Shown: positions 1-64,000, counted from the first letter of the stretch. The stretch: 64,000 nt of DNA from Candidatus Bipolaricaulota bacterium (GCA_030603215.1 JAUVYF010000001.1:9257-73256); one strand, 5' to 3'. The notes: generated by a model not told the origin, from the letters alone. Program-made: numbers and translations.

Positions 1-475
1 CAGTAGGTAGGCCACCTGAGTTGATGATCAGCTTCGAGTATTGGGTGATGTACCCGTTCTCGATCGAGTCAAAGTACGGACCGGGTGCGAGGTAAAACAC
101 AAAGTCACCCATCCCGCGTGCGCGGTATTCGGTCCGATAGGCGTCCACACTGATTGCACCGTGCTCAAACTTGAACAGCTCCAGCGTGTCAGTTAGGCTC
201 TTCTTTGTACCTTTGTGCAGTACACCGAACTCGACTGGGGCCTCCATGTCCATACTGGTCGGGTCGGCTCCCTTGCCAGTGTCGTGTTGCGGATCATCTG
301 AGTGGATGGCTCCAGTCGGATGGGTGAATATCAGCTGTAGTTCGAGGTTCTTCGAGTCCCCTTCGTTGAGGTAGTCGTCCGAGGGTAGGATCATCTGAAA
401 GTGCCCGAATGAGGTCAGGCTCAGCCCCACCACTGTCACTAGCGTCAACATCGATAAACGAGTCAATCTCTTCAT
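1..475 (-). CDS. DUF4198-family periplasmic/secreted metal (Ni/Co-type) uptake protein, N-terminal part; the CDS continues past the window start
   Basis: On the minus strand, a GGAGGAAAAG ribosome-binding site is followed by ATG at 473-475. The translation starts MKRLTRLSMLTLVTVVGLSL (a signal peptide) and continues ...HPTGAIHSDD...YFDSIENGYITQYSKLIINSGG, matching DUF4198 by recall. The ORF stays open to position 1. Confidence 0.6.
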   Translation of the reverse strand, partial: MKRLTRLSMLTLVTVVGLSLTSFGHFQMILPSDDYLNEGDSKNLELQLIFTHPTGAIHSDDPQHDTGKGADPTSMDMEAPVEFGVLHKGTKKSLTDTLELFKFEHGAISVDAYRTEYRARGMGDFVFYLAPGPYFDSIENGYITQYSKLIINSGGLPT

Positions 476-574
476 GTGCTTTTCCTCCTTACTTGTAACA
501 TCCGTTTTGTATGTTTCCATTCACGGTAGATTGGCGTTTTCGCTCTATTCTTCAACTCCAATCAATAAGAGTTT

Positions 575-1297
575 TCATTCCTTTTTGATTCCGTTACGGT
601 TACCGCCCCTCCCCACCGTCCAGCCAACGACGAACAACACCCCGCCGCAAAGGACGAGGAGCGCCAGGGCGATGAACGCCAACAGTGCCACGATGACCCA
701 CTGGACGGAATCCGCCGAACTGCCTGCTTGAGCGTTCGTTGTGCCCGGCATCCACGCAGGGGAGGATCCATCGGAAGACCAAGCTGTTGCCGTTGGGGCG
801 GTTGGTGTCGCCGGGGCGGGCAATTCGGGGGTCGCTGATGCGGATGGAGTCACGGGTGTAGATGGAGCGGTTGGTGCAGCGGGTTGCACGTTCGTAGCCG
901 GTGTACCATTCGACGGCGCGGCCTCCTTCGGTTCCTCGATTACGGACGGATAGATCCCTTCCTTGGTGACCACATGTCCCGGTCCGGCATCGAAGATCAC
1001 GTAGTACGGCCAAACATTGGGGATCGGGACACTCTCTACCGCGCCGTAATCATCCAGCTTTCCTTCCCACAGAATATCGCCGTCGCTATCCTCCAGTCTC
1101 ACCGCCATCCCCGATCCGCTCGATCCGTCCGAGAAAGCGCCTTCGATGTAAATCGTGCCGTCCTCGTTGTCTTCAATGTAAAGGAGTGGGGTGTGGGCAC
1201 TGGCGGAGACCGCAATAAGAAGGCATGCCAAGGCGGCGGTCATGACGATCAAGGCCTTTCGCCTGTTGCGACTCCTCTTATATTGGTACTGACCCAT
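575..1297 (-). CDS. secreted Pro/Thr/Ala-rich protein with an N-terminal signal peptide and a C-terminal transmembrane anchor; hypothetical, co-oriented with the DUF4198 gene
   Basis: A 240-aa ORF. It has a hydrophobic N-terminal signal peptide (LIVMTAALACLLIAVSASA), a folded-looking N-terminal region, a low-complexity PT/PA linker (PAAPTAPSTPVTPSASATPELPAPATPTAPTATA) and a C-terminal hydrophobic helix (WVIVALLAFIALALLVLCGGVLFVV). Confidence 0.5.
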   Translation of the reverse strand: MGQYQYKRSRNRRKALIVMTAALACLLIAVSASAHTPLLYIEDNEDGTIYIEGAFSDGSSGSGMAVRLEDSDGDILWEGKLDDYGAVESVPIPNVWPYYVIFDAGPGHVVTKEGIYPSVIEEPKEAAPSNGTPATNVQPAAPTAPSTPVTPSASATPELPAPATPTAPTATAWSSDGSSPAWMPGTTNAQAGSSADSVQWVIVALLAFIALALLVLCGGVLFVVGWTVGRGGNRNGIKKE

Positions 1298-1369
1298 TGT
1301 TTCCTCCCTACGGAAATCGTTACATTGTTAGTTATGCCTAACTTTCTTACTAAAAAAACTATTCTTCTT

Positions 1370-1840
1370 TCAGCTCCCCGCTCCTACCACGTTGGGATCA
1401 TGCTCCCCATGTTTGAGATAGTAAGAGAAGCCCTTGTGCCAGGCTGGTTCAGACTGCGGGCACGAGGTAAGAAAATCCACGAATTCCGAAAACCTCTCCA
1501 GGCTGGGCGGGCTCAACACATGCTCCATCCTGCAAGCGTCTTCTTCTGCTCTTTCTCGATCGATGCCAAGAATCTCTACTAGAAAGCGGTGCATGATCTC
1601 GTGGCGGTGGATGACGTCCTCGGCCACCCTGCGCCCCTCTACTGTAAGTTCAATGGAGGCGTATCGCTCATGTTGAACAAGCCCTGCTTTTGCCAGCTTG
1701 TTCAAGGCAGCGGATACGCTCGGCTTACTCACCTCGAGTTCCTTGCTCAGCTGAGTCACCCTTACGATGTTGCCGGCCTCGCTTAGCCGGCCTATCGCTT
1801 CGAGGTAGTCCTCCATGCTAGAGCTCTGTCCTGTGATCAT
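1370..1840 (-). CDS. DtxR/MntR-family metal-dependent transcriptional repressor
   Basis: The sequence MEDYLEAIGRL...VRVTQLSKELEVSKPSVSAALNKLAKAGLV...EGRRVAEDVIHRHEIMHRFLVEILG has the typical DtxR helix-turn-helix and metal-binding/dimerisation region. It sits upstream of the metal-uptake genes. Confidence 0.85.
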   Translation of the reverse strand: MITGQSSSMEDYLEAIGRLSEAGNIVRVTQLSKELEVSKPSVSAALNKLAKAGLVQHERYASIELTVEGRRVAEDVIHRHEIMHRFLVEILGIDRERAEEDACRMEHVLSPPSLERFSEFVDFLTSCPQSEPAWHKGFSYYLKHGEHDPNVVGAGS

Positions 1841-2413
1841 GCGTCTCCTTGATCGTAAATGTTAAACATGGCTAACAATACTAACGATCCGGTTGCCTCT
1901 TGTCAAGGCTCCGGCTTGCAACCGACACCTCGCTAGAACTCATGAGGGGTTCGCGCGTTCCTCACCCAAAGCTGTGCTTATAGAGGATCGACTTCTGAAG
2001 ACCAAAGTCATCCTTTGCCCACCTCTTACAACTTGATATTTCCCTGTGGTTTTGCTACAGGGCCACGATAGCGGCATTCTGTCGCTATGGGAGATGTTGG
2101 CGGCAGTCTCCGTTCCACGATGGTGTCCAGACACGCCCTAGTAGACTACTTTCGAACTCGCTAGTTCCAAGAACGTCCCCTTGAGTTAGCCGAGTGGACA
2201 ACTTTGGAACTTTTGAGTGGCCCAAGGCAAGCGATCTTGAAGAGCTTATCATTGGGATCAGGGCATGACAGTGGGTACCGTAGGGTCCCTGGCTCCCGTA
2301 GAGGACTACTTTCAAACCCGGCACAACTTCTTCATTCCATCTAAGCTTATTGCTACCTGAAAGGTTAGATTACATATGCTCTCCGCGTTCCGCATCAGAA
2401 GAACTCCCTTGTA

Positions 2414-2521
2414 GCGAAACCAGCAGCTTCTGGAAGTCAGTATGTGCCTTCCTGGTAGGGTTCCATCCCTTAATCAAGATACAAGTCCCTTCAGAAGAGG
2501 CATTCAGGCACTGGCTCCCCG
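2414..2521. repeat. copy 1 of a ~107-bp direct repeat, ~95% identical to 8966-9073; abuts the truncated mscS
   Basis: A direct base-by-base comparison gives gcgaaaccagcagcttctGgaagtcagtatgtgccttcctggtagggttccatcccttaatcaagatacaagtcccttcagaagaggCatTcaGgcactggctcccc in this copy versus ...tctAgaag...gaggAtttcaAgcactggctcccc in the second copy. This is a few mismatches over ~107 bp. Confidence 0.9.
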
Positions 2522-3195
2522 AAGAGACTTCGAACGCGCGTTGTCTTCAGCCCGATCCGCTCCACCGTGCCGAGCAAATCGTCAATGATGATGAAATCAC
2601 CGATTACAAATGGCTTATCCAAAACGATCAAAAGGGAACCAAATAGGTCACCGAGGACATTCTGAAGAGCAAGCGCGACGGCAATCCCGCCGATGCCCAG
2701 GCCAGCAATCAAAGCAGTGATGTTCCACGCCCATGTTGTCCAAGGCAAGGAGAAGAGTCACGGCCCAGAGGGCCGCTTGATGATAAATGCGAGTGCGGCC
2801 ATCGACGTGGCCGTGGCAGCGTCCTCTTCCAACTTCTGCTTGACGGACCGGGTGATTAGAAAAGACACGAGAGCCGTTCCCCAAATCCCGACTTGAATCA
2901 GCAATGTAAGAACTGCGATCGTACCGATGACACGGGTTGCCACGGCGGGAAGCGTGAGTACGAGTGACCCAGCGTAAAGCGAGATGGCTACCAAGAACCA
3001 GGGCCGCGTTCTTCCCAGAAGATCTGCTACCAGATCGTCAACTTCGGCAGCCGTCCGTTTGGCAAACTCGGCGAGACGGCGATGAATAAAACTTCTGAGA
3101 AGGTATAGGATTAACGCAACGAGGATGATAACCGCAGCGGCCAGAAGCCATGCCCATACCGGATTTCCGTAGAATACCTTGCTCAAGAACACCAA
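2491..3195 (-). pseudogene. mscS: mechanosensitive channel MscS family, disrupted: frameshifted near 2750 and C-terminally truncated at the repeat boundary
   Basis: ORF 2758-3195 encodes the N-terminal transmembrane region. ORF 2491-2748, in another frame, encodes the MscS TM3/beta-domain core (IAGLGIGGIAVALALQNVLGDLFGSLLIVLDKPFVIGDFIIIDDLLGTVERIGLKTTRVRSL). That ORF then reads into repeat copy 1 and terminates. The ~100 aa of C-terminal MscS domain expected after this point are absent. Confidence 0.7.
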
Positions 3196-3259
3196 ACCTC
3201 CCTTAAACTACTACGCGCAAGTAATCGACTCCAAAAAGTGTAACACCAATTTTCACTGC

Positions 3260-3520
3260 TCAGGACCTTTGTTCTCTTTCTGCTTCTACCTGTTTCTGCC
3301 AGGCTGCGTACCCTTCTTTCAGCTTCTCTGGGGTCGTGTTTGGGAATATCATCGCAAGTTTCTCTGCTACTAGATGACTCATAAGCAAGTATTCACCTCG
3401 CTCAACCATCCGAAGAGTTTCCAGAGTGACTCCTGCTTGTTCCGCAAATTCTTTCACGCTCAGATCCAGGGATTCTCGCAGTTCCCGGACCGGATTCTTC
3501 AAGGTTGCCATAGACAACAC
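3260..3520 (-). CDS. XRE-family helix-turn-helix transcriptional regulator
   Basis: An 86-aa protein containing LSVKEFAEQAGVTLETLRMVERGE, the typical HTH_3/XRE motif. Confidence 0.75.
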   Translation of the reverse strand: MLSMATLKNPVRELRESLDLSVKEFAEQAGVTLETLRMVERGEYLLMSHLVAEKLAMIFPNTTPEKLKEGYAAWQKQVEAEREQRS

Positions 3521-3952
3521 CTCCCCCTTGCAAGATTGTTGTACCTACCTGCCCTCCTTTTCCAACATTGGTTTCACTATGTCTACCATAGATATTCATG
3601 GCCCCTTTCCTGCTTTATACGTATAGGGATACAAGAAAATCGCCTGGATTGCAAGGATCGTATTCCAAGGAAGTCACTCTTTTGAACACGGCCTCAACTA
3701 TAGATTGCATAGGAGAGTTTGTGCTTACCAAAGCAGGTAGCATGCTTTCTTGTCAGGAGTTGACAATGTCCTGTCAGAAGCCGATGTTGTAATTCTATTT
3801 GGCCGTAAGCGTGGCGACTTGTTGAAAAGGAAAAGAGAGCACCCTTTCGCATACCTCCTGAACTAATTGGAGAAGCTGTGGACCCGCTCTGGAGAACCTG
3901 AAGGCAGGCCAGCTGACGAAAAACAAACTGAAGAAGGAGCTTCATTTTTCAC

Positions 3953-4786
3953 CTACTTCACCGCACCGCTCGTAATTCCTTTGATGATGTATCGCTGAAC
4001 AAAGATAAACACGATCAGCAAAGGAAAGGTGGCAACGACGGTCAACGCCATGACACCGTTCCACTGGATGCTGTACTGTCCAAATAGTTCGGCGAGGCCA
4101 ACCGTTACTGGAGCTCTTTCCGGGCCTTTCGTCAGAATCAAGGCGAACATGAACTCATTCCAAGCCCTGATGAAGGCGAAGACACCCGTCCCGATGAAGC
4201 CCGCCCGGGCAAGTGGCGCAACAATCGAAAGCAGCGCCCGGGATCGACTGCATCCATCTACCAAAGCTGCTTCCTCCAGAGAAACTGGAATGGAGTCGAA
4301 ATAGCTCTTGAGTAGCCAGATAACAAGAGAAAGCGCGAAGGTCGTATCGATCAAGATCAACGCGAGATATGTGTCGTAAAGCCCGAGTGCTCGGGACAGA
4401 TTGAAATATGAAATCATCAAAATAGCGCCAGGGAACATCTGGAGGGCGAGAATCGCCAGCATCAAGGAGCGCTTGGCGGGTAGTCTGAAGCGGGAGAGGC
4501 CGTAGCCCGCAAGCGCACCAAGGAAGACACACAGCAGAGTGGAGGAGATTGAGATCAGATAGCCATTGAGAAAGTAGCGCAAGTATCGCTGTTGGGAGAG
4601 AACAGAGGTATAGGACTTAATAGTCCAGGACTGCGGCATCAGTTTCGGTGGATAGGTGAAGGTCTCCGGGTTCGGTTTAAAAGAAGTGAAAAAGCCAAAG
4701 ATGACCGGAAAAAGCACCGCAAGGGTGATCAAGGTTGTACTCGCGTAGAGGAGGAGGTGCTTGATGCGTTGCCTGTGGGATCTCAC
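3953..4786 (-). CDS. carbohydrate ABC transporter permease (MalG/UgpE-like)
   Basis: A 277-aa polytopic membrane protein with an EAA-type loop region (...SIPVSLEEAALVDGCSRSRALLSIVAPLARAG...). It is adjacent to a second permease and a family-1 substrate-binding protein. Confidence 0.85.
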   Translation of the reverse strand: MRSHRQRIKHLLLYASTTLITLAVLFPVIFGFFTSFKPNPETFTYPPKLMPQSWTIKSYTSVLSQQRYLRYFLNGYLISISSTLLCVFLGALAGYGLSRFRLPAKRSLMLAILALQMFPGAILMISYFNLSRALGLYDTYLALILIDTTFALSLVIWLLKSYFDSIPVSLEEAALVDGCSRSRALLSIVAPLARAGFIGTGVFAFIRAWNEFMFALILTKGPERAPVTVGLAELFGQYSIQWNGVMALTVVATFPLLIVFIFVQRYIIKGITSGAVK

Positions 4787-5676
4787 ACAGCTGCCTCCTC
4801 TCGCCGGATGGCGACAAACACGTAGACCGAAATGCAGATGGCCATGATCAGTGCAATGACCACACCCACTGCGGACCCGTAGCCGAGTCGGAAGTTGCGC
4901 AGACCCTTTTCATACAGAAAGAAGCTGATCAGGTATGTGCTGCGTAGCGGCCCGCCCTTGGTCATCGTCCAGACGAGATCGAAATGGATAAAGGAGGTGG
5001 CAAAGTCGATCAGGATCACCGTCATGACGAGCGTACGCATCTGGGGGAGGGTGACGTAGATGAAACGCTGGATCCAGTTCGCGCCATCGACCCGCGCCGC
5101 GTCGTAGAAAATCTTCGGGATGGACTGCAGTCCCCCCAAGATGAGGATCATGTAAAGCGGGAAGTACACCCAGCTGTTGACGAGCATCACCGAGAAAAGT
5201 GCCCAACTGGAATCTCCCAGAAACGCAATCTGTCCGACACCGAGTTTACTGAGCCCGTAGTTCAAGGGCCCCAACGGTCGAAACAGGAGCCCCCAAAGAA
5301 GCGCCGCAGCAGGCGGCGAGAAGAGGAACGGGAGGATGAAGGCACCGCGGAAGAAATTTCGGATCTTGACGTTCGGCCAGCGGGCGTTGAGCAGCAGCGC
5401 AATCGGATAGGCGAAGCCAAGGTGAAGGGCAATCGAGCCGATGGTAAAAATGAATGTGTTGCGGACACTGATCCAAAAAAGAGGATCGGAAAAGAGGTGT
5501 TGATATTGCTTGAGACCCACGTATTGAAAGGCGCCTACCTGAGCCGAATACTCTTGGAAGCTTCTCTGAATGACCCTGAATAGCGGGAAAGCAATACTCA
5601 AGACGAGCAGCGTGAGCGCGGGGGCGAGAAAGAGAAATCCTTCCATATCATAACGGTCGCGAAACCGCCTTCGCAT
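4783..5676 (-). CDS. carbohydrate ABC transporter permease (MalF/UgpA-like)
   Basis: A 297-aa membrane protein. The motif ...QSIPKIFYDAARVDGANWIQRF... is typical of sugar permease component 1. Its stop overlaps by 4 nt with the downstream permease. Confidence 0.85.
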   Translation of the reverse strand: MRRRFRDRYDMEGFLFLAPALTLLVLSIAFPLFRVIQRSFQEYSAQVGAFQYVGLKQYQHLFSDPLFWISVRNTFIFTIGSIALHLGFAYPIALLLNARWPNVKIRNFFRGAFILPFLFSPPAAALLWGLLFRPLGPLNYGLSKLGVGQIAFLGDSSWALFSVMLVNSWVYFPLYMILILGGLQSIPKIFYDAARVDGANWIQRFIYVTLPQMRTLVMTVILIDFATSFIHFDLVWTMTKGGPLRSTYLISFFLYEKGLRNFRLGYGSAVGVVIALIMAICISVYVFVAIRREEAAV

Positions 5677-5759
5677 GTGGCCTCTCTTCTTTTTGGTGGG
5701 AATCGCGGGGCAGGGAATTTTCTGTGATTACCTGCCCCGCTACATGTGATTTGCCTTAC

Positions 5760-7037
5760 CTACTTGCCAGCGGTGACTATCGCGTTCCACTCCTCAGCCG
5801 CCTCGTCAAGCGCCTGCTGTGCAGGCTTGAGGCCCAAGAAGTACTGCTGAGCGTGCTCCATGATGACGCCGCACAGGTCGCCAAGTGAAGGCAGCGCTAT
5901 CCATGACCTTGACGCAGAGTTGGACACCATCTCCGAGTATGGTCCAAGCATGGGATCCTCGGCTAGCTCAGGAGCGCCGAGGGCCGCCGTGTTGGCCCAC
6001 GTCAGGGACCTCTCCTCGATCATCTTGGTGGCCACCTCGTAGCTCACTAGGTGCTCGAAGAACGCCCAGGCAAGCTCTGGATGCTCGGTCTGCGAAGAGA
6101 TCGCTACCCCACTTCCCGTAAGCAGGTACCCACTGGTGCAATCCTCAAAGGGCGGGGTAAACGCTACCTGTATGTCGGGATTGCGTTCAAGTGCCACGCC
6201 CTTCTCGAACGGGCCGCTCAGGATCATCGCCACCTGCTCGGCGGCGAAGAGCTCCCGGAACTCCTTCTCGCCGGTGGCAAGAGCGCCTTTAACGGTGCCC
6301 GGATACACCAGGTTCTCATCGAGCAGGCTCTTCCAGTACTCAAGAGTGCGCACCCCTGCTGGCGAGTCAAATCGGGCAAGCCCGTTTTCGTCAACCATGT
6401 GGCCTCCGGCCTGAATCAGTCGTGTCCAGAAGTCGTAGAGCATGAAGTGACAAGAGCTTTTCATCGCAAATGGAAGGGCGATGCCCCACTTCTTCGCAAC
6501 TGGATCGTAAAGCGTTGTCAATACCTCTCTAAGCTCCTCCCAGTCGGTAGGAGGTTCAACCCCCGCCTCCTCTAGTAGCTTGACGTTGTAGATGATCCCA
6601 TAGGAGTTTGTATAGAGGTAGGCCATGATGGCTCTTCCTTTGTAGTTGATAATCCAAGCGGGGCTGAATTGCGAATTGAACTCGTCGGAGGCGCTGGCTG
6701 CCAACGGGCCCAAGTCGGCAAGGAGACCGAGCCGATTAAACGCATCCGACCATGTTACCTCCATGCCCATGATGTCCGGGCAATCACCAGCCTGGCACAG
6801 GGTCAGAAGCTTGTCAGAGTACGAATCGTGGGGGGCAAAAAACGCCTTCACTTCCACATCTGGATGAGCCTCCTCAAACGTGTCGATGATCCACTCAACT
6901 GTGTCCTCTCCCCATTCTGGATCCCACCATTCGGCCCAGACCAGCTTCGTCTTCGCGTAACCCACCCCCAGGGTTGCGCCAACAAACAGGGCTAACACCA
7001 ATCCAACTGCTAAAACCTTCGCCAATTTTCGATTCAT
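5760..7037 (-). CDS. extracellular solute-binding protein, family 1 (sugar ABC transporter substrate-binding protein); probable lipoprotein or signal peptide
   Basis: A 425-aa protein with an N-terminal hydrophobic signal sequence (MNRKLAKVLAVGLVLALFVGA) and an SBP_bac_1-like architecture. It lies immediately upstream of two sugar permeases. Confidence 0.8.
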   Translation of the reverse strand: MNRKLAKVLAVGLVLALFVGATLGVGYAKTKLVWAEWWDPEWGEDTVEWIIDTFEEAHPDVEVKAFFAPHDSYSDKLLTLCQAGDCPDIMGMEVTWSDAFNRLGLLADLGPLAASASDEFNSQFSPAWIINYKGRAIMAYLYTNSYGIIYNVKLLEEAGVEPPTDWEELREVLTTLYDPVAKKWGIALPFAMKSSCHFMLYDFWTRLIQAGGHMVDENGLARFDSPAGVRTLEYWKSLLDENLVYPGTVKGALATGEKEFRELFAAEQVAMILSGPFEKGVALERNPDIQVAFTPPFEDCTSGYLLTGSGVAISSQTEHPELAWAFFEHLVSYEVATKMIEERSLTWANTAALGAPELAEDPMLGPYSEMVSNSASRSWIALPSLGDLCGVIMEHAQQYFLGLKPAQQALDEAAEEWNAIVTAGK

Positions 7038-7182
7038 TGATATCTGCCTCCTTTGACTGCAATTTGTGGTTCTTTGGCTCTCGTGGGCCTCCTTTTTAAT
7101 AAGACATCACCTCCTACGTACGTACCCGTCCATCATCGCTTATAAAAGACTTTCCAGCTTTGCCCAGCCACACGGAAGCGGC

Positions 7183-8202
7183 TTACGAGGTCTGTTCGAC
7201 GCCCTGTTCCTGCAGGTACTGGCCGATTACCTTGCATGGACATCGCCCCGAATTGCGGTACACCAGATGGGGCCGTCTTGTGTTGTAGTACACCAGCCAT
7301 CTGTTCAAGGCCGCTTGTAGTGTCTCTGTGACAGCGTAGGGCTCGCCCTGGAATACCCTGGGCAGAAACTCGCTGAGTACAATCCGCCGGAACCGATCGA
7401 CAAAGCCATTTGTTGAGGAACCCTCTCCTGAGGGCGTTGAGTGTTTGATACCTACAAGGTTTAAGTAGAACTCATAGGGGTGGGTCTCCTTACCATAGTA
7501 TTCTTTATTCCTGCCTGTGAAGATCGCAGCAATCTTAAGCCCTCTCTCCTTGTAGAAAGGAAGAACCCGATTGTTCAGGAGGAGGACTGCATGATCACTG
7601 GGCTTCCGCGTGTATAGACGTGCGAAGGCGTAGCTTCCATAAGTATCGACCACCACCTGCAAACGCACTGGGCCGAGCAAGCTACCCAAAGAGAAAGAAT
7701 CCTGGCAGAGAAGCTCCCCGGGACGTAAACTTTCGTTATGTCGCTCCCGGAAGCAAGGATTCTGTTGCTCTAACCACGCTGTCTGCTCGGGGGTAAGAGA
7801 AACGTCTGCTCCCAGTGCTTTATGTTCGAGCATTAGCCACCGATCCTTGCGTGTTCCCATTCCGTTGCGTCTCAGGATCTTCTGGATTGTCGGACCACTG
7901 ACTGAGAGTCCCAACAGCGATAAGTAGTTCGAGATTCGATAGCAGCCCCAGGATGGATGCGTCTGAGAAAGCTCTATGATTCTTTCGACGAGCGATTGGG
8001 GAGTTGTAAGTGGATGAGACTTATGGACAGAAGGGAGGTTCCTCAGTCCCTCCAAGCCATAGGCTTGAAATCGATGTTTATACTCGTAGAATCGCGGACG
8101 GCTGATCCCTTTCTGTTTGCAAGCTTTCGTAACATTCCCGAGAGCCTCAGCTAACTCCAGTACGGACAGACGAGATCGTGCCAACTTATCCTCGGCTCGC
8201 AT
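7183..8202 (-). mobile_element. IS481-family transposase gene (HTH plus rve/DDE integrase-core)
   Basis: A 339-aa protein with an N-terminal HTH (LSVLELAEALGNVTKACKQKGISRPRFYEYKHRFQAYGLEGL) and a DDE integrase core with characteristic IS481-like segments (...CQDSFSLGSLLGPVRLQVVVDTYGSYAFARLY... and ...YNTRRPH...). No terminal inverted repeats were identified by eye. Confidence 0.75.
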
Positions 8203-8965
8203 AATAGCTCCTTCACCAAGTTAGTGTAAACAAAGATGCTTAACAAATCAAACAACTGGGACATGGCTTGCGGAGTGCATGTTTTGCCTCATTACATGCA
8301 TCAGTTAAAGTATAGAAGAAATGGGCAGTAAAAAAGAAGCCTCTCTTTCCAAATTGTATCGGGAGCTTAATAACCCTTTACACTATTACGCGTACGTTGT
8401 CTTGCTATTACGGGGGGTCGAGGTAAATAAGGTCAACGCTTTCATCGGGAACGTGCTCTCGTAGGATATTCAGGTTATCGCCAAAGTAGAGCTTCCGGTG
8501 TACCTATGTGATTCAGTAATGACCCCTGCAGAGTATGGCGGCCTCTTTAACGATGGGTAAACTGTGAGCATACTTGTTGAAGAACTAAGGAAACGCATCA
8601 AGGAGCAAGCTGCGAGTATTGAGCGTTTGAAGGGCGAAAACGTCTTTCTTCGGGAAAAAGTGGACCAGCTTCTTCCCCTTGCTTTACCACGCCCTCGGTG
8701 GGTTTGGTTCTCTTGGCTGAGAAGGCGAGGAGACTAGTAGTTAGAGAGGTCCTTTACTCGCGCTGGCTGAGTCCGATTGAGAATCCAATATCTAAGCTCA
8801 ATGTAACCTAGACGTGTGTGGGAACTATCATCAATGTATAGGGTGAACAAGCGGGTTTCGTCTTATGGGAAGGACATAATCTGTGCCATCAAGGAACGGG
8901 AGACGGGGAACATTCTGGGGTAAGCGGTAGGGGAGGTGACTCTGCAACAACGGGAAACGATTATT

Positions 8966-9073
8966 GCGAAACCAGCAGCTTCTAGAAGTCAGTATGTGCC
9001 TTCCTGGTAGGGTTCCATCCCTTAATCAAGATACAAGTCCCTTCAGAAGAGGATTTCAAGCACTGGCTCCCCG
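8966..9073. repeat. copy 2 of the ~107-bp direct repeat. It lies immediately 3' of tRNA-Asn and overlaps the last ~6 nt of the tRNA.
   Basis: See the entry for copy 1. The repeat ends ...cactggctcccc, and ggctcccc is the reverse complement of the tRNA-Asn 3' acceptor end. Confidence 0.9.
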
Positions 9074-9139
9074 GGTAGGACTCGAACCTACAACCATTCG
9101 GTTAACAGCCGAGCGCTCTGCCAATTGAGCTACCGAGGA
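9067..9139 (-). tRNA. tRNA-Asn (anticodon GTT)
   Basis: The reverse complement reads TCCTCGGTAGCTCAATTGGCAGAGCGCTCGGCTGTTAACCGAATGGTTGTAGGTTCGAGTCCTACCCGGGGAG. It has a 7-bp acceptor stem (UCCUCGG/CCGGGGA), a D-arm GCTC...GAGC, an anticodon loop CTGTTAA and a T-arm GTAGG-TTCGAGT-CCTAC. CCA is not encoded. Confidence 0.85.
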
Positions 9140-9187
9140 ATATACCCCTATTCTATTCATTGAGTGAACTAGCGTCAACTAGAGCTG

Positions 9188-10261
9188 TTATGCGAGAGCT
9201 TGAAGGAGGCGCCTGATAATCGCAGCTGCTTGTTCCATATTGGCGATTGCAATCCATTCTTCGTTGGAATGTTCCTTTTTGCCGCCGTAACCAAGGACAA
9301 CAGAGGTGATTCCTCTCTTGCTTAGAACAAGTGCGTCCGTTCCTCCAGTAATTACCGCGGTTTTTGGCTGAAAGCCAGCAGAAGCAATTACTTGCTTGGC
9401 AACTTGTACCACTGGCGCCGTATCCGAAATCTGGAAAGCCTCATATTCTAGGTCAAGATCTACCTTAACCTTTGCTCCAAACTCATTTGCCGCTTCTTCG
9501 AACGCATCTTTTATTATTTCAGCCTGACGCATGCACTTATCATGGTTAAGACTGCGACATTCAGCTTTTATCGTGGCCTTCTCTGGTACACCGTTTCGAA
9601 TCATTCCCCCTTGGATGATCCCTATATTGGCGGTGGTTTCTTCATCGATGCGCCCTTCGGGCATTGAAGTGATGGCCTTAGCGGCAACGCGAATTGCGGA
9701 GATCCCTTTCTCCGGCTCCATCCCTGCATGGGCAGCCTTTCCAATGATCTCGATATCGATTGACATATGAGATGGTCCGCCGATAATTATTGTGTCAGGC
9801 TCGTCGCCATCAATGATAAACCCCATTTTGGCCTGCAGCATAGAGCAATCAACGTTCTTGGCTCCTACCAGGCCGATTTCCTCACTGCGGGTAATAAGGA
9901 TTTCTATTGGTGGTCGCTGCTCCGCGGTAAGTACTGCTTCAAAGATCTCCGCAATTCCAGCTTTATCATCAGCTCCAAGGACTGTATCTCCCGCCGAGCT
10001 GATTATGCCATCCTTGATGATTGGCTCGATGCCTTTTCCGGGCTTTACTGTATCAGCATGTGAACACAATAGAACTGGTGTGGTTTTTTCTGAGTTTTTC
10101 CCTGTGACCCGGGCAATCAAGTTCCCAAAAGCATCCAGCGCGCACTCTGCCCCAAGATCTTTCTCAAATAGTTCTTTCAGATAGTCGATGAACTGAGCCT
10201 CATCACCTGACTCACTGTCGATTCTTACCATGTCACAAAACTGCTTGGCGATGCGTTGCAT
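9188..10261 (-). CDS. M20-family metallopeptidase (peptidase T / tripeptidase-like)
   Basis: A 357-aa protein with metal-ligand motifs typical of M20 peptidases (LLCSHADTV; GADDKAGIAEIFE) and a dimerisation-domain-like middle section. Confidence 0.7.
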   Translation of the reverse strand: MQRIAKQFCDMVRIDSESGDEAQFIDYLKELFEKDLGAECALDAFGNLIARVTGKNSEKTTPVLLCSHADTVKPGKGIEPIIKDGIISSAGDTVLGADDKAGIAEIFEAVLTAEQRPPIEILITRSEEIGLVGAKNVDCSMLQAKMGFIIDGDEPDTIIIGGPSHMSIDIEIIGKAAHAGMEPEKGISAIRVAAKAITSMPEGRIDEETTANIGIIQGGMIRNGVPEKATIKAECRSLNHDKCMRQAEIIKDAFEEAANEFGAKVKVDLDLEYEAFQISDTAPVVQVAKQVIASAGFQPKTAVITGGTDALVLSKRGITSVVLGYGGKKEHSNEEWIAIANMEQAAAIIRRLLQALA

Positions 10262-10280
10262 GTAGCGCCCCTCCTTTAGG

Positions 10281-10580
10281 TTATCTCTTCTTTGCTTCCT
10301 TCACGAACCGGATGACGAGTTGGGTAAGGAAATCGTAGAATGCCTTTCTGTCGGCCATGACAAGGCCTTGTTTTTCTTTCACTTGCTGGACAACCTCTCT
10401 TAAGAAATTGTCGTCATATTTCGTAGCCCCCAGTGTTGCTAACTTGCTGAGTACCTCAAGGAGACGTAACGGTCCATAGTCCTTCGGTTCATCCTTTAGT
10501 TTTTCTGCACTTGCCGCAATGTAAGTACATATACCAAATAATTCACCTTTCTCCATTATACCTCCTGATATCTTTCCCAA
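10281..10580 (-). CDS. small hypothetical protein (99 aa)
   Basis: The ORF overlaps the nitroreductase stop by ~25 nt. No recognisable motif was found. The call rests on coding context alone. Confidence 0.35.
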   Translation of the reverse strand: MGKISGGIMEKGELFGICTYIAASAEKLKDEPKDYGPLRLLEVLSKLATLGATKYDDNFLREVVQQVKEKQGLVMADRKAFYDFLTQLVIRFVKEAKKR

Positions 10581-11101
10581 GATGTTATCTGTGAGAGGTC
10601 TTGCCTCTGCGGTGCGATAGGATGCTCGTTCGGGAAACCGAGCGCGACGAGCAAGATAGGCAAGATGCCATCTGGTAGCTCCAATAGTTCCTTTATTCCA
10701 GCTTCAGAAAAGGATGCTACTGCACAGGAGCCAAGATTCAAAGAATGAGCCATGAGCAGCATGTTTTGCACTGCCATAGCCGCTTCTTCAGCGGCAAGGA
10801 TTGGGCTCAATGTTTCTCCGAAGTTTCTCGTGCGTCTTTGGTCTGAACAAACTGCAATGGCAGTTGTGGCTTCTCCGGGGAAACCAGGGGAAAGGGTCTT
10901 AAGCGCCCCGAATTGCTTGGCTTCCTGGATCACGATAAATCGCCAGGATTGTACATTGCTAGGAGTAGGAGCCCATTGCCCCGCTTCTAAGATCTTCATG
11001 AGCATCTCCCGGGATACTTTCTCATCGGTATATGACCGTATGCTCCTTCTTTCCTTAATGGTTTCGAAGTTGATCTGTTCTTTGTTCTGCTCCATGATCA
11101 C
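10556..11101 (-). CDS. nitroreductase-family protein
   Basis: A 181-aa protein. The sequence ...IKERRSIRSYTDEKVSREMLMKILEAGQWAPTPSNVQSWRFIVI... is the hallmark nitroreductase N-terminal motif. Confidence 0.85.
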   Translation of the reverse strand: MIMEQNKEQINFETIKERRSIRSYTDEKVSREMLMKILEAGQWAPTPSNVQSWRFIVIQEAKQFGALKTLSPGFPGEATTAIAVCSDQRRTRNFGETLSPILAAEEAAMAVQNMLLMAHSLNLGSCAVASFSEAGIKELLELPDGILPILLVALGFPNEHPIAPQRQDLSQITSWERYQEV

Positions 11102-11246
11102 TCCTCTTCGTCTTGTGAGATTCCTTGCCTAATCTCCTTAGGTTAGATCTGCAGGGCCTCCATTGTCTTTATGGGTACGCCGGATAGATGTGCTTTCTTC
11201 TGTCAACATCTTGAGATAACAGTCAGGTCAAAAAAAGTGACGTGTT

Positions 11247-12359
11247 CTAACCAAGTTGTCTAATCCTGCTGTTCTTCTCAATTGGTCTGTACGGAATTTC
11301 ATACCTGAAGTGTTTCGGCCCAAAGAGTTCCAGTCCCCTTGATGACCGCCACAACTCTGGGGATGGATAGCCAACGACTGCCACTTCCCTCGCCTTTTTG
11401 CAGTTCGGGTTCGTGATCGCCTCCCCAGTCTTTGGATCGAGTACGCAGATGAGGTCGGGCACTGTCACATCGGGCTCATCATCGTACCATGAGACAATGT
11501 GCTCGTTCTTGTACCAAATACGATAGTGATGACCATGGTCATCCGCTTGGCCGGAGATGGTCAATTCACCGATGGTGAACCCCTCCTCAAACTTCCAATC
11601 GGCTTTTGCCACCTCTCCCTCGAACAAGAAGAACCCGTTGCCTGCACTGACCGCTGCTTGCACCGGATCGGCGCCGGAGGACCGAGCCTCCCGAACGGCC
11701 TTGCCGATGGTAAGTGCAGTGGTTAGCGTTCCCGGAACCACTGACATCTTCAGCGCCTTTCCGACCATCGGATGGTCGGTCACTCCCGCTCGGTCGTCGC
11801 TTACCACGGCGACCGCGCGCACGATCGCTTCCGCTCGATAATCATCGGAAACCTCTTTAACGATCAGCACATCACCCTTCGCGGTCGCTACGGCCAACGG
11901 AGCGATCGGCACGTCCTTGATGCAAAACGTCGTTTGCTGCAACTCGGGCACCGAACGACCAGCAGGATCGGCGTCGACGATAGGGATGCCCTGCCTGGCG
12001 GCGACACAGAGCGCGGCCGCGGTGTTTCCGCCGCCGATTTCCGTGGCAATGGCGGCAAAGAATGGTCGCCCCAGATCGGCTTCCAAGGCCTTGAATGCTT
12101 CCAAGCATTCCATTTCCTCATCGCCCTGAGAGGTGCTTGTGCCCACGCCCTCTGGAGAGACGCTGCCACACATGTACGGCGAGGCAACCAATGCGTCATC
12201 AGGGACTTCCTCAAGGCCGATCAATTTGAACTCTCTACCAGCTGCCAAGTTGCTTTGGATGAGCCGGAGTCCCCGGGTGGGACTCCCACCACCACCTGTT
12301 CCTAGGATAGTGCAGCCTCGAATCATGTCTTCCAGTTGTTGCTCGTCTAGCGTGTGCAT
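11247..12359 (-). CDS. DUF917-family protein
   Basis: A 370-aa protein with the N-terminal glycine-rich motif CTILGTGGGGSP that I recall as characteristic of DUF917 (PF06032). This family is often found beside hydantoinase and racemase genes. Confidence 0.6.
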   Translation of the reverse strand: MHTLDEQQLEDMIRGCTILGTGGGGSPTRGLRLIQSNLAAGREFKLIGLEEVPDDALVASPYMCGSVSPEGVGTSTSQGDEEMECLEAFKALEADLGRPFFAAIATEIGGGNTAAALCVAARQGIPIVDADPAGRSVPELQQTTFCIKDVPIAPLAVATAKGDVLIVKEVSDDYRAEAIVRAVAVVSDDRAGVTDHPMVGKALKMSVVPGTLTTALTIGKAVREARSSGADPVQAAVSAGNGFFLFEGEVAKADWKFEEGFTIGELTISGQADDHGHHYRIWYKNEHIVSWYDDEPDVTVPDLICVLDPKTGEAITNPNCKKAREVAVVGYPSPELWRSSRGLELFGPKHFRYEIPYRPIEKNSRIRQLG

Positions 12360-12378
12360 AGTATGTCCCTCCTTATGC

Positions 12379-13236
12379 TTATCTTCTCTTGCGTCTCATC
12401 TTGGGATCAAGGATCTCCCTAAGCCCATCTCCCACTAGATTGAATGACAAAACAGCGATAAAGATGGCCAGACCAGGAAAGGTGACAATCCACCAATGGG
12501 TGAGGAAAAATGTCCGTCCTGTGCTGACCATTAGGCCCCATTCGGGTGTGGGAGGTTGTGCACCCAATCCCAAGAAACTGAGAGCAGCCGAGGTCAACAT
12601 GATCGAGCCAAAATCCATCGAGGCCTGGATAACGATTGGGGTCAAGCAGTTGGGGAGAACATGTCTGAAGACAATCTTTCCCTGTGATGCCCCCATCGCT
12701 CTGGCCGCTTGTACAAAATCTCTCTCTCGAACCGAGATTGCTTCACTACGCAGTAGTCTTGTGTACCATGGCCACCAGGCGATGGCGATGGCGATCATCG
12801 CATTGACTAGGTTCGGGCCCAACAATGTGGAGATAGCCATAGCCAACAACAGCGGGGGGAAGCTTAGGAATACATCCGTTATCCGCATGATCACTTCATC
12901 GAGCATCCCACCGGAGTAACCGGCCACTACACCCAGCGGCACCCCGATGGTCAGCGCGAGCCCAATCGCAATCGCTCCAACCTGCAACGAGAGCCGAGAG
13001 CCGTATAAGACCCGACTGAAGACGTCCCGTCCCAGCTCATCAGTTCCAAAAAAATGTTGGGAACTAGGTGATAGAAACCTGTTATCAATATGCGTCTCAG
13101 CAGTATCGTGAGGAAAAGGCACGATCAATGGAGCTGTCAAAGCGATCAAGACCAAAAGGAAAACAACTGATAGCCCCATTGTAGTTAGACGATTCTTCAG
13201 TATGAGCCGAACTGTACGAGGTAATCGTTTGGACAT
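12379..13236 (-). CDS. peptide/nickel-type ABC transporter permease (DppC/OppC-like)
   Basis: A 285-aa membrane protein with a BPD_transp_1 EAA-type loop (FVQAARAMGASQGKIVFRHVLPNCLTPIVIQASMDFGSIMLTSAALSFLGLG). Confidence 0.85.
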   Translation of the reverse strand: MSKRLPRTVRLILKNRLTTMGLSVVFLLVLIALTAPLIVPFPHDTAETHIDNRFLSPSSQHFFGTDELGRDVFSRVLYGSRLSLQVGAIAIGLALTIGVPLGVVAGYSGGMLDEVIMRITDVFLSFPPLLLAMAISTLLGPNLVNAMIAIAIAWWPWYTRLLRSEAISVRERDFVQAARAMGASQGKIVFRHVLPNCLTPIVIQASMDFGSIMLTSAALSFLGLGAQPPTPEWGLMVSTGRTFFLTHWWIVTFPGLAIFIAVLSFNLVGDGLREILDPKMRRKRR

Positions 13237-13238
13237 TT

Positions 13239-14255
13239 CTAACCGAGCCTAACGCGGGGATCCAAGAAAGCTTGGATGAGGTCAACAAGGAGATTCAAGA
13301 CGACATAGGTAAAAGCGATCAGAATTGTCACGCCCATGATCGCTGGGTAATCGACGGATATGATAGCCCTTGAGCCGTATTGACCCAAGCCTGGCCACGT
13401 GAACACGGACTCAATGAGAAAGGTTCCCACCAGCGAATAGGCGAACGTTAGGGCTCCTACAGTGATCACCGGTCCGATGGCGTTTCGCAGGGCGTACATG
13501 CTGAGAATCTTCCGCTCGCGCAATCCGCAAGCCCTAGCCGTTCTGATGTAGTCCTCTCCCAGGACCTCCAACATCGTGGCGCGGGTCATCCGCGCCGACA
13601 GCCCCAAAGGATAGGCCGCCAATGTGATCCCCGGTAGAACGATGTGGGAGAGCGCGCTACCGAACGCGGTGAAATTTCCGGTGATCAATGAATCGAAGAG
13701 GTAGAGCCCGGTGATGTGCTCGATCGGTGCGGTGAAACGCGTCATCATAGCAACACGCCCCGCCAATGGGAATAAGCCGAGCTGTTTGAAGAACACGAGC
13801 TGCAGGATCATTCCCAACCAGAACGTCGGCAACGCAACCCCGACGATCGAAAACAGTCGACTGCCGTGATCTACCATTGTTCCGTCGCGGACAGCGGATA
13901 CAATTCCCAGTGGAATCCCGACAGCAAAGCCAAGGAACATGCCGAAGATGATCAGTTCCAGTGAGGCGGGAAAATAGGTGGTAATATCCTTCAGCACCGG
14001 CTGATGGGTGCGAATGGAGACCCCCCAGTCACCGCGAAGGAAGTTGGCGACGTACTTGAAATAGCGGATATGAACCGGCTTATCCAACCCCAGTTCGATT
14101 CTCGCCTTTTCAATCTGCTCCAGTTTCGCGTGCGGTCCGACCCATCGCATTGCTGGGTTGGAGGGGACGATCACTGTCAACAGGAACGTGAGCACAGATA
14201 CGCCGAACATGACGACTAAGGCCAGTCCTAATCGACGAATGATGTACGCGGTCAT
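13239..14255 (-). CDS. peptide/nickel-type ABC transporter permease (DppB/OppB-like)
   Basis: A 338-aa protein. Its N-terminus (MTAYIIRRLGLALVVMFGVSVLTFLL...) is typical of DppB/OppB. Confidence 0.85.
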   Translation of the reverse strand: MTAYIIRRLGLALVVMFGVSVLTFLLTVIVPSNPAMRWVGPHAKLEQIEKARIELGLDKPVHIRYFKYVANFLRGDWGVSIRTHQPVLKDITTYFPASLELIIFGMFLGFAVGIPLGIVSAVRDGTMVDHGSRLFSIVGVALPTFWLGMILQLVFFKQLGLFPLAGRVAMMTRFTAPIEHITGLYLFDSLITGNFTAFGSALSHIVLPGITLAAYPLGLSARMTRATMLEVLGEDYIRTARACGLRERKILSMYALRNAIGPVITVGALTFAYSLVGTFLIESVFTWPGLGQYGSRAIISVDYPAIMGVTILIAFTYVVLNLLVDLIQAFLDPRVRLG

Positions 14256-14328
14256 ATATCCTCGGTTGTCCTAACAGCTTTTAAAAAACGAGCGGGGAGT
14301 GATGCTCCCCGCTCTGGCTGAGCTACTG

Positions 14329-15912
14329 TTACTCTTCCCGGTAGCAATCGTACCAGAAGACGACGTGCGTGTAGGCAGGGTTGTCGACATATCCCTTGAG
14401 GGACGTCCGCACTGCCCGCATCGAACTCATGTCGTAGATCGCTACCCCAGCCGCATCCGCCATGAGGATGTTCTGGGCTTCCACGTACAGCTGTGTGGCT
14501 GCTTGTCTGTCAGACAGGGCCTTTTCCTTTGCCGCGTTGATCAGGGCATCGAAAACCGGGTTGCTGTAGTAGGAGAAGTTGAACAGAATGGGCTGAGTCT
14601 CGAACATCGCGCTCAAGAAGGAATGGGGATCGGCGTAGTCCGGCCACCAGTAGAACAGCAAGATGTCCTGTCGATCATTTGGATCAGCGGCGGCGCCCAG
14701 ATCGACCTGCGCCTCCCACGGCATCCCTCTGATCTCCAGCTCAACGCCCAGCTTGGTGAGTTCCGACTTCCACAGCTCGGCGGTTCTTCGTTCGTTCTCG
14801 TCGCCGGCCACGTAGGTCAGCACGACCTTGAACCCTCCGTCCGGATAACCGGCCTGTTCGAGGAGCACCTTGGCCGTTGCAGGACTGAAAGTATATTGCT
14901 TCACTTGGTCCGAGTTGCCCCACAGGCCAAAGGGGATAACACCGCGGGACTGCCGGGCGTAGCCGCCCATGACCCCCTCAATGACGTCATCGTAAGGAAG
15001 GGCGTACGCGAGCGCTTTTCGCACCAGCGGATTGCCGATCGGTTCGTCTGTGCTCTTTGCTGTGTTGAACAGGGCGAGCAGGTTCTGGAACGACGGCACG
15101 CTGACGATCTCCACACCGGGGACCCCTCGCAGCGCTTCCAACTCGGACGCGGCCAACCGTTGGGTGAAGTCCGCCTCGCCGGATTCGACCATCAGCCGTC
15201 GTGTCCCTTCCTCGGGAACCCATTGGAACACGACCTTGTCGAAGTGTTTGCCTTCCCAGCCTCCCCAGTAATCATCGAACTGCTTCAAGATGACGAGCGT
15301 GTTCCCCTCGTTGCTCTCGATGGTATAGGGCCCGGTTCCCGAATCGTTCCCCTCGTAGAACCAGTCGCGGTCTGAGTTATCTGGGTCGAAGATGTGCGCG
15401 CAGTAGGCCGCCGACGCGGCTATGTCGAGCGGCGCAGGGTAGCTGAGATGGAACACGACCGTGTATTTGTCCTTTGCTTCGATCGACTCCACCGGATCCC
15501 AGATGTAGAAAGCCCCTTTTTCGCCGGCGATCGTCCGGTCGATGGAGAACTTCACCGCCTCCGCGTCCATCTCTCCGCCGGTGTGGAACTTCACACCCTT
15601 TCTTAAGTTGAACGTCCACGTCAATCCATCCGCCGAGCTCTCGTAGCTTGTCGCCAGTACAGGCGTAAACTCACCCGTAACCGAATCGTAGCGCACGAGG
15701 GTCTCGTACAGGTTGTTCATAACGATGACCTCATTGGAGAACCCTTCACTGGGATCCCAGAAGACCACAACCTCGCTGGAATTCACATAGACCCCGACTT
15801 GAGGCTCCTGCGCTGAGACGATGGTGACGCAAGCAAGAAGGACGGACAGCAACACAGACAACCCTACAACACCATGCCAACTCACTCTACCTTTCTTTTT
15901 AAACATCGACAT
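14329..15912 (-). CDS. ABC transporter substrate-binding protein, family 5 (peptide/opine/nickel type)
   Basis: A 527-aa protein with a signal peptide and an SBP_bac_5-like core (...VVFWDPSEGFSNEVIVMNNLYETLVRYDSVTGEFTPVLATSYESSADGLTWTFNLRKGVKFHTGGEMDAEAVKFS...). Confidence 0.85.
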   Translation of the reverse strand: MSMFKKKGRVSWHGVVGLSVLLSVLLACVTIVSAQEPQVGVYVNSSEVVVFWDPSEGFSNEVIVMNNLYETLVRYDSVTGEFTPVLATSYESSADGLTWTFNLRKGVKFHTGGEMDAEAVKFSIDRTIAGEKGAFYIWDPVESIEAKDKYTVVFHLSYPAPLDIAASAAYCAHIFDPDNSDRDWFYEGNDSGTGPYTIESNEGNTLVILKQFDDYWGGWEGKHFDKVVFQWVPEEGTRRLMVESGEADFTQRLAASELEALRGVPGVEIVSVPSFQNLLALFNTAKSTDEPIGNPLVRKALAYALPYDDVIEGVMGGYARQSRGVIPFGLWGNSDQVKQYTFSPATAKVLLEQAGYPDGGFKVVLTYVAGDENERRTAELWKSELTKLGVELEIRGMPWEAQVDLGAAADPNDRQDILLFYWWPDYADPHSFLSAMFETQPILFNFSYYSNPVFDALINAAKEKALSDRQAATQLYVEAQNILMADAAGVAIYDMSSMRAVRTSLKGYVDNPAYTHVVFWYDCYREE

Positions 15913-15996
15913 CCCTCCTTTTTGAATACTTAGCCAATATTCTTTCTACTTCTGCTTCTGCCATCACCTCCCTATTGACTTACTTTTGGTAGTTGC

Positions 15997-16707
15997 TTAA
16001 TACCCTTTAATCTTGTCATAACGAGCGGACAGATACAAACCGCCGCGATGGTGCCGCAACCCCAACTTGACGAGGAGTTCCGCCATCTTGAACGTCGTTG
16101 CCGCCGGTTCAACCAGAGGCATGGAAAGTCGCTCGCGGACGGTCTGGGCTACGGACACCATCCCAGTGCATCCCAATACGATGACCTCTGCCCCGTCTCT
16201 TTTGATCGCCGCTGTCGCGGCTTCAACGATCGCGGCGGCGGTCTTCTCGGGTCCTTTCTCCAGGTCGAGCACGGGGACGTCGATGCCGATTGCGGAGGCG
16301 AGTCTTGACTCAATGCCCAGTTTCCTTGCCTGCCAGCCAACCCAGTAGGGTGTGTTGGGCAGAACGGAGACGACAGAGAATCTGGCCCCCAGATGGAGGG
16401 CGACGGACATCGAGGTCTCCGCGGGTCCGAGGACGATCTTGCCGGTGATCTCCCTGGCGGCATCAACGGCAGGATCGGCAAAGCAATTGACTACGATTGC
16501 ATCGACCGTATCGTGTTTTTCTCTGACCAGCCGCAGGATCTCAGGCCCGGCGTAGACTGCGTCGTGAAAGGTCTCGATCGATGTTGGTCCTTTCTGAACG
16601 CGTGCTACCTCTACTTCTGTTTCCGGATCAGCAAGTCGCTGGAAGTATTCTCTATCGCCCTTCAGCAGCTCTTCACCGGTAACCGGACTGATGACCAAGA
16701 TTTTCAT
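15997..16707 (-). CDS. Asp/Glu/hydantoin-racemase-family protein, paralog 1
   Basis: A 236-aa protein starting MKILVISPV, with a glycine/Cys-containing ...VIVLGCTGM... segment typical of PF01177-fold racemases. Confidence 0.7.
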   Translation of the reverse strand: MKILVISPVTGEELLKGDREYFQRLADPETEVEVARVQKGPTSIETFHDAVYAGPEILRLVREKHDTVDAIVVNCFADPAVDAAREITGKIVLGPAETSMSVALHLGARFSVVSVLPNTPYWVGWQARKLGIESRLASAIGIDVPVLDLEKGPEKTAAAIVEAATAAIKRDGAEVIVLGCTGMVSVAQTVRERLSMPLVEPAATTFKMAELLVKLGLRHHRGGLYLSARYDKIKGY

Positions 16708-16720
16708 GCGCCTCTCCTTT

Positions 16721-17392
16721 TCACTGTACGCATTCCCTCAACGTCAAAGCCAATAACGATCGGACTAGGATGACCGGTGTTCCTGTTATCTCACGCACCT
16801 GCCCTTTCATCTCTAGGCTGTAGCCGAAGCAATCCATGACCACAAGAGCGACCTTTTCCTTCAACCGGTTGGCGGCGTTGAGAATCTCATTCCCGTTGGC
16901 GTATGGGGAGGCGCCAACCACTATCGGCTCAAAGCCCAGTTCTTGATAGACTACTATGGTTGCGCCCACCTGCTTTTCCGAGGGGACCATTACTCCAAGC
17001 TCCCCCTTGATCGAGATTGATGAGAGTACACCGGACAGGAGGTTTGCCGGAAGAATCAACGGGGCTTCGGAGCGAAGAGGCGGAAACTCATCGGAACAGA
17101 GAAGCGCGATGATATCTGCGCCTTCACCGTTCAGGTCAAGAATCGCTTGCTGCACCCGAGGGCAAATGCCGTGCTTGTCCACTGCCACCTCTGTGCCATT
17201 CCGCAGTTTGGTTACAAGGTGATCCTTCTCTTCTGTCGGCCGCAGACCCGCTATCTCATCGGCAGTCAGGCCATCGAGTGCGCCCTTTTGCAGGAAAGTG
17301 ACAGTCTGCGACATTCGGCTGTCTTTGATGATCCTCTCAAGCTCTGCGACCACGTCGCTTATTGGCGACTGGCCGATTGTCACCACTCCCAT
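16721..17392 (-). CDS. AroM-family / racemase-fold protein, paralog 2; start taken at the internal ATG at 17392
   Basis: The listed ORF extends to 17698, but its first ~100 aa are low-complexity Arg-rich read-through. A plausible start MGVVTIGQSPISDVV sits at the ATG at 17392, 2 nt downstream of the upstream gene's stop. The protein resembles the AroM family (PF07302). Confidence 0.55.
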   Translation of the reverse strand: MGVVTIGQSPISDVVAELERIIKDSRMSQTVTFLQKGALDGLTADEIAGLRPTEEKDHLVTKLRNGTEVAVDKHGICPRVQQAILDLNGEGADIIALLCSDEFPPLRSEAPLILPANLLSGVLSSISIKGELGVMVPSEKQVGATIVVYQELGFEPIVVGASPYANGNEILNAANRLKEKVALVVMDCFGYSLEMKGQVREITGTPVILVRSLLALTLRECVQ

Positions 17393-17397
17393 TGTTC

Positions 17398-18174
17398 TCA
17401 CGCTTGTTCTCTCGATTGACGCCTGGGAATGCAAAAAGCCCGCTTGCTCTGTGTTAGCTGCATATCGATCAGATCCTCGCAAAGTTTCAACGCAGCGATT
17501 CCAGGGACGACCACCGGAGCGCCCAGTCTCTGAATCTCTTCGGTTGGGACAAGCATACTGCCGCAGCCAAGTACTATGGTGTCTGCCCCGTCCTCTTCGA
17601 TTGCTTTTGTTGCCTCGCTCAGCAATCTGTCGGCCTGTATCTGTTTTCCCCTTTCCAGTTGCCGGATTGGAAGAGCGACGGACCGCACAGACGCACATTC
17701 GTCTGCAAAACCGTACAGTCTCAATAGATCCTTGATGTCGGTGAATGCACAGTCAGCTGGGCCGGCACTGATGATGGAGAACGCCGTTCCCAGAAGAGTT
17801 GCGAAGTGTACGCTCGCCTCGCAGAGCCCTACGACGGGGATTTCCAAGCGTTCCTTGGCGGCCCGCAATCCCGGATCGTCGAAACAGTAATCGATCACGC
17901 CGTGGTATCCCTCTTGCTCGGCGCGCTCGGCCTCACGGACGAGGAACGTCGCGGCAAAGACTTCGTCATAACAGCACTCGATTGCCTTTGGACCGTCCTT
18001 GATATTGACGATATCGATCTGCGTGTTTGCGTCCTTGTAGCCCTCAAGCAATTTCCTTGCAGGTGCATTCCACTCGTCGGTGGAAACTGGAACCACAATC
18101 CGTATTCTCTTCTTCCTTACTTTGCCCTGCAAGCACGCTCCCTTCTGTTCATTGCCACAGCTCTGCCGCCCCAA
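17398..18174 (-). CDS. Asp/Glu/hydantoin-racemase-family protein, paralog 3 (hydantoin-racemase-like)
   Basis: ...KRIRIVVPVSTDEWN...DTIVLGCGSM... The true start may lie downstream of the listed Met. Confidence 0.65.
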   Translation of the reverse strand: MGRQSCGNEQKGACLQGKVRKKRIRIVVPVSTDEWNAPARKLLEGYKDANTQIDIVNIKDGPKAIECCYDEVFAATFLVREAERAEQEGYHGVIDYCFDDPGLRAAKERLEIPVVGLCEASVHFATLLGTAFSIISAGPADCAFTDIKDLLRLYGFADECASVRSVALPIRQLERGKQIQADRLLSEATKAIEEDGADTIVLGCGSMLVPTEEIQRLGAPVVVPGIAALKLCEDLIDMQLTQSKRAFCIPRRQSREQA

Positions 18175-18904
18175 GCTGCCATCTCAATATCTCTTCTCTT
18201 GGTGGGGTCTTGTAGGCACCAACCTTGGAATGTGCCCAACCAAATCGGTTCTTGATCTCTACCAAGAATTCGGTGTACTTCACCGCGGCGATTCCCGGAT
18301 CAATAACAGGCACCCCCAAGTCTTGTTGTAACCGTTTGTAGAAACCGTGTGCTCCTGTGCAACCCAGGATGATGACTTCGGCCCTATCGTTTTCAATCGC
18401 TTCTTCAGCCATTTCTCTGAATCGTCTGAGGGTGGCCTGTCTGTCTTGTTGGAGCTCGAGCACTCCGATCTCGGCCGATTTGAAAGAAGCTAATCTGTTC
18501 CACAATCCCGCATTCCTGAGATGGGCTTCCATCTCAGGAATGCAATTTCCGTGGGTGACAAGGACTGAGAACGAATTTCCCAACGTCGCTGCGATGTGTA
18601 TTGACGCTTCACCAGGACCCACGACCAGGATGTTCTCGGTGATCTCTCGGCCTTCCTCAAGTCCCGGATCCAAGAAACAACCGACAATGACCGCATCAAA
18701 GCCTTCGTTCTCGGCTTGTTTGATCATGGCCAGAAGCTGCATCAGGATGGCGGCGCGGTAGATCTTATACTGCAGATGTTCAGGGCCTGTCCCCAAGGAC
18801 CGGTACTTAAGTTGTGTCTGGGCATCCACCACTCGAGTGAGAATCGCCATCTCCTGTGGATCGTCATCCCGAACGGGATTGATATACAGGATCTTCTTCT
18901 CCAT
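18149..18904 (-). CDS. Asp/Glu/hydantoin-racemase-family protein, paralog 4
   Basis: MEKKILYINPV...DAVIVGCFLDPGLEEGR...VIILGCTGAHG; PF01177-like. Confidence 0.7.
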   Translation of the reverse strand: MEKKILYINPVRDDDPQEMAILTRVVDAQTQLKYRSLGTGPEHLQYKIYRAAILMQLLAMIKQAENEGFDAVIVGCFLDPGLEEGREITENILVVGPGEASIHIAATLGNSFSVLVTHGNCIPEMEAHLRNAGLWNRLASFKSAEIGVLELQQDRQATLRRFREMAEEAIENDRAEVIILGCTGAHGFYKRLQQDLGVPVIDPGIAAVKYTEFLVEIKNRFGWAHSKVGAYKTPPREEILRWQLGAAELWQ

Positions 18905-18971
18905 AACGGGGCCTTTCTATTCTGCTAGAGGTGAAAAGCGCAGCCAAGCCGTGTTTCGCACGGTCGGCAGC

Positions 18972-20021
18972 CTAGGCCTTCCCCAGTTTCGCTGCGAGTG
19001 CCGCAAGCTCTTCATCGACGATGCACCCTTCATTGAGCATCTGTTTTCCGTCCAGCCAGGCGGACGTATTGAGACAGACGCCGTCCGTGTGAGACGCCGC
19101 TGGTACCCCAACGGGCGCAATCACGCAAGACCCGATATTGCCGAGACCCCACTCGGTTGCGCCCCAAACGCGCTCGTCTTCTACGACGTTCCCCGTCAGC
19201 TTAGCACCGGGATGAAAGCCCCAACACACATGTGCGATGTGGAACATCCGCGGGTCGTCAAAACTCGCGAGCCAGCTGTCAAATTCTCTGGCTTGAGTCC
19301 CTCCTTCGATCCTAACCACTTTTCCTTTTTCGACAGTGAGTCGAACCGGCTCCTCCAGCTTACCGCATGGGGGATTGATTGACCCGTCAAAGACGATGAT
19401 TCCGTTGATCGATTCCAAGACGGGCGGCCAACCGACTTGACCACCAAGCATGAACACGCCAGGCTTGTCCGCATAGCCGGCATCCCAGCCGAGCAGGTAA
19501 TTGGGATCAGAGGATATGTCGAATTCCACGTCGGTTCCCGCAGGAGTGGTCCAATGTATGTGCTTGGCGGCCTTGGTCAGTTCGTAGACCTTCTTCAGGA
19601 ACTCAGTCAGTGCCGGATAATCCACACGGCCGATCAAGCGTACCATCATGTCCACATCCATGCCCACGAGGTTCAGATACCGAAGCTTCGTATTCTCCTT
19701 CACGACGCGCTCGTAGGGCGTCGAATACAGCAGCCACTGGTTGTTGAACTCGACCCACGCGTCGGCCCCGATCAGTGCTCCGGTCAGGGATTCGATCGGC
19801 AGCATCGGGTCGGCCGCCATTCCAACACCCAAAGGGGATGCGAGCCAGATCACCATTGGCTTTGCATCCGCCGCGAAAGCAGCTCGGGCCGTCGCATCTA
19901 CCACGCGCGGGTCGCTCTCTGTATCCGCCGTGATAACGAACGTCTCTCCCTGCTTGAGCTTGAATAGCTCTCTCGTAAGTACATCAGCTGCTTTTCCCAA
20001 TTCATACTCGTAAAGTTTCAT
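18972..20021 (-). CDS. M29-family (aminopeptidase T/AmpS-like; NicX-like superfamily) metalloenzyme; start at the ATG at 20021, which follows a GAGGAGG ribosome-binding site
   Basis: The sequence MKLYEYELGKAADVLTREL...HIHWTTPAGTDVEFD...ASHTDGVCL resembles thermophilic metalloprotease M29-family proteins. An upstream in-frame Met at 20120 is less likely, because 20021 is preceded by ccagaGGAGGagccaacATG. Confidence 0.5.
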   Translation of the reverse strand: MKLYEYELGKAADVLTRELFKLKQGETFVITADTESDPRVVDATARAAFAADAKPMVIWLASPLGVGMAADPMLPIESLTGALIGADAWVEFNNQWLLYSTPYERVVKENTKLRYLNLVGMDVDMMVRLIGRVDYPALTEFLKKVYELTKAAKHIHWTTPAGTDVEFDISSDPNYLLGWDAGYADKPGVFMLGGQVGWPPVLESINGIIVFDGSINPPCGKLEEPVRLTVEKGKVVRIEGGTQAREFDSWLASFDDPRMFHIAHVCWGFHPGAKLTGNVVEDERVWGATEWGLGNIGSCVIAPVGVPAASHTDGVCLNTSAWLDGKQMLNEGCIVDEELAALAAKLGKA

Positions 20022-20157
20022 GTTGGCTCCTCCTCTGGAACCCGGGTAATCAGGTTCAAAAAAACATCCAGCACAGTTTACTCCTAACATCATAGTCGCC
20101 TTAGCCCTAGTTGACAACATGCTTGATAGGCTCTATTGTTTGTTATAAAGGGGTGAG

Positions 20158-20835
20158 ATGCAAAAGTGGCTGCTAGTCTTGATCATCATCGGATTGATTC
20201 CGATCGTACTGTTTGGAAGAGGTTGGCTAATGCAAAGCAAAGCTGAATTGATTCTTCTTTCTGATGCAGAGCAATTACAGCTTCTCCAGTTTGCTCGTCG
20301 GCATCTGGGGGATGTACTGGCTGGAAAATCGGGGATCGTAGTCAACATAGACAGCCTCTCTGTAAACCTGAAAAAACAAGCAGCGTGTTTTCTTACCCTA
20401 ACAAAGGATGGGGCCTTGCGGGGCTGCATCATTGATGACTTTCGCCCACATGAGCCACTGTACAAGAACGTTTTACGGAACGTTGTACTCGCGGCAACAG
20501 CTGATCAGCGGTTCTCGCCAGTGAGAGTTGATGAGCTCGACAAGATCACAATTGAGATCAGTGTTCTCGACATACCCAGACCACTTGCGTTTGACGACCC
20601 AGAGGAATTGCCTGAGAGACTCAATCCAGGAAAGGATGGAGTGATTCTCACTACTGCGACAGGGACATCAACGTACCTTCCTCATGTATGGGAGCAATTT
20701 CCAGATCCGGTGGCATTTCTCTCTTCCCTGTGTGAGAAACAAGGAGCTTGCACTGATTGTTGGCAGACTAGCCCACTTCCACGGGTTGAAATCTATCATG
20801 TATTTCACTTTGGGGAAGGTGACATTTCCCTGTGA
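20158..20835 (+). CDS. AMMECR1-domain protein with an N-terminal transmembrane helix
   Basis: A 225-aa protein. The segment ...QAACFLTLTKDGALRGCIIDDFRPHEPLYKNVLRNVVLAATADQRFSPV... matches the AMMECR1 core (CFVTL...G.LRGCIG). The N-terminal MQKWLLVLIIIGLIPIVLF is hydrophobic. Confidence 0.8.
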   Translation: MQKWLLVLIIIGLIPIVLFGRGWLMQSKAELILLSDAEQLQLLQFARRHLGDVLAGKSGIVVNIDSLSVNLKKQAACFLTLTKDGALRGCIIDDFRPHEPLYKNVLRNVVLAATADQRFSPVRVDELDKITIEISVLDIPRPLAFDDPEELPERLNPGKDGVILTTATGTSTYLPHVWEQFPDPVAFLSSLCEKQGACTDCWQTSPLPRVEIYHVFHFGEGDISL

Positions 20836-20917
20836 TGCGCTTGCCAAAATGGCCTGCTAGTAAGCTAGCAGAGCGAAAGGTGTATCGGAAAAAGAACGAA
20901 TTTAGCACTGACCTATT

Positions 20918-21424
20918 ATGACCATGAAAGAACGATTGTACGCAAGCATGATTTGTTGGGAGGGATGGCAGTTTGTTGCTGTTTCTTCGCGAAAAGGCGC
21001 GTGTTACATTGATCTTTGCGGAACCCCTCTCACAGAGCTGAGCCGGAAGTTGCACAGCACGGTTGTCCCCGATGATTATCACAATTTATCCATTCTACAG
21101 GAACTTCGTGAGTATCTAGCCGGGCAAAGAAGAACTTTTAGGTCTCCGTTCTACACGCAAGGGACCCCATTTCAGCGATCAGTATGGGATGCAGTATTAG
21201 AGATTCCTTACGGAGAAACCTGCTCTTATGGCGACATTGCCGCGGCAGTCGGAAGACCACTTGCGGCTCGTGCGGTAGGAGGAGCAGTAAGCGCAAATCC
21301 ACTTCCTATTATTATCCCTTGCCACAGGGTCATCGGAAGAAATGGTAAGCTCGTTGGGTTTGGTGGTGGGCTCGCGCTAAAAGAGCGGCTACTCGCTTTG
21401 GAGCAGGGCAGCCTTGATCTCTAG
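20918..21424 (+). CDS. ogt: methylated-DNA--protein-cysteine methyltransferase (Ogt/MGMT)
   Basis: The active-site motif IPCHRVIGRNGKLVGFGGGL and the upstream ...FQRSVWDAVLEIPYGETCSYGDIA... are present. Confidence 0.9.
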   Translation: MTMKERLYASMICWEGWQFVAVSSRKGACYIDLCGTPLTELSRKLHSTVVPDDYHNLSILQELREYLAGQRRTFRSPFYTQGTPFQRSVWDAVLEIPYGETCSYGDIAAAVGRPLAARAVGGAVSANPLPIIIPCHRVIGRNGKLVGFGGGLALKERLLALEQGSLDL

Positions 21425-21529
21425 CTTGAGGCAGCCTAGCCATGTATATCTGATTATGAAGTTGTAGCTGCCGCGCATTGCCACACTCTGGATCACGAGT
21501 TACTCGGATAACAAGTGACAAAAAAGAAA

Positions 21530-21648
21530 CCAGGCGATGACCTACTCTCCCAGCCCCTCGCAAGGCTAGTACCATTGGCGCTAGAGGACTTAACTTCCGT
21601 GTTCGGTATGGTAACGGGTGTGGCCCCTCTGCTATATATCACCTGGAA
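21530..21648 (-). rRNA. rrf: 5S ribosomal RNA
   Basis: The reverse complement reads ccaggtgatatatagcagaggggccacacccgttaccataccgaacacggaagttaagtcctctagcgccaatggtactagccttgcgaggggctgggagagtaggtcatcgcctgg, which carries the canonical 5S loop sequences (CCGAACACGGAAGTTAAG). Ends are approximate. Confidence 0.85.
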
Positions 21649-21687
21649 TCATAACATTCCTTGAAAAGTAAACAGGGTGTGTGTCAC

Positions 21688-24795
<3,108 letters not shown>

Positions 24796-24988
24796 TATTC
24801 ACTTTTCAAGGATCACGCACAGAAATAGACACACACCTACACACTAATACCTTAGTGTATTGTGTGTCAACTCATTCTGCCCGACTTGCAGAGAAAACTT
24901 TACTCAAAAGATCTTGCTTTGTCAAGTCAACATTCATCTATGAGGTGAAAAAATCATGGGGTTGAGTGATTGGACCCAGTGAAGGCCT

Positions 24989-25348
24989 CTACGTAAGGAC
25001 TTCTTTTCTGGCTAACAGGTTGTCTTTGTCGATAATTCGATCTTTCCATAAGGACTCAATATCATAGAAAGCACGCGCTTCCTTTAAGAGAACATGAATT
25101 ACGACTTGCCCATAATCCAGAATGACCCATCGACGCTCGCGCAAGCCTTCACGGTGCAGTAATTTGGCGGGTAGATTTTCACTGAGGTTAGAGATTATTG
25201 CCTTTACGTGAGCTGGATTGTCGGCTTCTGTAATGAGAAAATAGCTAGTGGGAATAGATTCCTCTTGCAGGTCAATTATGACTGTTTCTTCACCTTTTTT
25301 CTCATCGATCAATGTGGTTGCGGCACGCAGGAGGTCGGTCTCATCCAT
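24989..25348 (-). CDS. rsfS: ribosomal silencing factor RsfS (Iojap family)
   Basis: MDETDLLRAATTLIDEKKGEETVIIDLQEESIPTSYFLITEADNPAHVKAIISNLSENL...WVILDYGQVVIHVLLKEARAFYDIESLW is the classic RsfS/DUF143 sequence. The upstream in-frame extension to 25441 is unlikely. Confidence 0.85.
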   Translation of the reverse strand: MDETDLLRAATTLIDEKKGEETVIIDLQEESIPTSYFLITEADNPAHVKAIISNLSENLPAKLLHREGLRERRWVILDYGQVVIHVLLKEARAFYDIESLWKDRIIDKDNLLARKEVLT

Positions 25349-26540
25349 TGTCAACCTTGAAACCAGCACCGGTAACCAGAATGAGATTGGTTCCCGCAGG
25401 GACAAGAGGTTTGAGCGCAGAATAGTGGGGTTCAAACTCATCAGGGAAGACGATAGTCGATGCCTCTGAAAGCGCCCTTTCGAGGATTTGTGCCGCCTCT
25501 TTGCCGGTTAGGGCAACAATATAGGTTTGATCGTAGTCAAAGGTCTCCGCGTTGGCGACCTTGCTAATTCTGAACGCGCGCTCATGTAGATAGGTAGCTG
25601 TATTACTTGCTACCAACGGCTGTCCACTTCCATTGAATACAGCTACACTAATCTGATCGGGAGTAAGTATGTTGATCCCCTTGATCAACCGGGCGACAAG
25701 CTGCTCCATCTCTATTACTTGAGGCTCAAGGTAGCTGATTTCATCAATTGATACAGGTACTCCTGGAACCGTGGCCATCTGTAGGCGCGTGCTATCCAGT
25801 CCTTGCAGAAGTTTAGCCAAATCGTATAGGTCAATGAGAGAAAGATTAGTACGTAAGTAAGGATAGATAGCTCTAACGATATCTCTGATTGATCCGATAT
25901 TTTGGTTTTGTAATCCTTTCCCCAGTATGGCACCGATCAACTTTTGTTGACGCGTGATCCTGCCTATATCGCCGGAACTACCTCCTCGATAACGAATGTA
26001 ATCAAGGGCAGTCTTCCCATCAAGTCTCTGTGCGCCTGCTTGGATATCAATGTGCAAGGGCGGATCAGCGCGGTAGTCATCATATTTCATTGGCTCCTCT
26101 ACTATGATATCTACTCCGCCGAAGTGATCTATTAATTGTTCGAATCCCACATAGTCGAGCGTGAGATAGAATGGAACGCTAACCCCAAGCAGGCTGGAAA
26201 CTGTCTCACAGGCAAGATCTGGTCCGCCGATTGCATAGCTTGCGTTAAGTTTATGAAACTCTCCGTTATCGAATTTGACCCGCAAATCCCGAGGGAGCGA
26301 GAGCAAGGCAATGTCCTCCCCCGGAACCAGACTTACGAGCATCATGGTATCGCTTCGGTTACTATCCCCAGCATTGTCCAAGCCCAAGAACAGAATGTTC
26401 GTGTGTTCCCCTTGACTGATCAGACGCCCTACATTACGTTGTGTCAAAAAGTAGTATGAAACAAACGCGGCGATGATCACAACAGCAACACAGCCAAGAA
26501 CAGCGATACGCTTACGGATGATTTTTTCCCTCATCTTCAT
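25341..26540 (-). CDS. LytR-CpsA-Psr (LCP) family cell-envelope phosphotransferase
   Basis: A 399-aa protein with an N-terminal transmembrane helix and an LCP core (NILFLGLDNAGDSNRSDTMMLVSL...LLSLPRDLRV...NASYAIGGP). Confidence 0.85.
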   Translation of the reverse strand: MKMREKIIRKRIAVLGCVAVVIIAAFVSYYFLTQRNVGRLISQGEHTNILFLGLDNAGDSNRSDTMMLVSLVPGEDIALLSLPRDLRVKFDNGEFHKLNASYAIGGPDLACETVSSLLGVSVPFYLTLDYVGFEQLIDHFGGVDIIVEEPMKYDDYRADPPLHIDIQAGAQRLDGKTALDYIRYRGGSSGDIGRITRQQKLIGAILGKGLQNQNIGSIRDIVRAIYPYLRTNLSLIDLYDLAKLLQGLDSTRLQMATVPGVPVSIDEISYLEPQVIEMEQLVARLIKGINILTPDQISVAVFNGSGQPLVASNTATYLHERAFRISKVANAETFDYDQTYIVALTGKEAAQILERALSEASTIVFPDEFEPHYSALKPLVPAGTNLILVTGAGFKVDNG

Positions 26541-26776
26541 CTTATGACGCTATCACAAGGAGTAACGAATGTCAACTGCACACTTGACCTTGTAGAGATA
26601 TCTCGACTTGTTCCCTAACAACGGATATCCTTGTCCTGCAAGGAAAGTGCGATGGATTCTTGTGCAAAACTCATCAAAGACCACCAAGGGTCTGTGTCAG
26701 CAATAGTACCGTGACCGGATGCCATTTGTAGCGGTAGAAGCTCCACTTATCACTGGCATAGTGACGGAATGAGATT

Positions 26777-28126
26777 ATGGCAGAGGGGAAGCGATCGGCG
26801 CGCAAAGAGATTACTAGCATGATCAAACGCAATTACCGTCCACGTGTACGCATTATTACCTTTGGCTGTCGAGTCAATCAGTATGAAAGCGAAGTAATGA
26901 GATCGTTGCTGGCGCCTCGTTTTGATATTGTGGACGACAAGGCAGATCTTCTCTTGCTAAATGCGTGTACGGTAACCTCTCTTGCTGAACGCAAGACTCG
27001 CCAAGCAATGCGGAAACTGCGACGCAAGTATCCACTGGCGAAGATTGTAGTAATTGGCTGCCTTGCCGATTCCGTATCTCAAGGACTGACACAGATCGAA
27101 GGAGTCGATCTTCTGGCTGGAAATGCCTGGAAGATGAGAATTTGCGATGTTGTGAGTCGTGCTCTTGGAAGCCAGCAGGGGTTACTCCCAACAGTTGAGC
27201 TGTTCCCGCTAGCGGAAGAGCATATTGAGGAACATGTTGGTCGCGTACGTGCTTTTCTCAAGATTCAGGATGGATGCGACCTGGCATGCACGTATTGTCG
27301 CACTACGCAAGTTCGAGGTCGCTCACGCAGCAAGCCAGTTGTTTCCGCACTTTGTGAGGCCCGCGAGCTTGTTGCGCGTGGCTATTCAGAAATTGTCATT
27401 GCTGGGATTAACTTAGCCCAGTATGCGCCACCTGATGGTAACCTAGAGTCGCTTGCCCGAGGTATGTTGACAATAGACGGGCTGCGCCGTTTTCGTCTTT
27501 CCTCGATTAACCCAGCTGGAATTAGCGCAGAGCTAGTGGATGTATTGGCCAGTGATTCTCGCGCTTGTCAACACTTTCATCTTCCACTTCAGAGCGGAGA
27601 CGATGTTGTTCTGCGGCGCATGGCGCGTGGATATACCTCTGCTTTTTATCTTTCTCGTGTGAGTATGATTCGCAATGTTTTTCCTGATGCAACATTCGGG
27701 ACTGACATAATGGTGGGCTTTCCAGGGGAAACCAAGTCTGCTTTCCTGCAAACCTGTTTGTTGATTAAGGAGGTAAGATTTGCGAACCTTCACATCTTTC
27801 GCTACTCTCCTAGATATGGAACAATAGCGGCCGATTTTTTGAACCCTGTTATGGAACAAACGAAAACCGAACGCGCACATAGCATTGCGTGTCTTGGAGA
27901 AGCAATTCGATCGATAGAAGCGGAACGGTTGTTGGGAAAGTGTAAGAAGGTGCTGATCGAAAACAAGAGTGACGGGGAATGGCGGGGATACACGCGGGAT
28001 TATTTTGACACTCATCTACTAGGTGAGCCAAGCGTTGCCCCTGGCGATGAAGTAGACGTTCGGATTGTGAAAGTGAGCAACGATTACTTGGTGGGGGTGA
28101 AGGGAAATAGAACAGACAACCGTTGA
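26777..28126 (+). CDS. MiaB/RimO-family radical SAM methylthiotransferase (MtaB-like)
   Basis: An MTTase N-terminal domain (RVRIITFGCRVNQYESE), a radical SAM CxxxCxxC motif (GCDLACTYCRTTQVRG) and a C-terminal TRAM-like region. The start may be the internal Met at 26819. Confidence 0.8.
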   Translation: MAEGKRSARKEITSMIKRNYRPRVRIITFGCRVNQYESEVMRSLLAPRFDIVDDKADLLLLNACTVTSLAERKTRQAMRKLRRKYPLAKIVVIGCLADSVSQGLTQIEGVDLLAGNAWKMRICDVVSRALGSQQGLLPTVELFPLAEEHIEEHVGRVRAFLKIQDGCDLACTYCRTTQVRGRSRSKPVVSALCEARELVARGYSEIVIAGINLAQYAPPDGNLESLARGMLTIDGLRRFRLSSINPAGISAELVDVLASDSRACQHFHLPLQSGDDVVLRRMARGYTSAFYLSRVSMIRNVFPDATFGTDIMVGFPGETKSAFLQTCLLIKEVRFANLHIFRYSPRYGTIAADFLNPVMEQTKTERAHSIACLGEAIRSIEAERLLGKCKKVLIENKSDGEWRGYTRDYFDTHLLGEPSVAPGDEVDVRIVKVSNDYLVGVKGNRTDNR

Positions 28127-28133
28127 GATCACC

Positions 28134-29081
28134 TTGCGTGATAGTGTGGAACCGGCGGCTCTTCTTGGCAAGTTTAATTGCAACGTGAAGGAGATCGAGA
28201 AGTCATTCTCGGCAAGCATAATTGCCCGTGGGGAGATTATCCGTATTGAAGGAAGAAATGAGGAGGTTGAGCAAGTTCGTTCACTATTCAACAAACTTAT
28301 TGATGTTGTCAAGAGTGAGCACGTTCCCAGTTTGGATGAGCTGCGTTACTTGATCAGGCAAGTCAAAGAGGGAAGAAGCCTTGATGGTGTTCTTTCTGAT
28401 GTTGTACGAGTAACTCACTGGGGCGAGGAAATTCGCGCCAAGACAGCCGGCCAGCATTCCTATATTGAAGCCATGCGTAGCAAGGATATTGTCTTCTCCA
28501 TTGGGCCCGCAGGAACGGGAAAAACCTACCTCGCAGTTGCAATGGCAATTGATTGCCTAAAGACAGGAAAGGTAAAGCGCATCATTCTTACGCGGCCCGC
28601 GGTAGAGGCCGGTGAGGAGCTTGGGTTTCTTCCTGGTGACATTCGGGCTAAGGTTAACCCATACCTGCGTCCCTTGTATGACGCAATCTATGACATGATT
28701 CCAGCTGGAGAGTTTGAGAAGTTGGTTGAGCTGGGGAGAATTGAGATGGCACCGCTAGCGTTTATGCGTGGCCGTTCGCTTAACAACAGCTTCGTCATCC
28801 TTGATGAAGCGCAAAATACAACATCGATCCAAATGAAAATGTTCTTAACGCGCCTGGGGTTCCATTCCAAGGCTGTTGTCACCGGGGACATAACCCAGAT
28901 TGATATTGGGGAAGGAGCATCCGGTCTTGCCGCTGTGCAGGGAATCCTGAAAGGGATTGATGATATTTCGTTTGTTATCCTTGACAAGAGAGATGTTGTA
29001 CGCCATCCTCTTGTGGCACGAATCATAGAAGCTTATGAACAGAATGAAAACCAGCTTGCGGGGAAGAATTCTTGCCGTTAA
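28134..29081 (+). CDS. phoH: PhoH-family ATPase
   Basis: Walker A motif GPAGTGKTYLAVAMAI, then ...LTRPAVEAGEELGFLPGD... and ...FVILDEAQNTT... Confidence 0.9.
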   Translation: MRDSVEPAALLGKFNCNVKEIEKSFSASIIARGEIIRIEGRNEEVEQVRSLFNKLIDVVKSEHVPSLDELRYLIRQVKEGRSLDGVLSDVVRVTHWGEEIRAKTAGQHSYIEAMRSKDIVFSIGPAGTGKTYLAVAMAIDCLKTGKVKRIILTRPAVEAGEELGFLPGDIRAKVNPYLRPLYDAIYDMIPAGEFEKLVELGRIEMAPLAFMRGRSLNNSFVILDEAQNTTSIQMKMFLTRLGFHSKAVVTGDITQIDIGEGASGLAAVQGILKGIDDISFVILDKRDVVRHPLVARIIEAYEQNENQLAGKNSCR

Positions 29082-29124
29082 GCACACTTACCGGGAAACA
29101 GCTTATTAGGTTTGCGACAAGAGA

Positions 29125-30489
29125 CTAGTCGGCTGAATTGGGCTTGTCTTCGGCGTTGCGCCTCCTTCGTACAAAAGCAGGAATAGTGAGATCTGTATCT
29201 TCAGTGATTCGCTCACGGCGGAGCCTGCCTTTGCTCAGTTGTCCTTTCTGCGATATCTCTTGAAAGTCGGCAGCAATGACAGTTATCTGTATCTGGTTTC
29301 CAAGGTTTTCCCGTATGACCGCACCAAATACAAGGTCACACTCGACTGCTGCTATCTTGCGGATTACATCCGCAGCTTGTGTTACCTCTTGCAGTGTCAG
29401 ATCCTGCCCCCCAGTGACATTCATAATCATCTTTCTCGCTCCTCGGATTGAACCTCCCTCCAGGAGTGGATTTGTGCTTGCTAATTTGGCAGCAGCCATT
29501 GCTCGTTGGTCTCCACGTGCCTTCCCCATCCCCATCATTGCTGTGCCTGCATTGATGAGAACATTGCGAATGTCGGCGAAATCAAGGTTGACCAAGCCAC
29601 GAATAGTTATTAGATCGGATATTCCTTGTACCCCTCGAAAAAGGATCTGGTCAGCTAATTCGAACGCCTTTGTCATTGCTATTCCCTTGGCGGCAGTCTC
29701 AAGTAGGCGATCGTTGGAGATGGTGATCGATACATCTGTCGCTTCTGACAGCCGAGCTAATCCGTCCTTGGCCCGCTTTGCTCGCACAACCCCCTCAAAG
29801 GAAAAGGGTTTGGTTACAACACCGATAGTCAGTGCGTGGCTCTTTTTAGCGATCTCAGCAATTACCGGAGCAGCTCCCGTTCCAGTTCCTCCGCCAAGCC
29901 CGGCAGTAACAAACACAAGATCCATATCCTCTAATAAGTTTGCGATTTCCCAATGGGATTCTGTTGCCGCCTTTTGCCCCCGTGCTACATTGCCACCTGT
30001 TCCGCGTCCACCGGTGATGTCAAGACCAATTTGAAGGGTGTCATGAGCACGAGAAATCCCCAATATCTGCTTGTCGGTATCGACCGCGATCAGTTTTACC
30101 CCTTGAAGGTTCTCTTCATGCATTCTGTTGATGGCATTTATTCCACCGTCGCCAATCCCTAAGACTGCAATGTGTGCAGATATCCCTGCGTGGGGCTGTG
30201 TTTGACGAGCACTTTCAACAAGCGGCGGTTCGCCAATTACGACACACCGCGGCCCAATCACCTTGGCGACCGTTTCCTCTATCTTGGGAAGTTTGCGCAG
30301 GCAGTATTCCTTCTTGAACTCACTGTCTACTGCAATGGTAATTTGGTCCTTGTCAAGCGTGATACGCTCGGGACTCCTGGGGAGACATACTCGAAGGATG
30401 CGGTCGTCAATAGCTGCAAGCACCGCTCGCCAATTATCAGCTACCCTGCTCTCCGGGTGTAAGTTATCGGCTTGCTCTTTGTCTGGCAT
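29125..30489 (-). CDS. ftsZ: cell division GTPase FtsZ, with an apparent ~100-aa N-terminal extension; an alternative GTG start is possible
   Basis: Tubulin/FtsZ motifs GIGDGGINAIN and AGLGGGTGTGAAP are present, together with NDRLL, NLDFADI and the conserved C-terminal peptide DLTIPAFVRRRR. The listed ORF adds MPDKEQ...(~110 aa) upstream of the GTPase core. Confidence 0.85.
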   Translation of the reverse strand: MPDKEQADNLHPESRVADNWRAVLAAIDDRILRVCLPRSPERITLDKDQITIAVDSEFKKEYCLRKLPKIEETVAKVIGPRCVVIGEPPLVESARQTQPHAGISAHIAVLGIGDGGINAINRMHEENLQGVKLIAVDTDKQILGISRAHDTLQIGLDITGGRGTGGNVARGQKAATESHWEIANLLEDMDLVFVTAGLGGGTGTGAAPVIAEIAKKSHALTIGVVTKPFSFEGVVRAKRAKDGLARLSEATDVSITISNDRLLETAAKGIAMTKAFELADQILFRGVQGISDLITIRGLVNLDFADIRNVLINAGTAMMGMGKARGDQRAMAAAKLASTNPLLEGGSIRGARKMIMNVTGGQDLTLQEVTQAADVIRKIAAVECDLVFGAVIRENLGNQIQITVIAADFQEISQKGQLSKGRLRRERITEDTDLTIPAFVRRRRNAEDKPNSAD

Positions 30490-30704
30490 TTTTAGTCCTT
30501 AGACAATTCTCCGTTCACATAGGGAAAAAGTCAATAGCTTGAGTATGTGTAGTGGCTAGGGCGGGATAGGTTTTTCTCGACAGCACAGGTATCCCTTTGC
30601 AGGAATCAAGCCGCCCAAACCATGAAAGGAGTAAGAGACAGTCGGAAAACGGAGTAAGATGTATGAGATCGATTGGGAAGGTGAACAAGTTGGTGAGACA
30701 GTGT

Positions 30705-30893
30705 CTACTTTTCTTTCTTAGAAGCCGCAATGATCTCTATTCCATTGTAGTAGCCGCAGTGTGGACAGACACGGTGAGGAAGTTTTGGTTCATGACAGTG
30801 GGGGCACTCGCTCACTGTCAATGCGGACATTGCCTGATGTGAGCGGCGCATTCGTACCTTTGATCGTGACGTTCGATACTTGGGTACGGGCAT
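30705..30893 (-). CDS. rpmF: 50S ribosomal protein L32
   Basis: MPVPKYRTSRSKVRMRRSHQAMSALTVSECPHCHEPKLPHRVCPHCGYY carries the canonical L32 N-terminus and zinc-ribbon cysteines. Confidence 0.9.
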   Translation of the reverse strand: MPVPKYRTSRSKVRMRRSHQAMSALTVSECPHCHEPKLPHRVCPHCGYYNGIEIIAASKKEK

Positions 30894-30967
30894 CTGTTTT
30901 CTCCTTAAGACTTATCGGCGTTCCAGTTCGCGTAACAGTTTAACCGCGCTATTGTACAAGCGCAAGG

Positions 30968-31408
30968 TTAAGGGGTTTCAAGAAGAAGTGTTACTGGGCC
31001 TTCATTTACAAGCTTCACTGACATCCTAGCGCCAAATTTCCCCGTCTTTACGGGGATCCCCTCCGCAACAAGGGCTGAAACAAAGGCCAAGAAGAGAGGT
31101 TCTGCTTCAGTTGATTGGGCTGCTGTAGAGAAACTTGGACGACGCCCCTTTTGCGTATCTCCGTACAGAGTGAACTGGGATACAGCAAGGATCTCTCCGC
31201 CGACATCACGCAAAGAGAGATTCATTCTTCCTTGACCATCTTCGAAAACGCGGAGGCCTGCGACTTTCCTTGCCAGCCGGGAATAACCAACATCACTATC
31301 ATTCCTGCCAATGCCAATAAGCAAAAGAAATCCCTGGCCGATTGTAATGGGAGCCGCGCCATCAACACTAACTGAGGCTTGGCTGACCCGCTGCAACACA
31401 ACACGCAC
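30968..31408 (-). CDS. dtd: D-aminoacyl-tRNA (D-Tyr-tRNA) deacylase
   Basis: [15 protein letters not shown]...[21 protein letters not shown] carries the Dtd SQFTL signature. Confidence 0.9.
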
Positions 31409-31414
31409 GATCCT

Positions 31415-31933
31415 TTACCCCTTGTCTTGCAAGCGTTCGGCATGCTCAATCAATTGCTCCATATCGGAATTACTGAGCGAAGCCGTATAAGCCAGCAATC
31501 TTAGATCGAGGTTCTCATGCGTCATTTCTTCCTGGAGGCGATTATGGAACGCTCGTTCGACAAGACGGGGCGCCTTCCGGTGAACATTGCTATCGATGAA
31601 ATTAACCCGCCATTCTGGGAACTTGTTCAGACAGCCCTTGCTAATCTCTAGCAGATGCTGCAGGTGAGGCTCTCGAGTTTCCAAGATCCCATTCAGTTGA
31701 TTCACCACGGATTGGTTGTCAGCGAAGAATATCACTGACTGTGGCGAGTAAGCAAGCGTCCGTTTGCATCCTTCTATTAGGGCTTGGTACACAACTGCTT
31801 GCGGAATACTCCTGCCAATGAGCTTGGAAACCTCTTCTATGACGTTTCCCTGCTTGTCTGTAATAGCAATCCCAATCGCAGCCGCTCCTGGCTTACCTCG
31901 CGCCTTCCCAGCCACGTAAACAAATAGTTTCTC
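31415..31933 (-). CDS. RNase H-family (ribonuclease HI-like) protein
   Basis: MEKLFVYVAGKARGKPGAAAIGIAITD...VVYQALIEGCKRT...VIFFADNQSVVNQLNG shows the RNase H-fold DEDD pattern of bacterial stand-alone RNase H domains. Confidence 0.6.
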   Translation of the reverse strand, partial: EKLFVYVAGKARGKPGAAAIGIAITDKQGNVIEEVSKLIGRSIPQAVVYQALIEGCKRTLAYSPQSVIFFADNQSVVNQLNGILETREPHLQHLLEISKGCLNKFPEWRVNFIDSNVHRKAPRLVERAFHNRLQEEMTHENLDLRLLAYTASLSNSDMEQLIEHAERLQDKG

Positions 31934-31945
31934 CATAGTTTCCTG

Positions 31946-32017
31946 TGGGCCCACCAGGATTCGAACCTGGGATCGACCGGTTATGAGCCGGGTGCTCTAC
32001 CGCTGAGCTATGGACCC
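31946..32017 (-). tRNA. tRNA-Met (anticodon CAT)
   Basis: The reverse complement reads GGGTCCATAGCTCAGCGGTAGAGCACCCGGCTCATAACCGGTCGATCCCAGGTTCGAATCCTGGTGGGCCCA, with acceptor stem GGGTCCA/TGGGCCC, anticodon loop CTCATAA and T-arm CCAGG-TTCGAAT-CCTGG. It is not possible to say from sequence alone whether this is an initiator or elongator tRNA-Met, or tRNA-Ile2. Confidence 0.85.
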
Positions 32018-32089
32018 AATAAGATCCCACGCTGCAATATAAGTCAATGATGGATTGCTGTCAAGCCATGTTGTCAATATGTGGCGTCG

Positions 32090-32845
32090 TTACTGCTCTC
32101 TCCCGTAGCATATACTTAGCTGGATGCTTGCCTGCGTAGAATCTCCTCGTGTTATTGTTCCAATAACCTGAACACCTTCGTAATCTGTTTTTCTGTAAAC
32201 TAAGCCAATGGATAATCCAATCCTTGAGCTAGCAGCTTGCTCTGCTAAGTGTATCCTTGCCGTTAGCGCAAGCTTAGTGTTTGCGACAAATGTCAGCCCG
32301 CCCAGGAGTTCAATGCCCGTGGGTGAGATCCTGATCTCTGGGAGAACCATGATAGGGTCACTTGTCCAGCTGAATCCGATCCCAATGGTGTGTCCCACTA
32401 AGGGAATTGACAGATGAGCCTGTATGTCTGGGGTTCGATAGAAAACGTATCTTATCTTAAGAGAGCTTTGCCCTAATTCTCTTGTTGTGGTCATTGTTGT
32501 CTGCTCTGTGCCGTAGTAAAGGCTGACCCTTTGGGTCCATACAGAGGCGCTATGAACAGAAAGCTGACCTTGAACAGCCAATTGGCTGGTGATATCCATG
32601 AAACCGGCAAAGGTGAATACAAGCCCAACGGTTTTGTCAACATTGTGCCATAAGCCATAATCATCTATGGAATAGTACGGAATGGTATTGATATATCTCG
32701 AGACTTGTGCCGTGATTTGCCAAGCTTTCTCTCCTTCCCGAAATTGGAGTACGTCTATTCCTTGGGCAGTAATTGCAGTGAGTAGTAGTGTTACTAGCGC
32801 GCAAATGATACTAATCGACACCTTTCTAGTTAGCTCAGTATCCAT
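32090..32845 (-). CDS. hypothetical membrane protein with a beta-strand-rich extracytoplasmic domain; probable start at the internal Met at 32845 (the listed ORF extends to 33016)
   Basis: A charged N-terminus, one transmembrane helix (VSISIICALVTLLLTAITAQGI), then ~220 aa with alternating hydrophobic/polar residues (SLKIRYVFY, LALTARIHLAEQ, GLSIGLVY). No family was recognised. The 5' region overlaps the C39 gene in another frame. Confidence 0.5.
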   Translation of the reverse strand: MDTELTRKVSISIICALVTLLLTAITAQGIDVLQFREGEKAWQITAQVSRYINTIPYYSIDDYGLWHNVDKTVGLVFTFAGFMDITSQLAVQGQLSVHSASVWTQRVSLYYGTEQTTMTTTRELGQSSLKIRYVFYRTPDIQAHLSIPLVGHTIGIGFSWTSDPIMVLPEIRISPTGIELLGGLTFVANTKLALTARIHLAEQAASSRIGLSIGLVYRKTDYEGVQVIGTITRGDSTQASIQLSICYGREQ

Positions 32846-33510
32846 AGAAACATCTTCGAGAGTTGAATGGTTCTTGTTTTTTCCGCTATCTTCTCTTGAA
32901 TCTGTAGAATTGTCATTCTGGCTCGATCTGCGCTTCCTTGGTTTGGAGCGAATGCTAGGATTAATCCGTCCCAAGACCGACAAATCTCTACCAACGAAAT
33001 CACCCTCATTCCCCATGACGGATCGGCCAACACAATTCTCTGGCCGACCTGAGTTACCGCGACCGCGAAGTGGTCATCGGGTGTATCTAAGTGAATTAGG
33101 ACGGGTAGAGAGAGCTCGCGCAAGATTGTGCCCAGGTTGCCTTTGGGTATCTCATATCCCTTAGCCAGGATCCCTTTCTTGATACTGGCCTGTTTCAAAT
33201 CAAGCATTGAAACACCGTTCTCTGGAATCTCTCTGGCGAATTCATTCTCACTAACCTCAACTCCAAAGAAAGCTGAGAAGACAGTGGCAAGTGCAGCCGG
33301 TCCACAGCTATACAAGTTTTCCTGTTGATCAACCCCCTCGTATCTGAGCTCCCTGTAAGAGATCACTGGCCATCCATCAGCCGAGAGGAAGAATGCGGCA
33401 GCGATGATGCCTGCCAGAAATAGACCTGCTATGGTATGATGGAAACTAGGCGGGTTGTGCATAGGAAGATTCATGTAAACAACGCGGGAAGCACTCCTCG
33501 AGCTACCCAA
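32830..33510 (-). CDS. standalone peptidase C39-family (bacteriocin-processing-type papain-like cysteine peptidase) domain protein with an N-terminal transmembrane anchor
   Basis: The Cys motif ENLYSCGPAALATVFSAFFG, the His motif TPDDHFAVAVTQV and the Asp motif IVLADPSWG occur in the order and spacing of C39 domains. An N-terminal hydrophobic segment (IAGLFLAGIIAAAFFL) is present. The start may be Met13 or Met17. Confidence 0.7.
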   Translation of the reverse strand: MGSSRSASRVVYMNLPMHNPPSFHHTIAGLFLAGIIAAAFFLSADGWPVISYRELRYEGVDQQENLYSCGPAALATVFSAFFGVEVSENEFAREIPENGVSMLDLKQASIKKGILAKGYEIPKGNLGTILRELSLPVLIHLDTPDDHFAVAVTQVGQRIVLADPSWGMRVISLVEICRSWDGLILAFAPNQGSADRARMTILQIQEKIAEKTRTIQLSKMFLWILS

Positions 33511-33785
33511 GTGGTTCCTATGACAAAAAGCCCAGTCTCAATAATGGAGAAGCACGGTATCCTTATTCCCATGTGCAGACCCCAGAATAGTACCGTTATG
33601 GTTACTAGCAAGAGGATTGTCCATTTATACATCTTGCAGTACCGCGCTGTATCGTTAAGCCCCTTATGCATAACTATGCACCGGAGGAACACAATACAAG
33701 CAACGCACGTAATGCCAATAACAAAGAACAACAGCACTCCCAAAGCTGTTAACTTCAGATAGGTAAGCCAGTATGGCATTGTCAT
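33471..33785 (-). CDS. small polytopic membrane protein (104 aa, ~3 TM helices); immunity-protein-like by context
   Basis: Three hydrophobic helices (LTALGVLLFFVIGITCVACIVFL; WTILLLVTITVLFWGL; IETGLFVIGTTWVA). No recognisable family. Confidence 0.5.
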   Translation of the reverse strand: MTMPYWLTYLKLTALGVLLFFVIGITCVACIVFLRCIVMHKGLNDTARYCKMYKWTILLLVTITVLFWGLHMGIRIPCFSIIETGLFVIGTTWVARGVLPALFT

Positions 33786-33848
33786 ACTCCTTCTATTTGC
33801 CAGAGGTCAGTAGATATCTGGCCTCTGGCATGATTACGCGTTGTTCGA

Positions 33849-34244
33849 CTAGAACCAAGGAATAAAGTAGCCAACTGAAGCGCCCCAGCCAGCACCAGCT
33901 GCAGCGCCAACTCCTGCCGCGTGAGCGAGTCCACGCATGCTCCAATTGCCCCAGTTGCTTACTCCGTAGACACCAATTCCTGTAACTGTTCCCCCGATTG
34001 CACCCACTAGCGTAGCCCCAACCCAGGTGAAGAATCCTTCCCCTTCTACCTTTCTAAGTTTCTCATCAGCTACTTCTTTCCCTCCTTGTTTTTCTATCTG
34101 TTGGAAGGGGCAATCCAGCGGTTGATCTTCCTTTTGTTGTTGACTTGCTATCGTGACGGAAGTTTGAGCAAACGATCCGAAAACCGGTGCGATCACCATC
34201 AATAGAATCAGGCCAACGCTAAGGACACTCTTTAGTCTTGTCAC
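33849..34244 (-). CDS. secreted precursor with a Sec-type signal peptide, a charged middle segment and a glycine-rich hydrophobic C-terminal ~60 aa resembling class II bacteriocin cores
   Basis: MTRLKSVLSVGLILLMVIAPVFGSFAQT (signal peptide), then ...QQQKEDQPLDCPFQQIEKQGGKEVADEKLRKVEGEG..., then FFTWVGATLVGAIGGTVTGIGVYGVSNWGNWSMRGLAHAAGVGAAAGAGWGASVGYFIPWF with GxxxG and Trp-rich motifs. Confidence 0.55.
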   Translation of the reverse strand: MTRLKSVLSVGLILLMVIAPVFGSFAQTSVTIASQQQKEDQPLDCPFQQIEKQGGKEVADEKLRKVEGEGFFTWVGATLVGAIGGTVTGIGVYGVSNWGNWSMRGLAHAAGVGAAAGAGWGASVGYFIPWF

Positions 34245-34668
34245 TTCTTGCCTCCTTGTGTACGGTATGAAAGTTCATTGGGTTGTCATAATCGGAAAGG
34301 GACAACGAACATTACCGAGATCATCATATATATCACCTCCTCGTAGGCATTTATGTGTATAACACCTATTCTATAATAGATTCTATGCTTTGTCAAGAGA
34401 ACAAACTGCTAGATTGGGAGTTGATCAGATTACTACTAGTTATTAGAGAATGGTTTCTCGTATTAATGAAACAGAAGTAGACAGACATCAGTGGACGCAC
34501 TTAGTGATGGACCTAAATCCATGCTTTCGCCAAGGCGAACACGCCATATGGATATGGACACCTCGAAGCCCGGATTCTGTCCTCACAAGAGGAATGTTGT
34601 AGTATCAATTGCCGCTTAGACTTGAGTAACTATGAACAGAAAGACTCGCTGTTCTCGAGGTTTTGAAG

Positions 34669-35823
34669 CTACTTAAGTTTTTCCTCGGCAGAGAAATCTC
34701 GATACGGTGACAGGCATTTTAGGGTGTCCTGATCTTCGGCAGATACTTTGTTCTGCGTGACTACACGAGCAAGAAGCTCACCTAAGCCTGGGCCAAGCAT
34801 GAGCCCCTGGCCACACATTCCAATTGCCATTAGATATCCCTCTATCTCTTTGGTCCACCCAACTAGAGGCGAGCCATCTGGAGTCATTGGGTAAAGACCA
34901 CGCCAACTACGACGCACGCGGATGTTTGCTAGTCGTGGCATCAAGTCAACAATGCGATGGGAGATCATTGGCAAGAACGCACTAGTTTCCGACCGGTCAA
35001 ACCCCCAAATGCTAGGACTTGGCGTAATGCAGAATACAACCTGTCCGGTAGAAAGCTGGTAGAAGTAGTAGTTTAGTGAGGCTGGCGTGGGACGGATATC
35101 AACTACCATTGGATCAAGAAAGTGAGCAACCGGCTCAGTGATTCCTGCTTCGTGAGAATCGGGATTCACAGGGTGTTCAACCCCGACCATTCCTCCCACT
35201 TGCTTTGCCCATGCTCCAGCAGTATTTAGCACTACCCCAGCGGCGTATTCGCACCTATTGGTTCTTACTCCCTGTATATGTCCTCCCTTGACGGGAATGG
35301 CTTCAACCGTCTCGCCAAAGCGAAACACTGCTCCTGCGCGCTTTGCCTCTTCGTATTGAGCGTGGCCAACAAGCAGGGTAGAGCAATAGCCATCATCAGG
35401 GGAGAAGGTTCCCCCAATTAGACCAAGTGGGTTCAGATCAGGGATGATATCAAGCAATTCATTCTTGTCACACCAGTCAATATTGAGCTCATAGGCGCGT
35501 TGTATTCTAAGCAGATCTTTAAGGGTTTTCTCCTCTTGCTCGCGGTAGGCAACAAAGGAATAGCCACCTGTGGTCCACTCAATGTCATGGCCATAAGTCT
35601 CTTTCCATGTAGAAAGGATTTCGAGGGAGCGCTTGCTCAAACGGATCTTTGTCGGATCAGAGTGAGTGGCACGGACACCGCCGATTGCGGATTTGTTTGA
35701 ACCCTGACCCTCACTGGCAAACTTATCAAGCACCAATATCTTGAGACCAGCCTGTGCCATTGCCAGGGCAGTGGGAACACCGACACTTCCTGCGCCGATA
35801 ATGATAACGTCATAACTATCCAT
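34669..35823 (-). CDS. FAD-dependent oxidoreductase (DAO family); probable beta subunit of a D-hydroxyproline/D-proline dehydrogenase (HcnC/SoxB-like)
   Basis: MDSYDVIIIGAGSVGVPTALAMAQAGLKILVLDK is an FAD Rossmann GxGxxG motif. The ~384-aa DAO-like length fits, and the gene sits beside an HcnA/B-like fusion and a proline-racemase-family gene. Confidence 0.75.
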   Translation of the reverse strand: MDSYDVIIIGAGSVGVPTALAMAQAGLKILVLDKFASEGQGSNKSAIGGVRATHSDPTKIRLSKRSLEILSTWKETYGHDIEWTTGGYSFVAYREQEEKTLKDLLRIQRAYELNIDWCDKNELLDIIPDLNPLGLIGGTFSPDDGYCSTLLVGHAQYEEAKRAGAVFRFGETVEAIPVKGGHIQGVRTNRCEYAAGVVLNTAGAWAKQVGGMVGVEHPVNPDSHEAGITEPVAHFLDPMVVDIRPTPASLNYYFYQLSTGQVVFCITPSPSIWGFDRSETSAFLPMISHRIVDLMPRLANIRVRRSWRGLYPMTPDGSPLVGWTKEIEGYLMAIGMCGQGLMLGPGLGELLARVVTQNKVSAEDQDTLKCLSPYRDFSAEEKLK

Positions 35824-37912
35824 CGTTATCCCCCTTTATCCCAGCGAAGGACCCAAATGAAACTTCAACAAACAACGGACGCTTCACGAGTTCGGTGACT
35901 TCTTTTGCAGGAATCCCTTCCTCGCGGAAGATTCGTCTGATCAGTTCAGCACACGTCTTGCCGCCGCATGCGCCCATTCCCGCTCGCGTTATCGCTTTGA
36001 TTTCGTTCATGTCACGGCAGCCTTCGCGGATCAGTTGACGAATTTCGCTTGCAGCCACCCGCTCACAGCGACATGCGATCATCTCATCTTTCCTCTTCTC
36101 GAGCACGTCAGATAGCGGAGCAGACACCCACGGTTTCTGTACGCGGATTCCGGCAATGCGTTTGGCATAAGCTTTGGGAGCCTCTACTTTCACAACTGCA
36201 GTATGATCTCTCTTTGCGGCGAGTTGAACGCTTTTCACTTCTACTTCACCAAGCACCTCTCCCTCGGTGTCGACTGCGGTAACGGTTTGCCCTTGCTTGA
36301 TACTCTCTTGAAGAAACTCATAAGCAAGAGCCACAGTTGGCATCTGTTTATCCTGCCGGTAATCAACCAATGTGATTGCCAATCCTGGGCAAGCTGTAAT
36401 GCAATTCTCGCAGCCAATGCACTTCTTGCCAATCTCAGGCCCGACAAACTTGGGCCGACGCCTGATATCAGTTTCATCAATGTCAATGAGTCCTAATGGG
36501 CAGGCATATGCGCAAGGATCACACGGGATTTCTTGGCGACAGTGAAGAATGGGAAAGGCACCTTCCTCCTCAGCCGGAATTTCTTCCGGGTTAACTCTTC
36601 CAGGACTAGACTTGAGGATCTCAGCCATCCGGACCCATTCCGCAGGGATTTCCCCAACATCCACTCCAAGCGCTCTAGCTACTTTTCTCCCCGCAATCTT
36701 CCCAGTGAACATTGCCGCGGACGCCTCGGCGATCTCTTGCGCATCACCCGCAGCAAATACTTGCATCTTGTATTCCTGGGCCTTTTCGTAGAACTCATTC
36801 ACGGGATTCAGTCCCACAGCAATCAATACTGTGTCACAAGCAAATGATTTCTCGGTTCCGCGAATCGGTTGGAAATGTTCGTCAACTTGAGCAATCGTTA
36901 CAGATTTCACTTGTGTTTCACCATTGGCGCTGAGAACAGTATGCGAAGTGTAAATAGGAACACCCAGGCGAACCAACTTATCCCTGTGGACTTTGTAACC
37001 GCCGCACTCGGGCAAAGCTTCAACCAACCCTACCACCTGGATGCCGGCTTGCAGGGCGTGATAGCCAGCAATCAATCCAACATTCCCTCCGCCGACGATA
37101 AACAGCCGTTTGCTAGGCTTTACCAAGTCACGATTGACCAGTGTTTGAAACGCCCCAGCGCCATAAACACCCGGTAGCGTGTTTCCCTTAAAGACAAGGG
37201 ACCGTTCGCGTGCTCCCGTTGCTACCAGTAATACTTGTGGCCGAACAAGAACATAGGTTTTGTTATTCCGAAGAATACCTACCTTGTGATCGCTGAAAAC
37301 TGCAACCGCTACGCTATTTAGCCAGACATCGGTTGTGTCATGTTCCCTGGTCTTGCTCTCCAGTTGTGTAGCAATATCAATCCCTCGTGTTCCAGCGTGA
37401 ACAGCATTGGTAGAGCCAAAGAAGCGATGAGTCTGTAATACAAGCTTCCCCCCCAGGCGATGCCTGTCATCTACAAGTAGCGCTCTGATCCCGTGCCTTC
37501 CAAGCTCGGCGGCGGCTGACATTCCTGACGGACCACCACCGATGATGAGTACAGGCACTGCAATACTTTCCGTTCTGCTCATAGATGGAACTTGTCCTAC
37601 CTTGGGCAGATCAGGCAAGCCAGTACTGGGCTCAACGCGCATACCTGCCTCAACTGGCGTCATGCAGGCCTTTACCGGTACCCCGTCCGCAATTACTAAG
37701 CATTGGGAGCACTGACCATTGGCACAAAAGATGCCCTGCGGCGCACCATCTTTGGAATGATGCCCAAAGGTCTCGACGCCATTAGCAAAAAGAGCAGAAG
37801 AAATCATCTCGCCTTCCTTGGCGATAAGCGGTTGTCCCTGCCAATGGAAGGTGATGTTCTTGCTTGATTTAACCGACAAAATAGGATGTTTCTTGATTCG
37901 ATAGTCTGTCAT
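35816..37912 (-). CDS. multidomain oxidoreductase: an N-terminal 2Fe-2S (HcnA/SoxA-N-like) domain, an FAD/NAD(P)-binding pyridine nucleotide-disulfide oxidoreductase domain, an internal 2x[4Fe-4S] ferredoxin-like segment and a C-terminal BFD-like [2Fe-2S] domain. It is the probable alpha/gamma-fused subunit of D-hydroxyproline dehydrogenase.
   Basis: Cys clusters GIFCANGQCSQCLV, CDPCAYACPLG, CIGCENCITACPG and CRC...MGACGGKTCAEL. There are two Rossmann motifs (VLIIGGGPSGMSAA; LFIVGGGNVGLIAG). Confidence 0.7.
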   Translation of the reverse strand: MTDYRIKKHPILSVKSSKNITFHWQGQPLIAKEGEMISSALFANGVETFGHHSKDGAPQGIFCANGQCSQCLVIADGVPVKACMTPVEAGMRVEPSTGLPDLPKVGQVPSMSRTESIAVPVLIIGGGPSGMSAAAELGRHGIRALLVDDRHRLGGKLVLQTHRFFGSTNAVHAGTRGIDIATQLESKTREHDTTDVWLNSVAVAVFSDHKVGILRNNKTYVLVRPQVLLVATGARERSLVFKGNTLPGVYGAGAFQTLVNRDLVKPSKRLFIVGGGNVGLIAGYHALQAGIQVVGLVEALPECGGYKVHRDKLVRLGVPIYTSHTVLSANGETQVKSVTIAQVDEHFQPIRGTEKSFACDTVLIAVGLNPVNEFYEKAQEYKMQVFAAGDAQEIAEASAAMFTGKIAGRKVARALGVDVGEIPAEWVRMAEILKSSPGRVNPEEIPAEEEGAFPILHCRQEIPCDPCAYACPLGLIDIDETDIRRRPKFVGPEIGKKCIGCENCITACPGLAITLVDYRQDKQMPTVALAYEFLQESIKQGQTVTAVDTEGEVLGEVEVKSVQLAAKRDHTAVVKVEAPKAYAKRIAGIRVQKPWVSAPLSDVLEKRKDEMIACRCERVAASEIRQLIREGCRDMNEIKAITRAGMGACGGKTCAELIRRIFREEGIPAKEVTELVKRPLFVEVSFGSFAGIKGDNDG

Positions 37913-37990
37913 GTTCTTCCTGATTGTGCCTCTGTTAAGCCAGCTTGGCTCTCGTACCGATAATGCAGCACGCTCATTTTTCGCTCGATG

Positions 37991-38974
37991 TTAGTGCTTT
38001 ACCTCTTCATTTTCCAGATCAAAGCCTGCCGGAAACGGATCGTTCTTGGTAAGAATGAGGGAGCCAAAAGCCATCACGTGGGCCGACCCTGTCACCTCGG
38101 GGATAATCCCGACTATATTCCCGATCTTTGTTTCGCTAACGATTCTTCCGATAAACTCCGTGTTCAGGATCCCTTGGTATCGATATTCCTCGCCTGGCTT
38201 CAATTTTCCCTGCGAGTAGAGAAATGCCATCTTGGCACAGGTGCCGGTTCCACAGGGTGACCGGTCGACCTGTCCCCTTCCAAATACCACCACATTCCTT
38301 GGCGGACTGCTATTCTCGTAGAACTCTATGTGATCGACCAACAGAGGAGCGCCTGAACCAGGATGATAGAAGGAGAAATTCTCGTTGAGCCACGCCATGA
38401 TCGTTAGTCCAAGATCCACGATCTTACGCAGTCCTGCTCGTTGCAGTTCGACACCCAGGGAGACTGCATTGACTAGCGCAAAGAGATTTCCTCCATAGGC
38501 AACTTGAACAGCAATCCCATTCCAGGAAACGGTCTCAAGGTAGAAGGAGGGAACATTTCGAAAGGTGACGGCCCTCACTTCACCCTCTTCAGAGTGGAGA
38601 TGACAGCGAACAAGACCAGATGGAGTATCGACTAGGACCTCTTCCTTGTGGATTCGCCCCAGGCTAGCTAGAGCAGTTATGGCTCCGATTGTCCCATGTC
38701 CGCACATCCAAAGCGTTCCACCGTTATCGAAAAAGATCAACCCAAGATCCGTCCTGGAATCAGCCGGTGGAGTCACAATTGCCCCGAGCATGTTAGTATG
38801 ACCGCGTGGTTCCCGCAATAGGAAGCCCCGCAGATCCTTACCGTATTTCTCAAACCAAGTTCGCCGCTCGACCATGGTCTTACCGAGAATAGAGGGGAGC
38901 CCATCAAGAACAACACGAGTTGGTTCGCCGGCGGTGTGAGTGTCGACAACTTGCACAAAACGGCGAATCTTCAT
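37991..38974 (-). CDS. proline racemase / 4-hydroxyproline 2-epimerase family enzyme; both catalytic Cys are present
   Basis: VVDTHTAGEPTRVV, MCGHGTIG (first catalytic Cys) and DRSPCGTGTCAKMA (second catalytic Cys) are characteristic of PF05544. Confidence 0.85.
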   Translation of the reverse strand: MKIRRFVQVVDTHTAGEPTRVVLDGLPSILGKTMVERRTWFEKYGKDLRGFLLREPRGHTNMLGAIVTPPADSRTDLGLIFFDNGGTLWMCGHGTIGAITALASLGRIHKEEVLVDTPSGLVRCHLHSEEGEVRAVTFRNVPSFYLETVSWNGIAVQVAYGGNLFALVNAVSLGVELQRAGLRKIVDLGLTIMAWLNENFSFYHPGSGAPLLVDHIEFYENSSPPRNVVVFGRGQVDRSPCGTGTCAKMAFLYSQGKLKPGEEYRYQGILNTEFIGRIVSETKIGNIVGIIPEVTGSAHVMAFGSLILTKNDPFPAGFDLENEEVKH

Positions 38975-39303
38975 CCACTTGTGCCCTCCATAAGCCTCTC
39001 CACGGGGATGTAGTCCCGATCGTAACCGAAGTAGCGAGGACCGAACGTGGCAATCCCCCGTTCTGTTCGCATCCGTTCGTGTGCGGGGATGAGGAGTACG
39101 GTGCCCCGATAGCCGTCGTACTCGCTGAGGTTCATCTGAATGGATCCTCGAAGCCTTTCGTAGCGCCAGAGAGGCTCGCGCTCATGCGAAAAGGTTTTTA
39201 TGGCGAGAGCCAAAAAGCGCCCCCCAAGGCAGCAGCAATGATGACCAGCATTTGCTTTATCATAGGCCTCTACTTGGCTAAGTTCTATTTCACACTTCCC
39301 CAT
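38971..39303 (-). CDS. hypothetical protein (110 aa), translationally coupled to the proline racemase gene
   Basis: A 4-nt overlap with the downstream gene, plus coding-like composition. No family was recognised (an HHCCC motif is present). Confidence 0.4.
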   Translation of the reverse strand: MGKCEIELSQVEAYDKANAGHHCCCLGGRFLALAIKTFSHEREPLWRYERLRGSIQMNLSEYDGYRGTVLLIPAHERMRTERGIATFGPRYFGYDRDYIPVERLMEGTSG

Positions 39304-39509
39304 TAGGACGAACCTCTCCTTTCCAGATGCTCACGGTTATCATCTTTTTCTCGCTTTTTTAGGTTATCACTCTAGGTTACTCCACTTATACTTAGCACAG
39401 CTACTAAAATTATCACCACACCTAAAGCCCTAAATCTCAACATGCTCTACCTCCTTTTGAGTACTTCAAAAAGCTTACCCGAAGGGCTTCCACTTATCCG
39501 TGGTTTTTC

Positions 39510-39662
39510 CTATATACCACCTCCTAATTTGCGAAGCCGCGTCTTATCAGGCATTTTCTCGACTCCGGTCTTTGCGTCCGTGACCTTACCATTGTATTTT
39601 TTGACAAGCTCCTCTTGCTTCTCAAGGTAGTATTTGAACTCCTTTTCCAGTGGCGAGGTCAT
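39510..39662 (-). CDS. small ORF (50 aa) with a good ribosome-binding site, MTSPLEKEFKYYLEKQEELVKKYNGKVTDAKTGVEKMPDKTRLRKLGGGI
   Basis: GGAGG lies 7 nt upstream of the ATG at 39662. The product is Lys/Glu-rich. The ORF is not in the six-frame track because it is shorter than 60 aa. Confidence 0.35.
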   Translation of the reverse strand: MTSPLEKEFKYYLEKQEELVKKYNGKVTDAKTGVEKMPDKTRLRKLGGGI

Positions 39663-39833
39663 GCTGTAGCCTCCTTTTCCTTCCGGCACTATTTTATTCT
39701 ACGCCGATAATGCTCAGCGCGTAAGGATTCGATTTCCAACCGAAAAGCACGAATTATGCCCAGTCTTTCTCCATGTGTCAACTGGGACCGCTTTCGAGTA
39801 CTTTTTTAGGTGAGGCAACAAGCTGTGAGGTCC

Positions 39834-40871
39834 TCAGGAGACGATCTGCGTTAACCTTCCTTGCTGCAGGCCCTCGCGGATCTCAAGCGCAATCCGGCGT
39901 CCGGTGGACATCTCACCGGCAAAATAGTATCGTGAATAGGGAGACCCAGCAGGGTAGAGGTTTGTCCCGGCAACGATGCGCGCGGAAAGCTCAACCGCGA
40001 CGAATTTCATGTTGTCCTGACACACCATCTCCAAGCAGAACGGACCGATCAACCCAGGGGGGAAGAGGCGCTGCGAGGAAGCGACCAATCCCTCGGCGTC
40101 GGACAACAGTTGAGGGAGGAGCGACTCCCGTACCACCAGCGGTCGGTTGCCCACCACCACGTAGGAAGGGGAACCGTCGATGAACTCGCGGTAGCGATAG
40201 AGCTCATCGATGTTGGTCTCATCGCGGCGATCGATCCCCAAGATCTCCACCCGGTCGCGCATCTTAGAATAGAAGTAATGTGGGTAGTAGCGGGTCCCGA
40301 TGAGATATTCCTGAAACGTGTACTGATCGATCATTGCTTTATCGAGGTTCTGTTGTAGCTCCTCGCGATTCGCCGCGCTGATAAGGCCCGCTCCTCCCTT
40401 TGCTCCGGAGAGCTTGGCGATCACTGGGCCATCGACGGCAGCAAGATCCGGGTAGTTCCTGGGAACAGGGACCCCGGCCGATACCAACCACTCCCGCTGC
40501 TTGCGCCGATCCGTCTCCCAGTTGAGTACGGTTTTGTTTCCGAAAACAGGGACCCGCAGGCGATCCAAAATCGCCTGCGCCCCTACGTACTCCACAAAGG
40601 AGCCGTGTGGTATCAAGATCGCGTTCTCCGCCAACAGCTCCTCCTGAACGTCATCGGTCAGCAGATCGGAGAAGCGTTCGACCACGATCAGCCGATCGGG
40701 AGAAGCAAGGGGAAACGAAGAATAGAGCTTAGCGCGCGCTTGCGTGCAGACAAGAACAGTGCGAAACCCCTCTTGCCGCGCCCCGTGGATGATCTGCAGA
40801 GCGGAGTGGGAACCGATGGTGGCGATAGCTATCTTGTCCTGATTATAGCTAGCGATTACCTCACTGTTCAT
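39834..40871 (-). CDS. purP: PurP-family ATP-grasp enzyme (5-formaminoimidazole-4-carboxamide ribotide synthetase, archaeal type), paralog 1
   Basis: The internal Met at 40871 overlaps the upstream gene's stop (ATGA). MNSEVIASYNQDKIAIATIGSHSALQIIHGARQEGFRTVLVC... matches the PurP N-terminal domain (DUF1246), and the C-terminal ATP-grasp-like region matches DUF1297. Confidence 0.75.
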   Translation of the reverse strand: MNSEVIASYNQDKIAIATIGSHSALQIIHGARQEGFRTVLVCTQARAKLYSSFPLASPDRLIVVERFSDLLTDDVQEELLAENAILIPHGSFVEYVGAQAILDRLRVPVFGNKTVLNWETDRRKQREWLVSAGVPVPRNYPDLAAVDGPVIAKLSGAKGGAGLISAANREELQQNLDKAMIDQYTFQEYLIGTRYYPHYFYSKMRDRVEILGIDRRDETNIDELYRYREFIDGSPSYVVVGNRPLVVRESLLPQLLSDAEGLVASSQRLFPPGLIGPFCLEMVCQDNMKFVAVELSARIVAGTNLYPAGSPYSRYYFAGEMSTGRRIALEIREGLQQGRLTQIVS

Positions 40872-41965
40872 GTCACGATCTCCCCGAGGCGACTTTCTTC
40901 TTTCGCCCGCAGGATCTCCATCGCCACCCGCCTTCCTGGCCCAACCTCCTTCATGTATTTGTATTTCATGTACGGTGAGGTGGTCTCCACACACGGGCAG
41001 CCAGGGACACGCGGGCTGACATCGAAGATCACGAACTCCAGCTCCTTGGTGATCGCCCCTTGCAGGGCGAACAGCCCGACCATCCCCGGCGGATACTCAC
41101 GCTTACAGGCGTCGACAAACCGCCTCCCAGAAGCGAAGATCTTGCTCAGTTGCGACTCGCGCAGGGTGGCCCCCATATGGCCGATCTCCACGTTCTGCGG
41201 CCGGAGGTCGATCGCCAACTGCTGCGCAGCGGGGAGGTGAAGGAGACCATCGAGGTCGGTCTGAATGCGGCGGTCGAACCCAAGGAGGTCGATCTCGTCG
41301 CTCAACGGAGACCAGAAGAAATTGGCGTTTAACAGGGCGCCGACCACAAACTCCTCGATCACTGCATTAGCTAGTCCCTGCTCGCTGATCCGTCCCTCGG
41401 TCAGCGCTCGCTCGGCCGCGGCGCGAAACGACTCCGGGGAGGTGGCGAAGAAGAACGCCCGTTCTAAGGGTCGATCCTTCTCCTGTGCCTTGACGATCAC
41501 CAGGCGGTCGATCTCATCACTGTTGGCAAAGGGTTTGGGCCGACGCAGACCGGCCTTGTCCAGCAGGTAGTACTGATCGCGGGGAACGCCCCGCTCCTCG
41601 CTGCGGAGCAAGAACCGATTTCCCATGATCGGAACGCGAAACTCGTTCTCGATCCGGTCGTAGCCCACATAGCAGGAGAAGGAGCGGTTGGGGACGAACA
41701 GGGTGTTAAGCGAGCGCAGCCGTTCCTGAATCTCCGGCTCCCCCAGGTCGCGGAAGTGTTCGAGGACGATGACATGGTCGAACAAGTTGCGGTACTCCTT
41801 CTCGTACACCGCCTCCCGCCCGCGCTCGCACACCACTACCGTCTCCAACCCTTCTTGCTTTGCCCCGTAGCCGATCTCCAGTGCGGAATGGGAGCCGAGC
41901 ACTCCTACTCGCACTTCGTTGGAATAGGACGAGACAATCGCTTCAATATCGCTCTTCTCGATCAC
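40868..41965 (-). CDS. purP: PurP-family ATP-grasp enzyme, paralog 2
   Basis: ...VRVGVLGSHSALEIGYGAKQEGLETVVVCE... has the same architecture as paralog 1. The two are clearly diverged from one another. Confidence 0.75.
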   Translation of the reverse strand: MIEKSDIEAIVSSYSNEVRVGVLGSHSALEIGYGAKQEGLETVVVCERGREAVYEKEYRNLFDHVIVLEHFRDLGEPEIQERLRSLNTLFVPNRSFSCYVGYDRIENEFRVPIMGNRFLLRSEERGVPRDQYYLLDKAGLRRPKPFANSDEIDRLVIVKAQEKDRPLERAFFFATSPESFRAAAERALTEGRISEQGLANAVIEEFVVGALLNANFFWSPLSDEIDLLGFDRRIQTDLDGLLHLPAAQQLAIDLRPQNVEIGHMGATLRESQLSKIFASGRRFVDACKREYPPGMVGLFALQGAITKELEFVIFDVSPRVPGCPCVETTSPYMKYKYMKEVGPGRRVAMEILRAKEESRLGEIVT

Positions 41966-43422
41966 TTGACTTCCTCCTGTGGGGACAACGATTTTCCTGC
42001 TAGGCCGCTCTCCACTCGCCGAAGCGTCTGTCCGCTTTCTTCGATCGCCAGTTCGGCGAGCTCGCGCGCGTAACCAATATAGCCGCTCGGGGTGAGGCGG
42101 GCCAGCTTTCCCTCAGCCAGGCTCAGCCCTTCGACAAGGGCGGCGAATCCGGCCTCATCGATCCTCTCCCCGTTTATCCGGGCCTTCACCCTCTCGAAGC
42201 CGTCAACCACCCCTTGCCGGCGCAGCGCAATCTGAGCCGCTTCGGCCAACACCTCAAAGTGCCGAGACAGATCAGTCGCTATCCCCTGCTTGTGCGCCGA
42301 AATCTTTTTCAATCCGCTTTGGAGGCGCTGGTAGGCGAGCAGACCGTGGGCAAGCGCGGTCCCGATTGTCCGTCTTACTGTCGATCCGGATAGGTCCCGC
42401 TGCAGGCGGGAACGGGTGAGGTAGTTCGCCAAGAAGCACAGGTCACAGTTCGCCTTAGCCAGGTTCCCTTCACTATTTTCGAAGTCGATCGGGTTCACCT
42501 TATGGGGCATGGTCGATGATCCGACCGCCTGTTTCCCGTGGGAAAGCCGCAGATATCCCAGGGACAGATAGAGCCAGACGTCGACGGCAAGATCGAGGAG
42601 GACGTTGTTCACCCGCGCCACGGCGGTAAGCAACGCGGCCAGCTCATCGTTTCCCTGCACCTGGGTGGTGACCGGGCTCGGTTCGAGGCCTAAATTGCGG
42701 ACGAAACGACGGGCAAACTCGATCCAATCAACATCTGGATAGGCGAAACGATGGGCGTTGAGGTTCCCCGTTGCGCCGCCCAGCTTGCCGGGCAGTCGCT
42801 GCCGGGCCAGCTCTTCGATCCCGTGACTAAGCCGCAACAGATAGACGGAAAACTCCTTTCCCAACGTGGTGGGGCTCGCTGGTTGACCGTGCGTATGCCC
42901 GAGCATGGGAAGCGCCTTGTACTCTTCCCCGAGGGCGCTCAACCGGTCTGCCACCCGCAGGAGAGCGGGGAGGATGACCACCTGCATGGCGCGGTGGATC
43001 AGGCGGCCGTAGGCGAGGTTATCGACATCCTCCGAGGTGAGAGCAAAATGGGTCCATGCGTTGAGCCTAGCCAATCCGACCGCGGTTAGCCTCTCCCGCA
43101 GGTAGTACTCCACCGCCTTAACGTCGTGTGCGGTCGGCCCGATTCCTCCTCTTCCCGCCCGCTCGATCTGGGATACCGCAGCGGCATCTTGTATGGAGAA
43201 TTGGCGATAGATTCCGTGAAGCGCCCTTTGCTCCTCATCATCGAGGGAGAACGGGATCTCCTCCACCTCTCTTAGGGCAAGGAGATACTTCACCTCGATC
43301 GTCGTCCGTTCCTTAATCAGAGCGTACTCGGAGAAGTACTCTTCAAGGACGCGAGTGTGGTTATCGTAACGTCCATCGATCGGCGAGATCGCCTTAAGCG
43401 CGTCTATATCGTCCACAGTCAC
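41962..43422 (-). CDS. purB: adenylosuccinate lyase
   Basis: A 486-aa protein of the fumarate-lyase superfamily carrying the signature GHTHGQPASPTTLGKEF. Confidence 0.9.
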   Translation of the reverse strand: MTVDDIDALKAISPIDGRYDNHTRVLEEYFSEYALIKERTTIEVKYLLALREVEEIPFSLDDEEQRALHGIYRQFSIQDAAAVSQIERAGRGGIGPTAHDVKAVEYYLRERLTAVGLARLNAWTHFALTSEDVDNLAYGRLIHRAMQVVILPALLRVADRLSALGEEYKALPMLGHTHGQPASPTTLGKEFSVYLLRLSHGIEELARQRLPGKLGGATGNLNAHRFAYPDVDWIEFARRFVRNLGLEPSPVTTQVQGNDELAALLTAVARVNNVLLDLAVDVWLYLSLGYLRLSHGKQAVGSSTMPHKVNPIDFENSEGNLAKANCDLCFLANYLTRSRLQRDLSGSTVRRTIGTALAHGLLAYQRLQSGLKKISAHKQGIATDLSRHFEVLAEAAQIALRRQGVVDGFERVKARINGERIDEAGFAALVEGLSLAEGKLARLTPSGYIGYARELAELAIEESGQTLRRVESGLAGKSLSPQEEVK

Positions 43423-43453
43423 TCCTTCTAAACTTAGCTTAACTCAACGAACC

Positions 43454-45322
43454 CTATGAACCCAATGGACTCGACCATTCTTCAAGCTCTCCTACCAGCT
43501 TCTCCAGCTCGCGGGCCGCGAACCACTTTCTTCCTAAATAGCGGTTAGCCACCGCGCGGTAGACCGCGGCACACAGGTCACGAAATTCTGCGGGAAGAGG
43601 AAGGGGAGAACAAGTACAACCCTCTTGCCATCCCGGTCGGCCGGCGTGCGCTCGCTTAGCCTGGGTCACCGCTTCCACCCATTGCGGATTGTTACTCCGG
43701 TGGTAATTTCGCAGGACCTCTTTATTCACCGGGTGACCGGAGAATTGAAACCGGTTCTCATCCGGTGTCCCCACCACGTCGCAGACGATGATCTTCCCAT
43801 GGCAAACAGCAAATTCCAGTTTGCCATCGGCAATCTCCAGTCCTTGTTTCCTCGCTTGTGCGGACAGGATCTCTTCCACTTGCAGAGTGATCTCCTCCAT
43901 CTCACGAAAGAGAGCCTCGCTCACCCCAGAGAGCCGCGGTGCCTGTTCCCGGTCAAGGGGGCGATCGTACCCCTCCAGCTTGGTAAAGAACTCGACCATT
44001 GGATGAGGTAAAACTACCTCCTCCTCCGGCCATATGGCATGGTCGAGACCGAGCGCACCCGGGGTGTAGCGGGTACGCAGCGATGAGCCGCGGGGAACGG
44101 TGCGGCGATAGATCACCTCCAGGGGAACCAGAAAATCTCTCCCCGCCTCATGGAAGTAGCGCGGGTAGTCATAGCCACTGCCCGTCCATACCAACGGCGG
44201 CCGGTTGACCACCGTGATCGCCATCTCCGCGGAGGCATGCGCTAGCTCATTGTAAGGGACGGTCCTCCCTGAGGAGCGCACGCCGCGGTAGTGAGTGGTG
44301 ATGCCGGCGCGTTTGAGCGTCTCAAAGTTGTAGGCGCTCATCATGCACAACGACGCCCCTTTCCCGGGCAGAAGATCGGGCATCGCTCCCCAATCGAACA
44401 CCGAATAGCGATCGGTGAACAGGAAGCTTCCTTCCCCGGCACCGCTTGTTGTGGGAGGTTTGCTGATCGCCAATCGCTTGACCGAACCGACGGTAACGGC
44501 GGGAAAATGGTCCCCAGATCCTATCTCGTCGTTTATGTTATACCCTCCTCTGACCTCGCGGCCAAAGGCGACCAGGCGCGCTTTCTCCCCTTCCCCTTCG
44601 AGTCTAAAGTCCCTATTTGCCAGGTGACGAAGGGTGGCTAACAACAGCGGCAGTTCCCCACGCACCTCCACCTCGCGAATCTTGTTTACTAGCGGGTTTG
44701 TCTCGTACTCGGCAGCCTTGATCTGAGAGAACGGCTCCGTTATCAGCCTCCGCTGGCACTCCTCCCACAGGGATGCAAACCCCTCGCTACGCAGGGAGAC
44801 GGTGAAGTAGGAGATCGGCAGACCGGCATCCCATGCCGGGGTAGCGAGATGGACCTGGGCCCCGGCCACTTCTGCCTGTTCCTCGGCCAGCTTCCACATC
44901 ACCTCGCGCCAGCTCCCCTGGGGACCACCAGGCGGAGCTGGGTGGAGGTTGAACAGGTGGTAACGGCGAGAGAATTCATCGCTGGTGAACAACATGTACC
45001 CCACGAGCAGGATGGCATCGAATTGATATCCACTGATCAGGTTCACGATCTCGCGGTGATACAACACCCGCCAGTGCTCCCGATCAGTGCAAAAGAGCTG
45101 CGGCCGAAACCGGCGGGCGGAGAAGGGGATGATATCCATCTCCGGGCCGACGATCTCTCGCAGCCGGGGGGCATTTCCCGGCTCATCAAAGGCACAACTG
45201 GTGAAAACAAACGGGACATTTGCTTCTAACCTGCCTTCTCTTATTTCGGTGAGGATCCTTTCCACCAGTTTGATCCCGTTCTTTCCCCCGAACGAGCCGA
45301 AGATCCCGAAAGAATAAGTCAT
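43454..45322 (-). CDS. purC: bifunctional-looking fusion: an N-terminal formyltransferase-like (PurN/Fmt-fold) domain joined to a C-terminal SAICAR synthetase (PurC)
   Basis: The N-terminal ~230 aa read ...FDAILLVGYMLFTSDEFSRRYHLFNLHPAPPGG...AQVHLATPAWDAGLP, which parallels the PurN segment AGFMRILS...LLNIHPSLLP...HFVTDELDGGP with the Asn/His/Asp positions conserved. The C-terminal half reads DRYSVFDWGAMPDLLPGKGASLCMMSAYNFETL, matching the PurC DRISAFD...IPxKG region. Confidence 0.65.
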   Translation of the reverse strand: MTYSFGIFGSFGGKNGIKLVERILTEIREGRLEANVPFVFTSCAFDEPGNAPRLREIVGPEMDIIPFSARRFRPQLFCTDREHWRVLYHREIVNLISGYQFDAILLVGYMLFTSDEFSRRYHLFNLHPAPPGGPQGSWREVMWKLAEEQAEVAGAQVHLATPAWDAGLPISYFTVSLRSEGFASLWEECQRRLITEPFSQIKAAEYETNPLVNKIREVEVRGELPLLLATLRHLANRDFRLEGEGEKARLVAFGREVRGGYNINDEIGSGDHFPAVTVGSVKRLAISKPPTTSGAGEGSFLFTDRYSVFDWGAMPDLLPGKGASLCMMSAYNFETLKRAGITTHYRGVRSSGRTVPYNELAHASAEMAITVVNRPPLVWTGSGYDYPRYFHEAGRDFLVPLEVIYRRTVPRGSSLRTRYTPGALGLDHAIWPEEEVVLPHPMVEFFTKLEGYDRPLDREQAPRLSGVSEALFREMEEITLQVEEILSAQARKQGLEIADGKLEFAVCHGKIIVCDVVGTPDENRFQFSGHPVNKEVLRNYHRSNNPQWVEAVTQAKRAHAGRPGWQEGCTCSPLPLPAEFRDLCAAVYRAVANRYLGRKWFAARELEKLVGELEEWSSPLGS

Positions 45323-45359
45323 AGCACCTCCAAGTTAACGTCGGGCGCAAGACCCGACA

Positions 45360-46589
45360 CTACAAAACCATGGTAGCGTCGCACCTTGCCTGCCTGTGCC
45401 GGAACACCGGACGGACGTGCGACACAGCTTCACCTTTTGCATCCTGAACTTTACTCCCTACTCTTAGCCCCTGCGCTCCTGAGGAAAGGCCATATTCCAA
45501 CTGAGATCCCTGTTTTCCTTTGCTCTTTACCCGGATCATTGGCTGGGGTGTGATCTTTCCCGCTACCTTGCCCTCGATCCCTTTCTCGCGGGCAAAGGCA
45601 AGCACCTCCTGCGGCTCGTCGGTGATAATCAGGTGAGAGTTTCCCATGTTCCACACCTGGTAGGCCGCACGATCGGAAACCGTACCCCATTCCTGCAACG
45701 AGAGGAACTCCGGTTGTGGGGGATAGAGATTGTCAAGGTCTGCACCCAGGCCGCGTCGGCGCAGGATCCGCGCCAAGTTACCCGGGATTCCACCGCCAGT
45801 GACGTGGACAATCGCATGCACCGAGGCGCGGGGATCGCTATGGTAGCCGCCCCACAAATCGACAAGAAACGGGGTGAGGATGAGGGACGGGGTGAGGAGC
45901 CTCTCTCCCCAGGAGCCCTTGGTCAGCGGCTCCTCGTACCACCGCTCTCCCAATCGCGTGGTCAGTATTCGTCGGGCCAGGGTGAGGCCGTTTGACCTGA
46001 TTCCGCGGCTGTGCACAGCGATGATCGTGTCCCCAGGAGCCAGGGTCGAGCCATCGAGCAGCTTTCTTTCCTCGACAATGCCGATCACATCGGCATTCCA
46101 AATGTAGGGACTATCGCTTGTTCCGCGCACCTGTTCCCCAAGCTGAGCGATCTCCCCCCCGACCATGGCCACCCGCGCTACCCGACAGGCGCTTACCAGG
46201 CCGGAGAAGAGCTCGGAAACGAGGTCGGAATCAACAGCAGCGACGTCGAGACAGTTGGTGGCGGCGAACGGCTCTGCACCGACAGCGGCAGCATCGTCGG
46301 CAACCATCGCCATCAGGTCAAAAGCCATGGTGTGGTGTCGGTTCATCAGTTGGGCGATCAACACCTTGCTTCCAATTCCGTCGCTGTTCTTGACCAGATA
46401 CCCATCACCACCGGGGAGGCGAATCGGGCCGGATGTACCGTCCGTCAACGGGTAAGGAACGCCGAACCGCCCATCCCGAAAGGGAAAGGTAGCCTGGCTT
46501 GCTCGATAGGCAATCTGCGAGCAGAGCTCTCCTGCCTGCTGCGCCGCGGGGCCACCGGCATCCGGGAGCGAGTAGCGAGTCTTATTCAC
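45360..46589 (-). CDS. purM: phosphoribosylformylglycinamidine cyclo-ligase (AIR synthetase), with a ~60-aa Lys/Gly-rich C-terminal tail
   Basis: The PurM/AIRS N- and C-domains are present (...DGIGSKVLIAQ...MVGGEIAQLGE...). Confidence 0.85.
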   Translation of the reverse strand: MNKTRYSLPDAGGPAAQQAGELCSQIAYRASQATFPFRDGRFGVPYPLTDGTSGPIRLPGGDGYLVKNSDGIGSKVLIAQLMNRHHTMAFDLMAMVADDAAAVGAEPFAATNCLDVAAVDSDLVSELFSGLVSACRVARVAMVGGEIAQLGEQVRGTSDSPYIWNADVIGIVEERKLLDGSTLAPGDTIIAVHSRGIRSNGLTLARRILTTRLGERWYEEPLTKGSWGERLLTPSLILTPFLVDLWGGYHSDPRASVHAIVHVTGGGIPGNLARILRRRGLGADLDNLYPPQPEFLSLQEWGTVSDRAAYQVWNMGNSHLIITDEPQEVLAFAREKGIEGKVAGKITPQPMIRVKSKGKQGSQLEYGLSSGAQGLRVGSKVQDAKGEAVSHVRPVFRHRQARCDATMVL

Positions 46590-47361
46590 CTTCCCTCCCG
46601 GCGCTGTAATCGGCCATCCCCCGGAATATGGCGTAGCCTGGTCCGTAGCCTGACGTTTTTCCTCTGCGGGTCCAACTCGCGCCTTGATACCAATAGAAGG
46701 CCCGTTCGGGATGGGGCATCATCCCGAAGACATTTCCCTGTTGGTTGGTCAGCGCGGCGATGTCATCGAGCGAACCATTAGGGTTATACGGATATTCAGC
46801 TCGAGCACCGTCTGCCCCGACGTAGCGAAAGGCGACCTGCTTTCGTTCCACAAGTTTCTCCCACACCTCTGGCGGGGCGAGGAACCTCCCCTCAGCGTGA
46901 GCAACGGGAAGCTCGATAATCTCTCCCGGCTTCAGTCCGCGGGTGAACAGGTTATCGTTCTCCCGCCGCACCTGCACCGTGCGGCACTCAAAGCGGGCGG
47001 AGGCGTTGCGGGCGAGAGCCACCCGGGGGATGGCATCCTCTCCACCGGGGAGAATCCCCAGTTCCACTAATATCTGGAATCCATTGCAGATGCCAAGGAC
47101 GGGATAGCCATCAGCGATGAACCGCTGCAGTTCTGGGAGGAGAGAGCGAAGATAGGAAGCGAAGATCGCTCCGCTGCGCACGTAGTCCCCCGCGGAAAAA
47201 CCTCCCGGGATAACGAGCCCCTGAAACTCCGTCAGCCGACTCTTTCTTGCCAGGAGATCACCCACATGCACCAGATGTGGCTTAAGCCCCACCTGAGAAA
47301 GGGCGTGCATCGTCTCCGCTTCGTTGTTTGTCCCCTCCATCACCAGGACACAGACGTTCAT
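46582..47361 (-). CDS. purQ: FGAM synthase, glutaminase subunit
   Basis: MNVCVLVMEGTNNEAETMHA...GGFSAGDY...ICNGFQIL shows the class I glutamine amidotransferase catalytic Cys context. The start at 47361 overlaps the purL stop. Confidence 0.85.
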   Translation of the reverse strand: MNVCVLVMEGTNNEAETMHALSQVGLKPHLVHVGDLLARKSRLTEFQGLVIPGGFSAGDYVRSGAIFASYLRSLLPELQRFIADGYPVLGICNGFQILVELGILPGGEDAIPRVALARNASARFECRTVQVRRENDNLFTRGLKPGEIIELPVAHAEGRFLAPPEVWEKLVERKQVAFRYVGADGARAEYPYNPNGSLDDIAALTNQQGNVFGMMPHPERAFYWYQGASWTRRGKTSGYGPGYAIFRGMADYSAGREGE

Positions 47362-49673
47362 CTGTCCTCCCGAAAGTACTTGGTCAATCCCTTTGCCCAC
47401 GCTTGCCGGGCCTCCTCCACCGCAATATCGATCAGTGCTGAGCTATCAGCGATGCGGATTCGCTCTCCTTTGGTTACCCCGATCTGCCGCACTGAACACT
47501 CCCGGAAGACGGCGCGAAATCTCTTTTCGTCCTTGGGTGCCACCTCGACGATGAACCGGGAGTGCGACTCGGAGAAGAGCTTCACCTCACTTGGCAACTC
47601 AGCGAGGGAGGTAAGATCGACCGCGCACCCTATCCCACCGCCGAAGGTGAGCTCGGCAAGGCATACCGCGATCCCTCCTGCGGAGACGTCGTGCGCCGAG
47701 CGGATCACGCCTGCCCTTGCCACCTGGACCATGGCGGTGCAGTTGCGCCATAGCTCGTTGGGATCGACCCGGGGCAGGGACGAGCCCTCTTCCCCGAGAA
47801 GGGCGAGGTACTCGGAACCAGCGAGTTCAGCGGTCGTCTTTCCGATCAGGAAGAGAAGGTTCCCCTTCTCCTTGAGGTCGGCGGTGAGCGCATTACGGAT
47901 GTCATGGATAATCCCCACCCCAAGCAGGACCGGAGTGGGAGGGATCGGGCCAAGGGCGCTTTCGTTGTACAGGCTCACGTTTCCGCTGACAAAGGGAACC
48001 CTGATCTGCCGAGCGACGAAGTTGAGCCCGCGTGCCACCTCTTCCAGCTCCTCCATTCGCCCAGGAAAGTGGGGATCACCCAGGCAGAGCGAGTCAGCCA
48101 GGCTGTGGGGCAGGGCACCGGCAGCGGCGAGATTGCGGCAGACCTCATCCACTGCCCCTGCCGCTCCCCAAAACGGATCGCGCTGGGTAAACCTGGGGTT
48201 GACATCATTGGTTATCGCCAGGCCGATGTTGGAGTCCGGTCGCGGCTTGATGATCACCGCATCGGCTGGGGAATGAGTGACCAGCTTTCCTTGTAGCGGC
48301 TTGGTCACTGTGCGTGCCCCGACCTCATAATCGTACTGGCGAATGACAAACGACCGACTGGCGATGTTCTCCCCCGCCAGCAGATCGAGGAGGACCTTCC
48401 CGTAATCCTGTGGCCGCGACAGAGGATGAACCTGTCTTGCTTGTTTACGTGATGATCTACTAGCGGGAATATCTTTCCACCGGTATTTTTTATTAGGAGG
48501 ATTAAGGAGAAATTCAGTGTCCAGGCGACCGACCTCCTCTCCATGATGGCAGACGACCACCTGCGGGGGCTCGATGACCCGACCGATCTGGCGATACTCG
48601 ACGCGCCAGCGCTCGAAGATCGCCCCTATCTCCGGTAGGTGCTGCGGGGAGACAGCGAGGAGCATCCTCTCCTGGGATTCGGAGATCCAGATCTCCCATG
48701 GGTCCATGTCCTCGCGCAGGTGCACCCGGTCGAGATCGATCTTTGCCCCGAGGCCGGCGGCGGCGACCATCTCCGCCACCACACCGGAGATCCCCCCCGC
48801 TCCCAGGTCCTTCATCCCCGCGACGAGACCGCGCTGGTTCGCCTCCAGGCAGGTATGCACAAGCGGTTCCTCCGTGATTGGGTCCCCCAGTTGCACCGCG
48901 GAGCGATCCTCGGTCTCGCTCTCCTCGGACAGGGTGGCCGAGGCGAAGTTGGCTCCGTGGATCCCGTCCCGCCCTGTTCTTCCGCCAGCAAGGATCAGTA
49001 GCTCGCCTGGCTTGGTCACCCGGCTGTGCACGATCCCCTCCCGCCTGACGATCCCGATGCAGCCGACGTTGACCAGACAGTTCGTCAGATAGCCGGGGTG
49101 GAAGGCGATCATCCCCGCACAGGTAGGAATCCCCATCCGGTTTCCGTAATCCGATATCCCCTGCACTACCCGTTCCATGAGGTAACGCGGAGGCTTTGTC
49201 CCTGGAGGGATGTCCGTTAATGGTGTAGCCGGTGAGGCGAAGAACAGTCCGTCGATGAGGGCGATCGGGAGAGCCCCCATACACAGGACATCCCTGATCA
49301 CTCCCCCCACACCGGTGGCTGCCCCGCCGTAGGGCTCGACCGCTGATGGATGATTGTGCGATTCCAACGCCACCACGTAGGCGAACTCATCGTCCAGCCC
49401 CACCACTCCAGCATCCTCCATGGTGATGATCTCGGTGTCACTGGGAATACCGATGATGTAGCGGCGCAGAAGCGGAGCCGAGGTCTTGTACGAGCAGTGC
49501 TCGCTCCACGCCTGGCCGAGTGCCTGTAGCTCAAGCTCGGAGGGAGCGCGGTTGAGCCGTTGAAAGTAAGCCTTGATGCAGCGCATCTCCTCGCGATTCA
49601 ACCCGAGCGCCAACCGCGCCAAGATCCGATCGAGCTCCTCGTCCGGAACCTGTAGGTCTATCGTCCGGTTCAT
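47358..49673 (-). CDS. purL: FGAM synthase II, large subunit
   Basis: A 771-aa protein with tandem AIRS-like domains, in the purS-purL-purQ arrangement typical of Firmicutes and archaea. Confidence 0.9.
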   Translation of the reverse strand: MNRTIDLQVPDEELDRILARLALGLNREEMRCIKAYFQRLNRAPSELELQALGQAWSEHCSYKTSAPLLRRYIIGIPSDTEIITMEDAGVVGLDDEFAYVVALESHNHPSAVEPYGGAATGVGGVIRDVLCMGALPIALIDGLFFASPATPLTDIPPGTKPPRYLMERVVQGISDYGNRMGIPTCAGMIAFHPGYLTNCLVNVGCIGIVRREGIVHSRVTKPGELLILAGGRTGRDGIHGANFASATLSEESETEDRSAVQLGDPITEEPLVHTCLEANQRGLVAGMKDLGAGGISGVVAEMVAAAGLGAKIDLDRVHLREDMDPWEIWISESQERMLLAVSPQHLPEIGAIFERWRVEYRQIGRVIEPPQVVVCHHGEEVGRLDTEFLLNPPNKKYRWKDIPASRSSRKQARQVHPLSRPQDYGKVLLDLLAGENIASRSFVIRQYDYEVGARTVTKPLQGKLVTHSPADAVIIKPRPDSNIGLAITNDVNPRFTQRDPFWGAAGAVDEVCRNLAAAGALPHSLADSLCLGDPHFPGRMEELEEVARGLNFVARQIRVPFVSGNVSLYNESALGPIPPTPVLLGVGIIHDIRNALTADLKEKGNLLFLIGKTTAELAGSEYLALLGEEGSSLPRVDPNELWRNCTAMVQVARAGVIRSAHDVSAGGIAVCLAELTFGGGIGCAVDLTSLAELPSEVKLFSESHSRFIVEVAPKDEKRFRAVFRECSVRQIGVTKGERIRIADSSALIDIAVEEARQAWAKGLTKYFREDR

Positions 49674-49906
49674 TCCTTAAGCTCCAGAATCCGGTAATCC
49701 TCGATCACCGGGTTAACAAGCACCGTCTCACAGAGCGCTTTCACATTGGCCGGTGTCGCTTTCTCCAGTTCAATCTCGTACATCTTTCCCACGCGTATTG
49801 CGCCGGTACCAGCGTAACCAAGCAGAGTGAGGGCTTGTTTGATCTTTGCCCCCTCGGGATCGAACACCCCCTGTTTTAGGTGGACGTAGATCGTCGCCTT
49901 CCCCAT
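49670..49906 (-). CDS. purS: FGAM synthase PurS subunit
   Basis: MGKATIYVHLKQGVFDPEGAKIKQALTLLGY...VRVGKMYEIEL is the PurS consensus. The start at 49906 lies immediately after the purF stop. Confidence 0.85.
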   Translation of the reverse strand: MGKATIYVHLKQGVFDPEGAKIKQALTLLGYAGTGAIRVGKMYEIELEKATPANVKALCETVLVNPVIEDYRILELKE

Positions 49907-49907
49907 C

Positions 49908-51521
49908 CTAATCCTCCTTTGTACCAGGGAAGGCAACGCCGTTCTCGTTCATGTATCTAACAAGAAACTCAGGCGGGCGTTGCCGATTCCCGTGGTGAAT
50001 GTAGTTATAGTGTAGATCAAAACAGCCAGTACAGATCTTCCCCTCGAGTACGTGGCCCAGTACGGAGTGGATCCGCTCGCGGCTCACGTAACGAAACTCC
50101 ACCCCCTCCACCCTGCCAAACTGAGAGTGGTAGAATCCACGGTGAAGTGCCTCCTCCAACCGGCTGTTTTCCCGCAGGATCTCATTAACAGGCAGGAGTT
50201 TCACCGCCAGCAAATCCGAGGAATGGATGTCGACCCCCGCTCGGCAGGGCCCAATGATCGGAGGCCAGGCAGAGAGGATGGAGAGGCCGTTCCCTCCTTG
50301 CCTGTGCCACGCCGAGGCAAGCCAGGCGGATAAGTTACCCCGTACAATGCTGTCATCGACCACCAGCGCCCTTTTTCCCTGCGCCCGCTTCGGGGCAAGG
50401 GAGAACTTGCGCTGCAGACGACGGGCGATCTCCTCTGGCCCGTTCTCCAGAAATGACCTTTTCTCATCGTTTAATTGCAGAATATCCGAGGCCATCTCCA
50501 TATCAAGCCCCCGAGCGCGTGCTTCCTCCACGTAGCCCTGAGAGGCGCTGATCCCCGAGCGGGGAACAGAGGTGATGACGCTCCCGGCAAGGGGTGGGTG
50601 ATCCTGGCACAGCGCACGGCCGAACTCCTTTCTCACGCTGGCGATGGTGCGACCGTGCACCAGGGAGTCGGGGCGCTGAAAATAGGCGAGCTCGAAGGCG
50701 CACATTCCCTTGCTGGAGGTGCCGCCCAGCTCCTTGTTCATATCGAGCGTAAGGAAATCCGGTGCTTGGGGAAGCGCGCCTCTTTCGTGTCGGGTAAGTG
50801 AACAGATCCCGATCTCCCCTGCCGGCACGCTTCTAATCCTCTCCTCATGCCCTGCGCTGACCTCCCCTAGATGCGCCGTCTCCGAGGCGAAGAACCAGGT
50901 GGAACCAATTTTAACTCGATGAAGTGGATGCAGCCCGTCGCGCAGGTAGAAGAAGTAGGCGCGGTCTTCATCCTCGATCAACCCAAGGATGGTGAACCCA
51001 CCGAAGGGAAACGCCTCCCGGTAGAACGAGATGAGCGCCGCCCGCGGATCTCTTTCCTCGAGATAGCGAGAAAGGATGTGCCCGGCACAGGCGGCGGAGT
51101 CGGTGTGTGCCGCACCCAGATCTATCCCGCGGCGGAGAGCCTCCTGCCACCAGGCGGTGGTGAACGAGACCTCACCGTTCATCACGATCGCCACGCGTAC
51201 CTTTCCCTGGGAAGCGATAGCGGGGTGAACGTTCTCTATACTAGCCTTGCCTACGGTGGCATAGCGGACATGACCGAGGATCAGATCGAGAGGCGATTTT
51301 GTTGCCCAGCGCTGTAGGCGATGATAGCTATTCGCAGGGATCTTCTTTCCCGCGCCGAGCCATCTCTGTGAGCAGATACCAACGCTATTTCGCACGAGGA
51401 TCCCTGTCCCATTGCTTCCCCGATTGCGAGACTGATCGAGGATAGCGAGGGCGCGATCAAGCAGGGACAGAGGATCGTTACTGCGATCTGCTACCGGTAG
51501 AACCCCGACTACGCCACACAC
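49908..51521 (-). CDS. purF: amidophosphoribosyltransferase; divergent and long (537 aa)
   Basis: An N-terminal MCGVVG Ntn-glutaminase start followed by a PRTase motif (ALVVDDSIVRGN). There are insertions relative to the canonical ~470-aa PurF. Confidence 0.8.
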   Translation of the reverse strand: MCGVVGVLPVADRSNDPLSLLDRALAILDQSRNRGSNGTGILVRNSVGICSQRWLGAGKKIPANSYHRLQRWATKSPLDLILGHVRYATVGKASIENVHPAIASQGKVRVAIVMNGEVSFTTAWWQEALRRGIDLGAAHTDSAACAGHILSRYLEERDPRAALISFYREAFPFGGFTILGLIEDEDRAYFFYLRDGLHPLHRVKIGSTWFFASETAHLGEVSAGHEERIRSVPAGEIGICSLTRHERGALPQAPDFLTLDMNKELGGTSSKGMCAFELAYFQRPDSLVHGRTIASVRKEFGRALCQDHPPLAGSVITSVPRSGISASQGYVEEARARGLDMEMASDILQLNDEKRSFLENGPEEIARRLQRKFSLAPKRAQGKRALVVDDSIVRGNLSAWLASAWHRQGGNGLSILSAWPPIIGPCRAGVDIHSSDLLAVKLLPVNEILRENSRLEEALHRGFYHSQFGRVEGVEFRYVSRERIHSVLGHVLEGKICTGCFDLHYNYIHHGNRQRPPEFLVRYMNENGVAFPGTKED

Positions 51522-52792
51522 GTCTCCTCCCTGGCCACGATATCCCGGCGGTAATGCATTCCAGCAAAGCTTATTCGCGCCATTGATTCGTAAGCCCTCT
51601 CTCTTGCTTGTTCCAGCGATTCGCCACGCGCAGCAACCGCGAGAATCCTTCCCCCCCGGGCGTACCAGCGACCGTCGATGTAGGAAGTGGCAGCGTGGAA
51701 GATGAACGTCCCATCGTCCTTAGCCACGTTCACCCCGCTGATCAGGAGATTCTCATTGCCGTAGTTCACCGGGTAACCGGCTGAGGAGGCCACCACGCAT
51801 GCGCACGCGCCGGGGTACCACTCCACACTCGCTTGATCGAGGGTCCCCTCGCAAGCGGCGGTGAGCAACGCGTACAGGTCACTCTTCAATAGCGGAAGGA
51901 GGGCCTGCGTTTCAGGATCTCCAAAACGCACGTTGTACTCCAGAAGATAGGGATCGCCGACGCGATCGATGATGATCCCAAAGTAGATGATCCCTGCCCC
52001 GCTCAGCCCTTCCACAGCCATTCCCTGGATAGTGGGAGCGATGATCCGCCTCTCGATCCGTTCTCTCATCTGCGGGGACAAAGAGACCGGCGCATACCCA
52101 CCCATGCCACCGGTGTTTGGCCCACGATCACCGTTTTTAAGACGCTTGTAATCCCGCGCCAAGGGGAGGATACGATAGTGCTGGCCATCGGTTATGACCA
52201 TGATCGATACCTCTTCCCCGTCGATCGCCTCCTGGATCAACACCTGTTTTCCCAGCCCGCAGGCCCGTTGCTGCAGCAGTAGATGAAGCGCTTCCTTCCC
52301 CATGACTAGTGTGGGAGCGAATATCGCTCCCTTTCCGCCGCACAGTTCATCGGCCTTGATGAACCACCTCTTTTCTGGCTGTTCCATCAGATAGTCGATC
52401 CCGGTTGTGTAATCGCTTATCAGGTGTGTGGAGGGGGTGGGAATACTGTGTCGGTGGGCAAACTCCAGGGCGAACGCCTTGCTCGACTCCAGTCGAGCCG
52501 TCGCTCGTGGCGGACCGAAGATCATCAGCCCAGTTGATTGAAACCGATCGACGATTCCCTGTGCCAGATACGTCTCCGGGCCAACCACGGTGAGATCAAC
52601 ACCGTGAGCAGCGGCAAACTCGACGCACCCTTCCAACGAGGTGAGCGGTATGTTCTCCATCCGGGGCGAGGATGCTGTGCCCCCATTGCCGGGCATGCAG
52701 TACACCCGGCGCAGCACATGCGGACTCTTGACCAGGGCCCACGCAATGGCGTGCTCCCGTCCCCCAGCACCGATTACCAGTGCGGTGCTCAT
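51509..52792 (-). CDS. purD: phosphoribosylamine--glycine ligase
   Basis: MSTALVIGAGGREHAIAWAL is the PurD N-terminus. An ATP-grasp fold follows. Confidence 0.9.
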   Translation of the reverse strand: MSTALVIGAGGREHAIAWALVKSPHVLRRVYCMPGNGGTASSPRMENIPLTSLEGCVEFAAAHGVDLTVVGPETYLAQGIVDRFQSTGLMIFGPPRATARLESSKAFALEFAHRHSIPTPSTHLISDYTTGIDYLMEQPEKRWFIKADELCGGKGAIFAPTLVMGKEALHLLLQQRACGLGKQVLIQEAIDGEEVSIMVITDGQHYRILPLARDYKRLKNGDRGPNTGGMGGYAPVSLSPQMRERIERRIIAPTIQGMAVEGLSGAGIIYFGIIIDRVGDPYLLEYNVRFGDPETQALLPLLKSDLYALLTAACEGTLDQASVEWYPGACACVVASSAGYPVNYGNENLLISGVNVAKDDGTFIFHAATSYIDGRWYARGGRILAVAARGESLEQARERAYESMARISFAGMHYRRDIVAREETCVA

Positions 52793-52886
52793 TGCCGCAC
52801 CTCCTTATAGAACGTAAAGGTGCGTCATCTTAACACTAATAGTGCATATTGTCAAGTAAAAGTGTCACAAAATTACATTATTGTTG

Positions 52887-53600
52887 TTAACGAGAGGGAA
52901 GGCAGATCAGGCTCTTTATCGGGCAGGTAATTAAGCGCCGTAGGCGTCGATATCCTCGTTCCCCAATCTGGATAAGGGAAAAGATGCCCACGACCGTTGC
53001 CTTGGTCGCCTGGGCGATCTCTACCAAGGCAGCCTGCGTCTCACCCGAGCGCATCAAGTCGTCCACGATCAGTACTTGGTCGTCACGGGAGAGGGCGTCC
53101 GCGGGGAGGAAGTAGTTCATCACCTGGCCAGTGGGAAGGTTGGAGTGCGACTCGATGAACGAGGCGACGCCGACCTCGCGCTCCCGCTTAGTGAACAGGC
53201 AACCGACGTTCAGGCAAGCGGCAATGTGTACCGCGAGGGGAATACCATCGACCGCTGCGGTAAGGACCTTATCGGGGTGGGGAAATTCCATTACCATTAG
53301 ATCGGCGACCGTACGCAGGAAAGGGGTGTGGAACACGAGCCTCGTGTTGTCGATGAACCCATCCTCGTTAGCCCGCAATAGGGATTTTCCCTGCTGGGCG
53401 AGCCGCTCCCAGGAACGCAGCTTGAGAATCTCCTCGGCCCGCGCCGGCTCAGGAAGTACGTGTCCCTTGATGTAACGGTTGAGGACGATCGGGGATATCC
53501 CTAACGCCTCACTGAGCTTCTGGTAAGTCTGTCCCTGTTTAATCGCCCGCAGGAACTGCACCGCCTTGAGTTGCCTGTACACCTGCTCTTCCCTGGTCAT
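52887..53600 (-). CDS. purR: pur operon repressor, Bacillus type (HTH plus phosphoribosyltransferase domain)
   Basis: An N-terminal winged helix, then the PRT motif VLIVDDLMRSGET. It is positioned directly upstream of purD. Confidence 0.75.
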   Translation of the reverse strand: MTREEQVYRQLKAVQFLRAIKQGQTYQKLSEALGISPIVLNRYIKGHVLPEPARAEEILKLRSWERLAQQGKSLLRANEDGFIDNTRLVFHTPFLRTVADLMVMEFPHPDKVLTAAVDGIPLAVHIAACLNVGCLFTKREREVGVASFIESHSNLPTGQVMNYFLPADALSRDDQVLIVDDLMRSGETQAALVEIAQATKATVVGIFSLIQIGERGYRRLRRLITCPIKSLICLPSR

Positions 53601-53683
53601 AAGTGTATCATTCTACCCATTTGCTGAGGCGATGTGAAATGTTGTTGCTGGCTACCCTGTTAGGGGAACTTCACCACTTTAGA

Positions 53684-54244
53684 TTACGGTGCTGCGTCAG
53701 AGGCGAAACTAGATTCTCGTTTTATTTGTTCCAGGTAAGCTCTATACCCTTGCTCGTGCAGGCGATCTCCTTTCTCCTCTACAATAGCGGCCATCTCCTT
53801 TCGGTAATAAACAAGGCGTTGCTGCAAGGATGGATCAGCAAGCGCCAGGATCTGGGCCGCGAGCAGGCAGGCATTCTTCGCCCCGGCCGATCCGATCGCG
53901 GTGGTGGCAACAGGAACTCCGGCTGGCATTTGCACTGTGGCCAGCAGGGAATCGATACCATTGAATGCGGGGCTGTCAAGCGGCACTCCGATCACTGGAA
54001 GAATGGTACGGGAGGCGATAACCCCAGCGAGGTTGGCTGCCCCACGGGAGGCAGCGATGATCACCTTGATCCCACGTTTTTGCGCTGCAGCAGCATAATC
54101 GCTCACCGCGCGGGGAGCAAAATGAGCAGAGAGACGGCGCAGTTCGTAAGGAATATCGAACCGATCGAGGATCTGAGCTGCTTGCTCCAGCAATGAGAGG
54201 TCGTGCTCGTACTCCACCAAGATTCCTACTCGTATGTTCCCCAT
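53684..54244 (-). CDS. PurE-fold paralog with degenerate active-site motifs
   Basis: It aligns with PurE throughout (PYELRRLSAHFAPRAV...IIAASRGAANLAGVIASRTILPVIGVPL...GIDSLLATVQMPAGVPVATTAIG). Against the canonical GSxSD it has VEYEHD, against SAHRTP it has SAHFAP, and against AGGAAHLPG it has SRGAANLAG. Confidence 0.7.
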   Translation of the reverse strand: MGNIRVGILVEYEHDLSLLEQAAQILDRFDIPYELRRLSAHFAPRAVSDYAAAAQKRGIKVIIAASRGAANLAGVIASRTILPVIGVPLDSPAFNGIDSLLATVQMPAGVPVATTAIGSAGAKNACLLAAQILALADPSLQQRLVYYRKEMAAIVEEKGDRLHEQGYRAYLEQIKRESSFASDAAP

Positions 54245-54245
54245 T

Positions 54246-54755
54246 TTACCAGTGTTTCTCCTGACGATAAGGCTCCTCGATCCGCTCGTTCGCTAACCGC
54301 TCTTGCAGCGCCGGGTACTTCAATCCCAGGATCTGCGCGGCAAGGTAAGCGGCGTTGCGCACTCCCTCCTCGCCGATGGTCATCGTAGCCACCGGTTGTC
54401 CTACGGGCATGGGAAGGGTGGAATAGAGGGAGTCGATGCCGCGCAGGGAACGCGTATATAGAGGAATACCGATCACCGGAATGACCGTGAGCGCGGCGAT
54501 TATCCCCGGCAGATGTGCTGCTCCCCCAGCGCCGGCGATGAATACCTCCACTCCCTGGGCGATCGCTGCCTGTACATAGCGAAACAAGCGCTCCGGCGTG
54601 CGATGCGCCGAGACGATGGTCATCTCATACCCAATTTCCAGCCGTTCTAGCTCTTCAGCCACTAGCTTCATGACGGGAAGGTCGGAGTCGCTTCCCATGA
54701 CCACTCCCACCGCGCATTTGTTCATATCCAGGTTATCTCCTATCTCCATAACCAT
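54246..54755 (-). CDS. purE: N5-CAIR mutase / AIR carboxylase catalytic subunit, canonical
   Basis: VVMGSDSDLPVM, SAHRTPERL and AGAGGAAHLPGIIAALTVIPVIGIPL are all canonical PurE motifs. The probable start is the internal Met at 54725. Confidence 0.9.
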   Translation of the reverse strand: MVMEIGDNLDMNKCAVGVVMGSDSDLPVMKLVAEELERLEIGYEMTIVSAHRTPERLFRYVQAAIAQGVEVFIAGAGGAAHLPGIIAALTVIPVIGIPLYTRSLRGIDSLYSTLPMPVGQPVATMTIGEEGVRNAAYLAAQILGLKYPALQERLANERIEEPYRQEKHW

Positions 54756-54784
54756 GAGAAACTATAGCCACTGGCCACTATCGC

Positions 54785-55049
54785 GTTCAAGGTTCGTGTA
54801 CACGTGTTTACCTGTGTGCTGGCGTTGATGCTGGTAAGTCTCATGCGACGGGAGCTCAACATCAAAGGCGTCAATCTATCGATTAAGCGGACCCTTGAGC
54901 TGCTGGGGGATATCCGGGAGATGACGATGATCTTTCCACCGCAGGCCCGCGGCGGTAACCCAGCAATCCGCACCTCGATCAGTGCGATGTCTCCTGAGCA
55001 GCGAGAACTCTATGAGCTCCTTGGCTTAAACCGATACGGACCCTGTTAG
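54785..55049 (+). pseudogene. C-terminal fragment of a transposase (IS1634/IS4-like?), lacking an N-terminus
   Basis: The open frame ...AFKVRVHVFTCVLALMLVSLMRRELNIKGVNLSIKRTLELLGDIREMTMIFPPQARGGNPAIRTSISAMSPEQRELYELLGLNRY begins without a start codon right after purE. It resembles the C-terminal tail of transposases that I recall by pattern only, so the family assignment is uncertain. Confidence 0.4.
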
Positions 55050-55797
55050 GTCATACAGGTTTCACAAGGTTTTGCCCGTAGGGATGCTATGTTGTAGAAT
55101 ATACACGGCAAAGTCGGGCTAGGGTCCATCCTTTGCGCTGTCGCAAGACGCGCACTCCTTGACCCACTTTGTGATCGTCAGCCATATCTTTTAGTATAGC
55201 GGAAAAATTTCACTTTGCAATTATCTAGCAGCAACAACTTTCACATCCCACGAAAGGGCAAACTCTAAGAATGTGCAACTAGGATGGGCCCTACACCAAA
55301 TCCGCGCCTTGGTAAGCCATCCGCTCATTCGCCTCGAAACGCAGATCGCGGAGATAATCGAGGTAAGTAGGTTGAAGAATAGATCGTAGAGGCATCTGTC
55401 TGGCTTGGGTTGCTGGGGGTACTTACTCGCAGGATTTAGTCGTCTGTGGTGAGCAGGTTCTGTCACCGCGGGAGCTCAAGGAAGGACATCGCCTCTTCCT
55501 TGAAGATCTTTCTTGGACACCTGCCCTTCAGCCAAGGGTTATGATCGTGGGAACGGGGGCTTTCGGAAGGCTACATATTTCAAGAGAAGTAGTGAAATGT
55601 ATAGATGGGATGCGGATTAGTTTGCGTGGATTTAAGACTAGAACAGCGATAAATGATAATAATGAGACCATTGACCAAGAAGAAGATGTAATTGCCTGTT
55701 TGCGTCTTTCCTGTTAAGCTGTGCTTATTATCTTGTGGCTTCAGACCATTTTGCGAAAAGCGATTACACTCTTGCGAAACAGATCAGAGGAGGAAAG

Positions 55798-56886
55798 ATG
55801 AACAAGGAACGGCTGGAGTTTCTGCGTCGATGTATGGAAACCGTTTGCCCATCCGGTTTTGAAGAAGAGATGTCCCATGTATGGCGTACGGAGGCTAATC
55901 GGTTTGCCGATCGCACTTGGGTTGACATACACGGCAATTCGTTTGCCGTTATAAACGAGGGTGGGGTTCCTCGAGTAATGCTGGCTGGGCACGCCGATGA
56001 GATTGGACTGATGGTTACTTACATCGACAAAGATGGGTTCCTTTCATTTACCGGCATCGGTGGTTGGGATACTCAGATCCTCCCCGGGCAACGCGCATGG
56101 ATTCAAGGAAAGAAAGGACCCATCCTTGGGGTAATTGGTCGCAAACCAATTCATCTGCTTGATGAAGAACAGCGGAAGAAGCCAGTAAAAGTCGAGGACC
56201 TATGGATAGATATCGGAGCAAAGAACAAGAATGAAGCAGCCTCACTCGTACAGATTGGCGACCCCGCTGTACTTGATTACGGGTTTGCGAAGTTACGTAA
56301 CAGTCTTATTGTTGGGCGTGGCTTCGATGATCGTGTAGGGGCGTTTGTCGTTCTAGAAGCGGCGCGCTTGCTATCAGCGATGAAACCTAAGGCCGCGGTA
56401 TACGCAGTAGCAACCGTCCAAGAGGAGATTGGCCTACGTGGAGCGCGGACCAGCGCTTTTGGGATTGACCCCCAAGTGGGAATTGCTGTCGACGTCTGTC
56501 ACGCGACTGATTCCCCTGGACTAAGCTCCGAAAAGAAGAAACTTGGAGATCTATCAATGGGCAAGGGCCCAGTTATTGCTCGTGGACCGAATATCAATCC
56601 AGCTTTGTTTAAGCTGTTTGTGGAGACAGCCAAGAAAGAAAATATCTCTTGCCAAATAGAGGGTGCACCACACGGTACCGGGACCGACGCTAATGCAATC
56701 CAGCTTACTCGCGCTGGTGTAGCTACCGGGCTGATTTCCATTCCTAATCGCTATATGCATTCTCCATGCGAGATTGTGCATACAGGTGATCTGGAGAATA
56801 GCGCTAAGCTGATCGCTCACGCAGTAGCGAAGCTTAGCGAGGAGACCAACCTCATACCCCATAGCTCCTTGTTCTCACCCAGTTGA
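55798..56886 (+). CDS. M42-family peptidase (glutamyl aminopeptidase / FrvX / CelM-like)
   Basis: ...MLAGHADEIGLMVTYIDKDGFLSFTGIGGW...GRGFDDRVGAFVVLEAARLL...ATVQEEIGLRGA... are M42 metal-ligand motifs. The ATG at 55798 follows AGAGGAGGAAAG. Confidence 0.85.
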   Translation: MNKERLEFLRRCMETVCPSGFEEEMSHVWRTEANRFADRTWVDIHGNSFAVINEGGVPRVMLAGHADEIGLMVTYIDKDGFLSFTGIGGWDTQILPGQRAWIQGKKGPILGVIGRKPIHLLDEEQRKKPVKVEDLWIDIGAKNKNEAASLVQIGDPAVLDYGFAKLRNSLIVGRGFDDRVGAFVVLEAARLLSAMKPKAAVYAVATVQEEIGLRGARTSAFGIDPQVGIAVDVCHATDSPGLSSEKKKLGDLSMGKGPVIARGPNINPALFKLFVETAKKENISCQIEGAPHGTGTDANAIQLTRAGVATGLISIPNRYMHSPCEIVHTGDLENSAKLIAHAVAKLSEETNLIPHSSLFSPS

Positions 56887-56917
56887 TTTGAACTGTTAGT
56901 AGGTGTATAGTAATTCT

Positions 56918-57012
56918 ATCAGGGGAGCTCATATTTCTGGGCTGAGAGGAGGTTTAACCTCGACCCTTGGAACCTGATCTGGATAATGCCAGCGGAGGGA
57001 CATCTTGTGTAT
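56918..57012 (+). promoter_or_regulatory. TPP (thiamine pyrophosphate) riboswitch / THI element upstream of thiL-thiBPQ
   Basis: The sequence aggggagctcatatttctgggCTGAGAggaggtttaacctcgACCCttgGAACCTGATCTGGATAATGCCAGCGgAGGGA contains the conserved CUGAGA and ACCUGAUCUGGAUAAUGCCAGCG...GGGA cores of the THI-box. Confidence 0.85.
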
Positions 57013-57048
57013 CCCACGCAACTAAGACCAAGGTTCGGGTCGGTCTTC

Positions 57049-57921
57049 ATGCGCGAAACAAAGATTCTAGAGATTATCCGTAGCCGGATCTCTTCCGCAG
57101 GTGATGACGCAGCAATCATCCCGTTTGCCAACTCGCATCTCATATTGACTACGGATATGCTTCATCGCACAAGCGACTTTCCGACTGGAGCAAGCCCGAT
57201 CGCAATCGGTTGGCGCAGCGTTGCTGTCTCCCTTTCTGATCTGGCAGCAATGGGAGCTACACCATTGGGAGTTCTGCTTGCTTTGGGTGATCCCAAGCTG
57301 GAAGAAGCATTCGTCACCGAAGTGCTGGAAGGCGCGATGGCTTGCTGTGAGTCGGTAGAGACCAATCTTATTGGGGGAGATGTCGATCGCCATCAAGAGC
57401 TGACCCTGGTAAGTACGGGAATCGGCGAAGCCAAACAGCCAATTCGCCGAGCCGGCGCGCATACAGGTGAATTTGTTTGTGTCACTGGCGAGCTTGGTCG
57501 TACTCAGGCAGCTCTCGCTCTGTATGCAAAGGGGAAGACTAAGCAAGCGGACAAGCTCTTCCAGTTCTCTCCTCGTGTTAATTGGGGAAAAAACCTCGCT
57601 GGCATTGCTACTAGCATGATCGATATCTCTGATGGCCTTGCTCATTCGTTGCATCTACTGGCAAAAGAAGGAAGTGTCGGATTTACAATTGACGAGAAGA
57701 GACTCCCATTTCTTTCGGAGATGGATCAGCTCTTCCGTCCCCTCGAGCGCTCAGAAAGGATCATTTTCGGCGGAGAGGACTACGAGCTCTTGTTCACACT
57801 ACCTCAACACTTGTTAAGAAATGATAACAGCTGCCCTTGCTACACTGTTATTGGACAGGTGACTGAGACGGAGGTTCTGTTGGACGGCCGTAAGCTTCCC
57901 GATGAAGGGTACGAACACTGA
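57049..57921 (+). CDS. thiL: thiamine-monophosphate kinase
   Basis: ...AGDDAAIIPF...LGVLLALGDP...GGEDYELLFT... has ThiL (AIRS-related) architecture. The start is the internal Met after the riboswitch. Confidence 0.85.
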   Translation: MRETKILEIIRSRISSAGDDAAIIPFANSHLILTTDMLHRTSDFPTGASPIAIGWRSVAVSLSDLAAMGATPLGVLLALGDPKLEEAFVTEVLEGAMACCESVETNLIGGDVDRHQELTLVSTGIGEAKQPIRRAGAHTGEFVCVTGELGRTQAALALYAKGKTKQADKLFQFSPRVNWGKNLAGIATSMIDISDGLAHSLHLLAKEGSVGFTIDEKRLPFLSEMDQLFRPLERSERIIFGGEDYELLFTLPQHLLRNDNSCPCYTVIGQVTETEVLLDGRKLPDEGYEH

Positions 57922-57935
57922 ATAGGAGGTGGATC

Positions 57936-58964
57936 ATGTTCGACAAACTGGTAGTTCTGTTTGTGGTTGCTTTGTTGGCATTGGTGGTTATTGGCACAGG
58001 TAAGGAGCAGCTCGTTGTCTACACTTATGAGAGCTTTGTGTCGTGGGGTCCGGCCGCTGTTTTGGAGGAGGTATTCGAAGCCCAATATGACTGCGATTTG
58101 CAATTTGTAACTGCGGGAGGAGCTAAGGCAACACTCTCTCGTCTTCTTGCCGAGCGTGACGTTTCGGCGACGAATGCTGATCTATTCATGGCTGAAGTAA
58201 ACGAAATCCCGCGGATTGTGAAGTATGACCTATTCCTCCCAGTAACCAAGGATGATATTCCTAATCTTGCATATATTCCCGAGGAACTTCTCTTCGATCC
58301 CGATGTGGGATTTGTGCCTTATGAATATGGGTATATCAGCCTTACCTATGACTCACAGGTCCTAAGCGAGGACGAGCTTCCTCAATCACTTGACCAATTA
58401 ACCGATCCCCGTTATGCGCGGATGCTTGTGTGTCAGGATCCGCGTACTTCGTCCACTGGATTCTCGTTCCTCCTGTGGACCATCGCTCAGTTTGGCGAGG
58501 AGAAGTACCTCGATTTTTGGCGATCGATCGATCGAACACTTCTTACTATCACAAGGGGCTGGACCGAGGCGTGGACTATGCTTAGCCATGGAGAGGCCCC
58601 ACTTATTGTAAGTTTCTCCACGGATACCGCTTACGGGGCGATGTACGAAGATTCAATTGACTACCGCGCGTTTGCCCCGGGAGGACAAGGATACCGTACA
58701 GTCTTTGGCATAGGAATCGTTAAAGAGACAGACCAGCCTGAATTAGCGAAGGCGTTCATTGATTTGCTGTTATCCAAAGAGATTCAAGAGCAACTTCCTA
58801 GAACAGAGATCATGATACCCGCCAACCTACAGGCAGAGCTCCCGCCAGAGTACGATGAATACCTCATTATTCCTGAGAATCCATTGATGCTTCCGCTTGA
58901 CTTGGTAGGGGACCGAATGGATACCTGGCTGCATGACTGGGAGCGGGCGATCGTGGGCAAGTGA
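57936..58964 (+). CDS. thiB: thiamine/TPP ABC transporter substrate-binding protein (ThiB/TbpA-like)
   Basis: A signal peptide followed by an iron(III)/thiamine-type SBP fold. It sits in an operon with a two-domain permease and an ATPase downstream of a TPP riboswitch. Confidence 0.75.
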   Translation: MFDKLVVLFVVALLALVVIGTGKEQLVVYTYESFVSWGPAAVLEEVFEAQYDCDLQFVTAGGAKATLSRLLAERDVSATNADLFMAEVNEIPRIVKYDLFLPVTKDDIPNLAYIPEELLFDPDVGFVPYEYGYISLTYDSQVLSEDELPQSLDQLTDPRYARMLVCQDPRTSSTGFSFLLWTIAQFGEEKYLDFWRSIDRTLLTITRGWTEAWTMLSHGEAPLIVSFSTDTAYGAMYEDSIDYRAFAPGGQGYRTVFGIGIVKETDQPELAKAFIDLLLSKEIQEQLPRTEIMIPANLQAELPPEYDEYLIIPENPLMLPLDLVGDRMDTWLHDWERAIVGK

Positions 58965-60628
58965 AGAAGGGTGGGTTTCTCGTCTTTATTGGATTGCTTG
59001 CCTTTCTAGGGTTGGTTTTCTATCAGCCACTGTTCTCTGTCTTACGGCGGGGATTGACCGAGGGGGGAAGGTGGAGCCTCTCTCCCTTAGCGACCATACT
59101 GACTGATAGTTATTTCGTTCATATCATCGTCTTTTCTCTTAAGCAAGCCGCTTTCAGTACCTTGCTTAGCTTAGGAATCGGACTCCCTGGCGCGTATCTT
59201 CTTACTCGCTACAGCTTTCCTGGCAAATCAGCGATTCGCTCCTTAACTGTCGTCCCATTTGTTCTGCCCGCCGTTGTTGTTGCCTTGGGGTTTATTCTGT
59301 TTTTCGGAGAAAGCGGTTGGCTGAACCAGTGGCTAATGTCAGTGTTTCATTTGCCAAGTCCACCGCTTCACATTCTGTACTCTCTAACGGGGATCGTCCT
59401 TGCTCATGCGTTTTACAATGCCCCCATTGTGATGCGACTGGTGAACGCTTCCTGGGAAGGAATCGATCCCGAAATTGACGAAGCTGCAGCATCCCTTGGC
59501 GCTGGAGGCCTACGACGTTTTGTCGGGATCACTATTCCACTTCTTACTCCTGCTTTACTGAGCAGTGCTGCCCTTGTGTTCATCTTCAGCTTTCTTTCCT
59601 TTCCCATCGTGCTTGCTTTGGGCGGAGCACGTTATGCTACGATTGAGGTAGGAATCTACACCCTTATTCGCACTTTGCTTGACTACAAATTGGGGTCGGC
59701 GCTGATCCTTGTTGAGACCGCTCTATCGTTAAGCCTTACCTATGTTTACCTAAAGGCAGAGGGGGGGTTTGCCACATTGACTCAGGGCTCACGGAGAGTA
59801 GCGACCTATCCGTTGTTTTCCCGGAAAGCGAGTATGTGTAAGATGGTTATCGCTGCATACATTATTATTGCTGCCGTTTTCTTTCTTGGACCGATTAGCT
59901 CTGTTCTTGTTGATTCTTTGCTGGTTCGCGGGCAGTGGTCCGTGGAGAGCTATCGGCAGATATTTTCACTGGGCTACAACCCCTTCTTGGGAGTCTCTCC
60001 GTTGCGCACGGTATTGAATAGCCTGTTTATCGGTGGAATTTCTACCGCGATTTCTCTGCCGGTGGGCATACTCATCGCAATGTTTGCTGTTCGCAGTCAC
60101 CTGCCCGGCCGTCGGTTGCTGGAAGCTATTCTGATGGCTCCACTAGCTGTTTCATCAGTGGCAATTGGGTTTGCCGTGTTGTATGGTTTGGGCGGAGCCC
60201 CACTACATCTAAGTGGAACGCTGATCGCAATTGCGTTAGCGCATGCTATCCTTACTTACCCATTTGTTGTACGCGTGATTCGGCCTGTTCTCGAAGGACT
60301 TGACCAGTCATTAGTAGAGGCAGCAAGGTCACTTGGTGCCTCACCAACCCGCGCGTTCTTCGAGGTTATACTTCCGCTCATTGGACCGGGAATTCTTGTG
60401 GCAGCAGTGTTTGGTTTTGCTCTTAGCATTGGAGAGATGAGCGCAACTATCATGCTTATGCGGCCCGGGCTTGGCACAATGCCTATTGCTGTATACAGTC
60501 TTCTGTCAGCACGGCAATTTGGGGCAGCGAGCGCCATGGGAATGATTCTTGTGGTAGTCGCTGGCATTGCGTTTGTTGTGATTGATCGATTGGGGAAAAG
60601 AGGTGTCGGATGTCGGACCTTGTGGTGA
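58961..60628 (+). CDS. thiP: thiamine ABC transporter permease (ThiP-like, duplicated MetI-type domains)
   Basis: A 555-aa protein with two BPD_transp_1 modules, each with an EAA-like loop (IDEAAASLGAGGLRRF; VEAARSLGASPTRAFF). The GTG start overlaps the thiB stop. Confidence 0.8.
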   Translation: MKKGGFLVFIGLLAFLGLVFYQPLFSVLRRGLTEGGRWSLSPLATILTDSYFVHIIVFSLKQAAFSTLLSLGIGLPGAYLLTRYSFPGKSAIRSLTVVPFVLPAVVVALGFILFFGESGWLNQWLMSVFHLPSPPLHILYSLTGIVLAHAFYNAPIVMRLVNASWEGIDPEIDEAAASLGAGGLRRFVGITIPLLTPALLSSAALVFIFSFLSFPIVLALGGARYATIEVGIYTLIRTLLDYKLGSALILVETALSLSLTYVYLKAEGGFATLTQGSRRVATYPLFSRKASMCKMVIAAYIIIAAVFFLGPISSVLVDSLLVRGQWSVESYRQIFSLGYNPFLGVSPLRTVLNSLFIGGISTAISLPVGILIAMFAVRSHLPGRRLLEAILMAPLAVSSVAIGFAVLYGLGGAPLHLSGTLIAIALAHAILTYPFVVRVIRPVLEGLDQSLVEAARSLGASPTRAFFEVILPLIGPGILVAAVFGFALSIGEMSATIMLMRPGLGTMPIAVYSLLSARQFGAASAMGMILVVVAGIAFVVIDRLGKRGVGCRTLW

Positions 60629-61689
60629 AGGGTCTCGCCAAGTCATTTGGGGATGTGCGTGCGCTGCGTGAGATAAGCTTTACCCTTGGCCGAGGAGAAT
60701 TTCTTACTTTGCTTGGACCATCTGGTTGTGGGAAGACCACCACCTTGCGTCTTATCGCTGGATTTGAGCGCCCAGATGCAGGGGAGATAACCCTTGATGG
60801 CCGTAGTATCGTAAATGACCCTCCGGAAGATCGACAGCTTGGGTTCGTCTTTCAAACCTATGCTCTGTTTCCTCACATGAACGTAGCCAAGAATATTGCC
60901 TATGGAGCTCGATTAAATCGAAGTATCTCGACAAAGCGTCGTGTAGGAGAACTGCTAGATCTTGTAGATCTCAAGGGATTCGAGCGACGAAAGCCTGCCG
61001 AGCTTTCCTCTGGGCAACGACAGCGAATAGCACTGGCACGCGCACTTGCCCCACAGCCCCGCTTGCTCCTCTTGGACGAACCGCTCTCCGCACTTGATGC
61101 CAAGTTACGGGAGTCGCTACGCGCCCAAATTCGCCATATCCAGCAAGAGTTGGCCTTGTCCACTCTCTACGTTACCCACGATCAAGAAGAGGCACTATCT
61201 CTCGCCGATCGAATCGCGGTAATGCGCTCTGGAAAGATCGAGCAGATTGCGACACCACAGCAGGTATACGAGCATCCCCAAACTGAGTTTGTTGCCTCGT
61301 TTGTAGGCCGAGCAAACCGTTTCTCGGGCACGGTAACGGCGACTAAGGACGGTTTGATATCAGTAAAAGTGGGAGAATTTCTCTTTTCTCTTATCAGAGA
61401 GGAAGGCTTATCAGATGACCTTCGTGCTTCACAACTAACCCCAGGCGATCACGTTTCACTGTTTGTCAAAGAAGAGCGCTTGCAACTAACAGAAATGAGG
61501 GAAAATGCGATATCTGCTCAGGTGGCTTTGGTGGAGTACCGAGGCGAGACGTCCATTGTTTACCTGAAAACCCAGATTGGCTCGCTCCGCGCCCGCGTTA
61601 GCACTAAGCAAACCACAACACTTAGCACCGGGAGTGAGGTCAAAGTGTCTTTTTCTCCTAGCGCTGGGCTGCTTTTCCTAGCTCCTTGA
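60610..61689 (+). CDS. thiQ: ABC transporter ATP-binding protein (ThiQ / PotA-like) with a C-terminal TOBE domain
   Basis: Walker A GPSGCGKTT, Q-loop, signature LSGGQRQRIALARAL and Walker B LLLLDEP are present. A C-terminal ~100-aa TOBE-like extension follows. Confidence 0.85.
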   Translation: MSDLVVKGLAKSFGDVRALREISFTLGRGEFLTLLGPSGCGKTTTLRLIAGFERPDAGEITLDGRSIVNDPPEDRQLGFVFQTYALFPHMNVAKNIAYGARLNRSISTKRRVGELLDLVDLKGFERRKPAELSSGQRQRIALARALAPQPRLLLLDEPLSALDAKLRESLRAQIRHIQQELALSTLYVTHDQEEALSLADRIAVMRSGKIEQIATPQQVYEHPQTEFVASFVGRANRFSGTVTATKDGLISVKVGEFLFSLIREEGLSDDLRASQLTPGDHVSLFVKEERLQLTEMRENAISAQVALVEYRGETSIVYLKTQIGSLRARVSTKQTTTLSTGSEVKVSFSPSAGLLFLAP

Positions 61690-61765
61690 ATCCAGTTGGC
61701 TTAGCTGAATCTGCTACTCTATGTATATCTCTATGCGACTTGAACTCTATTACTGTTTGTCGCTG

Positions 61766-62950
61766 TCATTCTTCCGTCTTAGCAAGTTCTTGGGCATACT
61801 TCACCAGGGATTCTTTATCGAGTTCCTCCGCTAATAGAAACCAGTAAGTTTCGCCTTTCTTCCATGCTAACTCCATGATCTTTCGCTTCATTCCAGTGGG
61901 AAGTTGGTCTTCGACCAATGCGCCGCGATCGAGGAACTGTGCAGTTACCTTGCCCAGCATTAGTTTCTCTCCTTGCTCAGAGAGGAATGCTCGGCGTCGG
62001 TTCATGTTTCGCGACAGATAGTTTCCGACACACAAAGAAAGCATGGCTGGCGCGTGTTCCTTCTGTTCATTCTCCTGCCGCGGCACAAGCGTCAACAAGA
62101 CATGACCACGATCCTTCTGTTCATTGACTGTCAGCACTGCTCTATTGCTGTAGAGATCATACTTTTCATCGCCCTCCAGTGCTTCCAAGGGCAGATCAAA
62201 CGGGAGCATCTCGCCCAACTTGTCCTTTCCGACTACCTGTTCACGAAACACCCGCGTTCCTTTAGGCGGGGTAAATGAGAACCTTTGATTATCAACCTCG
62301 TTTAGTTGTGGGTTGACGTACTCTACGACGACTGGCGTACCCGGCGCTACTAGATAGGCCATAGGGGAACGCTGTGTGGGATAGCAGCTGATTTTCAGTG
62401 GAAAGGATGTTTCCGTGTCGAGTACTAACGTTGCCCTCTTTATCGGAAAGCTCTCTTCTTTCAGTAACAATGAGCGATGACTCACCTTTGGTTTTAGTCC
62501 CACACGATGTGCGTCACGGCCGGCAATAGCCTCAGCCTCTTCATATCGTAGCAGGAAATCACTGGTCAGCCCACGCAAGAAACCTATTTCTCCCAGGCTG
62601 CTTGATCCGCGAAGTGGCGAGTACAACTTTTTTCCAGGCTTGTATAGGGCTACGTTATTACCGGCATCATAGATCCACGTGCCATGTCCGTCGTATATGA
62701 GCTGCATCCCAACAAGCTCATTACCGATAAACTCCACTCCACCTGCCAGTTTCTCTTCAAATTCAGATAGTGGATCCTGATAGGTGCGATACTCTACCGT
62801 CATCTTGCCTGGCTTCTTGTACCGGATATGTGCCTCTGCGCTGATCTTTCCAGCATTGATCTTTTGTGTAACCTCGAAGCTGTCAAGCTCTTCATAGGCT
62901 GACATTGCAGCCCGAGCAAGCTCTACTGCTGATTTACTCATTTCCTTCAC
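61766..62950 (-). CDS. hypothetical protein, possibly a LolA-like/DUF4367-like periplasmic or extracytoplasmic fold
   Basis: A 394-aa protein whose N-terminal region (ISAEAHIRYKKPGKMTVEY) resembles LolA-like proteins. The assignment is weak. Confidence 0.4.
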   Translation of the reverse strand: MKEMSKSAVELARAAMSAYEELDSFEVTQKINAGKISAEAHIRYKKPGKMTVEYRTYQDPLSEFEEKLAGGVEFIGNELVGMQLIYDGHGTWIYDAGNNVALYKPGKKLYSPLRGSSSLGEIGFLRGLTSDFLLRYEEAEAIAGRDAHRVGLKPKVSHRSLLLKEESFPIKRATLVLDTETSFPLKISCYPTQRSPMAYLVAPGTPVVVEYVNPQLNEVDNQRFSFTPPKGTRVFREQVVGKDKLGEMLPFDLPLEALEGDEKYDLYSNRAVLTVNEQKDRGHVLLTLVPRQENEQKEHAPAMLSLCVGNYLSRNMNRRRAFLSEQGEKLMLGKVTAQFLDRGALVEDQLPTGMKRKIMELAWKKGETYWFLLAEELDKESLVKYAQELAKTEE

Positions 62951-63071
62951 CTCACTACAAGGATCATCTCACTATATTCATGAAGTATACGAAAGAGAGT
63001 ACCTACGTTCACGAAGAAGTAGTCCGCGAACCGCCCCTACTTCGTCTCACTCTCACCCCTGGTCAAGGAGC

Positions 63072-63485
63072 TCAAGTAACAGATTGTTTACCTATGCCAC
63101 AGCCCGATTTATCTGCAATCCCGCGTTCGAAACGCTTAGCATCGATGATGAATCGTTCGTGTTTGGCTCTGCATATGCGTTCCACTTCATCCCACGCCTC
63201 GACATGAAATCGCAGCAGTTTGTCATCAATCTCAACCAACTTTGCCCTCACGTTTACTTGCATTCCCACTGGTGTTGCTGCCAGATGATGGAGGTCAATG
63301 TGGGTGCCAACTGTCTTCTGGCCGGTAGAAAGGAGCGGCTCAACCATAAGTCTTGCACACTCCTCGCAGAACCCGACAAGAACCGGAGTTGCCAACACTT
63401 CAACGAGACCGCTCCCCAAGGCGCTGGCTAGATGCTCAGCCTTTACCACCCATTTCATTTCTTTTCTCAACCCGACCTTCAGCAT
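63072..63485 (-). CDS. hotdog-fold thioesterase-superfamily protein
   Basis: A 137-aa protein. ...GSGLVEVLATPVLVGFCEECARLMVEP...VGTHIDLHHLAATPVGMQVNVRAKLVEIDDKLLRFHVEA... matches the 4HBT/FlK-like pattern. Confidence 0.6.
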   Translation of the reverse strand: MLKVGLRKEMKWVVKAEHLASALGSGLVEVLATPVLVGFCEECARLMVEPLLSTGQKTVGTHIDLHHLAATPVGMQVNVRAKLVEIDDKLLRFHVEAWDEVERICRAKHERFIIDAKRFERGIADKSGCGIGKQSVT

Positions 63486-63564
63486 TAATGCTCCATACTA
63501 CTGGGGAGGGGCAACTTTTCATATGGATACTGCCCGAAAAGTAGCCTGTCCCCTTTTTTCATGG

Positions 63565-63969
63565 TTATGCTTCCTCATGTTGTCTCGTGATTTTGGGCAC
63601 GGGCAGTACCGTGTAGCGGTGGCTGGTGATGAGAAGAAGTCGCTCGATGTCGCTTCGGCGAATCGCCAGCGTACTGGTGTTCACCAATGGATGACATCGT
63701 AGAACTCTTGCCTTCCAGAGGTCCGCATCCAGAATCACCTCGACGGCGCTTTCGATGTCATTAACGATGGCCAACAGGCTGACCGCGCCAGGCTCAATGC
63801 CGAGATACTTCTTGAGACGCTCTGATGACGCGAAGCTAAGATTCGAGACCCCAAGTGCACGAGAGAGAGATTTCAGATCAACTAACGTATCGTATCTCAC
63901 CACTACAAGGAAATGGCGACGCCCTTTTTTGTCTCTAACAAGCAAGTTCTTGGTGTCGGTGCCAGGCAT
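63565..63969 (-). CDS. YbaK/ProX-family aminoacyl-tRNA deacylase; the N-terminus may lie beyond the window edge
   Basis: ...RHFLVVVRYDTLVDLKSLSRALGVSNLSFASSERLKKYLGIEPGAVSLLAIVND... matches YbaK/EbsC. At 134 aa it is shorter than the typical ~155 aa. Confidence 0.65.
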   Translation of the reverse strand: MPGTDTKNLLVRDKKGRRHFLVVVRYDTLVDLKSLSRALGVSNLSFASSERLKKYLGIEPGAVSLLAIVNDIESAVEVILDADLWKARVLRCHPLVNTSTLAIRRSDIERLLLITSHRYTVLPVPKITRQHEEA

Positions 63970-64000
63970 TGGAGGAACAAGCTGTTCGGCCTCTTCACAA

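What the first reader, a model, noticed from the sequence alone, without database searches (positions are those of the whole stretch)
32090..34668. tRNA-Met-adjacent four-gene islet: glycine-rich secreted peptide, small membrane protein, standalone membrane-anchored C39 cysteine peptidase and a beta-rich membrane protein, with no ABC transporter. Candidate uncharacterised bacteriocin-like or membrane-active peptide system.
Directly downstream of tRNA-Met (31946-32017) lies a compact minus-strand operon behind a ~420-bp AT-rich, promoter-like leader (34245-34668). It contains four genes. (i) A 131-aa precursor with a Sec signal peptide, a charged spacer and a 60-aa Gly/Ala/Trp-rich hydrophobic C-terminus (GAIGGTVTGIGVYG...AAGVGAAAGAGWGASVGYFIPWF), which strongly resembles class II bacteriocin cores of the lactacin F / gassericin type. 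(ii) A 104-aa membrane protein with 3 TM helices, i.e. the size and topology of an immunity protein. (iii) A standalone C39 peptidase domain with all three catalytic residues (SCGPAALA, DHFAV, LADPSWG) and its own transmembrane anchor, but not fused to any ABC exporter. (iv) A 250-300-aa membrane protein with a large beta-rich domain of unknown family. The genes overlap or abut, which points to translational coupling. This combination is not a textbook arrangement. The precursor uses Sec and has no N-terminal double-Gly leader. Possibly the C39 protease cleaves at an internal site instead (candidates are ...EKQGG|K or ...VEGEG|FF), or the protease acts on another substrate. The islet's GC content looks lower by eye than the flanking pur operon.
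Basis: partly seen in the sequence, partly recalled or inferred. Interest (0 to 1): 0.75.

Follow-up and report, generated by a model that had tools for sequence, protein, structure and literature searches.

The report
Fap-like peptide export cassette, Bipolaricaulota
The four genes are real and always travel together. They look like a stripped-down relative of the Pseudomonas Fap amyloid-export machinery (a periplasmic double-glycine protease plus an outer-membrane barrel), here paired with a small glycine-zipper peptide and a small membrane protein in an uncultured deep-branching phylum.

Summary
On the minus strand at 32090-34244 lie four co-oriented genes:
- A: a 131-aa precursor with a Sec signal peptide and a Gly/Ala-rich tail.
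- B: a ~102-aa protein with three transmembrane segments.
- C: a 214-aa standalone C39 peptidase.
- D: a 251-aa beta-rich protein with a signal peptide.
B/C and C/D overlap.

The window comes from Candidatus Bipolaricaulota, a phylum with a toga-like outer membrane. The A-B-C-D order recurs at down to 21-34% identity in at least five genomic contexts. All four genes are under purifying selection.

C's nearest curated family is FapD. D is a 12-stranded outer-membrane barrel that relates distantly to FapF:
- AF2 model pLDDT 81.
- hhalign probability 95.5%.
- FapF is the only PDB sequence hit.

The precursor carries a conserved post-signal block, F..IEK.GG....D..L....GEG. Its second half matches a motif I found after the signal peptide of FapE-like proteins next to proteobacterial FapD genes.

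Best reading: Sec export, periplasmic C39 cleavage, then delivery of a ~60-aa glycine-zipper peptide to or through the D barrel. Whether the peptide is structural or antimicrobial remains open. I rate it a new variant of a known kind.

The parts
34245..34668 (-). AT-rich intergenic leader upstream of gene A. It holds the promoter-like site 34396-34368 and a Shine-Dalgarno AAGGAGG at 34257-34251.
   Evidence: GC 0.41. TTGACA-17-TAGAAT matches 11 of 12 positions. Sequence read directly. Rfam finds no RNA family here.
33849..34244 (-). Gene A, a 131-aa precursor. Residues 1-27 are a Sec-type signal peptide (34164-34244), residues 28-70 a charged propeptide, and residues 71-131 a Gly/Ala/aromatic-rich glycine-zipper core (33852-34034).
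   Evidence: ORF listed. Hydropathy shows only the signal peptide exceeds 1.5. Family alignment A5. dN/dS 0.25. Family members give weak glycine-zipper Pfam hits.
34035..34106 (-). Conserved recognition block of A, residues 47-70: F47-QQ-I50-EKQ-G54-G55-KEV-A-D60-EK-L63-RKVE-G68-E69-G70. It holds both candidate C39 cleavage sites.
   Evidence: G55, L63 and G68 are invariant in A5, and F47, I50, E69 and G70 nearly so. L100, found later, has A at position 55. The second half fits the spacing of the FapE-like motif (L at -7, G at -2).
33471..33785 (-). Gene B, a small protein with three transmembrane segments. It is 104 aa from ATG 33785, but more likely 102 aa from ATG 33779.
   Evidence: ORF and hydropathy. 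A gene of this size and type holds the same position in L001, L090, L091 and L092-L098, and longer B-like genes in L003, L004, L087 and L100. Sequence similarity to distant members is weak. dN/dS 0.07.
32830..33474 (-). Gene C, a 214-aa standalone C39 (double-glycine) cysteine peptidase with an N-terminal signal or anchor segment. Catalytic residues: Q51 (33322-33324), C57 (33304-33306), H135 (33070-33072), D151 (33022-33024).
   Evidence: Pfam PF03412 at 5e-20. Best NCBIfam match is C39_FapD. The four catalytic residues are invariant in A1. The family profile hits solved double-glycine peptidase domains at 1e-13 to 1e-15.
32090..32845 (-). Gene D, 251 aa. A signal peptide (residues 1-29) is followed by a 12-stranded beta-barrel distantly related to FapF.
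31945..32017 (-). tRNA-Met (CAT), the downstream neighbour, with its own promoter-like site at 32064-32036. Probably not part of the system.
   Evidence: ARAGORN and Rfam. Promoter scan. Cassettes in other genomic contexts have no adjacent tRNA.

Best explanation
This is a compact, Fap-like two-step maturation and export cassette of Candidatus Bipolaricaulota.

Proposed mechanism, with each step marked shown or inferred:
1. A is exported by Sec, and its N-terminal signal peptide is removed. This is inferred from the sequence.
2. C is a FapD-like C39 double-glycine peptidase acting outside the cytoplasm. It binds the conserved propeptide block (residues 47-70) and cuts it. The most likely site is G68-E69-G70; the alternative is after G54-G55. 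The active site and the motif conservation are shown. The cleavage itself is inferred.
3. The released peptide is about 60 aa long, Gly/Ala-rich, near-neutral and only borderline hydrophobic, with many glycine-zipper motifs. It is handed to D.
4. D is a minimal 12-stranded FapF-type barrel in the toga-like outer membrane. The peptide passes through D or inserts beside it. The fold and the remote homology are shown. The transport role is inferred from FapF.
5. B is a small inner-membrane protein. It most likely protects or shields the inner membrane from the membrane-active peptide, or escorts the peptide. This is inferred from position only.

The final role of the peptide is not determined. 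I lean towards a self-assembling surface or outer-membrane component rather than a toxin. The reason is that it is single-copy, vertically inherited alongside its neighbours, and as conserved as its machinery.
For: The cassette is a unit:
- D homologs are extremely rare: 10 cluster representatives among 1.84 billion proteins and 10 loci in 241 million metagenome records.
- Every D homolog with upstream DNA directly follows a C39 gene, usually overlapping it.
- 7 of 9 distinct cassettes, plus L100 and the close relatives, also carry an A-type precursor and a small polytopic membrane protein.
- At least five different genomic contexts are seen.
- Purifying selection acts on all four genes, and their dS (0.33-0.38) is similar to that of the flanks (0.28-0.31).

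C is an active double-glycine peptidase nearest to FapD:
- Pfam 5e-20.
- All 20 family members hit C39_FapD best, down to 7e-26.
- Q, C, H and D are invariant.
- PDB hits are to LahT, PCAT1 and ComA peptidase domains.
- 62 of 79 related standalone C39 loci in Proteobacteria, Nitrospirae and others have a FapF-like barrel within 3.5 kb downstream.

D is FapF-like. In addition, the D-family HMM hits Halomonas FapF at 1.3e-5, and three family members hit Pfam OMP_b-brl at best 9.7e-5.

The host has an outer membrane: PMC6092417 and bioRxiv 10.1101/2025.11.21.689855.

Substrate motif:
- The block is conserved in A5.
- A related motif, [LIV][STA]D.E[LM]A.[LI]RG[RG][FY], occurs after the signal peptide of the FapE-like ORF next to C39 genes. 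It is found in 20 of 100 immediately downstream ORFs against 28 of 5443 other ORFs, Fisher p = 2e-23.
- FapD protease activity is required for Fap secretion, and FapE is its suspected substrate (PMC5557850).
Against: - No step has been tested experimentally.
- D does not hit the FapF NCBIfam model or any Pfam model directly.
- D lacks FapF's coiled-coil and linker.
- Neither Gly site in A is a canonical GG with canonical spacing in every member. Position 54 is E, D or A in three members. The second site is G-E/Q-G, or G-E-L in L003.
- I derived the FapE-type motif after seeing two FapE sequences, so those two loci are not independent tests.
- L085 and L089 have C and D but no precursor within 5-6 kb.
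- B has no counterpart in Fap operons, and its homology across clades is weak.
- Signal peptides were judged by eye and hydropathy, not by a predictor.
Confidence: 0.62

Rival explanations
1. Microcin-like bacteriocin system. A is a Sec-exported pro-bacteriocin. C removes its double-glycine-type propeptide in the periplasm. D releases the toxin across the outer membrane. B is the immunity protein. This would be an ABC-independent route for a double-glycine peptide.
For: - The small Gly/Ala-rich hydrophobic core has 8-14 glycine-zipper motifs and near-zero charge, as in class II bacteriocins and class II microcins (the comparison is from established knowledge).
- Two family members weakly hit Bacteriocin_IIc at E = 0.15.
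- An adjacent small polytopic membrane protein diverges fastest between clades (18-27%) and is multiplied in L003, L087 and L100.
- The cassette sits in several different genomic contexts.
Against: - There is one precursor per cassette.
- A is as conserved as C and more conserved than D across clades (32-45%).
- dN/dS is 0.25 with no sign of diversifying selection, and dS equals that of the flanks with stable synteny.
- The homologous machinery (Fap, Fil) exports fibre subunits, not toxins.
- The Bacteriocin_IIc hits are insignificant, while the glycine-zipper outer-membrane families score better.
- No known bacteriocin uses Sec together with a periplasmic C39 peptidase.
Confidence: 0.25
2. 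A is not the substrate of C. C instead processes D or an unlinked protein, and A is simply a small envelope membrane protein anchored by its Gly-rich segments.
For: - L085 and L089 carry C and D without a nearby A.
- For FapD, cleavage of FapF itself has been proposed (PMC5557850).
- The hydrophobicity of the mature segments is borderline for membrane insertion, with a maximum 19-mer Kyte-Doolittle value of 1.4-1.9.
Against: - The only strongly conserved block of A outside the Gly-rich core is a leader-like helix ending in Gly residues. It resembles double-glycine leaders and the FapE-like motif.
- A co-occurs with C and D in nearly all cassettes.
- D has only about 12 residues between its signal peptide and the first strand, so there is little to cleave.
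Confidence: 0.1
3. Chance juxtaposition of unrelated genes, or mis-called ORFs, next to a tRNA.
For: A, B and D have no Pfam or NCBIfam assignment.
Against: - The order is conserved at 21-45% identity in at least five contexts.
- The genes overlap.
- All four are under purifying selection.
Confidence: 0.01

Closest known systems
Fap functional-amyloid secretion system of Pseudomonas (FapD C39 peptidase and FapF trimeric 12-stranded barrel; PDB 5O65; PMC5557850, PMC6173800)
   Same: - A Sec-exported standalone C39 peptidase is encoded beside a dedicated 12-stranded outer-membrane barrel.
- FapD is the best curated match for C.
- FapF is the top Foldseek hit, the only PDB sequence hit and a 95.5% hhalign match for D.
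- A Sec-exported client carries a leader-like motif, as FapE-like proteins do.
   Different: - No FapA, FapB, FapC or FapE homologs, and no Q/N-rich imperfect repeats.
- The cargo is a ~60-aa glycine-zipper peptide.
- D lacks the N-terminal coiled-coil and linker and has much shorter loops (222 aa mature against about 400).
- The gene order is precursor, membrane protein, C39, barrel.
- There is an extra inner-membrane protein, B.
- Scores fall far below the equivalog cutoffs (56 bits against 330 for FapD; no hit for FapF).
- The host is Bipolaricaulota, not Proteobacteria.
FilB/FilC (NCBIfam NF050078 'putative pilus system C39 family peptidase FilB' and NF050079 'FilC')
   Same: It is another pairing of a standalone C39 peptidase with a FapF-related barrel. 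All 20 members of the C family hit FilB, down to 4.7e-23. FapF-like ORFs also hit FilC.
   Different: Scores are far below the cutoffs. D does not hit FilC. I found no literature on Fil in the library searched, so its mechanism cannot be compared.
Peptidase-containing ABC transporters (PCAT1, ComA, LahT, CvaB) with class II bacteriocins or microcins carrying double-glycine leaders
   Same: The catalytic domain is homologous. The substrate has a leader-like amphipathic segment ending in Gly residues, followed by a small Gly-rich hydrophobic peptide.
   Different: - The peptidase is not fused to an ABC exporter and acts outside the cytoplasm.
- The leader is internal, placed after a Sec signal peptide.
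- The outer-membrane step uses a FapF-like barrel rather than TolC.
COG4313 / Phenol_MetA_deg outer-membrane channels (PDB 4RL8)
   Different: These are uptake channels for hydrophobic compounds, and no association with C39 peptidases has been reported for them (PMC6173800). D is always paired with a C39 gene.
Glycine-zipper outer-membrane proteins (Pfam Gly-zipper_YMGG, Gly-zipper_OmpA, Gly-zipper_Omp, Rick_17kDa_Anti; SlyB-type)
   Same: The mature part of A consists of two segments rich in small-xxx-small-xxx-small motifs. Five of 10 family members weakly hit Gly-zipper_YMGG, best E = 1.9e-4.
   Different: - A has no lipobox.
- The hits are below the gathering scores, and the window protein itself scores only E = 7.
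- Those families are not known to be matured by a C39 peptidase.

Membership tests
Peptidase C39 (double-glycine peptidase, Pfam PF03412) | Matches the family HMM above the gathering score | tested here: met
   72.1 bits against a cutoff of 22, E = 5e-20.
Peptidase C39 (double-glycine peptidase, Pfam PF03412) | Catalytic Cys and His, with the supporting Asp and oxyanion Gln | tested here: met
   Q51, C57, H135 and D151 are invariant in 20 homologs. The family aligns to solved LahT, PCAT1 and ComA peptidase domains.
Peptidase C39 (double-glycine peptidase, Pfam PF03412) | Cleaves after a Gly-Gly-type motif in a leader | not testable with these tools
   Candidate sites G54-G55 and G68-E69-G70 are conserved in the adjacent precursor. 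The cleavage itself needs mass spectrometry.
PCAT (peptidase-containing ABC transporter) | C39 domain fused to ABC transmembrane and ATPase domains | tested here: not met
   C is 214 aa and holds the peptidase domain only. The hits to ABC-fusion models cover only their N-terminal ~150 positions.
FapD (NCBIfam NF058616, equivalog) | Score at or above the curated cutoff (330 bits) | tested here: not met
   56 bits. FapD is the best-scoring family but falls far below the cutoff.
FapD (NCBIfam NF058616, equivalog) | Standalone, Sec-exported (periplasmic) C39 peptidase | tested here: inconclusive
   C is standalone. The N-terminal hydrophobic segment ends before a conserved WPV, and some homologs (L004, L090) have typical signal-peptide features. 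No predictor was run, and the topology is inferred.
FapD (NCBIfam NF058616, equivalog) | Encoded in an operon with a FapF-type barrel | tested here: met
   D overlaps the 3' end of C and is FapF-like.
Fap system (fapABCDEF) | Presence of amyloid subunits FapB/FapC with Q/N-rich repeats, plus FapA and FapE | tested here: not met
   A and B have no Pfam or NCBIfam hits. The A family shows no similarity to FapE beyond the short leader-like motif.
FapF (NCBIfam NF058560) | Matches the family HMM | tested here: not met
   No hit at E ≤ 10 for any of the 16 D-family members.
FapF (NCBIfam NF058560) | 12-stranded outer-membrane beta-barrel fold like PDB 5O65 | tested here: met
FapF (NCBIfam NF058560) | Detectable sequence homology to FapF | tested here: met
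   hhalign 95.5% probability, E = 1.5e-8, with shared DP(V/A)(M/I)(V/F) and G.(S/A)F(V/A)(A/L)N motifs. The D HMM hits Halomonas FapF at 1.3e-5. The only PDB sequence hits are FapF, at E = 1.6.
FapF (NCBIfam NF058560) | N-terminal periplasmic coiled-coil and linker; trimer | tested here: not met
   Only about 12 residues lie between the signal peptide and the first strand. The oligomeric state cannot be tested here.
Class II bacteriocin / class II microcin | N-terminal double-glycine leader without a Sec signal peptide, exported by a dedicated ABC-C39 transporter | tested here: not met
   A begins with a Sec-type signal peptide and the Gly motifs are internal. The cassette has no ABC transporter.
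Class II bacteriocin / class II microcin | Matches a bacteriocin family model (for example PF10439) | tested here: not met
   The window protein has no hit. Two of 10 family members hit at E = 0.15.
Class II bacteriocin / class II microcin | Antimicrobial activity and a cognate immunity protein | not testable with these tools
   B has the size and topology of an immunity protein, but that is not evidence of function.
Glycine-zipper families (PF13441, PF13436, PF13488, PF05433) | Matches a family HMM above the gathering score | tested here: not met
   The window protein scores E = 7 (6.9 bits against 28.9). The best family member scores 1.9e-4.
Glycine-zipper families (PF13441, PF13436, PF13488, PF05433) | Repeated small-xxx-small-xxx-small motifs in two hydrophobic segments | tested here: met
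   There are 8-14 overlapping motifs in the mature parts of six family members, with G+A at 32-47%.

The most novel reading that the evidence does not exclude
A previously undescribed export route for double-glycine-leader peptides that needs no ABC transporter. The order of steps would be Sec first, then a periplasmic C39 peptidase that reads an internal leader, then a minimal FapF-type barrel. In a toga-bearing deep-branching phylum this route would release either a microcin-like toxin (with B as immunity) or a glycine-zipper building block of the toga. The same internal leader logic, [LIV][ST]D.EL...RG[GR], would also identify FapE as the long-sought FapD substrate in Proteobacteria.
Probability: 0.3. 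Interest if true: 0.8.

Novelty: new variant of a known kind. Interest (0 to 1): 0.6.

Why it matters
FapD's protease activity is essential for Fap amyloid secretion, yet its substrate and recognition sequence are still described as undetermined (PMC5557850, PMC6173800, PMC9268375).

This four-gene cassette is a minimal natural version of the FapD/FapF pairing. It has one obvious small client, and that client has one conserved leader-like block, so peptidase specificity and barrel transport could be tested directly in E. coli. The related motif after the signal peptide of FapE-like proteins gives a concrete cleavage-site hypothesis for the Pseudomonas system, which matters for biofilms.

The finding also extends this type of secretion module to Bipolaricaulota. 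That phylum's toga-like outer membrane has almost no characterised proteins. Finally, it shows that double-glycine peptidases can be used after Sec export, not only on the cytoplasmic face of ABC exporters.

Tried and rejected
- Pfam and NCBIfam scans of A, B and D found no family.
- The first AF2 run of D, with six near-identical sequences, was unusable at pLDDT 33. Adding nine distant homologs gave pLDDT 81.
- The word-seeded homolog searches for A and D returned only close relatives.
It returned only proteobacterial-type loci and no Bipolaricaulota genomes, so a phyletic survey within the phylum was not possible.
- The afdb50 fold library was unavailable.
- The profile of the precursor family found nothing in the PDB.
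- jackhmmer seeded from FapF did not pull in D at E < 1e-4.
- Rfam found no riboswitch or small RNA in the 424-bp leader.
- Horizontally transferred islet: rejected as unsupported. GC differs little from the immediate neighbours, dS equals that of the flanks, synteny is shared with a ~75-80% identical relative, no integrase is nearby, and the tRNA adjacency does not recur.
- The longer starts (C at 226 aa, D at 308 aa): rejected in favour of 214 and 251 aa.
- B as one homogeneous family: not supported beyond position and topology.
- A literature search for FilB/FilC found nothing.


Full report
**What is there**

The window holds tRNA-Met (CAT) at 31945-32017 on the minus strand. Just upstream of it on that strand are four co-oriented ORFs.

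| Gene | Coordinates | Size | Features |
|---|---|---|---|
| A | 33849-34244 | 131 aa | GTG start, AAGGAGG 6 nt upstream |
| B | 33471-33785 | 104 aa (more likely 102 aa from ATG 33779, as in the L001 ortholog) | Three transmembrane segments |
| C | 32830-33474 | 214 aa | ATGA overlap with the B stop codon |
| D | 32090-32845 | 251 aa | 16-nt overlap with C |

- The 424-bp leader (34245-34668) has GC 0.41 and an 11-of-12 sigma-70-like promoter at 34396-34368. It contains no Rfam family.
- Hydropathy shows an N-terminal hydrophobic segment in A, C and D, and three segments in B.
- The longer starts given by the mechanical ORF list (226 and 308 aa) are not supported by most gene calls or by distant homologs.

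**Source organism**

The 90%-identity cluster of C contains NCBI proteins labelled Candidatus Bipolaricaulota. More distant homologs are labelled Acetothermia or Bipolaricaulota.

This phylum is reported to have an atypical diderm envelope with a toga-like outer membrane. It lacks LPS genes but has BamA-like genes (PMC6092417). The first isolate stains Gram-negative and shows outer and inner membranes by cryo-EM (bioRxiv 10.1101/2025.11.21.689855).

**The cassette is a conserved unit**

- D's family is very rare. phmmer against 1.84 billion cluster representatives finds 10. A metagenome scan of 241 million records finds 10 loci.
- In every locus with upstream DNA, D directly follows a C39 gene and usually overlaps it. 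This applies to L001, L003, L004, L085, L086, L087, L089, L090, L091, L092-L098, L099 and L100.
- L090 (134+104+227+251 aa) and L091 (137+105+226+254 aa) repeat the window's layout almost exactly, at 21-36% identity.
- An HMM of the precursor family finds one copy beside C and D in all cassettes except L085 and L089. It finds only one copy in the 64-kb window.
- The genomic contexts differ:
  - Proline-racemase and DAO genes with RNase H (window, L001).
  - IleRS (L004).
  - DUF3857-transglutaminase (L003, L087).
  - purL/purD (L090).
- Against L001, dN/dS is 0.25 for A, 0.07 for B, 0.28 for C and 0.18 for D. dS is 0.33-0.38, like the flanking DAO and RNase H genes at 0.28-0.31. The genes are therefore functional and have co-diverged with their neighbours.
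- The tRNA adjacency is confined to this lineage.
- Cassette GC (0.474) is close to that of the immediate neighbours (0.48-0.51). The higher-GC pur operon starts about 5 kb away.

**Protein C**

- It matches Pfam Peptidase_C39 at 5e-20.
- Q51, C57, H135 and D151 are invariant across 20 homologs.
- The family profile matches solved double-glycine peptidase domains (LahT, PCAT1, ComA) at 1e-13 to 1e-15.
- The best curated family for all 20 members is FapD, down to 7e-26, followed by FilB. All scores are far below the equivalog cutoffs.
- A scan of one genome per species with the C39 alignment returned 79 loci, mainly Paraburkholderia, Halomonas and Pseudomonas, with some Nitrospirae and deltaproteobacteria. 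In 62 of them a FapF-like barrel lies within 3.5 kb downstream. NCBIfam confirms sampled ones as FapF, with E down to 1e-198.
- In homologs the N-terminal hydrophobic segment of C looks like a cleavable signal peptide ending just before a conserved WPV. FapD is also Sec-exported and periplasmic (PMC5557850). Extracytoplasmic action is therefore inferred, not shown.

**Protein D**

- It has no Pfam or NCBIfam hit. Three family members hit OMP_b-brl at best 9.7e-5.
- With a 15-sequence alignment, AlphaFold2 gives pLDDT 81 and pTM 0.74. The model shows a signal peptide followed by about 12 long strands.
- The top Foldseek hit in the PDB is FapF (5O65_B, E = 3.9e-8).
- Sequence evidence adds specificity:
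  - The D-family HMM hits Halomonas FapF at 1.3e-5 among locus ORFs.
  - hhalign of the D family against a FapF alignment gives 95.5% probability and E = 1.5e-8, over a region with shared DP(V/A)(M/I)(V/F) and G.(S/A)F(V/A)(A/L)N motifs.
  - Among 177,635 distinct PDB sequences, the only hits at E ≤ 10 are the three FapF entries, aligned on the same motifs.
- D lacks FapF's coiled-coil and linker.

**Protein A and the candidate cleavage site**

- The family alignment shows a signal peptide, a charged spacer and one conserved block. After that come two Gly/Ala-rich segments separated by a polar loop.
- The conserved block is F47..I50-E-K-x-G54-G55-x-x-[VI]-x-D60-x-x-L63-x-x-x-x-G68-E69-G70.
- In A5, G55, L63 and G68 are invariant. 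G54 is E, D or A in three members. L100, found later, has GA at positions 54-55.
- If the cut follows E69, then V58, L63, V66 and G68 fall at positions -12, -7, -4 and -2. That is the classical spacing of double-glycine leaders, LSxxELxxIxGG (established knowledge).
- The ORF after FapD in Fap-type loci (FapE-like) carries a related motif after its signal peptide: [LIV][STA]D.E[LM]A.[LI]RG[RG][FY]. Several loci have a true RGG (L024, L045, L047, L059, L072).
- My regular expression for this motif hits 20 of 100 immediately downstream ORFs against 28 of 5443 other ORFs (Fisher p = 2e-23; shuffled rate 0.3%). The pattern was written after seeing two FapE sequences, so those two loci are not independent.
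- Rouse et al. found that FapD's catalytic Cys is needed for secretion and that FapE alone lacks N-terminal peptides, but they could not name the site (PMC5557850). Later reviews still call the roles unclear (PMC6173800, PMC9268375).
- The predicted mature peptides have the following properties:
  - Length 51-72 aa.
  - 32-47% Gly plus Ala.
  - Near-neutral charge.
  - Borderline hydrophobicity, with a maximum 19-mer Kyte-Doolittle value of 1.4-1.9.
  - 8-14 small-xxx-small-xxx-small motifs.
- Family members weakly match glycine-zipper families (best 1.9e-4). Bacteriocin_IIc scores only 0.15. All matches are sub-threshold.

**Protein B**

A small polytopic membrane protein always lies between A and C. 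L003, L087 and L100 have extra paralogs, which share a C-terminal Y-x-x-G-G-x-x-N-P-F tail. Sequence similarity to the window's B is weak: BLASTP E = 0.001 against L090 and not significant against L004. Fap operons have no equivalent.

**Interpretation**

The best-supported model is a minimal Fap-like two-step pathway:
1. Sec export of A.
2. Removal of its propeptide by the FapD-like peptidase C.
3. Delivery of the glycine-zipper peptide to or through the FapF-like barrel D.
4. B protecting or assisting at the inner membrane.

Shown: the gene unit, the active-site conservation, the barrel fold and remote FapF homology, and the motif conservation. Inferred: the topology of C, the cleavage site, the transport role of D and the role of B.

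The peptide's end function is open. Its conservation pattern and the fibre-exporting relatives favour a self-assembling envelope or surface component. Its composition, and B, keep a microcin-like toxin plausible.

**Novelty**

Co-located fapD/fapF homologs in five phyla beyond Proteobacteria have been noted (PMC6173800). The pairing itself is therefore known. The new elements are:
- The host phylum.
- The extremely divergent minimal barrel.
- The glycine-zipper cargo with an internal double-glycine-type leader.
- The added membrane protein.

I rate the cassette a new variant of a known kind. Its interest is moderate to good, mainly because it offers a simple test bed for the unresolved question of FapD specificity.

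Noticed in passing
Loci L024, L036-L037, L043, L045, L047, L055, L059-L061, L063-L065, L068, L071-L072, L076, L079-L081, L083 (the ORF immediately downstream of the C39 gene): FapE-like proteins in Fap-type operons carry a conserved double-glycine-leader-like motif just after their Sec signal peptide: [LIV][STA]D.E[LM]A.[LI]RG[RG][FY]. Several have a true RGG. The loci come from Proteobacteria, Nitrospirae and deltaproteobacteria. This is a concrete candidate for the undetermined FapD cleavage site. The papers I read do not mention it.
   Followed up: partly
window 33474-32830 (C), between residues 79 and 80: The window's C39 protein and its 90% cluster lack about 17 residues (NFISHYSRQDPDNKSTK in P0004) that all more distant homologs have. 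This is an in-frame, lineage-specific loop deletion between the catalytic Cys and His.
   Followed up: no
L003 5001-6956 and L087 7508-9472: In two cassettes from different contigs, a large secreted DUF3857 plus transglutaminase-core protein (about 650 aa) directly follows D. It may be an accessory component, for example one that cross-links or processes the exported peptide.
   Followed up: no
L003 4427-4948; L004 5479-5934; L087 4378-4938 and 5489-5980; L100 1656-2147 and 3292-3756: A family of 150-190-aa polytopic membrane proteins sits in or near the cassettes, often in two or three copies. Members share an R-x-Y-(K/R)-W-E-(I/L)-(L/F)-F loop motif and a C-terminal Y-(I/L)-x-G-G-x-x-N-P-F tail. 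No Pfam family matches.
   Followed up: partly
L090 1-2998 and window 39834-52792: The distant cassette L090 sits directly next to purL and purD. In the window, a pur operon (two PurP-like DUF1246/DUF1297 genes, purB, purC, purM, purL, purD) lies about 5 kb from the cassette. This may be coincidence or a remnant of an ancestral neighbourhood.
   Followed up: no
window about 39200-39900: GC content steps sharply from about 0.45-0.52 (25-39.5 kb) to 0.57-0.61 (39.8-53.6 kb). GC skew is strongly negative at 39.2-39.8 kb.
   Followed up: no
window 49908-51521 (-) and 43454-45322 (-): A 537-aa ORF inside the pur operon has no Pfam hit. The 622-aa purC-like ORF matches SAICAR synthetase only in residues 300-553, which leaves about 300 N-terminal residues unassigned.
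   Followed up: no
window 31415-31954 (-): The RNase H-like (RVT_3) ORF overlaps the tRNA-Met gene if its GTG start is used. The real start is probably the ATG near 31934 (MEKLFVY...), as in the 173-aa L001 ortholog.
   Followed up: no
window 31945-32017 (+): Rfam reports a sub-threshold 'Plastid-ycf2 5'UTR' match (43 bits against 65.7) on the strand opposite the tRNA-Met gene. It is almost certainly an artefact of the antisense tRNA sequence.
   Followed up: no
L008-L056, Paraburkholderia and Trinickia loci, ORF about 2.1-2.4 kb upstream of the C39 gene: A conserved 165-200-aa ORF carries the motif LV(T/G/S)D(T/S)DLTNAHGSSG, which also fits my leader pattern. It may be another client of the FapD-like peptidase in those Fap-type operons.
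   Followed up: no
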